64,000 nt of DNA from Octopus sinensis. Its lineage: Eukaryota. Shown piece by piece: positions 1-64,000 of the stretch. The position numbers were made by a program, and so were the translations under genes. Every line of letters begins with the position of its first letter. The stretch's first letter is position 1. The stretch covers positions 33,914,001 to 33,978,000 of the forward strand of contig NC_043008.1 of NCBI RefSeq assembly GCF_006345805.1, read 5' to 3'. The notes beneath the pieces are model-generated. The model was not told where the DNA came from. It was given only the letters and a program-made list of their open reading frames with translations, and made no database searches.

Positions 1-785
1 CTTGACATTGAACTCTGCTTTTAATGTTCTAGCTCACTTTTTTGCTTGGAAGGAATGTGTATAGCGTGTGATCATCACATTGACTATGACAGATAAAGCT
101 GTCATGGTGACACCTCAGAAGCCTACGCAAAGTTGCAAAAAATGTATGGAGAACAGCGTATGAGCCGCATACAAATGTACAAATAGCTCAGATGTTTCCA
201 AGATGGCTGAAAAAATGTTAATATTAACGACCGTTCTGGGAGATACGTAACCAGCGGAACTGAGAAAAACATTGCAAATGTTCGTGCAGCTGTGAAGGGA
301 AATCATCAAATCACCATCCATGTGTTATTAGAGGATTTGCAGATTAGTTATGTTTCAGTTCAGTCCATTATCACTGAAGATTTGGGTATGAGACATGTGT
401 CTGCCAAATTTGTGCCAAAACTGCTCTCAGCTGACCAAAAAGACATTCGGGTTTCAGTTGCACAAGATTTCTTTGATGGTGTCGAGAATGATGAAAACTT
501 TATAAAAACTTTGTGTAGGCTGCTGAGCAGGTATTGCCAAGCTTTTGGCAAAATTGGATGCAGATTCTCTGCTCAAGTTTCTCTGACATGGTCAATACGA
601 TGATCACACACTACACACCTACCTTCCAAGTCCTATTGTAAAAAGCGGAAGTGAGCTAGAACATTAAATCTTAGTGCGCATGTGCAGCAGAGTTCATGGT
701 CAATCTGTGCCAAGCAGCTTCACTCTCCATACTCGAGCTTCGTTACTGTAGCAACAATCTGGATACATATTGATCAGACCACGTT
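1..785 (+). mobile_element. Non-autonomous mariner derivative with long inverted repeats (left end outside the window); retains only the N-terminal HTH-coding part
   Basis: ORF 292..603 has mariner-like ...LGMRHVSAKFVPKLLSADQK (WVPxxL motif region). Bases ~20-100 are the reverse complement of ~580-670. The right terminus ctggatacatattgatcagaccacg matches the reverse complement of the TIR at 2314. Confidence 0.75.
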
Positions 786-1189
786 TACATATATATACAT
801 ACATATACACATACATACATATGTATATATACATACGTGTGTGTGTGTTTGTGTTGTATGTGTGTGTGTGTGTGTGTATCAGTATAAAAACGTAGTACAT
901 TATACAATTCCTGTTCACAAATGAATGCAAGTAAAGTAAGCTAATCATCAGATCACCAGAATATCGAAGTAATACCAACAATTTAATGATTTGTGAATAT
1001 ACAATCGTATTGTATAATACACATCATGCATATGGATATAATCATGTGAACATAATTTATTGCACACTGAAATTATTACTGCATAAAAAATGTTTCAAAA
1101 CAGCTGTAATCCTATAGATGCCAAGTGGTTAAATAAATGTATTCGCCCCTTATACCTCTTAGCTTTTTAAGGTTTATACTGATACATAC

Positions 1190-1355
<166 letters not shown>

Positions 1356-1386
1356 GATGGATTCTCTTGTATGTGAATAGTAAATC

Positions 1387-1975
1387 TTAAACTGTTTGCA
1401 CAAAAGTACTACTTTTTGCTTTGAAATGCTGTTGGTTGAACAAACCACAACCAGTTCTGTGCTCAAACTTTACTCCTTCTTTAATACCCTTGAATGTTGT
1501 TTCCAATATGGTGGAGAAATAGAAAACAAATAAGAGTGGTGCAAGAACACAGCCACGTTTTGTCCCATTTGAAACTGTGAATGAATCAAATGGTTTCATG
1601 CTAGATCTGAGAGAAGCCATCATCCCTTGATGGAAAGAAATGATGACATTGAGCATCTTTTCTGAAACGCCCAGCTTTTTAAGGACAACCCAAAGAGCAT
1701 CTCTAGATATTGTGCCGAAATGAAAGCTTTAGTTAGATCTGCAAAAGTTGCAAAAAGGTTTCCGTTGTGCTCACAAGCCTTTTCCTGCTGCTGCCTTAGG
1801 CTAAAAATCATATCCACTGTGCCTCTACCAGCCTGAAATCTACACTGAGATTCAGGGGACACCATGCTGGCAAGGGCATTATTTAGTCTGTTTAAGATAA
1901 ACCCTTGAAAGGACCTTCCTGGCAACACACAAACGGGAGATACCTCTATGGTTGTCACATTCACATTTGTTGCCA
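1387..1975 (-). mobile_element. Degenerate RTE-clade (BovB/RTE-1-like) reverse transcriptase fragment
   Basis: ORFs 1620..2024 and 1387..1656: PESQCRFQAGRGTVDMIFSLRQQQEK...FADLTKAF and FTVSNGTKRGCVLAPLLF, typical RTE RT motifs; frameshifted. Confidence 0.85.
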
Positions 1976-2173
1976 TTGTCCTGTGGGACTGATCCTGGTT
2001 CTCAGATTGAGGAGAAGAGTTCACATAACTTGTTCAGTAGGAAACAAATATATGGAGACGGAAACACATCAACATCAATTGTTAAGCAGTGGTGATTGTG
2101 CCATGCAGTGAGACTGAACTCAGAACCATGTGGCTGGGAATCAAGCTTCTCATCGCACAGCCACTCCTGCGTC

Positions 2174-2211
<38 letters not shown>

Positions 2212-2313
2212 CCCCATCACGGTAGAGAGAGAGAAATAGAGTAGGTAATAAAGAGCTTATCATTAAGAAAAGCTGACAATAGTAATAGGAAGGTATATAT
2301 ATATATATATATA

Positions 2314-3155
2314 CGAGGTCTGATCAATAAGTATCCAGACTGCTGCAATAGTATCAAAGCCAGAGCATGATGAGGGAAACCACATGGTAAAGATCACCTC
2401 CGAATTCTGCTGGGCAAGTGCACAAAGCTCCAACGTTCTAGCTCACTTCTACTGTTTCCAGCACTGCTTGGAAGGAAGGTGTGTAGAGTGCAACCATTGC
2501 CTTGACTATGACAGAGAAAGTTGTCATGGCGATACCTGCTCTGAGGCTCATGCAAAGTTGCAGAAAGTTATGAAGAGGAGTGTATGAGCTGTGCACAAGT
2601 GTACAAGTAGTTCAGTCGTTTCCAAGATGGTAAAAAAAATGTCGATATTGATTACCATTCTGGGTGGCCTGCAACCAGCAGAACTGAGAAAAACATGGCA
2701 GATGTGCATGCAGCAGTGTGGGGAAATTGTTGAATCACCATCCATGAGTTATCAGTGGATGTGCAGATTAGTTACGGTTCGGTTCAGTCTATTATCACTG
2801 AAGTTTTGGTCATGAGACACGTGTCTGCCAAGTTTGTGCCAAAGCTGCTTTCAGCTGACCAGAAACACACTTGGTTCTCAGTTGCACAAAATCCTGATTG
2901 CATCGAGAATGATGAAAACTTTTTGAAAACTTTGCATAGGTCTCTGAGCAGGTATTACTAAGCTTTTGGCAAAATTTAATGCAGATTATCTGTTTAACTT
3001 TGTGGTTATTGTGATGACCACACACCAAACCCCTTCTTTCCAAACACTACTCTAAAAAAGGAGCCAGAATGTTAAAACTTAATATGCATGCACAACAGCG
3101 TTCTAGGTTAATCTGTGCCAAGTGGCCTCATTCTGTGTACCTCAGTTTGCTACTA
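2314..3155 (+). mobile_element. Second copy of the long-TIR mariner derivative
   Basis: TA followed by cgaggtctgatcaataagtatccagac. ORF 2755..2961 has MRHVSAKFVPKLLSADQK. Homologous to 1-785; the right end is cut by a SINE. Confidence 0.75.
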
Positions 3156-3507
3156 TGCTGGTGTGTTTACATCTCCGTAACTTAGTGGGTCAGCTAAAGA
3201 GACCAATAGAATGAATACCAGGCTAACAAAGAATTAGTTCTGGGATCGATTTGCTCAACTAAAGGTGGTGCTCCAGTATGGCTGCAGTCAAATGACTGAA
3301 ACAAGTAAAAGAATAAAAGGAAATGTATATATATCAATTTAAAATGAGGGTGAGAAATTGGATATTGATTTAATTAAACTAACATCAATTTAACACCAGT
3401 GGTCTAGCATATTAAAAATCTGAAGGTTCAGTAAACTGTATTATATACAAATGAAAGGGATGACCACTATGTGGACAACCGTTATGCTAGAAGTAGATCC
3501 GCTGTGG
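3155..3507 (+). repeat. ~350-bp direct duplication of 4620-4973 (SINE tail, short repeat and half of a MITE)
   Basis: Near-identical sequence by eye, including the junctions between different elements. Confidence 0.85.
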
Positions 3508-3680
3508 AAAAAAAAAAGACAGGGACAAGCAGTATAATATTATAATCTTCATTGTTAGAGCTTTAACACTGCTTTTCATACTTGTGACAATGTTAAATTG
3601 AACTGTTGTTTCTAGCAAAAGTCTTGTTCACACTTGTGCTTTAAATTCACTTCAGAAGCAAAACAATAAACATTGAGCTG
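3508..3680 (+). repeat. ~170-bp direct duplication of 6560-6728
   Basis: aaaaagacagg(g/a)acaagcag...aaacaataaacattgagc is present at both positions. Confidence 0.85.
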
Positions 3681-3681
3681 C

Positions 3682-4050
3682 CTGTGGGACTGATCCTGGT
3701 TCTCAGATTGAGGAGAAGAGTTCACATAACTTGTTCAGTAGGAAACAAATTTATGGAGACGGAAACACATCAACATCAATTGTCAAGCAGTGGTGGAGGA
3801 CAAACACAAACAGAAACATATGCACATACATGCACGTGCGCACACACACATAATACACACTCACAAACATGCACATGTATACAACAGGCTTCATTCAGTT
3901 ACTGTCAACCAAATCCACTCACAAGGCTTTGGTTACCCCAAAGGCTAAACTAGAAGACATTGGCCCATGGTGCCATGCAGTGAGACTGAACTCAGAACCA
4001 TGTGGCTGGGAAGCAAGCTTCTTACTGCACAACCATGCCTGCACCTGCAA
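3682..4050 (-). mobile_element. tRNA-head SINE (family A) with flank; 1980-2170 is a deleted duplicate of this segment
   Basis: ctgtgggactgatcctggttctcagattgaggagaagag... is at both 1980 and 3682. The SINE head cagtgagactgaactcagaaccatgtggctggg is in both. Confidence 0.7.
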
Positions 4051-4164
4051 GCCATGCCTCTCTCCCTCCTCTCTTTCTCTCTCTCTCTATATATATATGT
4101 GTGTGTGTGTGTGTATGTGTGTGCATGTGTGTATGTATATATGTATACACAAGTGCTTTTTTTA

Positions 4165-4350
4165 GGCTTTTACTTGTTTCAGTCATTTGACTGTAGCCAT
4201 GCTAGAGCCCTGCCTTTAGTCAAACAAATTGATCCCTGGACTTATTCTCTGTAAGCCTAGTACTTATTCTCTCTGTCTCTTTTGTTAAACCTCTATGTTA
4301 CAGGGATGTAAGTAAACCAACATTGGTTGTCAAAGGATGGTGTGGGGACA
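4165..4350 (-). mobile_element. SINE family A, 3' half
   Basis: ttttacttgtttcagtcatttgactgtagccatgctagagc... is shared with many other copies. Confidence 0.7.
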
Positions 4351-4506
4351 AGTTACTAGCTAGTTTCTAACAAAGCAACAAGATTTTTTGTGTTGAAGGA
4401 GTTCCCGGTGGGAATGGGGTTGAGTTGGTGTGTTGGTTGACCTGTCAATGCATACACCCAAGTGTGTGCATCTATTCACTTAAAGAATTTCACATGAATC
4501 TATCTA

Positions 4507-4557
<51 letters not shown>

Positions 4558-4912
4558 GTGTGTGTGTGTGTGTGCATGTTTGTGTATCTGTGTTTGTCCC
4601 TCCAACATCGCTTGACAACTGATGCTGGTGTGTTTACATCCCCGTAACTTAGTGGGTCAGCTAAAGAGACCGATAGAATGAATACCAGGCTAACAAAGAA
4701 TTAGTCCTGGGATCGATTTGCTCAACTAAAGGTGGTGCTCCAGTATGGCTGCAGTCAAATGACTGAAACAAGTAAAAGAATAAAAGGAAATGTATATATA
4801 TCAATTTAGAATGAGGGTGAGAAATTGGATATTGATTTAATTAAACTAACATCAATTTAACACCAGTGGTCTAGCATATTAAAAATCTGAAGGTTCAGTA
4901 AACTGTATTATA

Positions 4913-5179
4913 TACAAATGAGAGGGATGACCACTATGTGGACAACCCTTATGCTAGAAGTAGATCCGCTGTGGTCTTACCACTAAGAAACGTTCTCAAG
5001 AAAAATTTAGCAAACACCAGAATGTAAGCGAGCAACACAAATGTAAAGTAACAAAATATAGATAATTTATATTTTGTTACTTTTCATTTTTCTTGGGAAC
5101 ATTTCTTAGTGGTAAGATCACAGCAGATCTATTTCTAGCATAAGGGTTGTCCACATAGTGATCATCTCTCTCATTTGTG
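4913..5179. mobile_element. MITE-like hairpin with ~100-bp inverted arms
   Basis: acaaatgagagggatgaccactatgtggacaacccttatgctagaag...ttctcaagaaaaat versus atttttcttgggaac...ctagcataagggttgtccacatagtgatcatctctctcatttgt. Confidence 0.75.
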
Positions 5180-5258
<79 letters not shown>

Positions 5259-5356
5259 GTCTATGTATGTATATATGTGTGTTTACATATATATGTATAT
5301 ATACATTTAGTAAAAGGTGAAAGATTTATCCGCTTGACATTTTTTTTAATGCCCAG

Positions 5357-5464
5357 ATATTGTTAAGGAACCAACTATTCCATATATTCCATATGGCAGT
5401 ACCTCTAACATAATTACTACAACAGATGATCAAACAGGTTCAGAGGAAAATACATCAGTTCTTG
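5357..5464 (+). CDS. Internal exon A (phase 1-1) of a single-pass membrane protein; Ser/Thr-rich stalk
   Basis: Acceptor ttttttaatgcccag, donor G|gtatgt. 108 bp open: [36 protein letters not shown], with an NTS sequon. In frame with exon B. Confidence 0.7.
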
Positions 5465-5774
5465 GTATGTATTTCTTTGATTTAAAGTGTATATGGAATG
5501 CTTGTTCCCCCTTCTATAAACCTCTTCATCCAACTATCTACATTGTTCATATTCATCCAACTGTCCATACACAGGATAGGACTTGTTTAGCTCAATTTTC
5601 TTCTATCATTTTCACTGATCCCTCTGTAAATTGTGTCATCTCTGTCACAACCTGTAGCCTTCTCAGCCTGCAGCCCCACTTTGTCAAGAACTTAGTAACA
5701 GTACACTATTTCTCCTTGAAACCTATTATTTGTTTACAATGAAGAAAAATAATCCTTTCTATTATAGAAACAAT

Positions 5775-5940
5775 GCCTGAAATTTTGGGGGAGGGGCTAG
5801 TCAGTTAGATTAATCCCACTGCACAGCTGGTACTCATTTCATTGACCAAAAAAGACAAAGTCAACTCATGCAGCATTTAAACTCAGGACATAAGATGGAC
5901 AAAATGCTGCTGAGTATTTTGTCCATCCAGCTAACAATCC
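5775..5940 (-). mobile_element. SINE family B (Nin/Deu-domain-like), degenerate
   Basis: Similar to the reverse complement of the copies at 19915, 30303 and 53445. Confidence 0.6.
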
Positions 5941-6727
5941 TTCCATTTGTTGCCTTAATGAAGAGGAATAATACAAGGAAGAAGCATTACTATGGAAGCG
6001 TTATTGTACCAACATATACAATTTGAATGACCTATGTCAGTTACTTAAAAAGTTACACCTACTTTTGCTTTATTTTATTTGCAGTCCTCATAACAAGTTG
6101 TATACACTATTCTTAAATCCTTTTGAAATGTATTTCCCAAATGAACTTTTCTTTGATTTAATTTTTACATTGATGGATTGGTCTTTATAACCAGATTTAT
6201 ATAATTATATACCGTCTTGAATCACACTACATTTGGTTCATCCAAACTGAACTTTTGCTAGTTTAAAAATTTACTCACAAAACCTTTTCTGTAAATTAGT
6301 TCTACCCATTTAAAATCTGGAGAGTTATGAGAAACCAATCATCTCTCATATTCTACCATCATGCTTGCTACCCAGATAGATAAAGATCCACAAGATAGGA
6401 CTCGTTTAGCTCAATCTTTTTCTGATATATTTTCCTTATTTTTTCACTGATCCTACTATTCCTGTTTCTTTGTTTCCCTTTCTCCCCTTCTTCTCTTTTG
6501 GTACGTTTATTTCTACATTTGTGTTATAACTTCCCTTGATGACCAAAGTGTAACACACAGAAAAAAAAAAGACAGGAACAAGCAGAATAATATAATCTTC
6601 CTTGTTAGAGCTTTAACACTGCTTTTCAGACTTGTGACAATGTTAAATTGAACTGTTGTTTCTAGCAAAAGTATCGTTCACACTTGTGCTTTAAATTCAC
6701 TTCAGAAGCAAAACAATAAACATTGAG

Positions 6728-7034
6728 CAGTGATTTCAAACCAAACAAAACTGCCTTATTTGTCATATATCGCCAGGGAATTTTCTTCAGCGAGGAATTT
6801 CCAAACATTTTGTGCCACTAATACTTTTTAGCTAGGAATTCGCCTCCTGTAGACCTCAAGCTTTTTTTACGCTTGTGGTATACTTACATTCTTTTCAAAA
6901 TTCGGTGGCACACCTGAACTAGAACTAGAACTAAAATTATAAGGAAAATGATTATATTCAGGTTACACTGCGGCACACCTAGCATCATCTTGTGGCACAC
7001 TAGCATGCAGCAGCATACCACTTGCAGAGCACTG
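6728..7034. mobile_element. Possible hAT-type MITE remnant
   Basis: Starts CAGTG(atttcaaac) and ends CACTG; internal gcggcacacc/gtggcacact repeats; no TSD seen. Confidence 0.35.
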
Positions 7035-7789
7035 CAGTAGGTTTCATTGCTGAATATTATCTTTTCTTCCAAAATGTCTTTTAAATAATCACAATAACTG
7101 TGAGTTTCTTTTTTTTCTGTGAATTTATCAGACTTTAAACTTTTCCCTGCACTGCTTTTTGTTTCATTTTTTAAAAATATTTTTTTTTCAAATTACGTTT
7201 TTGTTTCTTGTCCATCATTTCAGCAGAGAGACTCATGAATGAAGGGATTTACATTTTCATCTTACATCTCTGTACCTCTCTGTAGGGGGAAGCTGGTATA
7301 GACGGGGTTATGTTTCTTTTTGTTCTTGTTATGAATCTCTATTCGCAGTTTTGCAGCCATCGAGTTTTCGACTCAAGTGTTTTATTTGATTTGGCTTCTT
7401 GTATCTCTATGTCATAGTAGTTTTTCAAGTAATTTTCCATTTCTTTGTTCAGAGATTTCTTTTTGCATTAAGGTGTCACATATCCCAAGTTTCTCTTTAA
7501 AGCAACGGGTGCGATGCTGTAGAATGTTAATGTATGCTTTGAATCTTTGGTGTGCAAGATTTATTCTGGCTTTTGTTTCTTCATTTGGTTCTGATGTAAT
7601 TTTCTTGGGACGAAATTTTCGTGGAAAAATCACTGGTTCTTGGTTTATCTATTGTGTATGTGTCTGTTAAATTTTCGTTTCTAATTGCTTTCCCGTATGC
7701 TTCTTTTCTTTGATTTAATAAATTATTCCAGCTCTTTTTCATCTGGTTCTTTTTCTTGAATGCTTCACTCTCCAAATGAATTTCATACT

Positions 7790-8170
7790 ATTCCTTAAAG
7801 ATATCTTGTGTATTGGAATGTTCTCTTGTTCGTAGGGTAACAGAGGAGGTTATATTTGGAGTTCTGATAGTGTGTTTGTATATAATGTTTAAGGAAGCAA
7901 TGGAATGATATTTTGTTGCCAAATCAGTAGTTTCGTTCTTGGCCACAATATTCATCCATGCTAATGCAAGCCAATTTGATATGTTAATCTGACCTTCTAT
8001 AGACTTTTGAATATACATATAAATGGCTTTCTGTAAAATGTCAGCCACTTGTACCAATATCCAATTATTAGATCTCTTCCAGGTACCTTCCCATTATACA
8101 GTTTGCCTACAGCTATAGCGAAAGTTTCCAGGTCAATTGCATACATTCTGTTGTTGATGTTGGTACAGAA
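7790..8170 (-). mobile_element. Highly degenerate R4/Dong-like RT fragment
   Basis: Manual translation gives GKVPGRDLIIGYWYKWL and TKYHSIASLNIIYK, paralleling KAPGHDKIPNFWLKYL and NYRPITCLPT in the 42-50 kb elements. Confidence 0.4.
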
Positions 8171-8589
8171 TTCTCTCCTAATTGTAGTTAGTTAGTTAAT
8201 GCTTTAGAGTAATTAGCCATTCCTCTAGAGCTTAATGTGATGAGTCACCACAGTACTGGTTTCCCTTCTATTTAACCTATCCCATCATCCATCTTCTCTC
8301 TCTCCCCCCTCTCTCTTGCTCTAACTCTCTCTCTCCAACTCTCTCCTTCTCTCTCTCCTGCTATGACTAACCAGTGACACTAATCTTTCCCTTCCACCTC
8401 CTCATGTCCCTTCCATTACACCAATCCAATATTGTTTCCTCTTGACTATCACTGTCTCACAACGATAAAAGTGTTCTTTCCACCCTATTTTAACTATTCC
8501 CTCAACACCTCACCTAGAGTCATCCTTTTTCCTCTTATTCTCCCTTTCAGCCAGCGCATGGTTGAGATGACACAAAAGCATGACAACCT

Positions 8590-8785
8590 CTCTAGTGTCG
8601 ATGTCAGAAAACCTGCATCCAGTACACTTTGTAAAGTGGTTGGAATTAGGAAGATTATCCAGCTGTAAGAACCATGCTGAACCTGAGATATCTGAGCAAG
8701 ACATCATCCTTTAATCTCTTGGATTCTGTCAAACCATCCAGGCCATATCAACATGGAAAACTGACATAAGATGTTGATGATGGCA
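8590..8785 (+). mobile_element. RTE 3'-end-like short repeat
   Basis: gcatccag...gtcaaaccatcc...catggaaaactgac...gatgatg, similar to the tails at 54700-54880 and 63150-63240. Confidence 0.5.
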
Positions 8786-8860
8786 TATATATATGTATAT
8801 ATATATATGCATGTATGTGTATGTGCATGTAATTTATACACCCCCACACACATACACACA

Positions 8861-8898
<38 letters not shown>

Positions 8899-9075
8899 AA
8901 TCCAAGAAAGTTAGGGGTTGTGAATCCATCCCACTAAGGGATAATATCTATCAAATATACTGTTGGTAGAATACCCAATTATTAATACACAAGTGTTTTT
9001 TATTGCAATGCAATAACATTACCTAGTGTATTAAATGGGTGAAGGTAAAGAGATATTTTACCATTAATTTATATT

Positions 9076-9616
9076 GCAAATAAGAAAAGGGAGGAGAACA
9101 ACTTTAGGACATTAAAAATGTTAACTTATTTATTTATTAAACTGATAATTATAATAACATATATACATATAGTATATTATTCTATGCATATAATATAAAG
9201 ATACAAGTAATGATTAAAAACCATGAATATAAATTAGTAAATAACTTACAGCTGTTTCAGCCCATAGATAAAAGTATCTCATTCTGCCTATATTAGTCAA
9301 GTGTATTCAGGTAATAGGCAGCTGAAAATGAGGTAGCCTAGAGATATATATATGTAAGTACCTCATTTTCATCTGCCCATTACCTCAATACACTTGACTA
9401 ATATAGGCAGAATGAGATACTTTTATCTATGGGCTGAAACAGCTGTAACTTATTTTACTAATTTATATTCATGTTTTTAAATAATTACTTGTATCCTTAT
9501 TTTATATGCATAGAATATGTGTATGTATGTTGTTATAATTAATAAATAAATAAGTTAACATTTTTAATGTCCTAAATTTGATGAACAACTATTGTTCTCC
9601 TCCATTTTCTTATTTG

Positions 9617-9617
<1 letters not shown>
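9076..9617. repeat. Foldback with ~265-bp inverted arms, related to the Penelope-like repeat at 21.9-22.3 kb
   Basis: ttacagctgtttcagcccatagataaaagtatctcattctgcctatattagtcaagtgtatt is mirrored by aatacacttgactaatataggcagaatgagatacttttatctatgggctgaaacagctgtaa; centre near 9345. Confidence 0.85.
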
Positions 9618-9656
<39 letters not shown>

Positions 9657-10460
9657 GTACATACCTACCTACATATGTACATATAAACATTCAGACATAC
9701 AAACAAACAAATAGCATACACAACAGAATTCATCGCAATTTTTGTCTACCATTCACAAGATATTGGTCAACACAAAACTATTGGAAAAGTAATTTATTCA
9801 CCAACCCAAGATTTTGCAGAGGGGGATTGAACCTGGAATCACATGGATTTGAAGCAATCTTTTTAACAAACAGTAATGTCTTGTGAAATAACAGCTGTCC
9901 TTATTGTAACTGTTTTAGATTGATTAGATGGTAGTTGTTTTTTTTCCTGGTTAACTCCATGCTTTTGCAGTGTTTCTTACCTTCTTAAGATGATACAGTG
10001 TGATTCGAGGAACGTTTGGTTGCAATTACATGCTGATTCCTTGATTTGTCTCTTTTACTCTCTGGTAATTAGTTGCTAGGATCCTACAGTGTGGATTGGT
10101 GGTAAATTCAGTTACTTTCATACTGGATGGAGGTGTGGATTCAGTGTCTACTGTTCAGAAAGACAGAATACCTCAGACTCCCGAATCAGTCCAGATGATG
10201 TGTGAGGAGTGAGAAAGCAGCAAATTGGGTTGATGTTCATCAGAACAATGACTTCAGAGAAAGAATATTTGAGATGGCTCTCCTCCTAAATACAGTATGA
10301 AAGGTGATTAAAATGATTCATGGTGTTTGAATGAATTCAAATAATATTAAAGGTAACAGAAAAGCTACAAATTGTTGTAATGTTTGACCATTAAAGAAGC
10401 AAAAATCAAACAAGCAAATTCTCTTTTTTAATGCTTTCCATTTTTCTCTTAACATTTCAG

Positions 10461-10527
10461 TAATTCTTTGCGGTGTTCTTATACCAACAATAGTCCTGCT
10501 TTGTATGTTATGCATCATAGTTACCAG
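10461..10527 (+). CDS. Exon B (phase 1-2): transmembrane helix
   Basis: Acceptor tttttctcttaacatttcag, donor AG|gtatgt. 67 bp encoding (V)ILCGVLIPTIVLLCMLCIIVT(R). Confidence 0.8.
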
Positions 10528-10559
10528 GTATGTAATATAAGACTACATCTTACTTGTAG

Positions 10560-11880
10560 AACACTAGACAGAAGGACTGGTTAAATTGCTTTGGGTCTTA
10601 TTTGGTCTGGACCTCCTGTTGGACAAGAACTTGGAGTGGGTGACAAACTTGGTAGCCAGTCTCCCCCAGAAATAAGCAGAGAGAAAGCTGTCATCACTAC
10701 TGTCATTTACTACTATCTGACTGTTGTCCCTTGCCCTGTTTTCTGGTTGATCAGCTGGATCACTTGCTCTTCCCACTTCCTGTGGAAGGGACATGTCCCA
10801 CTCCTCAGTCGGTCCATCGGCTGTCAACAGGTGCTGAGTGGGGGACTGGGAATGCCATGGCTAATGATATGCAGACATGTACTGAGTCTGCAACACCTCT
10901 AGCACTACCTTGATGGTGAGCAGGTGTGCCCACCATTTATCAGTCAGGATTTTCTGCAGCTTGTCTCATTGATGGAGCTACAGTCCTGAATTAAGCATAG
11001 ATCAAGAAAGGGCACTTTGCATCTGGAGTGTAAACAGGGTCTCACAGCCCTCTGCTAGTCAGGCAATGTAGTCAGTGGAAATTCTACATTGGAATTCTAT
11101 AGAAGATTAGTGGTGGGCAAGAGCAACGATGCCTTCAGAGGAATTCTAGGAAGGATCAATTATCTGGTCTTTTATTGAGCAATTTCAGGCTGGAGTCTAT
11201 CTATTATTTCCAGAAATCCTTGGCCTGATAGTGTTACCAGGGAGCTCTGCCAGTTCAAGACAAGCTTTACAAGCTTGGAAGTGCCATCAGACAGACATGT
11301 CCTAGATGTGGATAGGGCAATGAAACTTCTCTGCATGCACTCATTTCAAATTTGTGGAGCATTGTCAAACAGCTGTTGATGCATGTAGGACAAATCTGGT
11401 TATCAGACGACTCCATCATGAGGATCACCCAGCCACCTTCTTTTGGCCATGAAGGGAAGGCAGTTTTCCTCTGTCTGATAGCTATGGCGAAAGAGGAAGT
11501 GTGGTGGGCATGGTTGAAAGGATTGAAGACAGGTACTTTCTCTTCAGCTGAGTCCTCATTGACTTTCTCAAGTTCCACTTGAAAAGGAAAATGAGGGTGG
11601 TGAGGAAAGTGCTGCCTCCTAGTATTGATGTTGAAAGGTGGGTGAATGTAGTGAGGATGATCCATGTGAATGGGCCTACTCTGAACATACACTTGTAAGC
11701 CAGGAGGGTTGAGAAGATGAGAGGTGCTTGCTTGAGGTGCCTTTGGAAGTCAGGGTGAGGAAGATGTGTGGAGTTCCTTGGTTGTCCTTAGGATGAACTC
11801 CCATTATGTGGAGAATTTTATTGTTTATTTGTTGTTGGTATTTGTTATTGTTTAATTGTATGTACAAATTGTTGTGCTAA
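10560..11880 (-). mobile_element. Decayed Penelope-like RT remnant (tentative)
   Basis: Scattered minus-strand peptides such as CPFLDLCL and HHQGSARGV resemble Penelope RT motifs; many stops and frameshifts. Confidence 0.3.
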
Positions 11881-11947
11881 ACTACCCTTGCATTGCACCA
11901 TCCCTGTATGTTTTGTGTTCAGATCTTGTGGCCAATAAAAAGAAGAT

Positions 11948-12480
11948 CATTAATATCATTATTATTATCATTATTATCCGATGAAAACACACAGATTATT
12001 TTGCTGGGTATGATGGAAAGTGTCAGCTGTCCACAGCCAGCAGACTAAGGTGACACTTGTTTGCTGGTCATGCTTCAAGAACATTGCAAAGAATTCTTGC
12101 AGTTTCAAGCAATGATGATTTTTTTAGGTTCTTCTACTTTTACATTTGTACCAATCCTTTTGATCTGAGTTGGTAGTTGAGTGCTGATACTTCCAAGTAC
12201 CCCAGTTACTATTGGTACCACATCTACTCTCCTCAATGACCACAACCTTAGTATTTTCCACTTCAAATTGTCGTAGTCGTTCAGTTTCTCTTCTTTCTCT
12301 TTGATCCTGTTGTCACCGGGTCATGCTATGTTGATTATCATGCATGGTCTTCCTTTTTTTTTTCCACCACAACAATGTTCAGTTTCCAATGTCTGGTCAG
12401 GTGATTGCACTGAATCATTGCATCCCACAAGATTTTGCACTTTTCATCTTGGTGATTCCTTCAAGGGTTTGCTCATACCA
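11948..12480 (-). mobile_element. Old R4/Dong-like 3' fragment (REL endonuclease region) ending in (TAA)n
   Basis: Manual translation KILWDAMIQ..., PGDNRIKEKEEKLNDYDNLKWKILRLW, ...LLETARILCNVLEA; imperfect (TAA)n tail at 11948-11977. Confidence 0.65.
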
Positions 12481-13030
12481 CATCTTTTTTTATAGGCTGT
12501 GATAAGGTGTTAAGTTAGCAGAAGTGTTACCATGTCAGACGAAATACTAAGCAGTATTTCTTCTGGTTTTATGTTCTGCGTTCAAATACCATCAAGGCTA
12601 ACTTCACCCTTCATCCTTTCATCCAGCTGAGTATTGGAGTCACTGCAACTGACTAACCCTCTCCTCCCAAATTTCAGACCATGAGCCTATAAAAAAGATT
12701 ATTACTATTATTATTAGGATGAATCAAACTGACAGTTGTTGTCATGTTAAATACAATATTTAGCAGCATTTCTTCTGGATCTTTACATGCTAAGTTCAAA
12801 TACCACTGAAGTTAAATTAGTGCTTCATTCTTCTGGGGTTAATATATGTACCAATTGACTCACAACCAGCCCCAAATTACTGGCCTTGTTCCTAATTTTG
12901 AAACCATCATTATCATTATAAAAAAAAATTAGTAAGAAGTATTATTAGTTCTTTTTTTGTGATTATTAACAAAATTTAATTCTAAAGTCTACTTAATGTT
13001 GTCTGATTAAATATGCTAACATTTTCTTAG

Positions 13031-13472
13031 ACACAGGTACAAGAAATCCAAATCAAATGTGATATCTGAAGAAATGACCGACAAGAGTACCACAAGGACC
13101 TGTTTACCAGAGGAGATAGAATCACAACCAAACAATACTTTGAAACAGCAAGTAGCAAAGATATTGCCCCCAAATAATGCACATTCAATTAGAAATGATC
13201 CTTGCATGATGGAAAGGGAATTGCATTCCACTGATGTATATTCAATTGCAAAAGGTTTATGTATGGTTGATGATAATGTTGAAGAATATATGTATATGGC
13301 TAAAAAGGATATATATTCAAATGTAAATGATAAATATGAAAATGGCTCAGATACTGTTCACAGTGATTTACGTTTCACTGAGAATGAAGGATATTATGTA
13401 AATTCAGCTGAAAATGATTTATGCTCTGGTAAAAATGGCATGTATATTGATATGGAATCTTGCCATAAGTGA
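13031..13472 (+). CDS. Terminal exon C (phase 2): cytoplasmic tail rich in tyrosine motifs
   Basis: Acceptor gctaacattttcttag with a ctaac branch point. The frame extends ORF 13059..13472 upstream to (R)HRYKKSKSNVISEEM; stop TGA at 13470-13472; AATAAA near 13661. Confidence 0.8.
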
Positions 13473-14074
13473 TTAAGATAACTTACTTGAAAGTGTTTTC
13501 TTCTAAAAATTCAATCTAATTATATCTAAAGAAAACAGATACATAAAACAACCCTCAGTGTCAACACTTCAAAAACCTAATAGAATATTTGAAATATGTT
13601 TTCACTGAAATAATTAAACAAATACCAGCCCCTGCCACACAATTTATATACACTCCTATAAATAAACAAGTATTTATAATCATAACTGTTATAATAGTTT
13701 ATATAAAACATTGGTTTGGCAAACTGTAGTTTCCTTTGAAATTTGTGGTGTGAGACCAAATGTAGCACTTTGTACTGCATTGATGTTTCTTTTGTCTCTC
13801 TTCCTTCTCTTTTTCTTTCTTTCTCTCTTCCTTTTATCTTTTTTTTATCCTGATTTTATTCTTTTACTTGTCTTTCTTTTGTAATACGTTATATTAAGGA
13901 AAAATAAGAATAAGAGATATTTTTTCATACAATAAATTTGGAAATAATATTTTTAAGGCTCAATTCCATTAAACTATTAAATTTTAATATCTTCGATTAA
14001 TTTTCCTTAATATAATTCACAGTTCAATATTTGATGCTGAACAGTTGTATTTATTATTTTAATTATTAATTAAG

Positions 14075-14265
14075 GTGATGAACTGGCAGAATCCTTAGTA
14101 TGCTGGGGAAAATGCATAGTGGTATTTCACCTGCCACTACGTTCTGAGTTCAAATTCTGCCTTTCTGACTTTGCCTTTCATCCTTTCGGGGGCGATAAAT
14201 TATGTAGCAGTTGCGCACTGGGGTTGATGTAATTGTCTACCTTTTCCCCTCCAATTTCAGGCTAA
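14075..14265 (+). mobile_element. SINE family B
   Basis: gaactggcagaatccttag...gttctgagttcaaattc...actttgcctttcatcctttcgggg. Confidence 0.7.
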
Positions 14266-14289
14266 GATTATATTAATTATCTCTCCTTT

Positions 14290-14480
14290 TACTCTTTACT
14301 CTTTTACTTGTTTCAGTCATTTGACTGTGGCCATACTGGAGCACCACCTTTAGTCAAGCAAATCAACACCAGGACTTATTCTTTGTAAGCCTAGTACTTA
14401 TTCTATCGGGGCTCTTTTGCCAAACTTTGTCAAGCAATGTTGAGGGTGGGGGATACAGACACAGACACACAAACATATAC
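14290..14480 (-). mobile_element. SINE family A, 3' half
   Basis: tttactcttttacttgtttcagtcatttgactgtggccatactggagcacc. Confidence 0.75.
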
Positions 14481-14959
14481 ACACACATGTATATATATAT
14501 ATATATTTATAAATGAGGGTGAAAAATTGATAATAATTTAATAATACCATTAATTTAACACCGAGTGGCTTAGCACAAAAAACTACGGAGAAAATACAAA
14601 TTTATATATATATATAAACTAGCAGAATTGCCCGGCGTTGTTCGGGGCTGAATTGCTTGAAAGTACTGTTAATGATTGCATTGAATTATGATGATTATTC
14701 AGGCAAATATTGATATAAGTTTACGGCGAATGAATGTATTTGTAAGTGTATAGAAAGCCGTGTAAAGGGGTTCCTACCCCCTCGTAGAATGGTGTAAGAA
14801 TTGAATGCGAGGTTGCCTTGAAAAGAACCATGTTATTGTTCTCATAATTGTAAGAATTTGATATTCGTTGAAGGCAATGTAAAACGTTCGCAGGTGAATA
14901 GGGTCTCTTCGTTTTGCACGAACGGCAGCGGATGTGCTGTTACAAAACTTCATGCTGTG

Positions 14960-16792
14960 TTAAAAGAGAGTGGATTTCCTATGTAGGCAAGAGACAGGCC
15001 CAAAAACCTGCCCTTTTTTAATTAAATGAATGAGCTTAGCCAGTTTCTGCCTGAAAACCCTTGCAATAATATCATGGCGATGACAGTACTGCTGCCCTGG
15101 GAGAAGTTCTTGCGCTACCTCAACCCACTTTGGGTTACATGTAAAGGTAATGAATAAATCGGGTCGCCCATAATGCCGAACGTAAGTCATAGCATCTTGT
15201 GTTCGCTCGTGCATGTACCGTGGGCCCCCTGTATAGGTTGAGGGGAGAATGCACATTTTGCCGATATTGCGGGCGTCAGTGTCATTCCTGATGCCATCAC
15301 GCAAATGGATGTAGGAGTCTGAGCGCAGCTGCTTCTGATTCAATTTGATGAAGAACAGTCTCTTGGACTCCATCTTTGCAGCCATGTCAACTACAAACTG
15401 GTGAAACAGTTCCCGTGATCTGTGCAGGGGGTTGAAATCATTATGCCTTGTCATGAAGCGGTATGAGTAAAAAGCCATACATGAAACGGTTTTAGATGTC
15501 GCAGCCGAGGGCTCGTTTGGTTTGTGGTGAGGAATGCCGAAATGGTACCCGTCTTCTCCATACGGAAAAAGAAGGGGATACTGCAGGGCATCATATGACC
15601 GATGCGTCTCATTAATACGCTGAAGACCACTGTCGCGGCTTTGAAGAACTATGTCTCGCTGCTTGTGCTGTTTACCATGGAGAACTATAGCCACTTCATT
15701 GTACGAAGGAGCGTTATATCGGCGCGCGTACTCCCCAGAAGGCTTTTTGTCAGCATCGATGACAATGGTGAATGTTGGTGAAGGGGCTGTTTCCAAGGCG
15801 TATTTGAAACTGCGAATATAGCTGTTGTGGTCATGAAGCATGTTTTGCAGAGTGAGCAGCACGTCCCTGTCGAAATTGTCAGCGTCAGTGTTTGCAGGTT
15901 GTGGAATTACGTCGAAACGCAAATCAAGTTGCCTATTGTAATTTGTAATGAAATAAATTTGAAGGAACGAAGGTTTGCAATTTTGTAGTGGCTGGAGTGG
16001 CCCAATAAGGTGGTACACCTGGCCCTGGACCTTGAAAGAAGGCATCCAACCAGTTTCTCTGACAACGTTAGCCCCGAAAGAAGTCATCTGAAATGCACAA
16101 TTGTACTTCCTGATGAGTTGAAGGAATTTTGATGACCTTGAGGTGGAACCAGTAAGTAATTCCTTCAAAGGGTCTGGCAGCTCCCGAAGAGGGGGCAAGC
16201 TGACCTTACCGTTTAAGCAGCACATCGCAGGTGGTTCCCCAGCCCACTTTTTAGCATTGCAGAAATGGCAATTGAAGCACATTTCCCCAATATTTATGTC
16301 AGCGTGCATCGAGTAATTGAAGTTGGGCTCATACTTGAAAGCACGTAGATGCCAGTAAGGGCTGTTTGGACTCGTCAGACCGCGGCGTCGACTGTTCCGC
16401 TGGAATGTAGAACGTTGCTGGTCTGAGTTGTGGGAATGTGTCGAAAATGTTGAAGCAGCAGTAGCCGCAGCGTTTGTAGCCAGTCAAGTGGCCCTTTGTT
16501 GTGGGTCCTCTGAAGCCCTTTGTGCAGCAACAGCAGAAGCCTTTATGGCGCTGCGCTTCGACCTTGTTTCCGGACCGTCTGAAGCCGTGGAAGCAGCATC
16601 GTATGAAGCCATTTTTGCTAGGCGTGCGTTGCGCTGTTGTAAATTTTCAGCAGCTCGTGATTGCGCTGAACGTAAGGCGCTCTGTGAAAGTCTGAAAGCC
16701 TTTTTGTCGGAAGACTCGTTTGCGATAATCGCCTTTTGCGCTGCTGCTGCTGCAGTATGGCGGCCGAGGCGACTTCTCTTTTTCGGTGGCAT
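14960..16792 (-). pseudogene. Truncated Helitron RepHel ORF: N-terminal repeats, Cys motif, helitron_like_N and Rep motif 1; no helicase
   Basis: ORF 14960..16309 contains CHFCNAKKWAGEPPAMCCLNG, FKVQGQVYHLIG, YDALQYPLLFP, GGPRYM and RPDLFITFTCNPKW. ORF 16484..16792 (MPPKKRSRLGR...) is the frameshifted N-terminus. Confidence 0.88.
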
Positions 16793-17311
16793 TTTATGTG
16801 AAAAAGAAAGGGTGAAAGTTACTTAAAGATAGAAATTGTAATGTGAATGAAATGTGGAAAAATGTAAACCGTGGAAGGAAAAGAAAGAAATATTAGCAGC
16901 TGAAAGAAATTTTTTATGCAAGTATAGCGACAGAGTGTGTAAAATGTATTTAAATTTTAGTTAAAAGCAAGAAAATAAAGTTAGATTTGCAAGAATGGAA
17001 GTAGTTTACGTACATGTTCGAAATGTAAAGTGTTTTAGTTGTTTAATCAAATATTTGCGTAAAGTGTATAGAAACGTAAATTGAAAAAGAAAATGAATTG
17101 AAATGTTTAAGAAAGGAATTTGTTTACATACATGTGTCAAATGGCAAATGTTTGTGCAGTTGTCCGAAATGGAACCAGGGTAAATGTGTGGAACTGATGT
17201 ATTATAATGAATAGTCCTTCTTGAACTGAAAACCAGTGGTGTAGCATATAAGACCATAGGGGATCTTCTTCTAGCAAAAAGGGATGACCAGTCTGAATGG
17301 CTCATCCCTGT

Positions 17312-17312
<1 letters not shown>

Positions 17313-17378
<66 letters not shown>

Positions 17379-17397
17379 ACACACACACACACACACG
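17313..17397. repeat. (CA)n microsatellite inside the Helitron 5' region
   Basis: Directly visible. Confidence 0.95.
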
Positions 17398-18819
17398 TTA
17401 GCTTACAATTTCTTTCAACAATTGACACTGTCGTATATATTTGCGTGTCTATGTGTGTAAAGAGGAAGTGGGAGTAATAGGCAGAGTAAAGGCTTTGAAG
17501 TGAAAGAGTGAAATGGTAAAATATTGAGTTTTCTCGAATTTTTTCTTAATTGGGTGTCAAATTGAAAGAAATTCTGTATGGCATGACCGAATGGAAGTAC
17601 TTGGAAAAATCATAGGTAAACTCTAATTGAAGAAATTGTGTGAGGAGTAAATCCTTATGTATTTATTTGTTTCTGTTTGCTGTTTTTGTTTTTTTTTGAG
17701 TAGTGGTTTAAGGTACACTTGCAAAGAGAAAGTAGGAGAAATTAGGGTGATAGCATGAGTGAAGCAGTTCATCCCTGTTATATAAAATGTTTCACTTTAA
17801 TTGTTTCACACTTGCAAAGAGAAAGTAGCAGAAAGTGTGGTGGTAATGGTATGAGTGAAGCAGTTAAAATGAAAGAGAGAAATCTAAAAATATTGAGTTT
17901 TCTCCAATTTTTGCTTAATTGGGGGTGAAATTGGAAAAACTGTACCAGCCACGACCCGATGGATTCTACTCGTAAAAATGATAGGTAAATTCTAATTGAA
18001 GAAATGCTATTTTGTAGATTTGTATAAAAAACAAACGGTTTGGGAGGCAGATAAAATCTGCCTTTTATAATAAGAGATTCCATTATTCTATATTATCTAT
18101 GTCTATGAACTATATTTGGAATACAGGACAATATAATGGATTTTGCACATAACTATTATGGATTATTACAGAAGACTTTCCAGGAAGCATATATGGATTT
18201 AAAGACTCTCATACTAAAGTGTACTTACCAAAATCAAAAACAGAAATTTTTAATTTTTAATTTATATTTCATCCAAACACCATTTTATTATATTACTTAT
18301 ATTATCATATACAAAATTCAAATTTTATATCGCTGAAGAACAGAAGAGTTGTCTATAAATGCTTATCAATATAGGATTCCCTTTTAGAGACAGCACTTCC
18401 GCAAAATGATCGTAAGATGCTTTAAAAACTTAATTCAAAACTTTGAAACTCATATATATTATATAGTTATACTTATACATATTTTCATATATCTATATAT
18501 ATTTATACTTTTAGTACAACAATTATTTTACACACGTATATATCTTTCTGAAGAATTTTCTAATATTGATTTCCTGATATTAATAATAATATATTATAAA
18601 AAATATACATATAGCATATAACTCTTTCCAAATTAGATACATTAATAAATCATAACGATACTGAGAATAATTTGCATGAACACAATTAAATAAAACCCTT
18701 AACAATCCAACCACCAATGAAACAGATAATTCTTTAGAAATAATGAAAAACTCTCACCCAAAGAACAAAACAGCACACAAAAATCTCATAAACCAAATAT
18801 TCCCATATTCTTTTCTACT

Positions 18820-19020
18820 CTAGGCACAAGGCCCGAAATTTTGAGTGAGGGGACTAGTCGATTAGATAGATCACAGTACGCAACTGGTACTTAATTTATC
18901 GACCCTGAAAAGATGAAAGGCAAAGTTGGACTTGGTGGAATTTGAACTCAGAATGTAAAGATAGATGAAATACTGCTAAACATTTCACCCAGCGTGCTTA
19001 ACTTTTCTACCAGCTCGCTG
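18820..19020 (-). mobile_element. SINE family B
   Basis: ctactctaggcacaaggcccgaaatttt...gatgaaaggcaaagttg...ttgaactcagaatgtaaag. Confidence 0.75.
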
Positions 19021-19241
19021 TATTAAAATGTTCCCATATTCAGCCATAAATAACAATGCAAGACTAACTGCCCCATACTCATCATTTAAACCAAAAACTA
19101 ATTCTGATTCCCCTTCAGCAAAATCAAATGGGGTCTGATGAGTCTCTGCAATACTAGAAATGACTCATATTATAAATATAGAAAAATTACAAAAAAAAAA
19201 AACCAACACACTTATTGATATTTTAATAACCTAACTAAATA

Positions 19242-19605
19242 GGCATATGTGTAGCTATATTGTAAGAAGCTTGCTTCCCAACCACATGGTTCTGGGTTCA
19301 GTCCCACTGTGTGACACCTTGGGCAAGTGTCTTCTACTATAGCCTCAGGCTAACCAAAGTTGACAGAAACTGAAAGAGGCCTATCGTATATATATTATAT
19401 ATATATGTATATGTATATATTTGTGCATGTGTCTGTGTTTGTCTGCTGCCCTCATCACTTAGTGGTTTGGCAGAAAAGACTGATAGAATAAGTACTAGGC
19501 TTATAAAGAATAAGTCTTGGGTGCAATTTCTTCAGCTTTTAAAACCCTTTAAGTTGGTGTCACAGTCAAATGACTGAAACAAGTAAAAGAAGAAAAGAAT
19601 AAAAG
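19242..19605 (+). mobile_element. SINE family A, near full length (tRNA-like head, CORE-like gtgacaccttgggcaagtg segment, internal microsatellite)
   Basis: gtaagaagcttgcttcccaaccacatggttctgggttcagtcccactg...aaatgactgaaacaagtaaaag. Confidence 0.75.
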
Positions 19606-19914
19606 AAATTAATTCTACCCACTAATAACAACCAGCTTATTAAAATTAATGATGTACTAACCTCATAAAATACTCTGAGCAATTGCACAAACAGATCCTA
19701 ATGCATATTCAGAATCAGAAAACCAGCCAGCCCCTATTACTGAATATACTCCAATTCTAGGCATATACAAAAAACAACATTATACTTATACCCCTCCCAA
19801 CTCCATAGCCACTAAAAAATAACTATTCATAAAAATAAAGCAAGAAATAATCTCAAAAATTGACAAACATGGAAAAGAAAAAAATTAACTAAAGTAGATT
19901 TAATATACTTGTAG

Positions 19915-20135
19915 CTCAGGCAGTGAGATGGCAGAAATGCTAGTACGCTGGGTGAAATACTTAGTGATACTTTGTCTGTTTTTATATTCTGAGTTCAAAT
20001 TCCACTGAGGTCGACTTTGCTTTCCATCCTTTCAGGGTTGATAAATTAAGTACCAGCTATGTACTGAGGTCAGTCTAATTGACTGGCCCCTCCTCTCCCA
20101 AAATTTCAGACCTTGTGTCTAGAGTAGAAAAGAAT
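19915..20135 (+). mobile_element. SINE family B
   Basis: ggcagtgagatggcagaaatgctag...ggtcgactttgctttccatcctttcagggttgataaa. Confidence 0.75.
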
Positions 20136-20621
20136 ATACTTGTAGCTAACCAACATTTTGATCCAGCAGACTATGTCCACTGATTGCAAAATTACATGAT
20201 GGAATTACTCCTGTTTGTAATGGACTCATGATTTTATACACAATGATATAGTCAAGCAACCACTACAGCAGTCTTATACCAGCCTGTACCGAGTGTTAAA
20301 ATTAAAAGCCAAGTTCATGGTTTTAGACGTTTAAGGGAAACATCAGACTGTTAGCATAAATCGTGTGAAGTAGGCTTTTATTGAGTCACCTTCCCAGCAA
20401 TAGTACCCCACTTCCCCACCCACAACACTTATACATACTTCCACACAACATACACACTCCTCTGACACAACAAAGAATACTACACCAGTTATTACATTCC
20501 CCCCAGCTCATGTTACCAAGAGCAGTAGAAAAGTCCACTGGCCAGCCAAATATGCTCACATATACTATTTTTGATTACTTTGTAAATCCTATTTTAAAGA
20601 ACTCTTAGGCCAAAAGGTTTT

Positions 20622-20682
20622 GGGGTCTGACGATACGCCATAAAGCTAAGCTCTTTATGGATGGGAAACCCAGGGTAATCCC
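20622..20682 (+). ncRNA. Hammerhead ribozyme-like motif 1 (type I)
   Basis: ggggt CTGACGA ...ccataaag/ctttatgg... GAAA cc(cag)gg TA atccc. Stem I ggggt/atccc, GUA site; the proximal part of stem II is imperfect. Confidence 0.5.
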
Positions 20683-20709
20683 ATAGAGACTGGCCTTCCT
20701 CACTTTATA

Positions 20710-20783
<74 letters not shown>

Positions 20784-20795
20784 GCAGCACGAAGT

Positions 20796-20845
20796 TTTGT
20801 CAGTGAACAGTCGCGGTCTCAAAGCGACGAAAATATTTTGACAAA
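20796..20845 (+). ncRNA. Hammerhead ribozyme-like motif 2 with a G3-C8 swapped core
   Basis: tttgtca GTGAACA gtcgc-ggtctcaaa-gcgac GAAA atat TT tgacaaa: perfect 7-bp stem I and 5-bp stem II. Confidence 0.55.
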
Positions 20846-21092
20846 TTAAATTTAAATGTTGAAGTCAATGTAACAGTTTTGTGTGTTTCTTAAATGGCTT
20901 ATAAACACCTTCCACGCTGCAATTGTTTTCGTTCCAGCACACGATCTCAGATCAAGTCACTTGCTATGCAAGTACATCTCCGTAATATATATATATATAT
21001 ATATATATGTAAAGTTAATCCAAACATGAAACACAACAACACAAGGACGTGGAACAAGTATAGTATTATTGGACGCTCATGAAAGAAGGACG

Positions 21093-21127
21093 GTTTAACG
21101 TTTCGAGTGGAGCTCTTCGTCAGAAAC
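21093..21127 (-). ncRNA. Minimal type I hammerhead ribozyme motif 3 (Penelope-LTR type)
   Basis: Minus strand gttt CTGACGA a gag-ctcca-ctc GAAA cg TT aaac; palindromic ACGU in place of stem III. Confidence 0.6.
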
Positions 21128-21623
21128 ATAGGAAAAGGAAAGATCCAAAGAAGGGAAGATGGAGGAAAATAATCACCAACGGTACACATATATTTTATAA
21201 CACAAAGTAAGTTAGGGGTTAAGGGTGCAACCCACTAAGGGATAGTGGAATTATTCTATGATACTATATTAATTCGTTGGATTAAAATACAAATATAAAT
21301 ATAATTTGAACTTCAACTTTGATGAAAAGAAAAAAATCCTTATATTGATATTGGTGTATATTCGTGCGTATATAAATACATGTACATGTTGCTTCTATTT
21401 GTTACCCACATGCATGAACCTGTATGTATTAAGAACTATATACTAAAAGCCATGGTCTAACTGTATGTTTTTTTATATATTTATATACATATATATATTT
21501 GTTTGTATGGATTGTAAATTGTTTATCTTGTATTGTAATATTTGATATATATTAGAATCTATTATAATATGTATTGTCAAGTGAAGATTACTATAAATCT
21601 AATAATATTGTTATTATTGATAA

Positions 21624-21663
<40 letters not shown>

Positions 21664-21934
21664 TGATTATTGTTTATGTAGTCATGAGCATAGACGTGTT
21701 TATATGTTCCAGTATATATATATATATATATATGTATATGATAAATGGTCTATTTACTTGGACTTATAGTTTAATTGTGTTTATTTATGTATTTTTACAC
21801 ATGTAAAAGTATATATACTCTGCTTATGTATGTATATATGTATATGTATAAGTCTATGTGGATATTTGTTCATATTTTTTATATATATTAATTATACGTC
21901 TATCCTGTTTCATGTATTAAAATTTTTGGAGTTC

Positions 21935-22072
21935 ATCATAATCTCTGACGAGGCCTATGGTTATATATATAAGTACCCTATTCTTAAATGCCTACAACTT
22001 CAATATAATTGACAACTATAGGCAATAAAAAAATACTTTTAACCATATGCTGAAACAGCTGTAAGGAATGAT
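21935..22072 (+). ncRNA. Hammerhead-like motif 4 with a long stem II loop
   Basis: atcataatct CTGACGA ggcctatggtt ...~78 nt... aaccatatgct GAAAC agct GTA aggaatgat. Confidence 0.45.
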
Positions 22073-22364
22073 TTTAATGATTTCAATAATTTATATTATG
22101 ATTTTTATAATTTGCATTTTTATCTTATATGTATTGAATTATAAGTTATATATGTATGCTATTAAGTTTCTCATTTTGTTAAATGAATAAATAATTCAAC
22201 ATTCTAATATCCAAAAGTTGATGAACAAACTAAATTGTTTCTCCATTTTCTTATTTGTATTATATATATTTTTTATTTTTTATTTTATCTAGTTTCAGCT
22301 CACGAGCTGTGGCCATGCTGGGGCACCGCCATTTATATATATATATATATACACACACATACTC

Positions 22365-22600
22365 TTTTACTCTTTTATTTGTTTCAGTAATCTGACTGCA
22401 GCCTTATTGGAGCACCGCTTTTTAGTTGAATAAATTGACCCCAGGACTTATTCTTTGTAAGCTCTATGGGTTTCTTTTGCTGAAACATTAAGTTATGGGG
22501 ATGTAAACTCACCAACACACCAACATCGGTCGTCAAGCAATGGTAGTGGGGACAAACACAGACACAAATACATACATACATACATACATACATGCATATA
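22365..22600 (-). mobile_element. SINE family A, 3' half (the 5' half is displaced to 24830-24990 by the CR1 insertion)
   Basis: The two halves join across the internal (CATA)/(TA) microsatellite, as in the intact copy at 41320-41740. Confidence 0.7.
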
Positions 22601-24828
22601 CATGATCAGTGTCAGACGTATCTGTGTGCGCCCCTCTTGCCAAGAGTGATCATGCGGTCCTGAAGTTCGTCATGCACAAAACTTTTTCTACGCCCACGAC
22701 TACTTCGCTGCCGCATAGAGTCTTCTCTGCAATTAATCTTGAAATTCTAACCGAGGCTTTCGCGCTTCTGGACTGGCGATCCCTGATGACGTTGTCCTCA
22801 GTTGACGAACTATGGTCATCCCTCAAAGCATATGTAATCTGGTTGACTGACCAGGCAGTTCCCGTTGGGCTTCCCAAGAAGAAGAAACACAAGCCCTGGG
22901 TGACGAAGAAGGTTAAACGAGAACTTCGACTCAGAGATATTGCTTGGGCTGAATTCAAAAATCTGGATTCGACTGCAGCTTTTGAGGTGTACAAAACTCA
23001 ACGAGACCGAGCCGTGAAAATTGAAAAGGAAGAACACTTCAGATATGAATACAAAATCGCGGTAAACGCCAGTAGCAATCCAAAAACCTTCTTTGCCCAT
23101 GTCCAACGGAATTCCCGCTTGAACAACCAAATTGCAACTTTGGTAGACTCAACAGGCGTATCGATTGAGGACCCTTATCAACAGAGTCAATTATTTGCCG
23201 AGGCTTTTTCAACTATTTTCAAACAAGATGATGGTCGTGAACCCCCTCCATTTGATAGATCGGTACCTCCAATGCTTCGATTGGTCATCACGCGGGACAA
23301 AGTCGAACGCGTTATTCAAGGCCTCGATGTCAACAAGGGTCACGGCCCTGACGGCATACACCCACGGGTTATCAAAGCGTTGGCTCCGGTCATCTGCGAG
23401 CCCTTAACACGTCTATTCAATATGTCATTGGCGACGGGTGTTATACCTGCGGACTGGAGAACAGCGATAATCTGCCCAATTTTCAAGAAAGGGAGCTGCG
23501 AAGACCCGCTTAACTACCGACCAGTTTCCCTTACATCAATAATCAGCAAGATGTTCGAAACCATCCTTAAGAAAAGTATGATGCTCCACCTCCAAAACAC
23601 AGTCTCTATCTCTGATTCCCAACACGGCTTCGTGCCGAAGAGATCATGCTTGACCAACTTACTGATAATGGAAGAATTGGTGACGCGCATCCTCGATGAT
23701 AGTGATGCTGTTGACATCGTTTTATTGGACTTTGCCAAAGCTTTTGACTCAGTAAACCACCGCCTATTACTTGTCAAGCTTCAAGCATATAGTTTCCATC
23801 CGGATATTGTACGATGGGTTGGTGCCTCCCTCTAAGATCACTCCTTCCAAGTCCAAGTTAATGGTTTGCGGTCCGACGTCTCCAGTGCGAGCAGTGGCGT
23901 GCCTCAAGGTTCAGTGCTTGGGCCCTTATTGTTCTTAGTCTTCATAAATGACTTGCCCGACGATCTCACGCAACACACCCTTCTATTTGCCGATGATGTC
24001 AAATTGGTCGCTCCTCGCGGTGATATAGAGGATCTTCGTCGATGCCTCCACCAAATTTGGAGATGGTCTAACGAATGGGACCTGTGTCTGAACGTATCAA
24101 AGTGCTGTTGGCTCTCCTCCTGCAACTCAACTTGATTTCGAGTCTGCTGCTGGAGAGGACCGATCAGGTAAAGGATCTGGGTATCTTGGTGGATTCCTTC
24201 TTTTCGCCTTCGGCCCAATGCGTCCATGCTGCCAACAAAGCACGCGGAGTTCTGTTCTTGATTCAAAGTCATTCGGAATGCTCACAGCAGCCATATTCCT
24301 ACCGCTCTATGTCACGCTGGTGAGACCCATATTGGAGTACGGGATTCAAGCCTCTTCTCCTTATCTCCTCAAAGACATACAGCATCTCGAAAGAGTCCAG
24401 AAGCTGGCTACCCGCATGGTTCTTGGTCTCAAGAATTTGTCTTATGAAGAAAGGCTGAAGACGCTCGACCTTTATTCTCTAGAAAAACGACGACGCCGTG
24501 GTGATCTCATTCTTGCTCACAACATCATAAGCAGAAAGTGTAACCTCTCGAAAGAGCTGTTCTTCACTCCTGCTCCAGAGCGTCGGCTGCGGGGTCATTC
24601 CAAAAAGCTCTATCGGCGACGATTTCTCCGTCCGGTTTGCGGATCCGTGGAATAAGCTGCCAGACGAGATGGTGAAGATGCCGACGACCGCTCGGTTCAA
24701 AGTCTCCCTTGTCCACAAGTGGCCTGAACTCTTTACATGAACACCACTCTGTAGATAACTCCATGTCCCCCTAATTGGCCTTGCTTTTTGCTTTTTGAGC
24801 CAAAAAATTAACTAACTAACTAACTAAC
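22600..24828 (+). mobile_element. 5'-truncated CR1-clade LINE (end of APE plus RT), decayed, with a (TAAC)5 tail
   Basis: SDH end of APE; GPDGIHPRV, NYRPVSLTS, QHGF, LDFAKAFDSV, SGVPQGSVLGPLLF, LFADDVKL, LVRPILEYG, LSYEERL; stop at 23833 and frameshifts near 24.1-24.3 kb. Confidence 0.92.
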
Positions 24829-24829
24829 A

Positions 24830-24990
24830 TATATATATATACGATGAACTTCTTTCAGTTTCTGTCAACGAAATCCACTCACAAAACTTTGGTCGGCTTG
24901 AGGCTATAGTAGATGACACATGTCCAAGTTTCCATGCAGTGGCACTGAACCTAGAACCATGTGTTTGGGAAGCAAGCTTCTTACCACACA
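24830..24990 (-). mobile_element. SINE family A, 5' half
   Basis: cttctttcagtttctgtcaacgaaatccactcacaa...gaagcaagcttcttaccacac. Confidence 0.7.
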
Positions 24991-25169
24991 CCCACATCAT
25001 CATCCTCATCATCATCATTTAACATCCATTGTCCATGCTGGTTTGGCATTGTTTCAATGGCTGGATGCCCTTCCTAATGCCAACCACTCCAATATATATA
25101 TATGTGTGTGTATATATTGACAGGGCAAGGCTGCTAGGTAGTCTGCCGCATGCCGCATATATATATGTT

Positions 25170-25540
25170 GTTGGGAAAGGAAAAGTCATGCCTGCATCGG
25201 CTAGTGAGAACAACAGATACTGTTTGATCTTGGGATGACTTTTTCTCTCCCACCGATATCCAGTGTTTTTAAACAGTACGTCTATAAGAGATTTTTTCTT
25301 GAATAAAACCTGCAGCAACTGGCCTATCAACGGTGTATATATATTAAGTATGATAAATTGATGGTTGTGTGTGTGAATGTTTGAAACTAAACAACACCGT
25401 TTGTTTTAAATTTCAAGAAAGTGAAGTAGCTAATTCTTTCAAAGGCAAATAAATATGATTATTTACTTCTTATGTCAAACAAAATATATTTCTCTACAAA
25501 AGATAAAGAACTGAAATTTCCCAACACTAATAAGTTGTTT
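25170..25540. repeat. Diverged direct repeat of 26100-26420, unclassified
   Basis: ggaaaagtcat...ggctagtgagaaca...attaagtatgataaattgatggttg is in both copies. Confidence 0.7.
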
Positions 25541-26459
25541 TTTTTCTTCTTTTTTAATTTTTTTAAAAATAATTAACGAAATTACTTTAATGCCCGAATT
25601 ACTGAAGGCTACTTAAAATAAAAAAGAGATGAGTAAAAAAAAAGTGAGAGGAGGAACAGGAAAATCTATATTTAAACTGACAAGTCTAATATTAGACAGT
25701 TTTCAGTTGTTGCATTCTTATTGGTGTTGTCTTAATTCAGACTACTGAAATTTATTTGAATAATCGAGTATGTTTGTTAATAACTTTGTCACCTTTTAAA
25801 TAAATTAAGGAGTGTCATATGAAATGCACAAGTGGCTTTTAACATATGATTATTTCATTTGTTTTATATTTTAGTCTTTTAATAATAACTTTGTCCAACT
25901 GTCCAATCCCAGATTCCCTCACATCCTGATGGTGAGAACAACCAAGGAAGTGTGTAACATGGCACCAAACAAATATAAACACAAAGCCTTGTTGACAAGC
26001 ACCAGCTGTTTTAGCTGATAAACTTCAATGCAAGATACACACACACAAACACTCACACACAAACACACATGCATGTACATGTCCCCCACCCCCCGAACGG
26101 TAGTGGAAAAGTCATTCCGGCAGTGGCTAGTGAGAACACTGGATGCTGTTTGAACTTCTTGGAATGATTTTTCATCTCCCTCCAACATAATGTTTTTAAA
26201 CAGCATCTCCATAAGAGATGTCTTTCTTGAATAAAAACTGCAGCAGTTGGTCTATCAGCCATGTATATACATTAAGTATGATAAATTGATGGTTGTATGT
26301 GTGAAGTACTTTCCAGTGCAAATAAATATGATTATTCACTTCAAATGTCAAAAGAAACATATTTCTATACAAAAGACAAAGAACTGAAACAGCAAATACC
26401 CCAACACTAATGAGTTTTTGTTATTTTCTTAATCTTTTTTTTTTTATAAATAGAGAAAT

Positions 26460-26700
26460 GGATCTTTTCAATCTGACCAACAGATTTTTTAATGAATTTT
26501 TTTGTAACTAAACACTTTGAAACTTCAGATACTGGTAGAATGTGTCACACTGAACAGAGTTTACTCTTAATGTTTTTGACAAAATTTTGTATTTTAGAAG
26601 TTATTTTGTGTTAAAGTTGTTGTATTTGGGTAATTTTAACCAATCAATGGCATGTATTCAGCTGAAGAAAATTACTGCTGCTTTTGGCGAACAACAACTT
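26460..26700. repeat. Diverged relative of one arm of the 57.6-58.7 kb foldback element
   Basis: ggatcttttc, aaacttc..atactggtagaatg and aattttaaccaatc occur in the same order. Confidence 0.55.
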
Positions 26701-27253
26701 CCATGTCCACTCCCCTAACAAAACCCTTCTTTAATAACCAGAGATATTTTTATAGCAACATAGGTTTGCTGTATCAAGGTTGATTTGAGGCTAAATAACA
26801 ACAAAATTATTACTGAGACAGACCAACTATGGAGCCTGTATGTGGTTGCATGACCTGCTAGAAAAAATAGCCAAGCTTTTATATATACAGAATAAGATAA
26901 ACCTCTATCCTGTGATAAACACATAAAGTCCACTATGTCTGGGTAGAAAGATGGAATAGTCACAGTTGAGACATCTTTGATCGAATCTGATGGAACAGAT
27001 ATGATCAAAGACGTCCCAACTGTGACCATTACAACATATATAGGACAGCCATTTCAATAAAATTCCCTTTCTCCATCAGATGACAACATATGAGTTTTGG
27101 TCTTCTCATAGGTCTTCACAATAGCAAGAACAATTCTTCTGAAATGCCATATGCCAATAATTCTAAAGCTGAAAAAGAAATGATTTGAGGTGTTGAGAGA
27201 TGTAATTTTATAATTAAAACTAAATTCAAAATTTAAATTTTTGAACATATTAT

Positions 27254-28273
27254 CAGGTTCAGTAAAAAGTAAGCAACATTATGAACCATGAAGAATTCGT
27301 ACTGGATTTTTGCAGAGTTTTGAATTTTTTAAAAACATTCTTTGCAATTGTCTGATAACACAGACATAGACTTGCCTGGACACCCATCTGTCATCGATGA
27401 CGATCAACTAAAGACCGTCATTGAGAAAGATCCACATGAAACCACTCGAGAACTGGCAAATGAACTTCAAGTCAGCCAGAAAACTGCCTGCAACCATTTG
27501 TATGTGATTGGAAAATCAAAAAGTCTTGACAAATGGGTACCACATGATTTGAATGGAAATCAAAAAATGCACAGATATGAAATTTGCTTGCTGCTTCTCT
27601 GTAACCAGACCAATCCATTTCTTGACCAAATTGTAACTTGCAATGAAAATTGGATTCTGTACAATAATAAAAAACGTTCTTTGCAGTAGTTGGACCAACA
27701 TGAAGCACCGAAAATTTCCCAAAGCCAAGCTCTTCAAAAAGAAGATTATGGTAACCGTTTGGTGGTGTACTGTTAGACTCATCCATTTTATCTTCTTTAA
27801 ACCTAGAAAAACCATTACTGCAGAGATATATTGCCATGAAATTGCCAAAATGAACGAAAAACTGACACTCCTCCATCCCAGAAGAAGGCCAATCATCTTT
27901 CATGACAATGCTTAACTGCACATTTCACTAATGACACTCCAGAAGTTGGGAGGACTTGGCTACGAAGTTCTTCCCCACCCAGCTTATTCTCCACACCTTT
28001 CTCCTACTGATTACCACTTTTTCAAGCACCTTGATTGTGTCCTGTGAGTGAAGGAGTTCAAAATTCAAACCAATGCTGAAAATGTATCAAAAGAGTTTAT
28101 TAGCTCCAGAACTCCAGATTTTTATGTTAGTGGAACAAACAAACTTGAAACTTGTCGGCAAAATTATGCTGACTGTAATGGTACTTACTTTGATGAATAA
28201 AATTCCTGCATTGCTGAAATGTATTGTGATGAATTTCATGTTTCAAAACGTTGCTTACTTTTTACTCAGCTCT
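27254..28273 (+). mobile_element. Decayed mariner (Mos1/Hsmar-like D,D34D) transposon with TIRs
   Basis: KWVPHDL, IVTCNENWILY, KIMVTVWW, FHDNA, PHPAYSPHLSPTDYHFF; TIR agtaaaaagtaagcaac / gttgcttactttttact. Confidence 0.88.
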
Positions 28274-28886
28274 TTCATAAGATAAGACCAGTTTTCAATG
28301 CCTCACTAAAATAAGGAAGTTTACAATGGCAATATGTGTGTGTGTGTGTGTTTAATGGCCAGTGGTCAATCATGCACTGAAAGAAAGAATTTGAATTAGA
28401 GACAACAAGTAACTCCTTTCTATCAATCACTTTATCTGCCTTTATATACATCTGTACTCTCTCTCTCTTTCACACTCACACACATACACACACACTCACA
28501 CATGCACAGATGCATACATTTTTTGGAGTGTTTTGTTGTTTTCTGTCAATGTCTCAAAAGGAACTGCTATCTATTTCCCATGGAAATTATGGCTGCTTTG
28601 GGAATAGGTAGTAAAGTGTTTTTAATTGAATGAATGAATGTCACTAATGTAGTTAAAACTATGGTTATTTGTAAAAAAAAAAAATCTATTACATTTTCTA
28701 AGTTATGTTTGTTTATTGAAAGAGAACCTCTGTGTGTGAGGTTGCTGAAAGGTGGGTGATCCCTGTATTGAATGTTACATACCCTCCATAGCAGGAGAGC
28801 CCTATATCTAGTGGATGCTCAGGGCAGTTGCCCTCTACGATCTCCTATAAATCCAGCCCTGCCATTAATTCTGATGTGTACTTTCG

Positions 28887-29331
28887 TCAGCTAGCTAATT
28901 TGAACCAAATAATCAAAGAATTGAGGCTGCAAATTGTCAACAGGAAAGGAGTAATGTTCCAACAAGACGATGCTTGACCACATGTGTCTTTAGTTAGCCA
29001 AACAAACTTACATAAACTTGGATGGGATCTCTTACCCAATCCACCATATTCTCCTGACATTGTGTCATCCACCTACCATTTTTTTGTCTCTACAGAACTC
29101 ATTGCAAGAAAAAGCATTTGACGATTTAGATGAAGTCAGAATGCATCTAGATAACTTTGTATCCAAAACTGGTCAAATTTTATGCTGATGGAATATTTAA
29201 ATTACCTGATAGATGGGCAAAGGTCATTAATAATAATGGAAATTATTTCATTTAATAGAATTTATTGAAAGGTCAATTTTATATCCCCTTTCACATATTA
29301 AAAAATGCTCAGAACTTATGGGACAACCTTA
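28887..29331 (+). mobile_element. 3' half of another decayed mariner
   Basis: QDDA*PH and PNPPYSPDI motifs; ends aacttatgggacaacc followed by TTA. Confidence 0.75.
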
Positions 29332-30302
29332 ATAGAAAATAACTTTTCTTTGTTTTCTTTGAAAATAACTGGTTAAACTTGTGACTACCACATTCTCTCT
29401 GCTCATTAATTTTGATTCGTTACTAGCATAGATGAGGATATCGCCTTCAGTCCCCTTCAGTAAAGTTTCTATACAGTTATGAAATATACCACTTTAATGC
29501 TTAAGACTTAGGTGAAGTCTGTTGACTAAGTACAAACCATTGGTTGTATTGATAGTACAAACACATCTTGCATCCTCAGCTAAAGGTATTTGCCAAACGC
29601 ATGCTTTAAATAGAGAGATGAGAAAACTTTTGCATCTGTCATGCTAGAGAATATAGTATCAATCGATGATATGGGAAAAGAATAGGTGTCAATATGTGCA
29701 GTTAAATGTGCCTTGTAATCAACACACATACGAAGAAACACATTCTTTTTTAATTATCCAGATCATGATTAAGGTACATCTGATTCCAGGGTAATCTGAC
29801 AGAATAATAGGACTCACCACTTCCAACCTCTGAAACACATCTTTGACTTTATTTTCTAAATTAATGAGAACATGTTTTGCTGAACAAATCACGCTAAATC
29901 ACATCCTGGCAGTTAATATGAGCAACAAAGCCTTTGCCGCAAGGTGGTGTTAACCGTTGTTTCAATAGATATAGAATGAATAATATGAAATGCTGGCAGT
30001 TGAGTTGGGTTCAGGCTGCATATAATGAATGCACAACACTCATGAACAATTAACATAATTTTATTTCACCGCATAAATATTTCCATTGTAGGTCCTGAAT
30101 TAAAAAATGCAACAACAAAATTTACACGCTGGTAGAACAATTCAATTCTGTAGTTATTACAAATAGTTGATTAGAAGGCACTGTGATTAAGCGGCTAGGA
30201 TAGGACAAAATATACAGACTGAGTTTAGGTGAGTGAACTACAGCTCTGCAGTCATGAGAATGATTGTTAAAAGCAGAAAAATGTCAGAATGGTTTGCTTA
30301 GC

Positions 30303-30515
30303 TTAAGGCAGTGAGCTGGCAGAAAAGTTAGCACACCAGGCAAAATACTTAGTGGTATTTCACCTGCCTTTATGTTCTGAGTCCAAATTCCGCTCAGGTC
30401 AACTTTGCCTTTCATCATTTTGGGGTTGATAAATTAAGTTGTATACTGGGATCAATTTAATCAACTGGCCCCCTCCCCCAAAATTTCAGGCCTTGTGCCT
30501 AGAGTAGCAAAGAAT
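30303..30515 (+). mobile_element. SINE family B
   Basis: ggcagtgagctggcagaaaagttagc...caactttgcctttcatc...ggccttgtgcctagagtag. Confidence 0.75.
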
Positions 30516-30812
30516 ATTGTTTGCTTAGCTTAGGGCAGCCACTAGCTGAAAGTTCGGTGCTCAAAACGTGTCTGTATATAAGCTTTGTAAAAGCGATGTT
30601 CTAGCAGCTTCTAGAAAGATATGTCACATGATGTCTTGTTGCTGATTGTTCCATAACTTGGCTGATCACATGAAAAAGCTGTTGCTAAGCTGGGAGTTTA
30701 ACTTGGCAATTTGGTCATTTGGTTTCAAATCTTGCTACACATTTAACCTCTGTTAAAGTTTTTGTTTTAACTTAAAACAAAATGAGCTGTCCTTAATAAC
30801 ATCTTTTCCAAT

Positions 30813-31115
30813 CAGTTTGTTCCTTCTCGAGCCATTCCTGACTCATAATGGCCGGTTTCCCAGTTTCCTTGTCATATAGGTTCCCCACCTGAATGGGACG
30901 CCGATCCGTCGCAGGCAAGCTGCAAGACACAGGAGGAAAGAGTGAGAGAAAGTTGTGGCGAAAGTGTCAGCAGAAGTTCGCCATTACTTTCTGCCGGAGC
31001 CGCATGGAGCTTAGGTGTTTTGCTCATAAACACACATATCACCCGGTCTGAGATTCGAACCTGCTATCCTTCAACCGTGAGTTCACTGCTGTAACCACTA
31101 GGCCATGTGCCTCCA
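30813..31115. mobile_element. Unclassified SINE-like insertion with a tRNA-like segment
   Basis: GC-richer block that interrupts the Gypsy between protease and RT; gattcgaacc...aaccactaggcc is a reverse tRNA B/A-box-like sequence. Confidence 0.45.
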
Positions 31116-32260
31116 CTCTCCAAGCAGTCCAAAAGTGTAAGTGCTATCTACTACAATAAAGCAACAAGCTTCCTCTGTACCAATGAGTTCAAATTTTACA
31201 AGGATTGATCCAACCCCCTTTAGATCTGAACCAACAAAAGTGGTTAAGTGTTTATAACATGATTTGACTGAAATGTTAAATTGTGAAGTGAATGAAAATG
31301 GAACTATCGAACAAACTACTCCAGTATCCACCCTCATATTGTCACCGTTCATGGCTGGATGACTTGATGAGTTGGTGAATAATGATACCAATCACGTGAA
31401 ACTATGGTGGTTCACTCGTGATATCTAATCACGTATCTGGTGATTCAGTTTTGAATGATTACCAAAATACCAATGTCTCTGTCATTTACAAAAATCAAGG
31501 TTATCTACCTGCTCACATTTAGCATTTGATTAAAACCAACTTTAAAACCAGCCTTACTTGGAAACCCATTTACGTTATACACGTTACACCCAAATTTAGA
31601 TTGGCAAAATCTTGCAAAACGCCCTACTTTCCGACATTTATGACATCCTTTCCCATATGCTGGATATTCATGCACTTTATGTCTCCCCCAGACAATTCCG
31701 ATATTTCACTATACTAACGATATTACGACTGCTGCTGCTAGCAGTCTTTTTGTTAACATTAAAGTTTGTTGTTGTTACTGATGTAAGCTGTCAATTGCTT
31801 GCAAATAGTGTTTCTGATTCTATTGTGGATGTAAGAGTTGCTATTTTAGTATATTTAATTTTAGAATGATGTCGAAATTGATCTAAATATTTCAGCTTTA
31901 CCTCTGCTCATGATAAGCCAACAATAAAAATGAGTTTCATGAATTCCTCGTCTGGGTTTTCTCTCATCCTATTCAGATGGTAGAAGGAGACTTGAGAATT
32001 AATCCTAAGTAGAAAGTCATTGATTTACTTACTCTTGCAGTTTGAGTCTGACCACAATTAACAATCTCTCCTTCAGCATGATTAATTGTAATGCATTCAT
32101 TTGCTAGTATGTAGCATCTTGAAGTCATATCGGGAAAAGAACGTCTTTTAGCTTCATTATAGTTTGAATGAAACATTAGCTTTTTTGAACATTTTCAATG
32201 TTATCAACAAACGTTTTATGTATATATCTATAAACCCAAGCATGTTTGTTGGTTTGGATT

Positions 32261-32316
<56 letters not shown>

Positions 32317-32910
32317 AAAAGAGGGAGAGAGTGAGAATAATGCAAATGTGCGTATTTTCTTTCTCTCTCTGACATCAACACTAATTCAGCCAGTTTTGAG
32401 TCCTGCACATGCCTTTATGGAGGTAATCACAAGTGTATAACAGTTACTCAAACATGTATAAAGTAGATTATCGCTCAAGAGACATTTAGAATTTCATAAC
32501 TGGTTTGGAATGTTGTAAAGAAGATGGTAGATAAAATTGTTACTAGTACTTGGCTTATTTCAGTTCTTGGACCAGGTCATGTTCTTAGCGAAACACTTCA
32601 GTTGGCAAAAATGAGTAATCTTGCAACAGACCAATGTGTCATCTAGGGAAAAAATATGTCCCAGATTCCAGGAAACTGGCATTGTGAACTTGTGGCTAGA
32701 GTGGATGCTGAATTTAGTATCTTTGGGCCATGGGAACATTTTGAACTTGTCCCTTAAGTTTCAAACATAATGTAGGAAAAGGCAATGTTGGTTCCATGTT
32801 CCATCAATGAATTTGAAAGAGTATGTGTGTTGTTTGAATCTGCTCTTAAATGTCTATTGCAGATGAGAAAGCAAGATACTTAACCTGAATCCGGAAAACC
32901 TTAAAGAATT

Positions 32911-33399
32911 TGCAGTGGTCTATGTAGCTAAATAGTTGAATGATCTCCCTTGCAGAGATGTTTCTAGAAGCATCTATGTCATGAGACGTGATTCATAATC
33001 ATTCAAGAAGCTTAGCGTTTCTCTTGGAAGTTTCTAGAATGTCTAGTGTTCCATTAAGAAAAACAGCTTGCAAACCATGCTCTTTGGTTCTTAGTCGATT
33101 AGACTAAGAGCCATTCACATCATTGCCATGTCTATCTATTTCTCTATGCCATTTGACAGAAAAGCATCACTTAGCTGTTATTTCTACATTTTCTATCTCT
33201 GAACTTTCTTGCAGAGATTACTTATTCAATTAGATTCTACATTTTGATTATGTATCATCATCGACCAGTAAATAAAATATACTTTTATGTAGTAAATATA
33301 TAGTTCTTGAATTTATTCTTCGTCTCTATATGAACTCATGTAATAATATATACATGCAGCTATATCACTACCTGGTACTGAATATATATTTCCACTACA
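32911..33399 (+). repeat. 5' LTR
   Basis: tgcagtggtc...ttccactaca; homologous to 36360-36894. Confidence 0.9.
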
Positions 33400-33404
33400 T
33401 AAAT

Positions 33405-33422
33405 TGGTGACCCCAACGTATC
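33405..33422 (+). promoter_or_regulatory. Primer-binding site, tRNA-Trp-like
   Basis: TGGTGACCCCaACGT, compared with TGGTGACCCCGACGT, the complement of the tRNA-Trp 3' end. Confidence 0.75.
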
Positions 33423-36359
33423 ATTATAAGTTTGGTTCTGCAGCTAGGAAATGTATTTCACTTTGTACATTTAAAACACAGGAAAACTAAAAAGCTGAAC
33501 TCCAAGTGTGACTGCAGTTCCTGGTACATTTTCTCCTAGTCACGCATTTCTCATACTAAATTTCGAGTCTAAGAAAGAATTTCTAATCGATTCTGGAGTG
33601 TCCTGCAGTATATGGCCGTCTCAATTTGTTAATGAAAATCTTTTCACTTCTGACATATCTCTTCAAGCAGACAACAGCTCTCCTGTTAAAACTTTCGGTG
33701 AGATTTCATTCACACTAGACTTGAATCTCAGATGAAGTTTCCAGTGGGTTTTCATCATTGCTGACCTTTTTCATCCAATTTTAGGAGCTGATTTTCTCCA
33801 CCCAGTTTTCATTATTAGAGGATGTCAAAAAAAAAAAAAAAAAGAAAGGAAAAGAGACTTATTGATAGCAGTACCCAGTTATGCACTTTAGGAATATATT
33901 TCAATTCCACTTCTATCAGCCCACTATTTTTTATTGCAGATCGACCAAATATCAAACTTTGTTTCAATCCTTTCCTGAATTAACAAATTTAACTTCCAAT
34001 CTCAATGCTTCAACACATACAACTACTCATCATATAACCACCAATGGATCTCCCGTTTTCTCGCACCTTAGATGTTTACCACCTGAAAAACTCAAAGCTG
34101 CTAAAGCAGAGTTCAGCCACATGCTCCAGCTTGGTATAATTTGTCCTTCAAAGAGTAACTGGTCATCACCACTCCATTTAGTGAAAAAGAAATCTGGTGA
34201 TTTTAGATCTACTGGTCACTATAGACGACTCAACGCTATTACCATTCCAGATAGGTATCCTATAACACGTTTTCAAGATTTTGCATCTTCTCTGCATGGT
34301 TGTTCTATTTTCTCAAAAATAGATTTGATATGAACATACCATCAGATTCCTGTAATCCCAAATGATATTCCGAAAATGGCTATTGCAACTCTATTTGGGT
34401 CATTTGAACTTCTTACCATGTTCTTTGGGTTAAGGAAAGCCGCCAGTACTTTTCTGCGTTTCATTGATGAAGTAATATGTGAATTAGATTTTGTCTGCGC
34501 CTATATTGACGATCTTCTCATCGATAGTTCTTCCAAGAAAGAACATGAGATTCATTTGAAGCAACTTTTTGAACGGTTTTCTCAATAAAAAATTTGTATC
34601 AACACTACCAAATGTATTTTCAGTGTGCCTTCTCTCACTTTCCTTGGACACACCATTGATAAGGATGGAATAGGGCCTTTGCCAGAAAAGGTGGAGGCAA
34701 TCGTAAAAATTCCAGTTCCTGTTTCATTAAGACAGCTCAAACAATTTCTTGGATTAGCTAATTTCTATCGACATTTTATACTTCGTTGTGCTGAAATTTT
34801 TTACCCTCTCAGCAATTTACAGCAACAGCACAAGAAGAGAACAGAAAAGATCACTTTGACCCCTGCTAAAATACAAGCTTTCGATGATGCTAAACAGAAA
34901 CTCTCTCGCATCTCCAAGTTAGCTTGCCCCATTCCTGATGCTGAAATTTCTCTTGTAGTTGACACATGAGAAATTGGCATCAGCGCAGTCATTCAACAAC
35001 TTCACCATGGCGAATGTCAACCTCTGGCGATTTTCTCTAAGCAGTTAAAACCAGATGAAACTAAATATAACGCATTCAGTCGTGAACTGTTAGCTATTTA
35101 CCTCTCAGTTAAGCATTTCCAACACATTTATGGACCATAAGCCGTTATCATTCACTTTACACTGAAAGCCAGATAAGTTGTCTCCCAAAGACATTCTGCA
35201 TTTGGATTACATTTCACGATTCATGAGTGATATATGATACATTCCAGTTTCTGAGAACATTGTTGCAGATTCTTTATCCTGTTTACCTGTAAACACGTTA
35301 TTTTCAACTGCAGAAATTAACTTGGATGAAATGTCAGAAGGTCAACCAGCCGTTGATTTGAATAATATATACAACAACCAGAACTAATTCCTTTCGACCT
35401 CCAGCATTTCCCAGTTGTGACATCAAACAAACAAATCCTTTATGATTTTTCTTCTGGTAAACCCCACACTTTAGTTCTTCAAAAGCATCTCCGTATCATT
35501 TTTTCAGCGCTACACAATATTTCACATCCTGGTATAACAGCAACATTGAAGCTTATTTCAGCTCATTTCATTTGGCCGAACATACGTCGAGATATAGCTA
35601 ATTGGACTTGGACCTGTGTCGACTGTCAAAGATGCAAGGTACATAAACATATCCATGCACCGTTAGGTACTTCCTCCACTCCAGATGCACGATTCCAGCA
35701 CATGTTGATATAGTAGGGCCTTGGTCTGTGAGTCAGGGCTACATGTTTTTATTAACCTGTATTGATCGTTTTTCCCACTGGCTAGAAGTCATTCAACTCA
35801 CAAACATCTCTTCTCTAACTGTAGCACAAGTTCATGAAAACAGGCAAGATATCGATACTATAAATTTTGTTGAATGCTTGCATGATTATATGTCAAAGTT
35901 ACCACATCTGAACACCAAAAAACAAGACATCAAAACATATTTGCCTAAGGACTATTCTTCCTGGAGTCATGTTTTATTTGCAATGATGCCATTCAACATC
36001 CTTTAACAGCACCATATTCAGGACCCTTTCATGTACTTTCTTGCACAGTTAAATTTTTATCTTAGATCTTAACAGTTGTAAAGTCACTATTTCTGTTGAT
36101 AGACTAAAAACGGCTCACATTGAAAATACTATTTCCAACCCCATTACAGACAACACACACACAGCATTACAAACGCATCCTTTGCACATACCGTCACAAA
36201 TTCTGACTACCAAAAGCGGTAGACAAGTGCACTGGTCCAAGAATTTAACAAACATTTATTATATTTGAACTGTGATATTGTTTCTACAGTTTGACATTTT
36301 ATGATGTATACATTTTTGTTATTTCATTATTGTATAACGTTACCACTGCTTAGGTGGTG

Positions 36360-36894
36360 TGTAGCGGTCTGTGTTGCTAAATAGTTGAATGATCACCCTT
36401 ACAAGGAAGATTATAGAGTAACCTCCCTTTACTAAGTTTCTCGAATCATCTATGTCATGAGACGTGATTCTTAATTATTCAAGAAGCTTAGCGTTTCTCT
36501 TGGAAGTTTCTAGAATGTCTAGCGTTCCATTAATAAAAACAACTTGGAAACCCTGCTCTTCGCTTCTTAGTCAATTAGACTAAGAGCCATTCACATAATT
36601 ACCATGTCCATCTATTTCTCTACGCCACATGACTGAAAACCACCACTTATCTGTTATTTCTACATTTTCCGTCTCTGAACTTTCTTGCATAGATTACTTC
36701 ATTCAATTAGATTCTACATTTTGATTATGTATCATCATCGACCAGTAAATAAAATATATCTTTATGTAGTAAAATATATTTTTATGTAGTAAAGATATAG
36801 TGTTTGAATTTATTCTTCATCTCTATATGAATTCTTGTAATAATATACATGCAGCTATTTCACCACCTGGTACTGAATATGTATTTCCACTACA
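36360..36894 (+). repeat. 3' LTR
   Basis: tgtagcggtc...ttccactaca, preceded by taggtggtg. Confidence 0.9.
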
Positions 36895-36978
36895 AATCAT
36901 ATTATTTCACTTAGATAGTATCTGTTGAAAAACAGCAGCTAAGATTCGACGGATGTTTGTTCTCATCGTGTTTGTTGT

Positions 36979-37022
36979 TAACACGTTTCGGCTGATATAC
37001 CTTCCAGCCTTCTTCAGGTGTC
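36979..37022 (-). ncRNA. Degenerate minimal hammerhead in a Penelope-LTR-like repeat
   Basis: gacac CTGAAGA a ggctg..cagcc GAAA cg tgtt: core and stem II are intact but there is no NUH triplet before stem I. Confidence 0.35.
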
Positions 37023-37346
37023 ATGGGGAAATTTCGAACCTGGGTTCTCATTCCTAAGATATGTTTCGATGTTGTTATAATTATTATCGTTGTTAGTGTT
37101 GGAATCGAACTCACTCTGAACCACTATGCTATCAATACAGTTTTTTTAAAAAAGAGGTAAAAATCTTAAGGACTTGTTGTGAATGCCCTGAGAAATACTG
37201 TTAGCCATACAACATTAGAATTACTGAATGAGTATACCTTAACAAAAACCTGGAAGAAACTGCTCTGCTTATCAAAAAAGCTTATGCATGAATATGAGTT
37301 TGTTTGCATTAACTTCAGAATGATGTTAATATTAACATTAACAATA

Positions 37347-37510
37347 GGTTGGCAAACTGGCAGATTCGATAGCACAGCAGACAAAATGGTTAGCAACATT
37401 TCATCCATATCTATCTTTTGAATTCAAATTCCACCAAGGTCAACTTTGTCTGCCTTCCTTTTTTGGTTGATGAAGTAAGTACCAGTTGAGCATTGGTGTT
37501 GATGAAATTT
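37347..37510 (+). mobile_element. SINE family B, degenerate
   Basis: aactggcagattcgatagc...ttcaaattccaccaaggtcaactttg. Confidence 0.55.
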
Positions 37511-38570
37511 ACGTATTTTATTGACTTGTTTTATGACTAACATCCTCCTCATCATAGTTTTATTGTTTTCCGTGGCAAAAGAGGGTCTCTGGATAAGTGA
37601 AAATATTAAACAAGTAAGTACTGTACAGGAATATCTGTGGGAGGATTTGTGAATCATAGACAAAAAAAAAAAAGAAAAAGAAAACAAAGGAATACTAAGG
37701 ATTGATTTTGAAGTGAAGTTTCAAATTCTGTTTGTTACTTTAAAGAACATCCTGCTCTCAGCTACTATTCAAGTGAATTACACATACACACATATGTATG
37801 TGTATACAAACATGCATGTATACATGTAAACATGTGCCTATATTTATATATAATTGCCTATATAACACACACACACATTTAATTAGTCACACCAATATAC
37901 TAAAATTACGAACACATGTACTCATACAATCTCATTGACCAAATATATCTCACTTTAGAATCAAGCCCCAAATTTGTTAGGAGTGGATTATATGCTGCTG
38001 TGTAGCACATACATATTGATTCACCATACTCTTCATTAGAATTAGTTTACCAAACCAATGAAAGAACTAACAAGCAAGCTGATCCCAACAAGATTTGAAA
38101 TCAGAATATAAAGGATCAAAATTATAAAAGAAAAAAAATTTACCTTGACACCGTACTGATTCAGAGCAGTCACTGATTTGTGGAAATTATATTTTTAATT
38201 AACCAGTAAGTTGTGGTTCCTTATTTCATTTACTTGTTTGTTTTTATCTTTTATCTTTCACTTGCTTTATTCATTGAACTGTAGAACATGCTGGGACACA
38301 ACCTTGAAGGGTTCAGGAGTTCTCAACCATTTCTCACCTACAGACCCCTTTCATTACTATTTTGTTCTGGTGGACCCCCACCTCATTACTCTTCAATGTT
38401 CAAAAACTAGTTTTATAGAAACTTCTTTTAAAATTCCTATTTTGTTTTTCACATGTTAACTTGAGTAGGTCGAACTATATAAAATGTTAGAGAAAAAGCA
38501 TCCAGCTGTTTCTTGCAATACATAACAATACATACATCGAAAGCAAAATTTTTTCAGGATCCCTAATCTA

Positions 38571-39060
38571 TTGGGTTGTCTGGAAAGTTCGTGCCGATTT
38601 ATAGTGGATTTGACTACACCTCCATTTAGAGCACAGTTTAAGCTATCTTTTCATGGAAGAAGGTTTATGTTCCTATAACCTGTGTTAATTCTATACACAC
38701 TTTCTTATCTTCCATTTTAAAATAGAAGATAAGAAAGTTCATTTTCGGCACTTGATGCTTGTGTATTACTCCATATTCACCAGATATTGCTCCTTTGGAT
38801 TTCCACTTATTCAGGTCTCTGCAGAATAGTCTTTTGGTAAAAATTTAATTCCGTGGACGACGTAAAAGGATACCTTGATGAATTCTTTACCATGAAACCA
38901 CCTCAGTTCTGGGAAGAGGGTATATTCAAGTTAAAGGAAAGATGGAGACGTATTGTGCAACAAAATGGTTCATATTTAGTTGATTAGAAATGTAATGGCA
39001 AGTATTTATTGACCTTTTTCTTTCCTTTAAAAATCGGCAGGAACTTTCCAGACAACCCAA
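38571..39060 (+). mobile_element. 490-bp mariner deletion derivative with TIRs and TA target duplication
   Basis: TA|ttgggttgtctggaaagttcgtgccgattt ... aaatcggcaggaactttccagacaacccaa|TA; retains PYSPDIAPLDFHLF. Confidence 0.9.
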
Positions 39061-39594
39061 TATTATTTTGTTGCTTGGACCCCCAAAAATCTTATATAGC
39101 CCATGAGGGTCCATGTTGACCCCTGTTGAAAACCTCTGGTTCAGATGAACACATTAATCCCAGAGCTTATTTATAAGCTAGGTACTTATTCTATTAGGCT
39201 CTATCATCAGACCACTAAGTTATGAGGATGTAAACAACAATGACGCACCCAACAGAATCTAAACATACCACTTGCTGTATTAATTGTTATTTCTTCTCTG
39301 AGTAAACTTGGAAATATCCAAAATTTATTGGAAAATAGTCATTTGTGCATTCTTATGTCAAATTCACCTTTCATCCTTTCAGGGTTGATGAAAAAAAAAA
39401 GTATTAATCCAGGGAGACGGATGAACAGAACTGCAAAAACATTGGATCAAGTATATTGTGGTATTTGTTCCAACTCAATGTGTTTTTGAGTTCAAATCTT
39501 GTCATCGTTTTGTTTGGGTGACAACCTTAATTTGTTATCCAATTTAAAACCCACTGTCTGTCATCTTAGGTGCTTTCACTGGAGTCCACTATAT

Positions 39595-39795
39595 TCTTTT
39601 GTACTCTAGGCATGAGGCCCAAAATTATGGGGGAGGGCCAGTCAATTAGATCGACTCCAGTATGCTACTGATACTTAATTTATCCACCCTGAAAAGATGA
39701 AAGGTAAAGCCAACCTCAGCAGAATTTGAACTCAGAATGTAAAGATAGACAAAATACTGCTAAGCATTTTGCCCAGCATGCTAATGTTTCTGCCA
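39595..39795 (-). mobile_element. SINE family B
   Basis: gtactctaggcatgaggccc...gatgaaaggtaaagcc...ttgaactcagaatgtaaag. Confidence 0.7.
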
Positions 39796-39929
39796 GCTCA
39801 CCACCTTAGGAGTCCTTTGTATTGCACACATTCAGATCAGGTCTTTGATTTGAGGTTACTTTCCTTCCTCCTACCCACACATCTCAGAGTGTTCTGTATG
39901 TATGTGTATATATACACACACATTAGTAT

Positions 39930-40035
39930 ACATACATACATACATACATACATACATACATACATACATACATACATACATACATACACACACATACATA
40001 TACATATTAGTACATACATACATACATACACACAT
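39930..40035. repeat. (CATA)n microsatellite
   Basis: Directly visible. Confidence 0.95.
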
Positions 40036-40499
40036 ATATATAAATAGATTTTCACTACACATAAATGTAAATAGGATAACAGTATTGATGAGGATATTAT
40101 GTTTAGTAACAAATACTAATTGTATTAAAATGCATTGTAGTGTGTATATACAGATATATATTAGAAAGTTTATTGGCAGTAATAAGCTTGTAACTTTTTT
40201 ATTGCTATATAAGTGTACATTCCCTTAACATTTCATCCTTTAGCACTGCATTTTCCATTATTAATGTTTGAGCTTCATCCATGTTGAATGTTTTTCCAGC
40301 TTTCTTCTCACATGCATGCCATATATATATACTTACACATATATGCTATAGAATATATACAATGATATCACCCCAACGTATTAACACATGCTGTCTTAAA
40401 GATAGCATGTCTGCACAAGTATATATGTATTATATTACATATATTATATTATATTATATTATATTATATTAATTTCCAGTTTTTTCCAAGCCTGTCTCT

Positions 40500-41250
40500 G
40501 TTATTATGGTTCTGTCCACTTCACTGATTCACCACATCACCTTCTTTCTGGATGGAATAGCACTGCCACCTAGCCTCCCCACCAATCTAATTACCCTGCT
40601 CATTCCAGGCTGAGTAGGAGATGCAAAAATCTCAAAATTGCCAAAACTAGGTGTTAAAGCACATGTGTTGGAAATTCTGATCTTGCTGATGGTTGTTACA
40701 TCCAAGGTGATCTTGCTTCCAGGATAATTCCAGACCATATGCACTTATGCATCCCATTCTCAGAACCACCAATCTGGCTGAATGGTAATGATGAGAAAAG
40801 GAAACAAGTTACTTACCCATTTTGTTGTTCTGGAGATGATGTAATTCAGTTTCCATGGAGTTTTAGGTTTTATTTGAAAAGTCCTTTTGAAGCCTTCTAC
40901 TGGACCTTACATTCAAACTTCCTACATCCCTCTATATTTTATATGTCCCCAAGTAAGTCCAGCCTTATTAATTTCATTTTTTTTTCTTGTTTTGCACTTT
41001 GAAAGAGCTGTACCGGACCCTCTATTTAATTGCTTTTAGTTTCCCTTCTATGAAGGGCATCAAATTTTTATTTGTGTTCCTTATCAGCACAAAGTTTGAA
41101 GTGGATGTATTTTGTTGTTGTTGTTGTGTTTGTATATCAGTCTACTATGTTTTCTTTTTGTTGGGGTGTATGTTGTTGGCGGAAGTAATCATTGTGGATT
41201 TCTTTATGCTGGCTGTGACTGTAGTTTCAATGATGCAGTTATGGGCGTGA
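40500..41250 (-). mobile_element. Degenerate LINE (RTE-like) APE endonuclease fragment, tentative
   Basis: Minus-strand peptides VGSLNVRS, IISRTTKW and FASPTQP parallel the APE motifs NVR, ETKW and YAPT. Confidence 0.35.
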
Positions 41251-41319
41251 GGCTTGTTCAGAGCAAGTGCATCCTTTTATTTTTTATTTTCTTCTTATTA
41301 TATTTACTTTATTTTTTTA

Positions 41320-41740
41320 TTCTTTTACTTGTTTCAATCATTTTACTGCAACCATGCTGGAGCACCACTTTGAAGGGTTTTAGTCAAACGAATAGACCAT
41401 ATGACTTATTTTTTAAAGTCTACTAGTACTTATTCTATCAGTTTCTTTTGTTGAATCACTAAGTTACAGGGACATAAACACACCAACACCAGTTACCAAG
41501 AGGTGATGGAGGTGTACAAACACAGACACAAAGACACACACACACATAAATATATAGATATACACACACATATACATATGATGGGCTTCTTTCAGTTTCC
41601 ATCTACCAAATCCTCTCACAAGGCTTTGGTTAACCTGAGGCTATAGTAGAAACGTTTGTCCAAATTGCCATGCAGTGAGACTGAACCCAGAATCGAGCAG
41701 TTAAGAAGCAGACTTCTTACCACACAGCCATGCTTGCACC
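41320..41740 (-). mobile_element. SINE family A, near full length, followed by a 23-bp tandem slip repeat (41719-41800)
   Basis: Both halves are contiguous across the internal microsatellite; accacacagccatgcttgcacct occurs ~3.5 times. Confidence 0.75.
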
Positions 41741-42353
41741 TACCACACAGCCATGCTTGCACCTACCACACAGCCATGCTTGCACCTACCACACAGCCAT
41801 ATTTTTATTTTTAATTGGTTGTCCCTCCTCACAAGATGATATTTACACATGGGAAAAGTCCAACATAGGAGGGAGCATAAGAATGTTTGTGTGTGTTTGA
41901 AAAAGTTAGGGATAGAGGAATAGTAATCAAATGGGAGTTTGTATATTATTTACATTATTTACACTCAATGGATATTTGTCCTCATCCTTACATTAGTCGA
42001 AAGTAAATAATGTAAATAATGTAAATAATGTACATAATTCCTCATCTCTTAAAGATAGAACTGTAAGAGGGAGTTTGGTTGAACATTTTCCTAGGTGGTA
42101 TGTTTACACTCTGCTGTGGATGTCATTGTTGTTGTTACTAATGTTATTGGTGCCAGTGCAACAGCTGTTGTCCTTCTTCCCTTTACTGCTGTTGCTGCTG
42201 ACATTACTGTTGTACACTGTTGCTGCCAGTGGGGCTTCAACATCAGCAGTATTCTTCACGAGGACCTCTATATTCCCAAGATAAGCCTTTTGTCCAACAC
42301 TGGAACAATTCAATTCTACAATCTCAATAACTTAATAATAATAATAATAATAA

Positions 42354-44927
42354 TCAACTCCAACCCCAAAAAGTTCTACCAAGAACTGGGAAAAGATAAA
42401 ATAGAAGTCACTGCAGCACCAACGGCAGAAGAATTGGAAGAATTCTGGAGAGAAATATGGTCGGCGAACGAACAGCCAAAAAAAAGGAGTATCAAAATAA
42501 CAAACTCGGCATCTGAACAACTTTGGACCCCCATAACAACTGAAGAGGTCACCCAGGCACTGCAAAAACTAAGCAACTGGAAGGCACCTGGGCATGACAA
42601 GATCCCCAACTTCTGGTTGAAATATCTAACAGGAATGCACAAAAAGCTGGCTGAAAACTTTAACAGCATACTAGCAGAGCCAGAGACAATGCCTGAATGG
42701 CTCACGAAGGGGAAAAACCATCTTAATTCCCAAATCAAATGAAACAGCAAAACCAGAAAACTACAGACCAATAACCTGCCTCCCTACTATGTTCAAGGCA
42801 TTTACTGCAGTGATATCGCAAAGGCTGAACAAGCACCTGGACGAAAACAAACTGTTCCCAGAAAAGCAGAAAGGATGCCGCAAAGGCTCATATGGCTGTA
42901 AAGATTAACTAATGATTAATAAAGCCATAACTGAAGACAGCCACAGAAAGAAGAAAGGCCTCAGTATGGCCTGGATTGACTACAAAAAGGCGTTTGATAG
43001 CATCCCCCACACATGGATCCTCGAAACACTAGCCATTAACAAAGTAGCACCAACAATCATAAAATTCATAGAGCACTCTTTGAATAAATGGCAAACAGTC
43101 CTACACCTCCAAACAAAAGAGGGACTCATGAAAACCAAAGACATCCCTATTAGAAGAGGAATATTCCAGGGAGACACGCTCTCTCCACTCCTTTTCTGCT
43201 TGGCACTGTCACCTCTATCTGATATGCTAAATAGAACTGGATGCAGATATAAATGTTACGGCAAAACCATCAGCCACCTTTTATATATGGATGACCTAAA
43301 ACTATACACTGCAAATGACAAACAGCTGGAAACACTATTAAAGACAGTTCATGGATTTACCAAAGAAATAGATATGAAATTTGGATTAGAAAAATGCGCC
43401 AAAGTAACCCTGAAAAGAGGAAAACTAGTTAAGAGTAACAACATCACACTAGATAAAACCAATGAAATAAAAGAATTAGACCAAAGCCAAACTTACAAAT
43501 ACTTAGGAAGACACAACACACACAAATGAAAGAGAAAATAAAAAAAGAATATTATAGACGAGTTAGATCAATACTAAAAACAGAGTTCAATGCTAAAAAC
43601 AAGATAATAGTTATCAACACTTTAGCTGTCCCAGTTATAAGTTACAGCTACAATATCCTTAACTGGACACGAAATGAACTGTCCAAAATAGATAGGAAAA
43701 CAAGAAAAATACTGACAGGATCTAGGATGCATCACCCAAAATCTCACATAGAAAGACTATATATACAACGTATAGAAGGTGGTAGAGGCCTTATACAGCT
43801 GGAAAACTACTATAAAATAACCACCGTAGGACGGCAAAAATACCTACTTCAGAAGGAAGGAAAACTGATCCAGATAGCAGCAAAACACGAGCAAAACAAA
43901 AAACTGTTCTCAGTATTTAAGGAAGCTGACAAATACAAACAAGAAATCATACCACCTAATAAACACGAAGAAGAAGAAGAAGATGATGAAGAAACAACAA
44001 AAGCTATAAAACAAATGAAATCCAAACTAAAAATAGAACAGCAACGAACCATGATAAAACGATGGCAAGAAAAGCCCCTTCATGGTAAATACTGCACTAA
44101 ACTAAACGCAAAAGAAATAGACAAAGAAAAATCCCAGCAATGGTTGAGAAGCTCAGGACTCAAAGCAGAAACAGAGGGATTTTTAATTGCAGCACAAGAC
44201 CAAAGCCTCCCCACCAGAAATTACCAAAAACATGTAATGAAAAGAAATATAACAAGTAACTGCAGAATATGTGGAGATGGATAAGAAACAATAAATCATA
44301 TTATCTCTAGCTGCCCAGTCCTGGCTAAGAAGGAATATATTCACAGACATGACAGAGATGGAACCTACATACATTGGAAGCTATGCCAACATTATGGAAT
44401 AACAACAGAAAAAAGATGGTATAGGCACACACCAGAAAAGGTCACAGAAAACGAGAAAGCAACCATACTCTGGGATATGCCGATACACAGAGATAGAGAA
44501 ATTAAGGCCAACAGACCAGATATAGCTGTCAGAGATCATGAAGAAAAAAAATGCTTTCTAATTGATGTATCAATACCGGCAGATGACAACGTGTCTCTAA
44601 AAGAAATGGAGAAACTCTCAAAATACAAAGACCTGGAAATAGAGGTAACCAGAATGTGGAATCTGAAAACAGAAACAATTCCTATCATAGTAGGTGCATT
44701 AGGCATGATAAAAAAATATTCAGACAAATACATAACAAAAACACCAGGACTTACAAATACATATAACATACAGAAAATTGCACTACTAGGCACTGCACAC
44801 ATCCTACGCAGAACACTTTCCATACAATAGCCATCAGAGCATCACAACAAATCCCAGCACATACCCAAGGCACACAGAGCTGCGCTCGGTAGTGAAGTGA
44901 AAGCACGCTATAAAAATAAAACTACTG
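42354..44927 (+). mobile_element. 5'-truncated R4/Dong-clade non-LTR retrotransposon (RT, CCHC, REL), copy 1, inserted in (TAA)n
   Basis: WKAPGHDKIPNFW, NYRPITCLP, WIDYKKAFDS, GIFQGDTLSP, YMDDLKLY, CRICG..H..SC, RPDI...IDVS; 16-nt deletion at ~43510 and stop at 44282; (TAA)n on both sides. Confidence 0.92.
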
Positions 44928-45009
44928 AATAATAATAATGATAATAATGATAATAATAATGATAATAATAATGATAATAATAATAATATCAATAATAATG
45001 ATAATAATG

Positions 45010-45043
<34 letters not shown>
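44928..45043. repeat. (AAT/GAT)n microsatellite
   Basis: Directly visible. Confidence 0.95.
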
Positions 45044-45045
<2 letters not shown>

Positions 45046-45598
45046 CCCTGATGCAGTACCAGGCAGTGGCTCTCATGGCTTCTGATCTTAACTGATTGGA
45101 AGTGTTATCATGTACATTGTTTTGTCTTGGTATAAAAGATGGGCTACAGCAAATATTCTGCTCAATACCACAGATTTGCTTGTCAGTTGTTTGACTTTAA
45201 CCAGTTGAGCATGTCCCTTAGTGGCTGACGATATGTGCATCTCTGATCACGAGCAGAAGTAGTGAGGGAGCATCATAGCCATGTGTTGAGAGGGATTCTT
45301 TGGGGTTTGAATAATTCACATCTGGAAACATGGGTGGTTCTTTCAACATCCTTAAACAACCCTTATTCAGGGACCTTTTGAGCGAGATGGGCTACTCAAC
45401 CTGAAGATAATTCTAACTGGGCCCCACTTGCAAGGTCATGTGCTGTTTATCTTGATATGAGATCACCATGTCGCGCACATATGGTTGTGATGCATGTGCC
45501 TGGTGTACCCTTATCAGACGGGTAGTCATGATGGGTATATTGGGCTTCGTATATTTTACCCCAGTGTCACTTTGATGACATGAACTGCTCTCTCACTC
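45044..45598 (+). mobile_element. ~550-bp non-coding (TAA)n-flanked repeat, copy 1 (complete)
   Basis: atgccctgatgcagtaccaggcag...ctgctctctcactc followed by (AAT)n; three more copies in the window. Confidence 0.8.
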
Positions 45599-45665
45599 AA
45601 TAATAATAATAACAATGATGATAATAATAATAATAATAATAATAATCATAATAATAATAATAATC

Positions 45666-45721
<56 letters not shown>

Positions 45722-45806
45722 GATAATAATAATAACAATAATAATAATAATGATAATAATAATAATAATAATAACAATGATAATAATAATGATGATGATG
45801 ATGATG

Positions 45807-45857
<51 letters not shown>
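45599..45857. repeat. (AAT)n microsatellite, ~260 bp, imperfect
   Basis: Directly visible; source of the poly-Ile/Leu/Tyr ORF artefacts. Confidence 0.95.
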
Positions 45858-45859
<2 letters not shown>

Positions 45860-48800
45860 GAGAATACCGGGGACATTTAAGATGTAAGAACGATAAAACA
45901 GTGCTCCAAAATCTATCCACAAACATCGAAAACAAAGACATCGTATGGAGCCAAAAATTTACTAACAAAGGACTGGACTATATCCGAGTAAGTAATACTC
46001 ATTGAAACTTATTACTATTTTCAAAACGAAATGATGCATTTTAACTCGATATCATCTCCACCTCTAACACAACACATGTAAACATGCGAGAAACATTACG
46101 ATCCATCAACACCAGATCATCCCCGACCCCAAACACCATGTACAAAATAACTACGAAGAAATTAAATAACACCGATAATATTCAACCCAAGAATAACAAT
46201 TGGGAAGTACGTACTTTAAACTTACAACACAAAATGTACGAAAAACTACACGTGCAAAACAATGTGACAACAGAAATGAACGGACCAATACCCTACGAAA
46301 ATGACGACCGCCAAAATAATGGGCCGGACGTTGTTCCTCATGTCCCGCAAATAAAACCCAAAAGACATAAATGGACACGTGAGGAATACATTTCTATCCT
46401 ACACGCTTACTTCACAGCAGTGCTCTACCCAAAAAATGAAAACACAACAACACATACATATAAAATATGGAAGGAAAATAACATAAATATAGACTTGGAT
46501 ACAACAATGAACCCTAATAAACTAGCAAACGTACGAAGATACATTCTCAATGCAAAAAAATATCAGAAATAGAAATAGAACATCTAAAAGAAAAAATACA
46601 TCAGGAAAATGTAGATAAAAGCCACACAACAATGCCCAATAATATAAACACTGAAACAGTAAAACACGAAGACAAACCTAACATTCCCAACAAACACGAT
46701 GTAAACAAAAAACAACAAACCCAGATCGTAAGGATGCATAATAATACACTACAAACAGCAAGCGAAAACACGAAAAGCAAACATACGAACATGAAAAAAA
46801 GTGACACAAATGTAAAACCTGGAAACAACGAAAGGGAGCCTAATGATTATGATACTATAAAAAGTAGAATAATCAAAGAACTGAAAAACACAGATCTCAA
46901 GATGGACCACCGACCATACCTCCCAAAAATCAAAATAGACAAAACAACAACATCAATTATAAACAGCATAAACCTAGCCGTCACGGAACTAATAGCCACT
47001 GAAACAAAAAGTGATATCACTGAGCTAAATGACTTAGTATACGCAGCAGCCACTGCAGCTACAAAAGAAGCTGGATACTCACTCAAACCCATCCAAACAG
47101 GAGTACCACCACCCAAACAAACCCTGTGGATAAATAACATCCAAAACAAAATACAAAAAATGAGAAAAGATCTGTCGATTCTTAATGAAATCAGTAGTCA
47201 ATCAACGCTACTGAGCAACAAAAAGAAAACAAAAATACTCTGCAAATACAACATCACAGAAAAAGATTTACCTGAGATAAAAGAAAAACTAAAGCAAGAT
47301 ATCCTTGCCAAAGCACAAAAGATCCGCCGGTACGAGAAACGCCAGCGCTTCTTTGAACAAAACAAAAAGTTCAACTCCAACCCCAAAAAGTTCTACCAAG
47401 AACTGGGAAAAAATAAAATAGAAATCACTGCAGCACCAACGGCAGAAGAAGTGGAAGAATTCTGGAGAGAAATATGGTCGGCGATGGAACAACCAAAAAA
47501 AAAGGAGCATTAAAACAACAAACTCAGCTACTGAACAAATTTGGACACCCATAACAACTGAAGAGGTCACCCAGGCACTGCAAAGACTAAGCAACTGGAA
47601 GGCACCTGGGCATGACAAGATCCCCAACTTCTGGTTGAAATATCTAACAGGAATGCACAAAAAGCTGGCTGAAAACTTTAACAACATACTAGCAGAACCA
47701 GAGACAATGCCAGAATGGCTAACAAAGGGGAAAAACCATCTTAATTCCCAAATCAAATGAAACAGCAAAACCAGAAAACTACAGACCAATAACCTGTCTC
47801 CCTACAACGTACAATGCATTTACTGCAGTGATATCGCAAAGGCTGAACAAGCACCTGGACGAAAACAAACTGTTTCCAGAAGAGCAGAAAGGATGCCGCA
47901 AAGGCTCATATGGCTGTAAAGATCAACTAATGATTAATAAAGCCATAACTGAAGACAGCCACAGAAAGAAGAAAGGCCTCAGTATGGCCTGGATTGACTA
48001 CAAAAAGGCGTTTGATAGCATCCCCGACACATGGATCCTCGAAACACTAGCCATTAACAAAGTAGCACCAAGAATTATAAAATTCATAGAGCACTCTATG
48101 AATAAATGGCAAACAGTCCTACAGCTCCAAACAAAAGAGGGACTCATGAAAACCAAAGCCATCCCCATTAGATGAGGAATATACCAGGGAGACACGCTCT
48201 CTCCACTCCTTTTCTGCTTGGCACTGTCACCTCTATCTGATATGCTAAATAGAACTGGATGCAGATATAAATGTTACGGCAAAACGATCAGCCACCTTTT
48301 ATATATGGGTGACCTAAAACTATACACTGCAAATGACAAACAGCTGGAAACACTATTAAAGACAGTTCATGGATTTACCAAAGAAATAGATATGAAATTT
48401 GGATTAGAAAAATGTGCCAAAGTAACCCTGAAAAGAGGAAAACTAGTTAAGAGTAACAACATCACACTAGATAAAACCAATGAAATAAAAGAATTAGACC
48501 AAAGCCAAACTTACAAATACTTAGGAATCCATGAACTAGATAAGACACAACACACACAAATGAAAGAGAAAATAAAAAAAGAATATTATAGACGAGTTAG
48601 ATCAATACTAAAAACAGAGCTCAATGCTAAAAACAAGATAATAGGTATTAACACTTTAGCTGTCCCAGTTATAAGTTACAGCTACAATATCCTTAACTGG
48701 ACACTAAATGAACTGACCAAAATAGATAGGAAAACAAGAAAAATAATGACAGGATCTAGGATGCATCACCCAAAATCTGACAAAGAAAGACTATATATAC

Positions 48801-49953
48801 AACGTATAGAAGGTGGTAGAGGCCTTATACAGCTGGAAAACTACTATAAAATAACCACCATAGGACTGCAAAAATATCTATTTCAGAAGGAAGGAAAACT
48901 GATACAAATAGCGGCAAAACACGAGCAAAACAAAAAACTGTTCTCAGTATTTAAGGAAGCTGACAAGTACAAACAAGAAATCATACCACCTAACAAATAT
49001 GAAGAAGAAGAAGATGAAGAAACAACAAAAGCTATAAAACAAATGAAATCCAAACTAAAACTAGAACAGCAAAGAACCATGATAAAACGATGGCAAGAAA
49101 AGCCCCTTCGTGGTAAATACTGGACTAAACTAAATGCAAAAGAAATAGACAAAGAAAAATCCCAGCAATGGTTGAGAAGCTCAGGACTCAAAGCAGAGAC
49201 AGAGGGATTTTTAATTGCAGCACAAGACCAAAGCCTCCCCACCAGAAATTACCCAAAACATGTAAAGAAAAGAAATATAACAAGTAACTGCAGAATATGT
49301 GGAGATGGACAAGAAACAATAAATCATATAATCTCTGGCTGCCCAGTCCTGGCTAAGAAGGAATATATTCACAGACATGACAGAGTTGGAACCTACATAC
49401 ACTGGAAGCTATGCCAACATTATGGAATAACAACAGAAAAAAGATGGTATAGGCACACACCAGAAAAGAATCACAGAAAACGAGAAAGCAACCATACTCT
49501 GGGATATGCCGATACACAAAGATAGAGAAATTAAGGCCAACAGACCAGATATAGCTGTCAGAGATCATGAAGAAAAAAAATGCTTTCTAATTGATGTATC
49601 AATACCGGCAGATGACAACGTGTCTCTAAAAGAAATGGAGAAACTTTCAAAATACAAAGACCTGGAAATAGAGGTAACCAGAATGTGGAATCTGAAAACA
49701 GAAACAATTCCTATCATAGTAGGTGCATTAGGCATGATAAAAAAATATTCAGACAAATACATAACAAAAACACCAGGACTTACAAATACATATAACATAC
49801 AGAAAATTGCACTACTAGGCACTGCACACATCCTACGCAGAACACCTTCCATACAATAACCATCAGAGCATCACAACAAATCCCAGCACATACCCAAGGC
49901 ACACAGAGCTGTGCTCGGTAGTGAAGTGAAAGCACGCTATAAAAATAAAACTA

Positions 49954-49956
<3 letters not shown>
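45858..49956 (+). mobile_element. Apparently full-length but disrupted R4/Dong-clade retrotransposon (Myb-like, RT, CCHC, REL), copy 2, in (TAA)n
   Basis: N-terminal RHKWTREEY...LANVRRYIL (Myb-like); RT with YMGD in place of YMDD; CRICGDGQETINHIISGC; RPDIAVRD...IDVS; frameshifts near 46560, 47500, 47733 and 49470, stop at 48173; same 3' UTR as copy 1. Confidence 0.92.
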
Positions 49957-49997
<41 letters not shown>

Positions 49998-50008
49998 TGA
50001 TGATGATG

Positions 50009-50051
<43 letters not shown>

Positions 50052-50208
50052 GAAGAAGAAGAATGGGTTCAAATTTTGGCACAAGGCCAGCAATTTGTGG
50101 GGTGGGGTTATATCAATTACCTCAGTGCTCAACTAGTGTTTATTTTTTCGACACCAAAAGGATGAAGGATAATGTCAGCCTTGGTGGAATAATAATAATA
50201 ATAATTAT

Positions 50209-50635
50209 ACTCAATACCACAGATTTGCTCATCAGTTGTTTGACCTGAACCAATTGAGCATGGCTGATGATATGTGCATCCCTGGTTATGAGCTGAAGTA
50301 GTGGGGTAGCATCATAGCCACATGTTGAGAAGAATTCTTTGTGGTTCGAATAATTCACCTTTTGGAAATATGGTTGTTTTGTTCCACATGCTTAAACAAC
50401 CCTTATTCAGGGAGCTTTTGAGCAGAGTGGGCTACTCAACCAGAACAAAACTCTAACTGGGACCCACCTGCAAGTTTATGTGCTGTTTATCTTGATATGA
50501 GATCACTATGTTGCACACATGTAGTTGTGATGCATGTGTCCGGTGTATTCTTATCATATGGGTAGTCATGATGGGTATATTGGGCTTTGTACCCCAGTGT
50601 AACTTTGATATCCTGCACTGCTCTCTCACTCACTC
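50209..50635 (+). mobile_element. ~550-bp (TAA)n-flanked repeat, copy 2 (5'-truncated)
   Basis: Starts at ctcaataccacagatttgct after (AAT)6; ends ctctctcactcactc followed by (AAT)n. Confidence 0.75.
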
Positions 50636-50660
50636 AATAATAATAATAATAATGATGATG

Positions 50661-50706
<46 letters not shown>

Positions 50707-51753
50707 GTGCACTCAGAGAGTGCAAACCTTTACTGAAGCAACACCAATGCCCTCTTGACAATTAGCCAGAGATGATTATTAAAATGAGAATATCTGAAAT
50801 AAAGTCGACTGCTTTCACAAATGAGAATACTAAAAATGAACCCGACTGCTCTCAAAAATTAAGTAAAAAAAAACCTGAAAAATAATCCAGAATTTTTGTC
50901 CAGTCCCAATGGTAGTCGTGGAATGTGAAGGTGGGTGTGTGGGCCATGTTTGTAACACCGTGCGTGTGTGTTCTCTACAGTGAGAAGAGACAGTTTTCTC
51001 TATGAAGGCCTTTTTTAGTCTACCCACTGATATAGTGTCTTTACAACCATTAAGGTCTATAGTGAAAAATTTATCTGAGCATGAAAGAAAATGGAAAGGA
51101 CCTATGGTGCTGTTGATGGAGATTTAATAACATCGTTGGGCACAAAAACGTGAGTCCAAGTAGTAAAGCTTTCATCAAGACAGAGCTAGAAATGAAATTG
51201 CCAAGAAGGGAAGAGGTTTTAAACAGGAATGATATATCCAAAATTGGTAGAACTAGAAATTGCCAAGGATAAATTAAATTTATTATAGTTACTGAATATG
51301 TTAATGCTATTTAATTTCTGAACGGTTTTGCTGCTGTTTGTTTATGCAGTTTGATTTCTTTATCCATCAGTTTCTACTAAGATAGAGACACAAATAAAAA
51401 TAATAATAGAGAAACAAAAATAAAACTTTGGAAACAGCAATGCCACCATAAACTATGTGGAAACCATGAGTGTGCTTTTTATGGGAGATAATCAGAGAAA
51501 GACTTGAAAGTGAACGTAAGATCATAATACTCAATGTAAAGTAAAGTAAATATAAACAAATAATCCAGAATCTTTGTTTGGCACTGGAGCAATCCCAAAA
51601 TCTAATCGGTTTGTGCCAGTCACAAGGCCAAACCTCCCTGAAAGTTTCATCTAAAATCATCCAGCAGTTCTTGAGATATTTTGTCCGCGTTGAAACAAGC
51701 AAACAAATATGACCAAAAACAATACCTCTGCCTTCGCTAAGGTGGAGGAAATA

Positions 51754-52292
51754 AATGCTCTGATGCAGTCCTAGGCAGTTGCTCTTATGGCTTTTGATCT
51801 TAACTGATTGGAAGTGTTACCATGTACATAATTTGTCTTGGTATAAAAGATGGGCTACAGCAAATATTCTGCTCAATACCACAGATTCGCTTGTCAGTTG
51901 CTTGACCATAACCAGTTGAGCATGTTCTTTAATGACTGACAGTATGTACATCTTTGGTCACAAGCAGAAGCAGTTGGTGAGCATCATAGCTATGTGTTGA
52001 AAGGAATTCTTTGGGGTTTGAATAATTCATCCCTGGAAACATGGGTGTCTTGTTCATCATCCTTAAACAAACCCTTTTCAAGGACTTTTGAGCAGGATGG
52101 GGCTGCTCAACCTGAAGAAAATTCTAACTGGACACCACCTGGTCATGCACTGTTTATCTTGATATGAAATCACATGTCATGCATATATGGTTGTGATGCA
52201 CCCTTATCAGACAGGTAGTCATGATATGTATATCGAGCTTCATATATTTGTACCCTAGTGTCACTTTGATGTCATGCACTACTCTCTCACTC
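51754..52292 (+). mobile_element. ~550-bp (TAA)n-tailed repeat, copy 3
   Basis: aatgctctgatgcagtcctaggcag...actctctcactc followed by (AAT)n to 52373. Confidence 0.8.
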
Positions 52293-52326
52293 AATGATAA
52301 TAACAATAATAATGATAATAATGATC

Positions 52327-52374
<48 letters not shown>

Positions 52375-52864
52375 GCAACAACAAACAAGTTTGATTAATT
52401 CATATTTTATTGGCTAAAGACAAAGATAGTGCCCATGACTAAACAGATCCTCCAAGACTAAAGAGCATTTTGTTGCTAATGTTCCTTTGAAACAGTTGCA
52501 ATTCAACACCACAAGGAAAATCTAAGCTGAAGAAGATTCCAGAAAGGCCAATGGTCAAGAGCAAAAGGACTGAGCATAGTTCTTAGGGCAGGGTCAGGTG
52601 AGGGTGGGGTGATAAGATATAACAAAGGTGATAAGAGCTGAAGAAACATGTGAGTAGGACGACAGGAGTGCCTTAGGGATGAATGTATGTGTGTGCACAA
52701 GCATGTGTGTGGGTGTGCATGTGTACGTGTGTGTGTGTGAGTGTGTGTGTGAGTGTGTGTGTGCATGTTTGTGCGTGTCTATTATAGATACACATGTCGT
52801 TGCTATTTACCTCAGTTTGGCCATGTCTGAGCAAACCTGTGATCAAAGGTATTCCATTCATAAC

Positions 52865-53270
52865 CATAGGCACAGGCATGGCTGCATGGTAAGAAACCTG
52901 CTTCCTAACAACATGGTTCCACGTTCAGTCCCACCATGTGCCATCTTGAACAAATGTCTTCTACTATAGCCTCAGGCCAAAAATGCCTGTGATTGGTTTT
53001 GGTAGATGGAAACTAAAAGAAGCCTGTCATATGTGCGTGTGTGTGTGTATGTGTCTTTGTGCCTGTGTTTGTCCCCCCCATCACTGCTTGACAAATGGTG
53101 TTGGTGTGTTTATATCTTCATAACTTAGTAGTTCAGCAAAATGAACCAATAGAATAAATAAATACTAGGCTTAAAAAAATAAATCGTGGGTCGACTTGTT
53201 CGACTAAAACCCTTCAAGGCAGTGCTCCAGCATGGCTGCAGTCAAATAAGTCAAACAAGTAAAAGAATAA
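52865..53270 (+). mobile_element. SINE family A, near full length
   Basis: ggcatggctgcatggtaagaaacctgcttcc...aaacaagtaaaagaataaa. Confidence 0.7.
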
Positions 53271-53444
53271 AATTTTAAAATCTCATGTTTTTTTAACATA
53301 GTGTACCTGAAACAACATAAACCAATGTGCTCTTCCTGTTTTATGATGGTAAGGTTAGAGATGAGAAAGATTTAAATGCTATTTCTACTCAGTCAGATAA
53401 TCATGAGGAAGCTCCCTCATTAGCACACAGGTACACATATTTGT

Positions 53445-53660
53445 AAGGCGGCGAGTTGGCAGTAACATTAGCATACCAGGCAAAATGCTTAGCGGTTTTT
53501 TGTCTGTCTTTACATTCTGAGTTCAAATTCCGCCAAGGTCGACTTTACCTATCATCTTTTCAGGGTAGATAAATTGAGTACCAGTTGCATACTGGGGTCG
53601 ATATAATCGACTTACCCCCTCCCTACAAATTTCGGGCCTTGTGTCTAGAGTAGAAAAGAA
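53445..53660 (+). mobile_element. SINE family B, well preserved
   Basis: ggcggcgagttggcagtaacattagc...aggtcgactttacctatcatc...ggccttgtgtctagagtagaaaag. Confidence 0.8.
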
Positions 53661-54292
53661 AAGGTACACATATTTTAATGGGAAATTTTGAGTACTGAGT
53701 GTAACTGGTCTGACTTTCAATAAAGTGTGATATATTTTCTCTATTTCCAAAAAGTCATTCAAATATTTTGTTTACTTTCAGATTATGAATCGCATTTTCA
53801 TCTTACTTTCTCTCCTGCAAATAGTTTATAGTAAGTATTCTAACTTATAAATTCTTTCATGAATTCTTGAAATATTAATTTTCATCTCATCAAAAACATA
53901 GACATCGATTCATTTCTGTTTTACATAATGTTACATTCTTATATTTCAGTTGCATTATCATAATTGTGTGTGTGATGTGTGTTTGTGTGCATGTGTGTGT
54001 GCATGTATGTATACACACATGCATATATGTGTGTGTGAGTTTGTGTGTAAAATGAAACAAAATATAAACGAGTGTTTTTGCCTTTTACTCTTTTAAGTCA
54101 TTGGACTGTGGCCATGCTGGGGCACTGTCAAACAAATCAACCAGAACACATACTTTTTTTTTAACCTGGTATTCATTCTATCAGCCTCTTTTGCTGAATC
54201 GCTAAGTCATGGTTATGTAAACAAACCAACACTAGTTGCCAAGCAGTGGTAGGGGACAAATACAAACACAAAAACAGATCCACAAATCAATA

Positions 54293-54468
54293 TACCATAT
54301 TTTATAAGGAACCCTCGTGTATAAGGAACTCCCTAATTTTGGGGCTTAAAATTTGGGAAAATGGTTTTGTAAGAGATTATAATACTATCCATATATAAGA
54401 AACTCCCATATTTTTTAACCTAATTTTTGAAAACAAAAGGGTTCCTTATACATGTTATAATAGGGTAT
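54293..54468. mobile_element. Tc1/pogo-type MITE, tentative
   Basis: taccatattttataaggaaccct ... agggttccttatacatgttataatagggta inverted termini. Confidence 0.5.
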
Positions 54469-54473
54469 ATATG

Positions 54474-54672
54474 AGGTGGAGTGCTGAAAAGTCCTGGCTT
54501 TAAGGCTATCCTGAAAAGCCTGGCTGGAGGCCCAAACTTAAAGGTCTTTTGCAGGGTTTAGAAAAACTGAAGGACCATTGTATGAAAGGGGAATACTTTG
54601 AATAAAATTTTAGTTAACTAATCCTCCTGTATTTTCTCTTACCCAAAGCCAGGAACTTTTCAGCACTCCCTC
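54474..54672. mobile_element. Mariner-type MITE
   Basis: gagtgctgaaaagtcctggcttt / aaagccaggaacttttcagcactc inverted repeats. Confidence 0.7.
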
Positions 54673-54699
54673 ATGTGTGTGTGTGTGTGTATCATCATT

Positions 54700-56870
54700 A
54701 CATCATCATCATCATTTAGAGTCTGCTTTCCATGCTAGCATGGGTTAGACAGTTTGACTGAAACTGGTAAGCTGGAGAGCTGCACTAAGTTCTAGTCATG
54801 GCATGGTTTCTAAGGCTGGATGCCCTTCACAACACCAACCACTCCATAAAGTATACTGGGTGCCTTTTACATGTCACTGGCATGGGTCCCAGTTACATGA
54901 TACTTGCATCAGTCAAAACTCTGATTTCATTTGGTTTGATGAGTTTTCTCATGCACAGCAAATTGCCAAAGGTCTCGGTCACTTGTCATTGCCTCCATGA
55001 GGCCCAATGTTCAGTTATGCATTCCACGTGCATTTTATGTGTCAGTTATGTGACACTAGCATTGGCCACAACTACTATTCCACTTGGCTTGATGAATCTT
55101 CTCAAGCACAACACATCACTAAAGGTCTTGGTCAATTCTCATTGCCTCAATGAGGCCAACTATTTGAAGATTATGCTTCACCACCCTATTCTAAGTCTTT
55201 CTGGGTGTACCTCTATCACAGGTTCCCTCCACAGTTAGAAATCGACATTTCTTTACCCACCTATCCTCGTACATATGCATCACATAACTATAGCAGTGAA
55301 GTTGTCTCTCTTGCACACCACATCTGATGCCTCTTATGCCCAACTTTCCTCTCAAGATGCTTACACTCTGTCGTACATGCAGACTGACATTGCACAGCCA
55401 GCAAAGTACATTAACTTCATTTCTTTCAAGCCTATGCATGTCCTCAGTGGTCATTGCCCATGTTTCACTACTGTGTAGCATGGCTGTTTATACACAGACA
55501 TCAAACACACTGCCTTTCATTCTGTAAGAGAGGCCCTATGTTACCAACAGAGGTAGGAGCTCTTTGAACTTTGCCCAGCCTATTCTTATTCTAGCAGTTA
55601 TTCCCCCAGAGCATCCACTTGCTCACCTAGATAATGGATGCTATCAACTACTTTTAGGCGTCCTCCCTGGTATTTGTTGGAGTCCATTTTCTGAACATTT
55701 TTAGTGTTTATTGTAATTGTACACCTTCCACATTCAAAATCTATTTCCCCTGTTAACTTTCCTCTGATATTGCTGCACCTCTTATGTGTCCATAGCTTGT
55801 ACATCTTATGGAGTTTCTACTTATGCCTTTTCCACATACTGAGGAGGGCCATCTATATGAAGGAATTTGTGATTGGTTCACTTTCCTAGGATCTAGGATC
55901 TTGGTTTTTGCTAAATCAACTTTAAGTCTCTTTGATTCTAGATCTTGCTTCCACACCTAAAATTTCTTCTCTAGTTCTGGTAGTGATTTGGCAATAAGAA
56001 TAAGGTCATCAGTACAGAGGAGCTCCCAGGGACAGCCCGACTTAAATTCCTCTGTTATTGCCTGGAGGACTATGAAGAACAAGAGGGAGCTGAGGATTGA
56101 TCATTGGTGAACCCTTCTCATACCCTGAATTCATCGTAGTAATTGTTGCCAACTCTCACCTTACTGAGAGCCTCTCTGTACATGGCTTGTACAGCTCTAA
56201 TTACTCCACATTGACCACCAGATAAGAGAGTGGGAGACCCTGTCAAAGGCTTTCTCCATATCAACAAAAACCAAGTATAGAGGTTTATTTTTGGCTCAGT
56301 ATTCCTCCTTCAGCTTCCTTACCAGAAATATAGCACAGGTGGTGCTTCTCCCTGGCACAAAACCAAACTGTGTCTCATTTAGACTAACTCTCTTCCTAAT
56401 TAGTTGGGCTACAACCCTCTCTATAACTTTCATTGCCTGATGCAACAATTTGATACCTCTGTAATTGTTTCTGTCTAAGCTGTTGCCTTTACCTTTGAGC
56501 AGCTGACAATGGTGTTGCTATACCAGTCATTTGGTATAACTTCCTCAGGTATAACCTGAGTAACTAGACTATAACCAACACTGTCAGGTATTTTAAACAT
56601 CTCAGCAGTGATTCCTGATAGGTTGGGGGCTTTCCTAGTCTTCATATTCTTCATGGCTTTATCTACCATGCTACTGTCTGTTCTGATTGGTAGGCAGACT
56701 TTCCTTCTCCCATGAGTTCATTACATTTAGTAGCCTTTCATAATGGCACTTCCAAGCCTCTTTTTTTGCAGTGTCACTAATTACCATTGAATCATCATCC
56801 AGGTGAACACACTTTTTCCCAACAACATCACAGTTTTCCGTGGCCTACTGTTTTGCAAACCAAAACACTT
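54700..56870 (-). mobile_element. 5'-truncated decayed RTE-clade LINE with a PHD-like finger between RT and thumb; 3' UTR ending in (ATG)n
   Basis: KEAWKCHYERLLNV, KAPNLSGITAEMFK, LHSSETW..RLERNE, RGTPRKT; CSVC...CT..KLWTHKRC...CGRC. Confidence 0.85.
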
Positions 56871-56879
56871 GTATGGTTA

Positions 56880-57625
56880 AACGACCGTACGTAAGGAGTT
56901 GGCGTCAAATGTCTCCTTTAGAATGCCGCACGGTCGTTCCCTAACATAAATAAGAAAGCCAAATACATGGATATAAAAAACAGTGCCAAAAGAATGAATG
57001 ATGACAACAAGCCGTTCTACTGTTTGAGAGAGGACTTTATTTACAATGTGTACAATGAGAGTGTGTGTGAGTGTTAGCGAGGTGTTGTGTATGTGAGCAT
57101 GCGACAAGTGTTTGTGTCTGTGTGTCCGTGTGTGCGACAGAAGGTACAAATAAAGGTGCATGCATATAACAGAGAACAGAGCATAAGATACATCTCAGCA
57201 TATTGAGTTAAGATAGAGTTAGTTTACCAGTTCATGAGTTACACAATAGTAAGTTCTATAACAAGATGTTGTGGCTCATGTGGCAGAGCCGGTTACTACA
57301 CGTGTAGAAGTTGTGGCTCTCATGCCGTACCGAGTCTCTTGATATAGATAGTTCTTTTGGTAGACTGACTGTTTCTTCTCGGTGAAAGATTCACACAAAC
57401 AGCGTGAGTTAAACTTGGTCGTGTCGTTGATGTATACATGTTGAAGTCGACGGAGATGTAGACGACGATGGTGGAGACAACGTAAAGCTGTGGGTGTTCA
57501 TTAGCGTCGTCGTAGCTGAAGCAGGAGCATGGCTGGCAGGCTGGTCGTCTGTCGTTGGAACTGGAACATGGCTGAGTAGCGCTGTGATCAGTGGCTAGAC
57601 CTTAAAAGGTCTAAATCCGAAAGAC
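56880..57625. other. CpG-rich unclassified block, possibly a solo-LTR-like element on the minus strand
   Basis: Abrupt CpG enrichment; aataaa on the minus strand near 57040; no ORF homology recognised. Confidence 0.3.
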
Positions 57626-57628
57626 GTG

Positions 57629-58724
57629 GGCGATGTAAGTACCGGATACATTCAAAACAGTGTTTTTTTTTTATATATGGAGGGGTTAGAGTTAGGGTTT
57701 CTATTAGGGTTAGGGTGGGAAAAAAGGGGGATCTTTTCCTTTTGAACGGCAGTTTTCAACACAATTTCCAGTTAACTAATCACTTTTAAACTTCGTATAC
57801 TGGTAGAATGATCAAAATAAAACATTTTTTTCTCTTGGCTTTCTTGAGAAAATTGTAATTTGTAAGTTTAATGTAGTTTAATTTTTCGAATTTTAACCAA
57901 TCCTGTGCCCTCTTTTGAGCTAAAATCATTTGCTGCGTCTAAAACTGAGACAACATCCTGTCACTAACCCTAACCCTCACCCTAACCCAAACCCTAAATT
58001 TTAGCCTTTCGTTTTTTTTGTCTTAATTGTTAAATTAATTTAATTGTTACGTGTGTGTCTAAAATTATTCGTTTTGTTTTTGTTTTGAGTTTTTGCTTTC
58101 GTTTTAGCCTTTTGTTTTGTTTTTTTTCTTAATTGTTAAATTAAAATTATTTTCCATTGCTTTCATTTTAGCCTTTCGTTTTTTTTTTCTTAATTGTCAT
58201 CCTTAAATTAATTTAACAAATAAAAAAAAAACAAAAAATGAAAGGCTAAAATTTAGGGTTACGATTAGTGACAGGATGTTGTCTGTTTTAGACGCAGCAA
58301 ATGATTTTAGCTCGATAGAGGGCATAGGATTGGTTAAAATTCGAAAAAGTAAACTACGTTAAACAAACGAATTACAATTTTCTCAAGAAAGCCAAGAGAA
58401 AAAAATGTTTTATTTTGACACATTCTACCAGTATACGAAGTTTAAAAGTGTTTAGTTAACTAGAAATTGTGTTGAAAACTGCCATTCAAAAGGAAAAGAT
58501 CCGACAAGGGTTTCTGTTATCTTCAGAAATGTAAACAAAGTCACGTGTGTACATATACCGAAGCATCGCCACACACCCTAACACAAACCCTAACCCTAAC
58601 CTTAACCCTAACCTTAACCCTAACCTTAACCCTAACCCTAACCCCCATATATATAAAAAAACACTTTTTTGAAATGTATCTGGTACTTCCGGAAGTACAC
58701 CAGTACTTATATCGTAACATCGCC
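57629..58724. mobile_element. ~1.1-kb foldback element with TTAGGG/CCCTAA tracts in its arms
   Basis: 57730-58010 is the reverse complement of 58225-58500; outer ggcgatg..gtaccggatacattcaaaac / tttgaaatgtatctggtac..catcgcc; telomeric hexamers at 57683-57716, 57964-57996 and 58577-58644. Confidence 0.8.
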
Positions 58725-59339
58725 GAATAGGGTGTAGTGAAAATGCTAGCCTATTTAAGGAGTTAAACTGGCTCAAAGAAGGGCATCTTATCCGAAGGTC
58801 ATGATTGGTTGGCTTTACACCCTGGCGCAAAATAAGTAGAGAGACAACTCGCGCTAGATGCCAACCAGTCAGAGCAGTGGACACAACAGGGTCAAACTAG
58901 CCAAAGATGGTTGTAATCTCAAACAAAATCATTCTTATTGTGTCTCCCAAAGAGTGAGGATATCAATATCGCTACACACTTCAAGTCACTGGTCTTCATG
59001 CTGCAGAACATTGGCAAACTTGTTCCCTTTTGCTTTACCCCTGGCTTCCCTTTTAGTTGTCTAATATAGACAACTTGCTACTGCCACACTTCCTGTCCTT
59101 CCAAGTCTATTTCTTTACTTTAATGGTCCTGTCAGCTACACTGTTCCACCACCACATCAATCTTGGCCTAGTTGGGACTTTGCACCTAGTTATTCCTCTA
59201 CTGCATTCTTCACATCTTCACCAAACTGTAGCCGTTAACATTCAGACTTTCTGCAAGCATTTCATTGATATTGTGCTTCAAAGCTTCAATGCGGTTGTGT
59301 CAGGCATTCCGAGAAAAATACATACATGATGCAAAACGC

Positions 59340-60150
59340 TTCAAGTAAGGGATAGAATCCCTAATGCCTACTCCAATTGCGATCTCATTTCATGGACTTT
59401 CATTTATTACTAACTGCCAAAGTTGTGTTCAAAAAGATTTATTCATTACTCAAGTTTCTTAATATCATATCATAAACTGCTAACGAAAATGGTAATTATA
59501 CATTTTACGCTTATCAACTTGAAGCGACTTCCTAATGTGGGCTAATTCAACTTAAACCATCCATACTATTATATATCCAACATAGAAGGATATAAAAAAA
59601 CAATAGGTTTATTAAAAGAAATGGAAAAATAAGCGATGAAATTATTTGGTTTAACCCAAGTTTCAATTCACAAATAAAATCAAAAATAAGTCAGGAATTC
59701 TTCTGAGCATTAGATAGACATTTCCCAAAATGTGCCAAATATCGCAAAATTATCAACAGGCATATGTGACATCTCGCGGGAACACCGACATATGTATACA
59801 TTGGTGGTACAAGAGACACCTTGAAAAATCGTCTGCACCACTATATTACGTCATTTTCCAATGTAAATAAAAGGCACTCCACATTATTATCTAACCTCAT
59901 CTGGAGGTCTAACATAATTGAATGGAGTAGTTGACAAACTGACGTACAATAAAAAATGCCACACCATACACAAGAACATCGCAGGTTTTATGCATAGGAA
60001 AATCCCTGGAGATCCTCACATCCAGTGAAAACATAATTAATAGACACTCCAAAGTAATCAAATCATGTAAGCATAACAGCAAGGTATCATTCCTCGAATT
60101 CGAGAAAAACACTAACTGCCTTTAGCATATAATAAAAAACGAGAGGAACA
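59340..60150 (+). mobile_element. Decayed Penelope-like element (RT end and GIY-YIG)
   Basis: Manual translation EIIWFNPSFNSQIK...DRHFPK and YVYIGGTRDTLKNR...HSTLLSNLIW. Confidence 0.6.
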
Positions 60151-60719
60151 TATTAACAACTAAATGAAACAACCATTATTCTTACATGCTATATGCTATA
60201 CCATTATACCACCAAAAGTAATTAAAAGGACATTTTAACAGAAAATCTTTTGTCAACTCAGACAAGGAACTCCAACAACTGAATAGTCTTACATATTGAC
60301 TTTACTACATCTGAATTTAACAAGAGGCCGCCTGCTATAACTAAAGTCAAACCAATGGACTATACTACCCATCCTGATATCTGCATACTCCAATATCAAA
60401 ATAAGTCTAACATCACCACACACACACCTCTTCTCTGCTTTATAACTACCATTCCTTTCTCTCTCTCCATCATTTTCTATTCCTCCCTGCCAGATACACA
60501 CAGAAATGCCCTCATACCTCAATCAACCTTTACATTGATCAAAATTGATAAACAAACCTCAGTTATACATCTACTGCTTACATCAACAACATAAATGCTG
60601 TATCGCCTGAAGTAATGAAAGCATGAATATGATCCACCTGATGTCCATGGATTCTACGGACAGTACTGTGATCATCCCAGGGATACAGACTATGATTGTA
60701 AAAAACGTGATTTGTAGAA

Positions 60720-61202
60720 ACCTATCATGACTATCCATCTGATAAGGGTACACTGGGTACATTACATTACAATCATATGTGCATGACATTGTGATCTTAT
60801 ATCAAGAGAAACAGGACATGACCTTGCAGGTGGGCTCAGTTAGAATTTTCTTCAGGTTGAGTAGCCCATCCTGCTCAAAAGGTCCCTGAATAGGGTTTGT
60901 TGAAGGATGATGCACAAAACACCCATGTTTCCAGAGGTGAATTATTCAAATCCCAAATAATTCCTTTCAACACATGGCTATGATGTTCCCCCACTACTTC
61001 TGCTCACGACCAGAAATTCACATATCGTCAGCCACCAAGGGATATGCTCAACTGGTTAAGATCAAACAACTGAAAGCAAATCTGTGGTATTGAGCAGTAG
61101 CCCATCATTTATACCAAGGCATAACAATGTACATGATAATACTTCCAATCAGTTAAGATCAAAAGCCGTGAGAGCCACTTCCTGGTACTGTATCAGGGCA
61201 TT
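60720..61202 (-). mobile_element. ~550-bp repeat, copy 4 (3' end missing), directly after the (TAA)4 tail of a Dong-like fragment
   Basis: Reverse complement begins aatgccctgatacagtaccaggaagtggctctcacggc. Confidence 0.8.
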
Positions 61203-61219
61203 TATTATTATTATTATTT

Positions 61220-62215
61220 CTTCGTAACACAGTGAAGATAAAAATTTACCGGAGTCTTTAGTCATCTGTCAAGTCACGACAAGGACTTCAGATAGATAAT
61301 ACTTTCCTTAAGATGTGCACTGTGCCCAATAAGGCTGCTTTTTGCAAAACATCAATTTTGCATGGGATTTCCAGTTACCTTAAGAAGTTTTGAAGTTTCA
61401 ATGAAATTGAGCCCGAAGCTCCGATCACCACTGGTTTCACTTTTACATTATCCTTTCGCATTCTATATAGTCTTGCCATTTCCACTTTCAATTCGGGGTA
61501 CTTGGTGATTTTTAAAACTTCTTTACACACAACATTCATGTCGTTTGTTATGGTTACATCAATAATCTAACAGTATTTGTTTCTATTATTGAATATGATA
61601 ATATCCGGCCGACAGTGTTCGATTACACGATTCGACTGAAAATCACAGTCCCAGAGTATCGTTAATTTTCCATTCTCCTGCATAACTTTACTCGGTACAT
61701 GCTCATACCAGTTCTCTTTTGATTTGCGTAATCTGCAATGGGAATCTATTTGGATTTTGTCTACCTTGACTTTTATCCGATTAGTCCTTAATGCTTGATC
61801 TTGTGCAACTGCTTTCTGTCTCCCTCTTCAGCTTTCCGTTCTGCAACCATAACCATGTTTCACTACTACTGTTTGCTGCAATTATCTTTGGGAATCTATC
61901 ATGCAATGCCTTCTCCTGCCAGTCAGAAAACTTCTGTTCTTCTTCTTGGTTTTTAACTTCGTTTGGGTTTTTGGTTTCCCTATGTCTTACTGTGACTCTA
62001 ACAGCTTTTAATAAACTTTCTTCACTATTACCTACGTAGGAGTCTATATTTAACCTAGCTAACTCCGTGCAGTCTTCTACTGATTTTAACCCTCTTTTAT
62101 ATTCCTTTCTAGGTAGGCATAATCTTTCTATTCCTGCCCTTGGGTCGAGTCCTCCATTCATATTGAATTCTTTCCTAGTTCTTCTGTCTAACTTTGCTAA
62201 TTCAGTTTCTGTTCG
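61220..62215 (-). mobile_element. Old R4/Dong-like 3' fragment, a different family from the 42-50 kb copies
   Basis: ERLCLPRKE..GL, WQEKALH, WLWLQNGKLKRETE, ILWD..RPDIII, QKAALLGTVHILRKVL; ends in (TAA)4. Confidence 0.75.
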
Positions 62216-62219
62216 ATCT

Positions 62220-63240
62220 GTAGAAAAGGTGTAGGTAAAAACTCCATAAGATGTACCCAGTGTAAGCTATGGACACATAAGAGGTGCAACAATATCAGAG
62301 AAAGGTTAACAGGGGAAGTAGCTTCTGTGTAGGAGACACCCAGGTACAATAAACACCAAAACTGTACAGAAAATAGACTCCATCAACTGCTAGGTGGGTA
62401 AGAGAGAGGTAATTGATAGCTTCCTTTATCTAGGTGACCAAGTTAGTTGCGGAGGTGGATGCTCTGAGAATAAGGATTAGTTGGGCAAAGTCCAGAGAGC
62501 TCCTACCGCTGTGGCAACAAAGGGCCTCTCCCTCAGAGTGAAAGGCAATTTGTATGATGCCTGTATGTGAACAGCTATGCTACACAGCAGTGAAATATTG
62601 GCTGTGACAGCCAAGGACATGCGTAAGCTTGAAAGAAATGAAACCAGTATGCTTCGCTGGATGCGCAATGTCAAGGTGCATGTTCGACAGAGTGTTTTGA
62701 GAGAAAAGTTGGGCATATGAGACATCATATGTTGTGTGTAAGAGAGCTGACTGCACTGATATGGTTATGTGATGCATATAGATGAAGACAGCTGTGTAAA
62801 GAAATACCAATCACTGACTGTTGAGGGAACCTGTGGTAGAGGTAGACCCAGGAAGATATGGGATAAGGTGGAGAAGCACGGTTTTCACACTTTGGGCATC
62901 ACTGAGGCAATGACTAGTGACTGAGACCTTTAGTGATATGCTGTGCTTGAGAAGACCTGTCAAGCGAAATGAAATCATAGCGATGACTGATGCTGGTGTC
63001 ACATAACTGGCCCCCATGCCAGTGGCATGTAAAAAAAGCACCTTTTAAGCATGGCATATGGAAAGCTCTTTCCAAGCATTAGGCCTCATGGAGGCAATGA
63101 TGACTGACCGAGACCTTTGGAATTATGTTGTTCTTGAGAAGAAGACACATCAAGCCAAGTAAAATCAGACTGGAGTGTAGTGTAGCCTTCCAGCTTGCCA
63201 GCCCTGGTTAAACAGTCCAACCCATGCCAACATGGGCATG
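62220..63240 (+). mobile_element. 3' fragment of the PHD-containing RTE family
   Basis: CTQCKLWTHKRC, LHSSEILA, KLERNE, RGRPRK; 3' UTR similar to the reverse complement of 54700-55150. Confidence 0.8.
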
Positions 63241-63779
63241 ATTATATATATAAATGTTAGAACTTACTGTGGACAAGGTTGCATGGCGTTTGATTATAAA
63301 TAAATAAAAAGTATTCATGAAGTACAGGACATCACCAATGAGTGAAAAATATGTAAACAAACTAGAGATAAGTACAGGACAAAATGCCAAAAGAAGGTAA
63401 CACTCCTCATCAGTTGCTGACTGTTTTACTACTCCCTATTTCGTGCTTTCCATGACAAGATAGGAAAACTTTATGCACAGCAGCATCCAGAAATTTTTGA
63501 AATATAAAATTTGTGAAGAGTTAGGGTTTTGAACGAACGAACAACAACAGAGTGGATGTACAGAGTAAACAATCAACAAAGACAACTATTAAGGGCCATT
63601 AGTTAAAATGTACAGAAAACAAAAGACAAAGACAAGTGACAGCACAACAAGTATTATTATGATGCTTGGGAAAATTGTGTGCATATGAGAGTATGTGTGT
63701 GTATGTGTATAAGTAACACAGTGCATGCACTATGTGGAGTGGTGTTTGTTCTGTGTATTTATGTATACATAAAGACCGT

Positions 63780-64000
63780 CTAAAAACAACTTGGATGCAT
63801 CCCTGGTCCAAACATTGGTATCTACTTGACTATGTGCTTGTACGCCAGCGGGATCTGAAAGACGTTTCACACACAAGAGTGATGCCCAGTGCAGAGTGCC
63901 ACACTGACCATCGCCTTGTCCACTGCAAGCTCAAACTGCAGTTAGAACCCAAATCCAAGAAGAAAGGTAACCCCATAAAGAAACTCAATGTCGACAGCTT
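63780..64000 (+). mobile_element. RTE/BovB-like APE C-terminal fragment running off the window end
   Basis: Manual translation KTTWMHPWSKHWYLLDYVLVRQRD...ECHTDHRLV. Confidence 0.8.

Follow-up and report, generated by a model that had tools for sequence, protein, structure and literature searches.

The window, a stretch of 64,000 nucleotides from Octopus sinensis, contains parts of two genes of one family, whose members lie in a tandem array. Gene A is represented by three exons. Their AG/GT splice sites and phases (1-1, 1-2 and 2-stop) are as an earlier note on this DNA had described them, and joining them gives exactly the 204-residue peptide quoted there, which ends in MESCHK and a stop codon. 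Gene B, the next family gene, is represented by its first two exons. The features are as follows (slashes mark exon boundaries):

5357-5464, + strand: gene A stalk exon, 108 nt, phase 1-1 (cccag/ATATTG...TCTTG/gtatgt)
10461-10527, + strand: gene A transmembrane exon, 67 nt, phase 1 to 2 (tttcag/TAATTC...ACCAG/gtatgt)
13031-13472, + strand: gene A terminal coding exon, phase 2-stop (tcttag/ACACAG...AAGTGA), stop codon at 13470-13472
13473-13666, + strand: probable gene A 3' UTR, with candidate poly(A) signals ATTAAA at 13613 and AATAAA at 13661
40739-40840, + strand: gene B first exon, probably 5' UTR, matched by tblastn with residues 1-33 of P0004, donor GT at 40841
53782-53830, + strand: gene B signal-peptide exon, ATG at 53785, encoding MNRIFILLSLLQIVY, donor A/gtaagt

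The stalk exon encodes a serine- and threonine-rich segment with one NTS sequon. It corresponds to an annotated exon of the O. vulgaris gene model P0001 and is 98% identical, with identical splice sites, to positions 26587-26694 of the O. vulgaris locus L001 and 4953-5060 of the O. sinensis locus L003. The product of the transmembrane exon is VILCGVLIPTIVLLCMLCIIVT, with a CxxC near its cytoplasmic end; 66 of the 67 nucleotides are identical in L001, L002 and L003 and 64 of 67 in L004, with identical AG/GT sites. Kyte-Doolittle hydropathy peaks at 3.0 on VLVILCGVLIPTIVLLCML, the sole hydrophobic segment of the peptide. This helix carries three cysteines, and AlphaFold modelled a helix over peptide residues 30-71 (core pLDDT 84-87). 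The terminal exon encodes a basic stop-transfer sequence (RHRYKKSKS), a conserved juxtamembrane segment of approximately 55 residues (SEEMT...NDPCMME), a degenerate tyrosine-repeat region and a conserved FTENEGYYVNSAEND segment. Its acceptor is followed 6 nt later by another in-frame AG, so the exon might instead start at 13037. The first 45 nt or so of the probable 3' UTR fall inside a tandem duplication present in both O. vulgaris and O. sinensis. The type I single-pass layout proposed earlier thus stands, with an S/T-rich stalk, a single hydrophobic segment, a basic stop-transfer patch and a non-catalytic tail of 147 residues; all nine tail tyrosines were found, including those in YSN, YEN, YVN, YMYM and YIDM.

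A given stretch of 147 codons would stay open with P ~1.5e-4 at the stop frequency of the + strand (0.058). The same exons, with splice sites identical to those of the window, occur in the O. vulgaris and O. sinensis loci, and P0001 (88% identity) joins them at the same junctions. The exons are therefore beyond chance, and we consider it confirmed that they are genuine parts of one gene, for whose product they specify the stalk, the membrane anchor and a tail rich in tyrosine. They had been called hidden; this does not apply in general, since the O. vulgaris annotation already joins all three.

Nine family members (P0001-P0009) were recovered. The transmembrane segment and tail matched P0001-P0004 with E values from 1.7e-105 to 1.3e-41, and the Argonauta protein P0009 matched P0004 with E=1.6e-5 in a library of 1.84 billion proteins. 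Searches of 5.8 billion and 1.84 billion proteins returned matches only from Octopus and Argonauta and no real relatives outside octopods, in agreement with the lineage-specific family that had been predicted. The search for paralogues in other cephalopods revealed copies in O. vulgaris and O. bimaculoides and a homologue in Argonauta hians, alongside further copies in O. sinensis itself. In the Argonauta homologue the transmembrane exon is likewise 67 nt long, phase 1 to 2, and the tail carries ENELYS and FVNS..ND motifs. Exon boundaries (stalk phase 1-1, 67-nt transmembrane exon phase 1 to 2, single tail exon) are identical in L001-L004. The paralogue L002 has AA in place of an acceptor AG and relies on the following AG, 6 nt further on, a compensated shift that keeps the frame.

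The homologues are uncharacterised. They comprise the O. vulgaris 'hypothetical predicted proteins' P0001, P0004 and P0005, O. sinensis LOC118765596 and LOC118765597, O. bimaculoides LOC106876762 and LOC106876757, and A. hians GAB1606122.1, and we found no described function or paper for these octopod gene models. All are computational models: P0002 and P0003 are truncated, P0004 lacks half a domain, and P0005 is a fusion that merges two neighbouring family genes. The Octopus models share 88-90% identity with the window copy over stalk, transmembrane segment and tail, as well as exon boundaries and tandem arrangement. The window copy has one tail exon; the counterparts closest to it in O. vulgaris and O. 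sinensis carry a 454-bp tandem duplication and a terminal frameshift. Full-length members consist of a signal peptide, one to three beta-sandwich domains, one or more S/T-rich stalk exons, the 67-nt transmembrane exon and one tail exon; each domain, Cys-containing and approximately 117 residues long, is encoded by two exons. Judged from these sequences, the family is one of hitherto uncharacterised, octopod-only, putative type I membrane glycoproteins of the LOC118765596 type.

The tandem arrangement is also apparent from gene B. Its first-exon region is collinear with the O. vulgaris locus L002 at approximately 95% identity, and its signal peptide matches those of P0004, P0005 and P0006. The other exons lie past the end of the window, and in L002 the corresponding next exon is 13 kb further on. 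Gene order in the O. bimaculoides locus L005 is the same as in the window. The window is also rich in transposable elements, including a Helitron, reverse-transcriptase fragments and microsatellites.

The ectodomain of gene A had been expected upstream of the window, and the collinear O. vulgaris counterpart L001 bears this out. There, two ectodomain exons (7909-8160 and 17179-17271) lie upstream of the point aligned with the window start, the nearer approximately 1.4 kb and the farther approximately 10.7 kb beyond it; no signal-peptide exon was seen within the L001 DNA examined. The family ectodomain unit of about 117 residues carries six cysteines and several N-glycosylation sequons. AlphaFold predicted an eight-strand sandwich (pLDDT 70.8, pTM 0.67), a medium-confidence model built on seven close sequences. 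In Foldseek searches of the PDB with this model, all 50 of the 50 matches listed were PLAT-bearing proteins (lipoxygenases, pancreatic and lipoprotein lipases, Rab6IP1), the best with E=1e-4 and TMq 0.75. The PLAT profile PF01477 gave no match in Pfam at E up to 10, and sequence and profile searches of the PDB, also at E up to 10, gave no PLAT match and no sequence-level match to any other chain. We therefore assign the ectodomain provisionally, and at the level of predicted fold only, to a PLAT/LH2-like class, rather than to the EGF, Ig, lectin or WSC domains suggested earlier.

The predicted family repeat has the size and eight-strand beta-sandwich of PLAT/LH2 domains, which are found at the N-terminus of lipoxygenases, at the C-terminus of pancreatic and lipoprotein lipases, in polycystin-1 and in Rab6IP1. 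The model superposes on the PLAT domains of coral 8R-lipoxygenase and of lipases with TMq 0.57-0.75. Unlike known PLAT domains, it has no sequence-level match, and it contains six cysteines and sequons. In the octopod proteins the domain, encoded outside the window, would be extracellular and carried on a mucin stalk with a transmembrane anchor, an arrangement of which we found no description. PLAT domains of secreted lipases bind lipid and lipoprotein surfaces.

Gene A is a real, lineage-restricted, receptor-like gene. With a little more confidence than doubt, we favour the explanation that its three exons are the 3' half (mucin-like stalk, transmembrane helix and cytoplasmic tail) of one tandem-array gene of an octopod type I glycoprotein family with a PLAT/LH2-like ectodomain, and that its disordered, fast-evolving tyrosine-repeat tail would act as a phosphotyrosine docking scaffold. 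AlphaFold pLDDT is below 50 across the terminal exon product, which is accordingly predicted to be disordered. The ancestral unit of the tail is an (E/D)N(D/E)-hydrophobic-Y-S repeat with L, V or I before the tyrosine and a variable copy number; the window copy keeps the canonical (E/D)N(D/E)-x-YS unit only in degenerate form, ENELYS having turned into ERELHS, for example. Src-family kinases favour tyrosines that lie in an acidic stretch and directly follow an aliphatic residue.

The repeat content of the window, and the fact that the exons were first picked by eye, could raise the suspicion that ORF fragments and splice-like sites line up here by chance or that the exons belong to a transposable element. 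However, the same exons appear in independent gene models of two other species' annotations, homologous copies are confined to the family gene array, the length and phases of the transmembrane exon are conserved in Argonauta, and none of the three exons has a transposable-element domain match. This reading is effectively refuted, its probability being close to nil. It is more conceivable, if still unlikely, that the family is real and gene A a redundant, decaying or already non-functional paralogue whose 3' exons are open only through youth. All comparisons gave a tail dN/dS of approximately 1 (range 0.6-1.9, with 1.4 for O. bimaculoides), and the coding tail exon is no better conserved than the intron and 3' flank, sometimes worse (p=0.001 by Fisher's test for L004 and L003 copy 1), so there is no sign of purifying selection on the amino acids of the window copy. 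Across three Octopus species and the window, eight tail copies keep the reading frame open, but the second tail copies in L001 and L003, untranslated and without an acceptor site, are open as well, making ORF retention at approximately 5% divergence weak evidence. The window has about 95.5% identity to each of L004 and the L001/L003 unit, as expected of one more paralogous unit in the array, and the ectodomain exon of the O. vulgaris counterpart has a 4-residue deletion and has lost one of the six domain cysteines. The same cysteine is missing from the annotated O. bimaculoides member P0008, however, so its loss may mark a subfamily rather than decay. Decay is further opposed by the splice sites, every one of which is intact, and by the indels of the tail exon: six of seven are multiples of three, compared with 14-19% in flanking non-coding DNA (binomial P ~3e-4). 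This argues that the tail is translated, presumably also from the window copy. The tail copy that occupies the corresponding place ahead of the next family gene in O. bimaculoides has stayed open despite 47 substitutions and three in-frame indels.

The remaining alternatives concern what the tail does. The earlier note had read it as 'Grb2/PI3K-type', in a CD28/CD19/LAT-like or MEGF10/Draper-type immune or phagocytic receptor in which pYxN recruits Grb2 and pYxxM recruits PI3K p85. Motif counts by themselves are only mildly unusual: in shuffled tails, at least three YxN occurred with p=0.039, at least two YxxM with p=0.076 and both together with p=0.004, all post hoc. The expected conservation in relatives was found for YSN, the only motif kept as far as Argonauta (window clade, O. 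bimaculoides and Argonauta), but not for the others. YMYM results from a 6-nt slippage (TATATG) and is missing from O. vulgaris copy 1, O. bimaculoides, L002 and Argonauta. YIDM is kept in O. bimaculoides and replaced by YIDV or YSNE in other copies; YEN is deleted in O. bimaculoides; YVN is kept there, while its tyrosine is phenylalanine in L002 and Argonauta. Over seven tails, beginning with the window, YxxM numbers 2, 2, 1, 0, 1, 0 and 0; L002 and Argonauta have none. NPxY and ITAM (YxxL/ITAM) motifs are absent from all seven, no ITIM is present either, and neither Pfam, run on full-length relatives, nor Foldseek, run on the ectodomain model, detected an EGF or Ig domain. The CxxC at the cytoplasmic end of the transmembrane helix does recall palmitoylated adaptors, which carry one there. 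On the tail sequences, a Grb2/PI3K signalling role is weakly supported, and we hold this receptor type to be improbable. It is also rather doubtful that the tail is no SH2 docking platform and works mainly through non-phosphorylated tyrosine signals, either YxxPhi endocytic sorting motifs or NxxY ligands for PTB/FERM adaptors; the protein would then be a receptor for endocytosis, scavenging or adhesion. Of all tyrosine contexts, NxxY recurs most consistently across the family (three times in the window tail, ten in L002, three in Argonauta and two in O. bimaculoides), YMYM, YSNV and YIDM of the window tail also fit YxxPhi, and the lipid binding known from lipase PLAT domains would suit an uptake receptor. 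Yet the canonical NPxY is missing, YxxPhi fares no better than the SH2 motifs in conservation (the L002 repeat region has none and Argonauta has one), and the acidic, aliphatic context of the tyrosines is classically that of tyrosine-kinase substrates.

Among known proteins, the vertebrate lymphocyte transmembrane adaptors LAT, PAG/Cbp, NTAL and SCIMP resemble the octopod proteins in probable mode of action only: both are single-pass, with Cys-x-x-Cys at the cytoplasmic end of the transmembrane segment and a non-catalytic, disordered tail with many tyrosines, including YxN sites. Unlike these adaptors, the octopod proteins have a folded ectodomain, and there is no homology between the two groups. 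Homology to SCIMP (PF15050) was rejected at 13.8-17.4 bits against a cut-off of 27 (E 0.006-0.08); the Pfam matches to SCIMP and TMEM154 are both below threshold and driven by the transmembrane segment. A CD28-type receptor, with an IgV ectodomain and a conserved YMxM/PxxP tail, was likewise rejected, as there is no Ig domain and YMYM occurs only in part of the Octopus clade. CED-1/Draper/MEGF10 are also single-pass with a non-catalytic, tyrosine-containing tail, but the comparison fails because the octopod family lacks their hallmarks, the EMI/EGF-repeat ectodomain, NPxY and YxxL/ITAM.

In the docking-scaffold explanation that we favour, the ectodomain would bind a ligand, which might be a lipid or the surface of a membrane, and the tail tyrosines would then be phosphorylated, provided that the window copy is expressed. 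Once phosphorylated, the tail could offer several docking sites to SH2 or PTB adaptors and work as a multivalent scaffold, much as transmembrane adaptor proteins do. Such phosphotyrosine docking is plausible, and an SH2 domain of the Grb2/Drk type could bind at YSN, the single conserved site.

We recovered all three exons that the earlier note had joined into the C-terminus of a single-pass receptor (gene A). With phases 1-1, 1-2 and 2-stop, they splice into exactly the 204-aa peptide it had quoted.

Exons of gene A (window coordinates)
5357-5464, + strand: stalk exon; acceptor cccag, exon ATATTG...TCTTG, donor gtatgt
10461-10527, + strand: transmembrane (TM) exon; acceptor tttcag, exon TAATTC...ACCAG, donor gtatgt
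13031-13472, + strand: tail exon; acceptor tcttag, exon ACACAG...AAG TGA

Only one segment of the peptide is hydrophobic, VLVILCGVLIPTIVLLCML (mean Kyte-Doolittle 3.0); it is followed by the basic patch RHRYKKSKS and by a tail of 147 aa. As described previously, this tail has nine tyrosines and includes YSN, YEN, YVN, YMYM and YIDM. AlphaFold, run with few homologues, modelled one long helix at residues 30-71 (core pLDDT 84-87) and gave pLDDT <50 outside it, which fits a stalk and tail that are predicted to be disordered. Long TA/CA microsatellites at window 5158-5310, 1112-1466 and many further places produce spurious YIYIYI and CVCVCV ORFs; one of these repeats stops ~45 nt short of the acceptor of the stalk exon.

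The first homologue search, covering 5.8 billion proteins, returned four Octopus models. One of them, P0001 of O. vulgaris, has 265 aa, is 88% identical and splices these three exons at identical junctions, with an ectodomain exon added upstream of them. The two O. sinensis models, P0002 (LOC118765596) and P0003 (LOC118765597), contain the TM and tail exons. The fourth, P0004 of O. vulgaris, is a paralogue of 333 aa that is more distantly related and has a signal peptide. Acceptors and donors of the stalk and TM exons are identical to the letter in the window, in the O. vulgaris loci of P0001 and P0004 (L001 and L002) and in the O. sinensis locus of P0002 (L003). We could therefore discard the readings of the three exons as chance ORFs or as exons of a transposable element, since P0001 joins the same exons and the splice sites are the same across loci. 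At the tail exon the window has two in-frame AG acceptors 6 nt apart (13029-13036). In L002 (about 92241-92249) the first AG has become AA, and the model takes the AG 6 nt downstream, losing RH and keeping the frame, a compensation expected only of an exon that is spliced and translated. Judged from its sequence, the window carries the C-terminal half of a real, lineage-restricted and fast-evolving receptor-like gene.

A profile search extended the family to a fused O. vulgaris model (P0005), which runs from the tail of one gene into the signal peptide of the next, and to O. bimaculoides LOC106876762 and LOC106876757 (P0006-P0008 and P0011). HMMER, run exhaustively over 1.84 billion representatives, added an Argonauta hians protein (P0009, GAB1606122.1, 234 aa, E=1.6e-5). 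In the Argonauta gene, a signal peptide is followed by several small exons rich in S/T and then by the TM and tail exons. The TM exon has 67 nt, an entry phase of 1 and an exit phase of 2 (AG before gt), exactly as in Octopus, and the tail can be aligned with those of Octopus at ENELYS, YM.EN(E/D)LYS(N/T) and the C-terminal ENE..(Y/F)VNS..ND. The O. bimaculoides locus (L005) has an assembly gap, an N run at 2803-3402, at the expected position of the TM exon. Neither the search of 5.8 billion proteins nor the HMMER scan of 1.84 billion representatives found true relatives outside octopods. The only non-octopod match, a Treponema protein with ENDPFSI repeats (P0010), was set aside as a low-complexity match. 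Pfam searches with the spliced peptide and the full-length relatives gave only sub-threshold, TM-driven matches (TMEM154, Comm, SCIMP), and a literature search for the LOC identifiers of the family, or for octopus together with the PLAT domain, found nothing relevant. Gene A belongs to a group of octopod gene models that are uncharacterised.

The ectodomain had been placed upstream of the window, and this was borne out: in the O. vulgaris counterpart, the two domain exons (L001 7909-8160 and 17179-17271) lie upstream of the point aligned with the window start, at distances of ~10.7 kb and ~1.4 kb. The O. bimaculoides proteins carry one to three copies of a ~117-aa unit, encoded by two exons per copy, with six cysteines and several N-glycosylation sequons. 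Its first part reads GYCWRITFYIS..SGTSNY.TVQLINDETRVFSN.LSC..KC.RGSQPSFDFCTPQIDPVKELKLNET...W.LES and its second part I.LMNLNTSA.YRC.L..P.A..KGCKL. Pfam and PDB sequence searches with the family ectodomain gave no match, and PDB sequence and profile searches with P0006 and with A2, an ectodomain alignment cut from P0006, gave nothing meaningful. A profile search with A2 had no match at E<=1, not even P0006, which is in the database and is the source of A2; this search is thus uninformative and does not speak for an absence of relatives. AlphaFold modelled the ectodomain as an eight-stranded beta-sandwich (pLDDT 70.8, pTM 0.67). Among the 50 matches listed by Foldseek against the PDB, all were proteins bearing a PLAT/LH2 domain, the beta-sandwich of lipases and lipoxygenases: coral 8R-lipoxygenase (E=1e-4, TMq 0.75), pancreatic and lipoprotein lipases, 5-, 12- and 15-lipoxygenases and Rab6IP1. 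We provisionally regard the ectodomain as PLAT-like, at the level of the fold and not of the sequence profile, as the AlphaFold model is of medium confidence. The EGF, Ig, lectin or WSC domains that had been proposed were not borne out. The fourth cysteine of the PLAT-like domain is replaced in L001 7909-8160 and in LOC106876757 (P0008), which read FDFNT or FDFST instead of FDFCT, and the L001 exon also has an in-frame 4-aa deletion. The cysteine replacement may mark a subfamily or decay.

We compared the tyrosine motifs of seven tails, including L004, a further O. sinensis locus, and the first copies of a tail exon that is duplicated in L001 and L003.

Tyrosine motif counts in the seven tails
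Window: YxN 3, YxxM 2
L004: YxN 3, YxxM 2
L003 copy 1: YxN 3, YxxM 1
L001 copy 1: YxN 3, YxxM 0
O. bimaculoides: YxN 2, YxxM 1
L002: YxN 1, YxxM 0
Argonauta: YxN 1, YxxM 0

Fate of the individual window motifs
YMYM: TATATG-TATATG slippage; elsewhere a single YM
YIDM: YIDV in L001 and L003 copy 1; YSNE in L002
YEN: lost through a deletion in O. bimaculoides
YVN: tyrosine replaced by phenylalanine in L002 and Argonauta
(I/L)YSN: kept in the window clade, O. bimaculoides and Argonauta

Conservation of the motifs was therefore partial, with YSN reaching Argonauta and YMYM, YIDM, YEN and YVN varying. The Grb2-plus-PI3K specificity suggested for the tail finds no support in conservation, as L002 and Argonauta have no YxxM, YVN has lost its tyrosine in both and YEN is deleted in O. 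bimaculoides. In shuffles of the window tail the motif enrichment was mild (p=0.039 for YxN and 0.076 for YxxM), and the joint value of 0.004 is post hoc. What recurs in the tails is the unit (E/D)N(D/E)-(L/V/I)-Y-S. Its canonical form occurs about seven times in L002, whose tail has tandem ~14-aa ACMVENDVYSIGEG repeats, three times in Argonauta and twice in O. bimaculoides; the window tail has degenerate copies only (ERELHS, TDVYSI, KDIYSN). The copy number of the unit shifts by in-frame gain and loss of repeats. NxxY occurs 3 times in the window, 10 times in L002, 3 times in Argonauta and twice in O. bimaculoides. Src-family kinases prefer an acidic run and an aliphatic residue at position -1, and this context makes phosphotyrosine docking a reasonable candidate mechanism for the tail.

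By analogy, gene A would work like a non-catalytic single-pass receptor or a transmembrane adaptor of the LAT/PAG type, with which it has in common the CxxC at the cytoplasmic end of its TM helix and a disordered tail with multiple tyrosines. It is not homologous to these adaptors, and the Pfam match to SCIMP is below the cut-off. The likenesses drawn earlier to Draper/MEGF10 and to CD28 did not hold, since EGF repeats, NPxY and ITAM are all missing for the former, and the IgV domain and the conserved YMxM for the latter. None of the seven tails contains NPxY, ITAM, ITIM or ITSM.

The family genes form a tandem array. Window 1-28122 is collinear with L001 and L003 at ~95% identity. Window 37131-64000, which contains the start of the next family gene (gene B), lines up in the same way with the 5' portion of L002; the remainder of gene B lies beyond the window end.

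Exons of gene B (both collinear with L002/P0004)
40739-40840, + strand: first exon, 5' UTR-like, probably 5' UTR
53782-53830, + strand: signal-peptide exon, ATG at 53785, reading MNRIFILLSLLQIVY

The same order, a tail exon and then the signal-peptide exon of the next gene, is found in O. bimaculoides. In O. vulgaris L001 (33726-34650) and O. sinensis L003 (12084-13010), most of the tail exon is tandemly duplicated over 454 bp, equivalent to window 13064-13517 and extending past the stop codon into 45 nt of 3' UTR. A 5-nt deletion in copy 1 changes DMESCHK-stop to DVLP-stop. The window has one tail copy, closest to copy 2 of this duplication. It is 95.4-95.6% identical to the L001/L003 unit and to L004, and L001 and L003 are 98.25% identical to each other; the window unit may be a further paralogous unit of the array or come from a sister species.

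In all pairs compared, the dN/dS of the tail exon is close to 1 (0.6-1.9 between Octopus copies; dS=0.092 and dN=0.128 against the O. bimaculoides copy upstream of LOC106876762), and its amino-acid sequence is under no visible constraint. An alignment of the seven tail copies at the nucleotide level showed that the frame is nevertheless kept: of seven indel events, six have lengths divisible by three (3, 9, 6, 27, 3 and 3 nt), as against 14-19% of indels in the flanking non-coding DNA (binomial P ~3e-4), and one, a 5-nt deletion located 19 nt ahead of the stop, shifts the frame. This argues that the tail is translated, with an amino-acid sequence that is weakly constrained. Weak sequence constraint is usual for disordered regions with short motifs. 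We consider it rather unlikely that the copy in the window is a redundant paralogue or one in decay.

We also considered positive selection on the tail. The window exon is 94.4% identical to that of L004, with flanks at 97.8% and 98.8%, and 80% identical to that of O. bimaculoides, with flanks at 90-94%. The exon diverged more than its flanks in comparison with L004 and with L003 copy 1 (p=0.001 for both); compared with copy 2, the closest counterpart, exon and flank diverged equally (p=0.59). The TM exon and the 400 nt of intron flanking it at either end (window 10061-10927) are 96-98.5% identical in all paralogues (L001-L004), and L002 shares this identity though its distal tail is only 67% identical. 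Such high identity, introns included, suggests gene conversion within the array and a mosaic history. As this mosaicism would explain the faster exon equally well, we make no claim of positive selection.

Of the earlier proposal, the exons, the peptide and the upstream position of the ectodomain stand; the guesses at the ectodomain and the Grb2-plus-PI3K specificity do not. What is new is how the family proteins are built, with a PLAT-like domain outside the cell joined to a variable tyrosine-repeat tail, and not a demonstrated signalling pathway. Fragmentary 'uncharacterized protein' models become one coherent family, in which a PLAT-like ectodomain sits on a mucin stalk, followed by a TM segment, its exon conserved across Octopoda, and by a tyrosine-repeat tail that varies. 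The molecular basis of cephalopod immunity and cell-surface recognition is poorly understood, and to our knowledge most lineage-restricted cephalopod genes have been assigned no fold or mechanism. Two hypotheses are now open to test, namely that the ectodomain binds lipids or membranes and that the ENDxYS repeats act as phosphotyrosine docking sites. An extracellular PLAT domain, if confirmed, would be an unusual use of that fold; otherwise the result is a correctly annotated, fast-evolving, lineage-specific membrane protein gene. A broader reading, which we consider a long shot, is that octopods have their own clustered receptor family that joins an extracellular PLAT-type lipid- or membrane-binding domain to a phosphotyrosine-repeat tail of variable number. 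Gene conversion and unequal crossing-over, and possibly also positive selection acting on the tail, would have diversified the array, which would serve pattern recognition or self/non-self sensing of lipid or membrane surfaces (microbes, apoptotic cells, gametes).

The introns are rich in microsatellites and contain a Helitron and reverse-transcriptase fragments. A 449-aa ORF at window 14960-16309 (- strand), 1.5 kb downstream of the gene A stop, has a Helitron_like_N domain (E=2.3e-46), and non-LTR reverse-transcriptase ORF fragments (RVT_1, zf-RVT) lie at 22609-24655, 42095-44284 and 46084-49525 (all + strand). Window 42539-45045 and 47557-51816 both match a single stretch, L002 12910-17118, which points to a local duplication in the window relative to O. 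vulgaris. In O. sinensis, a 591-aa model on the same strand spans L003 and L004 over >326 kb (CM016870.1, 33.70-34.02 Mb). It has no match to the family profile and is either a host gene with giant introns around the array or a fused model.
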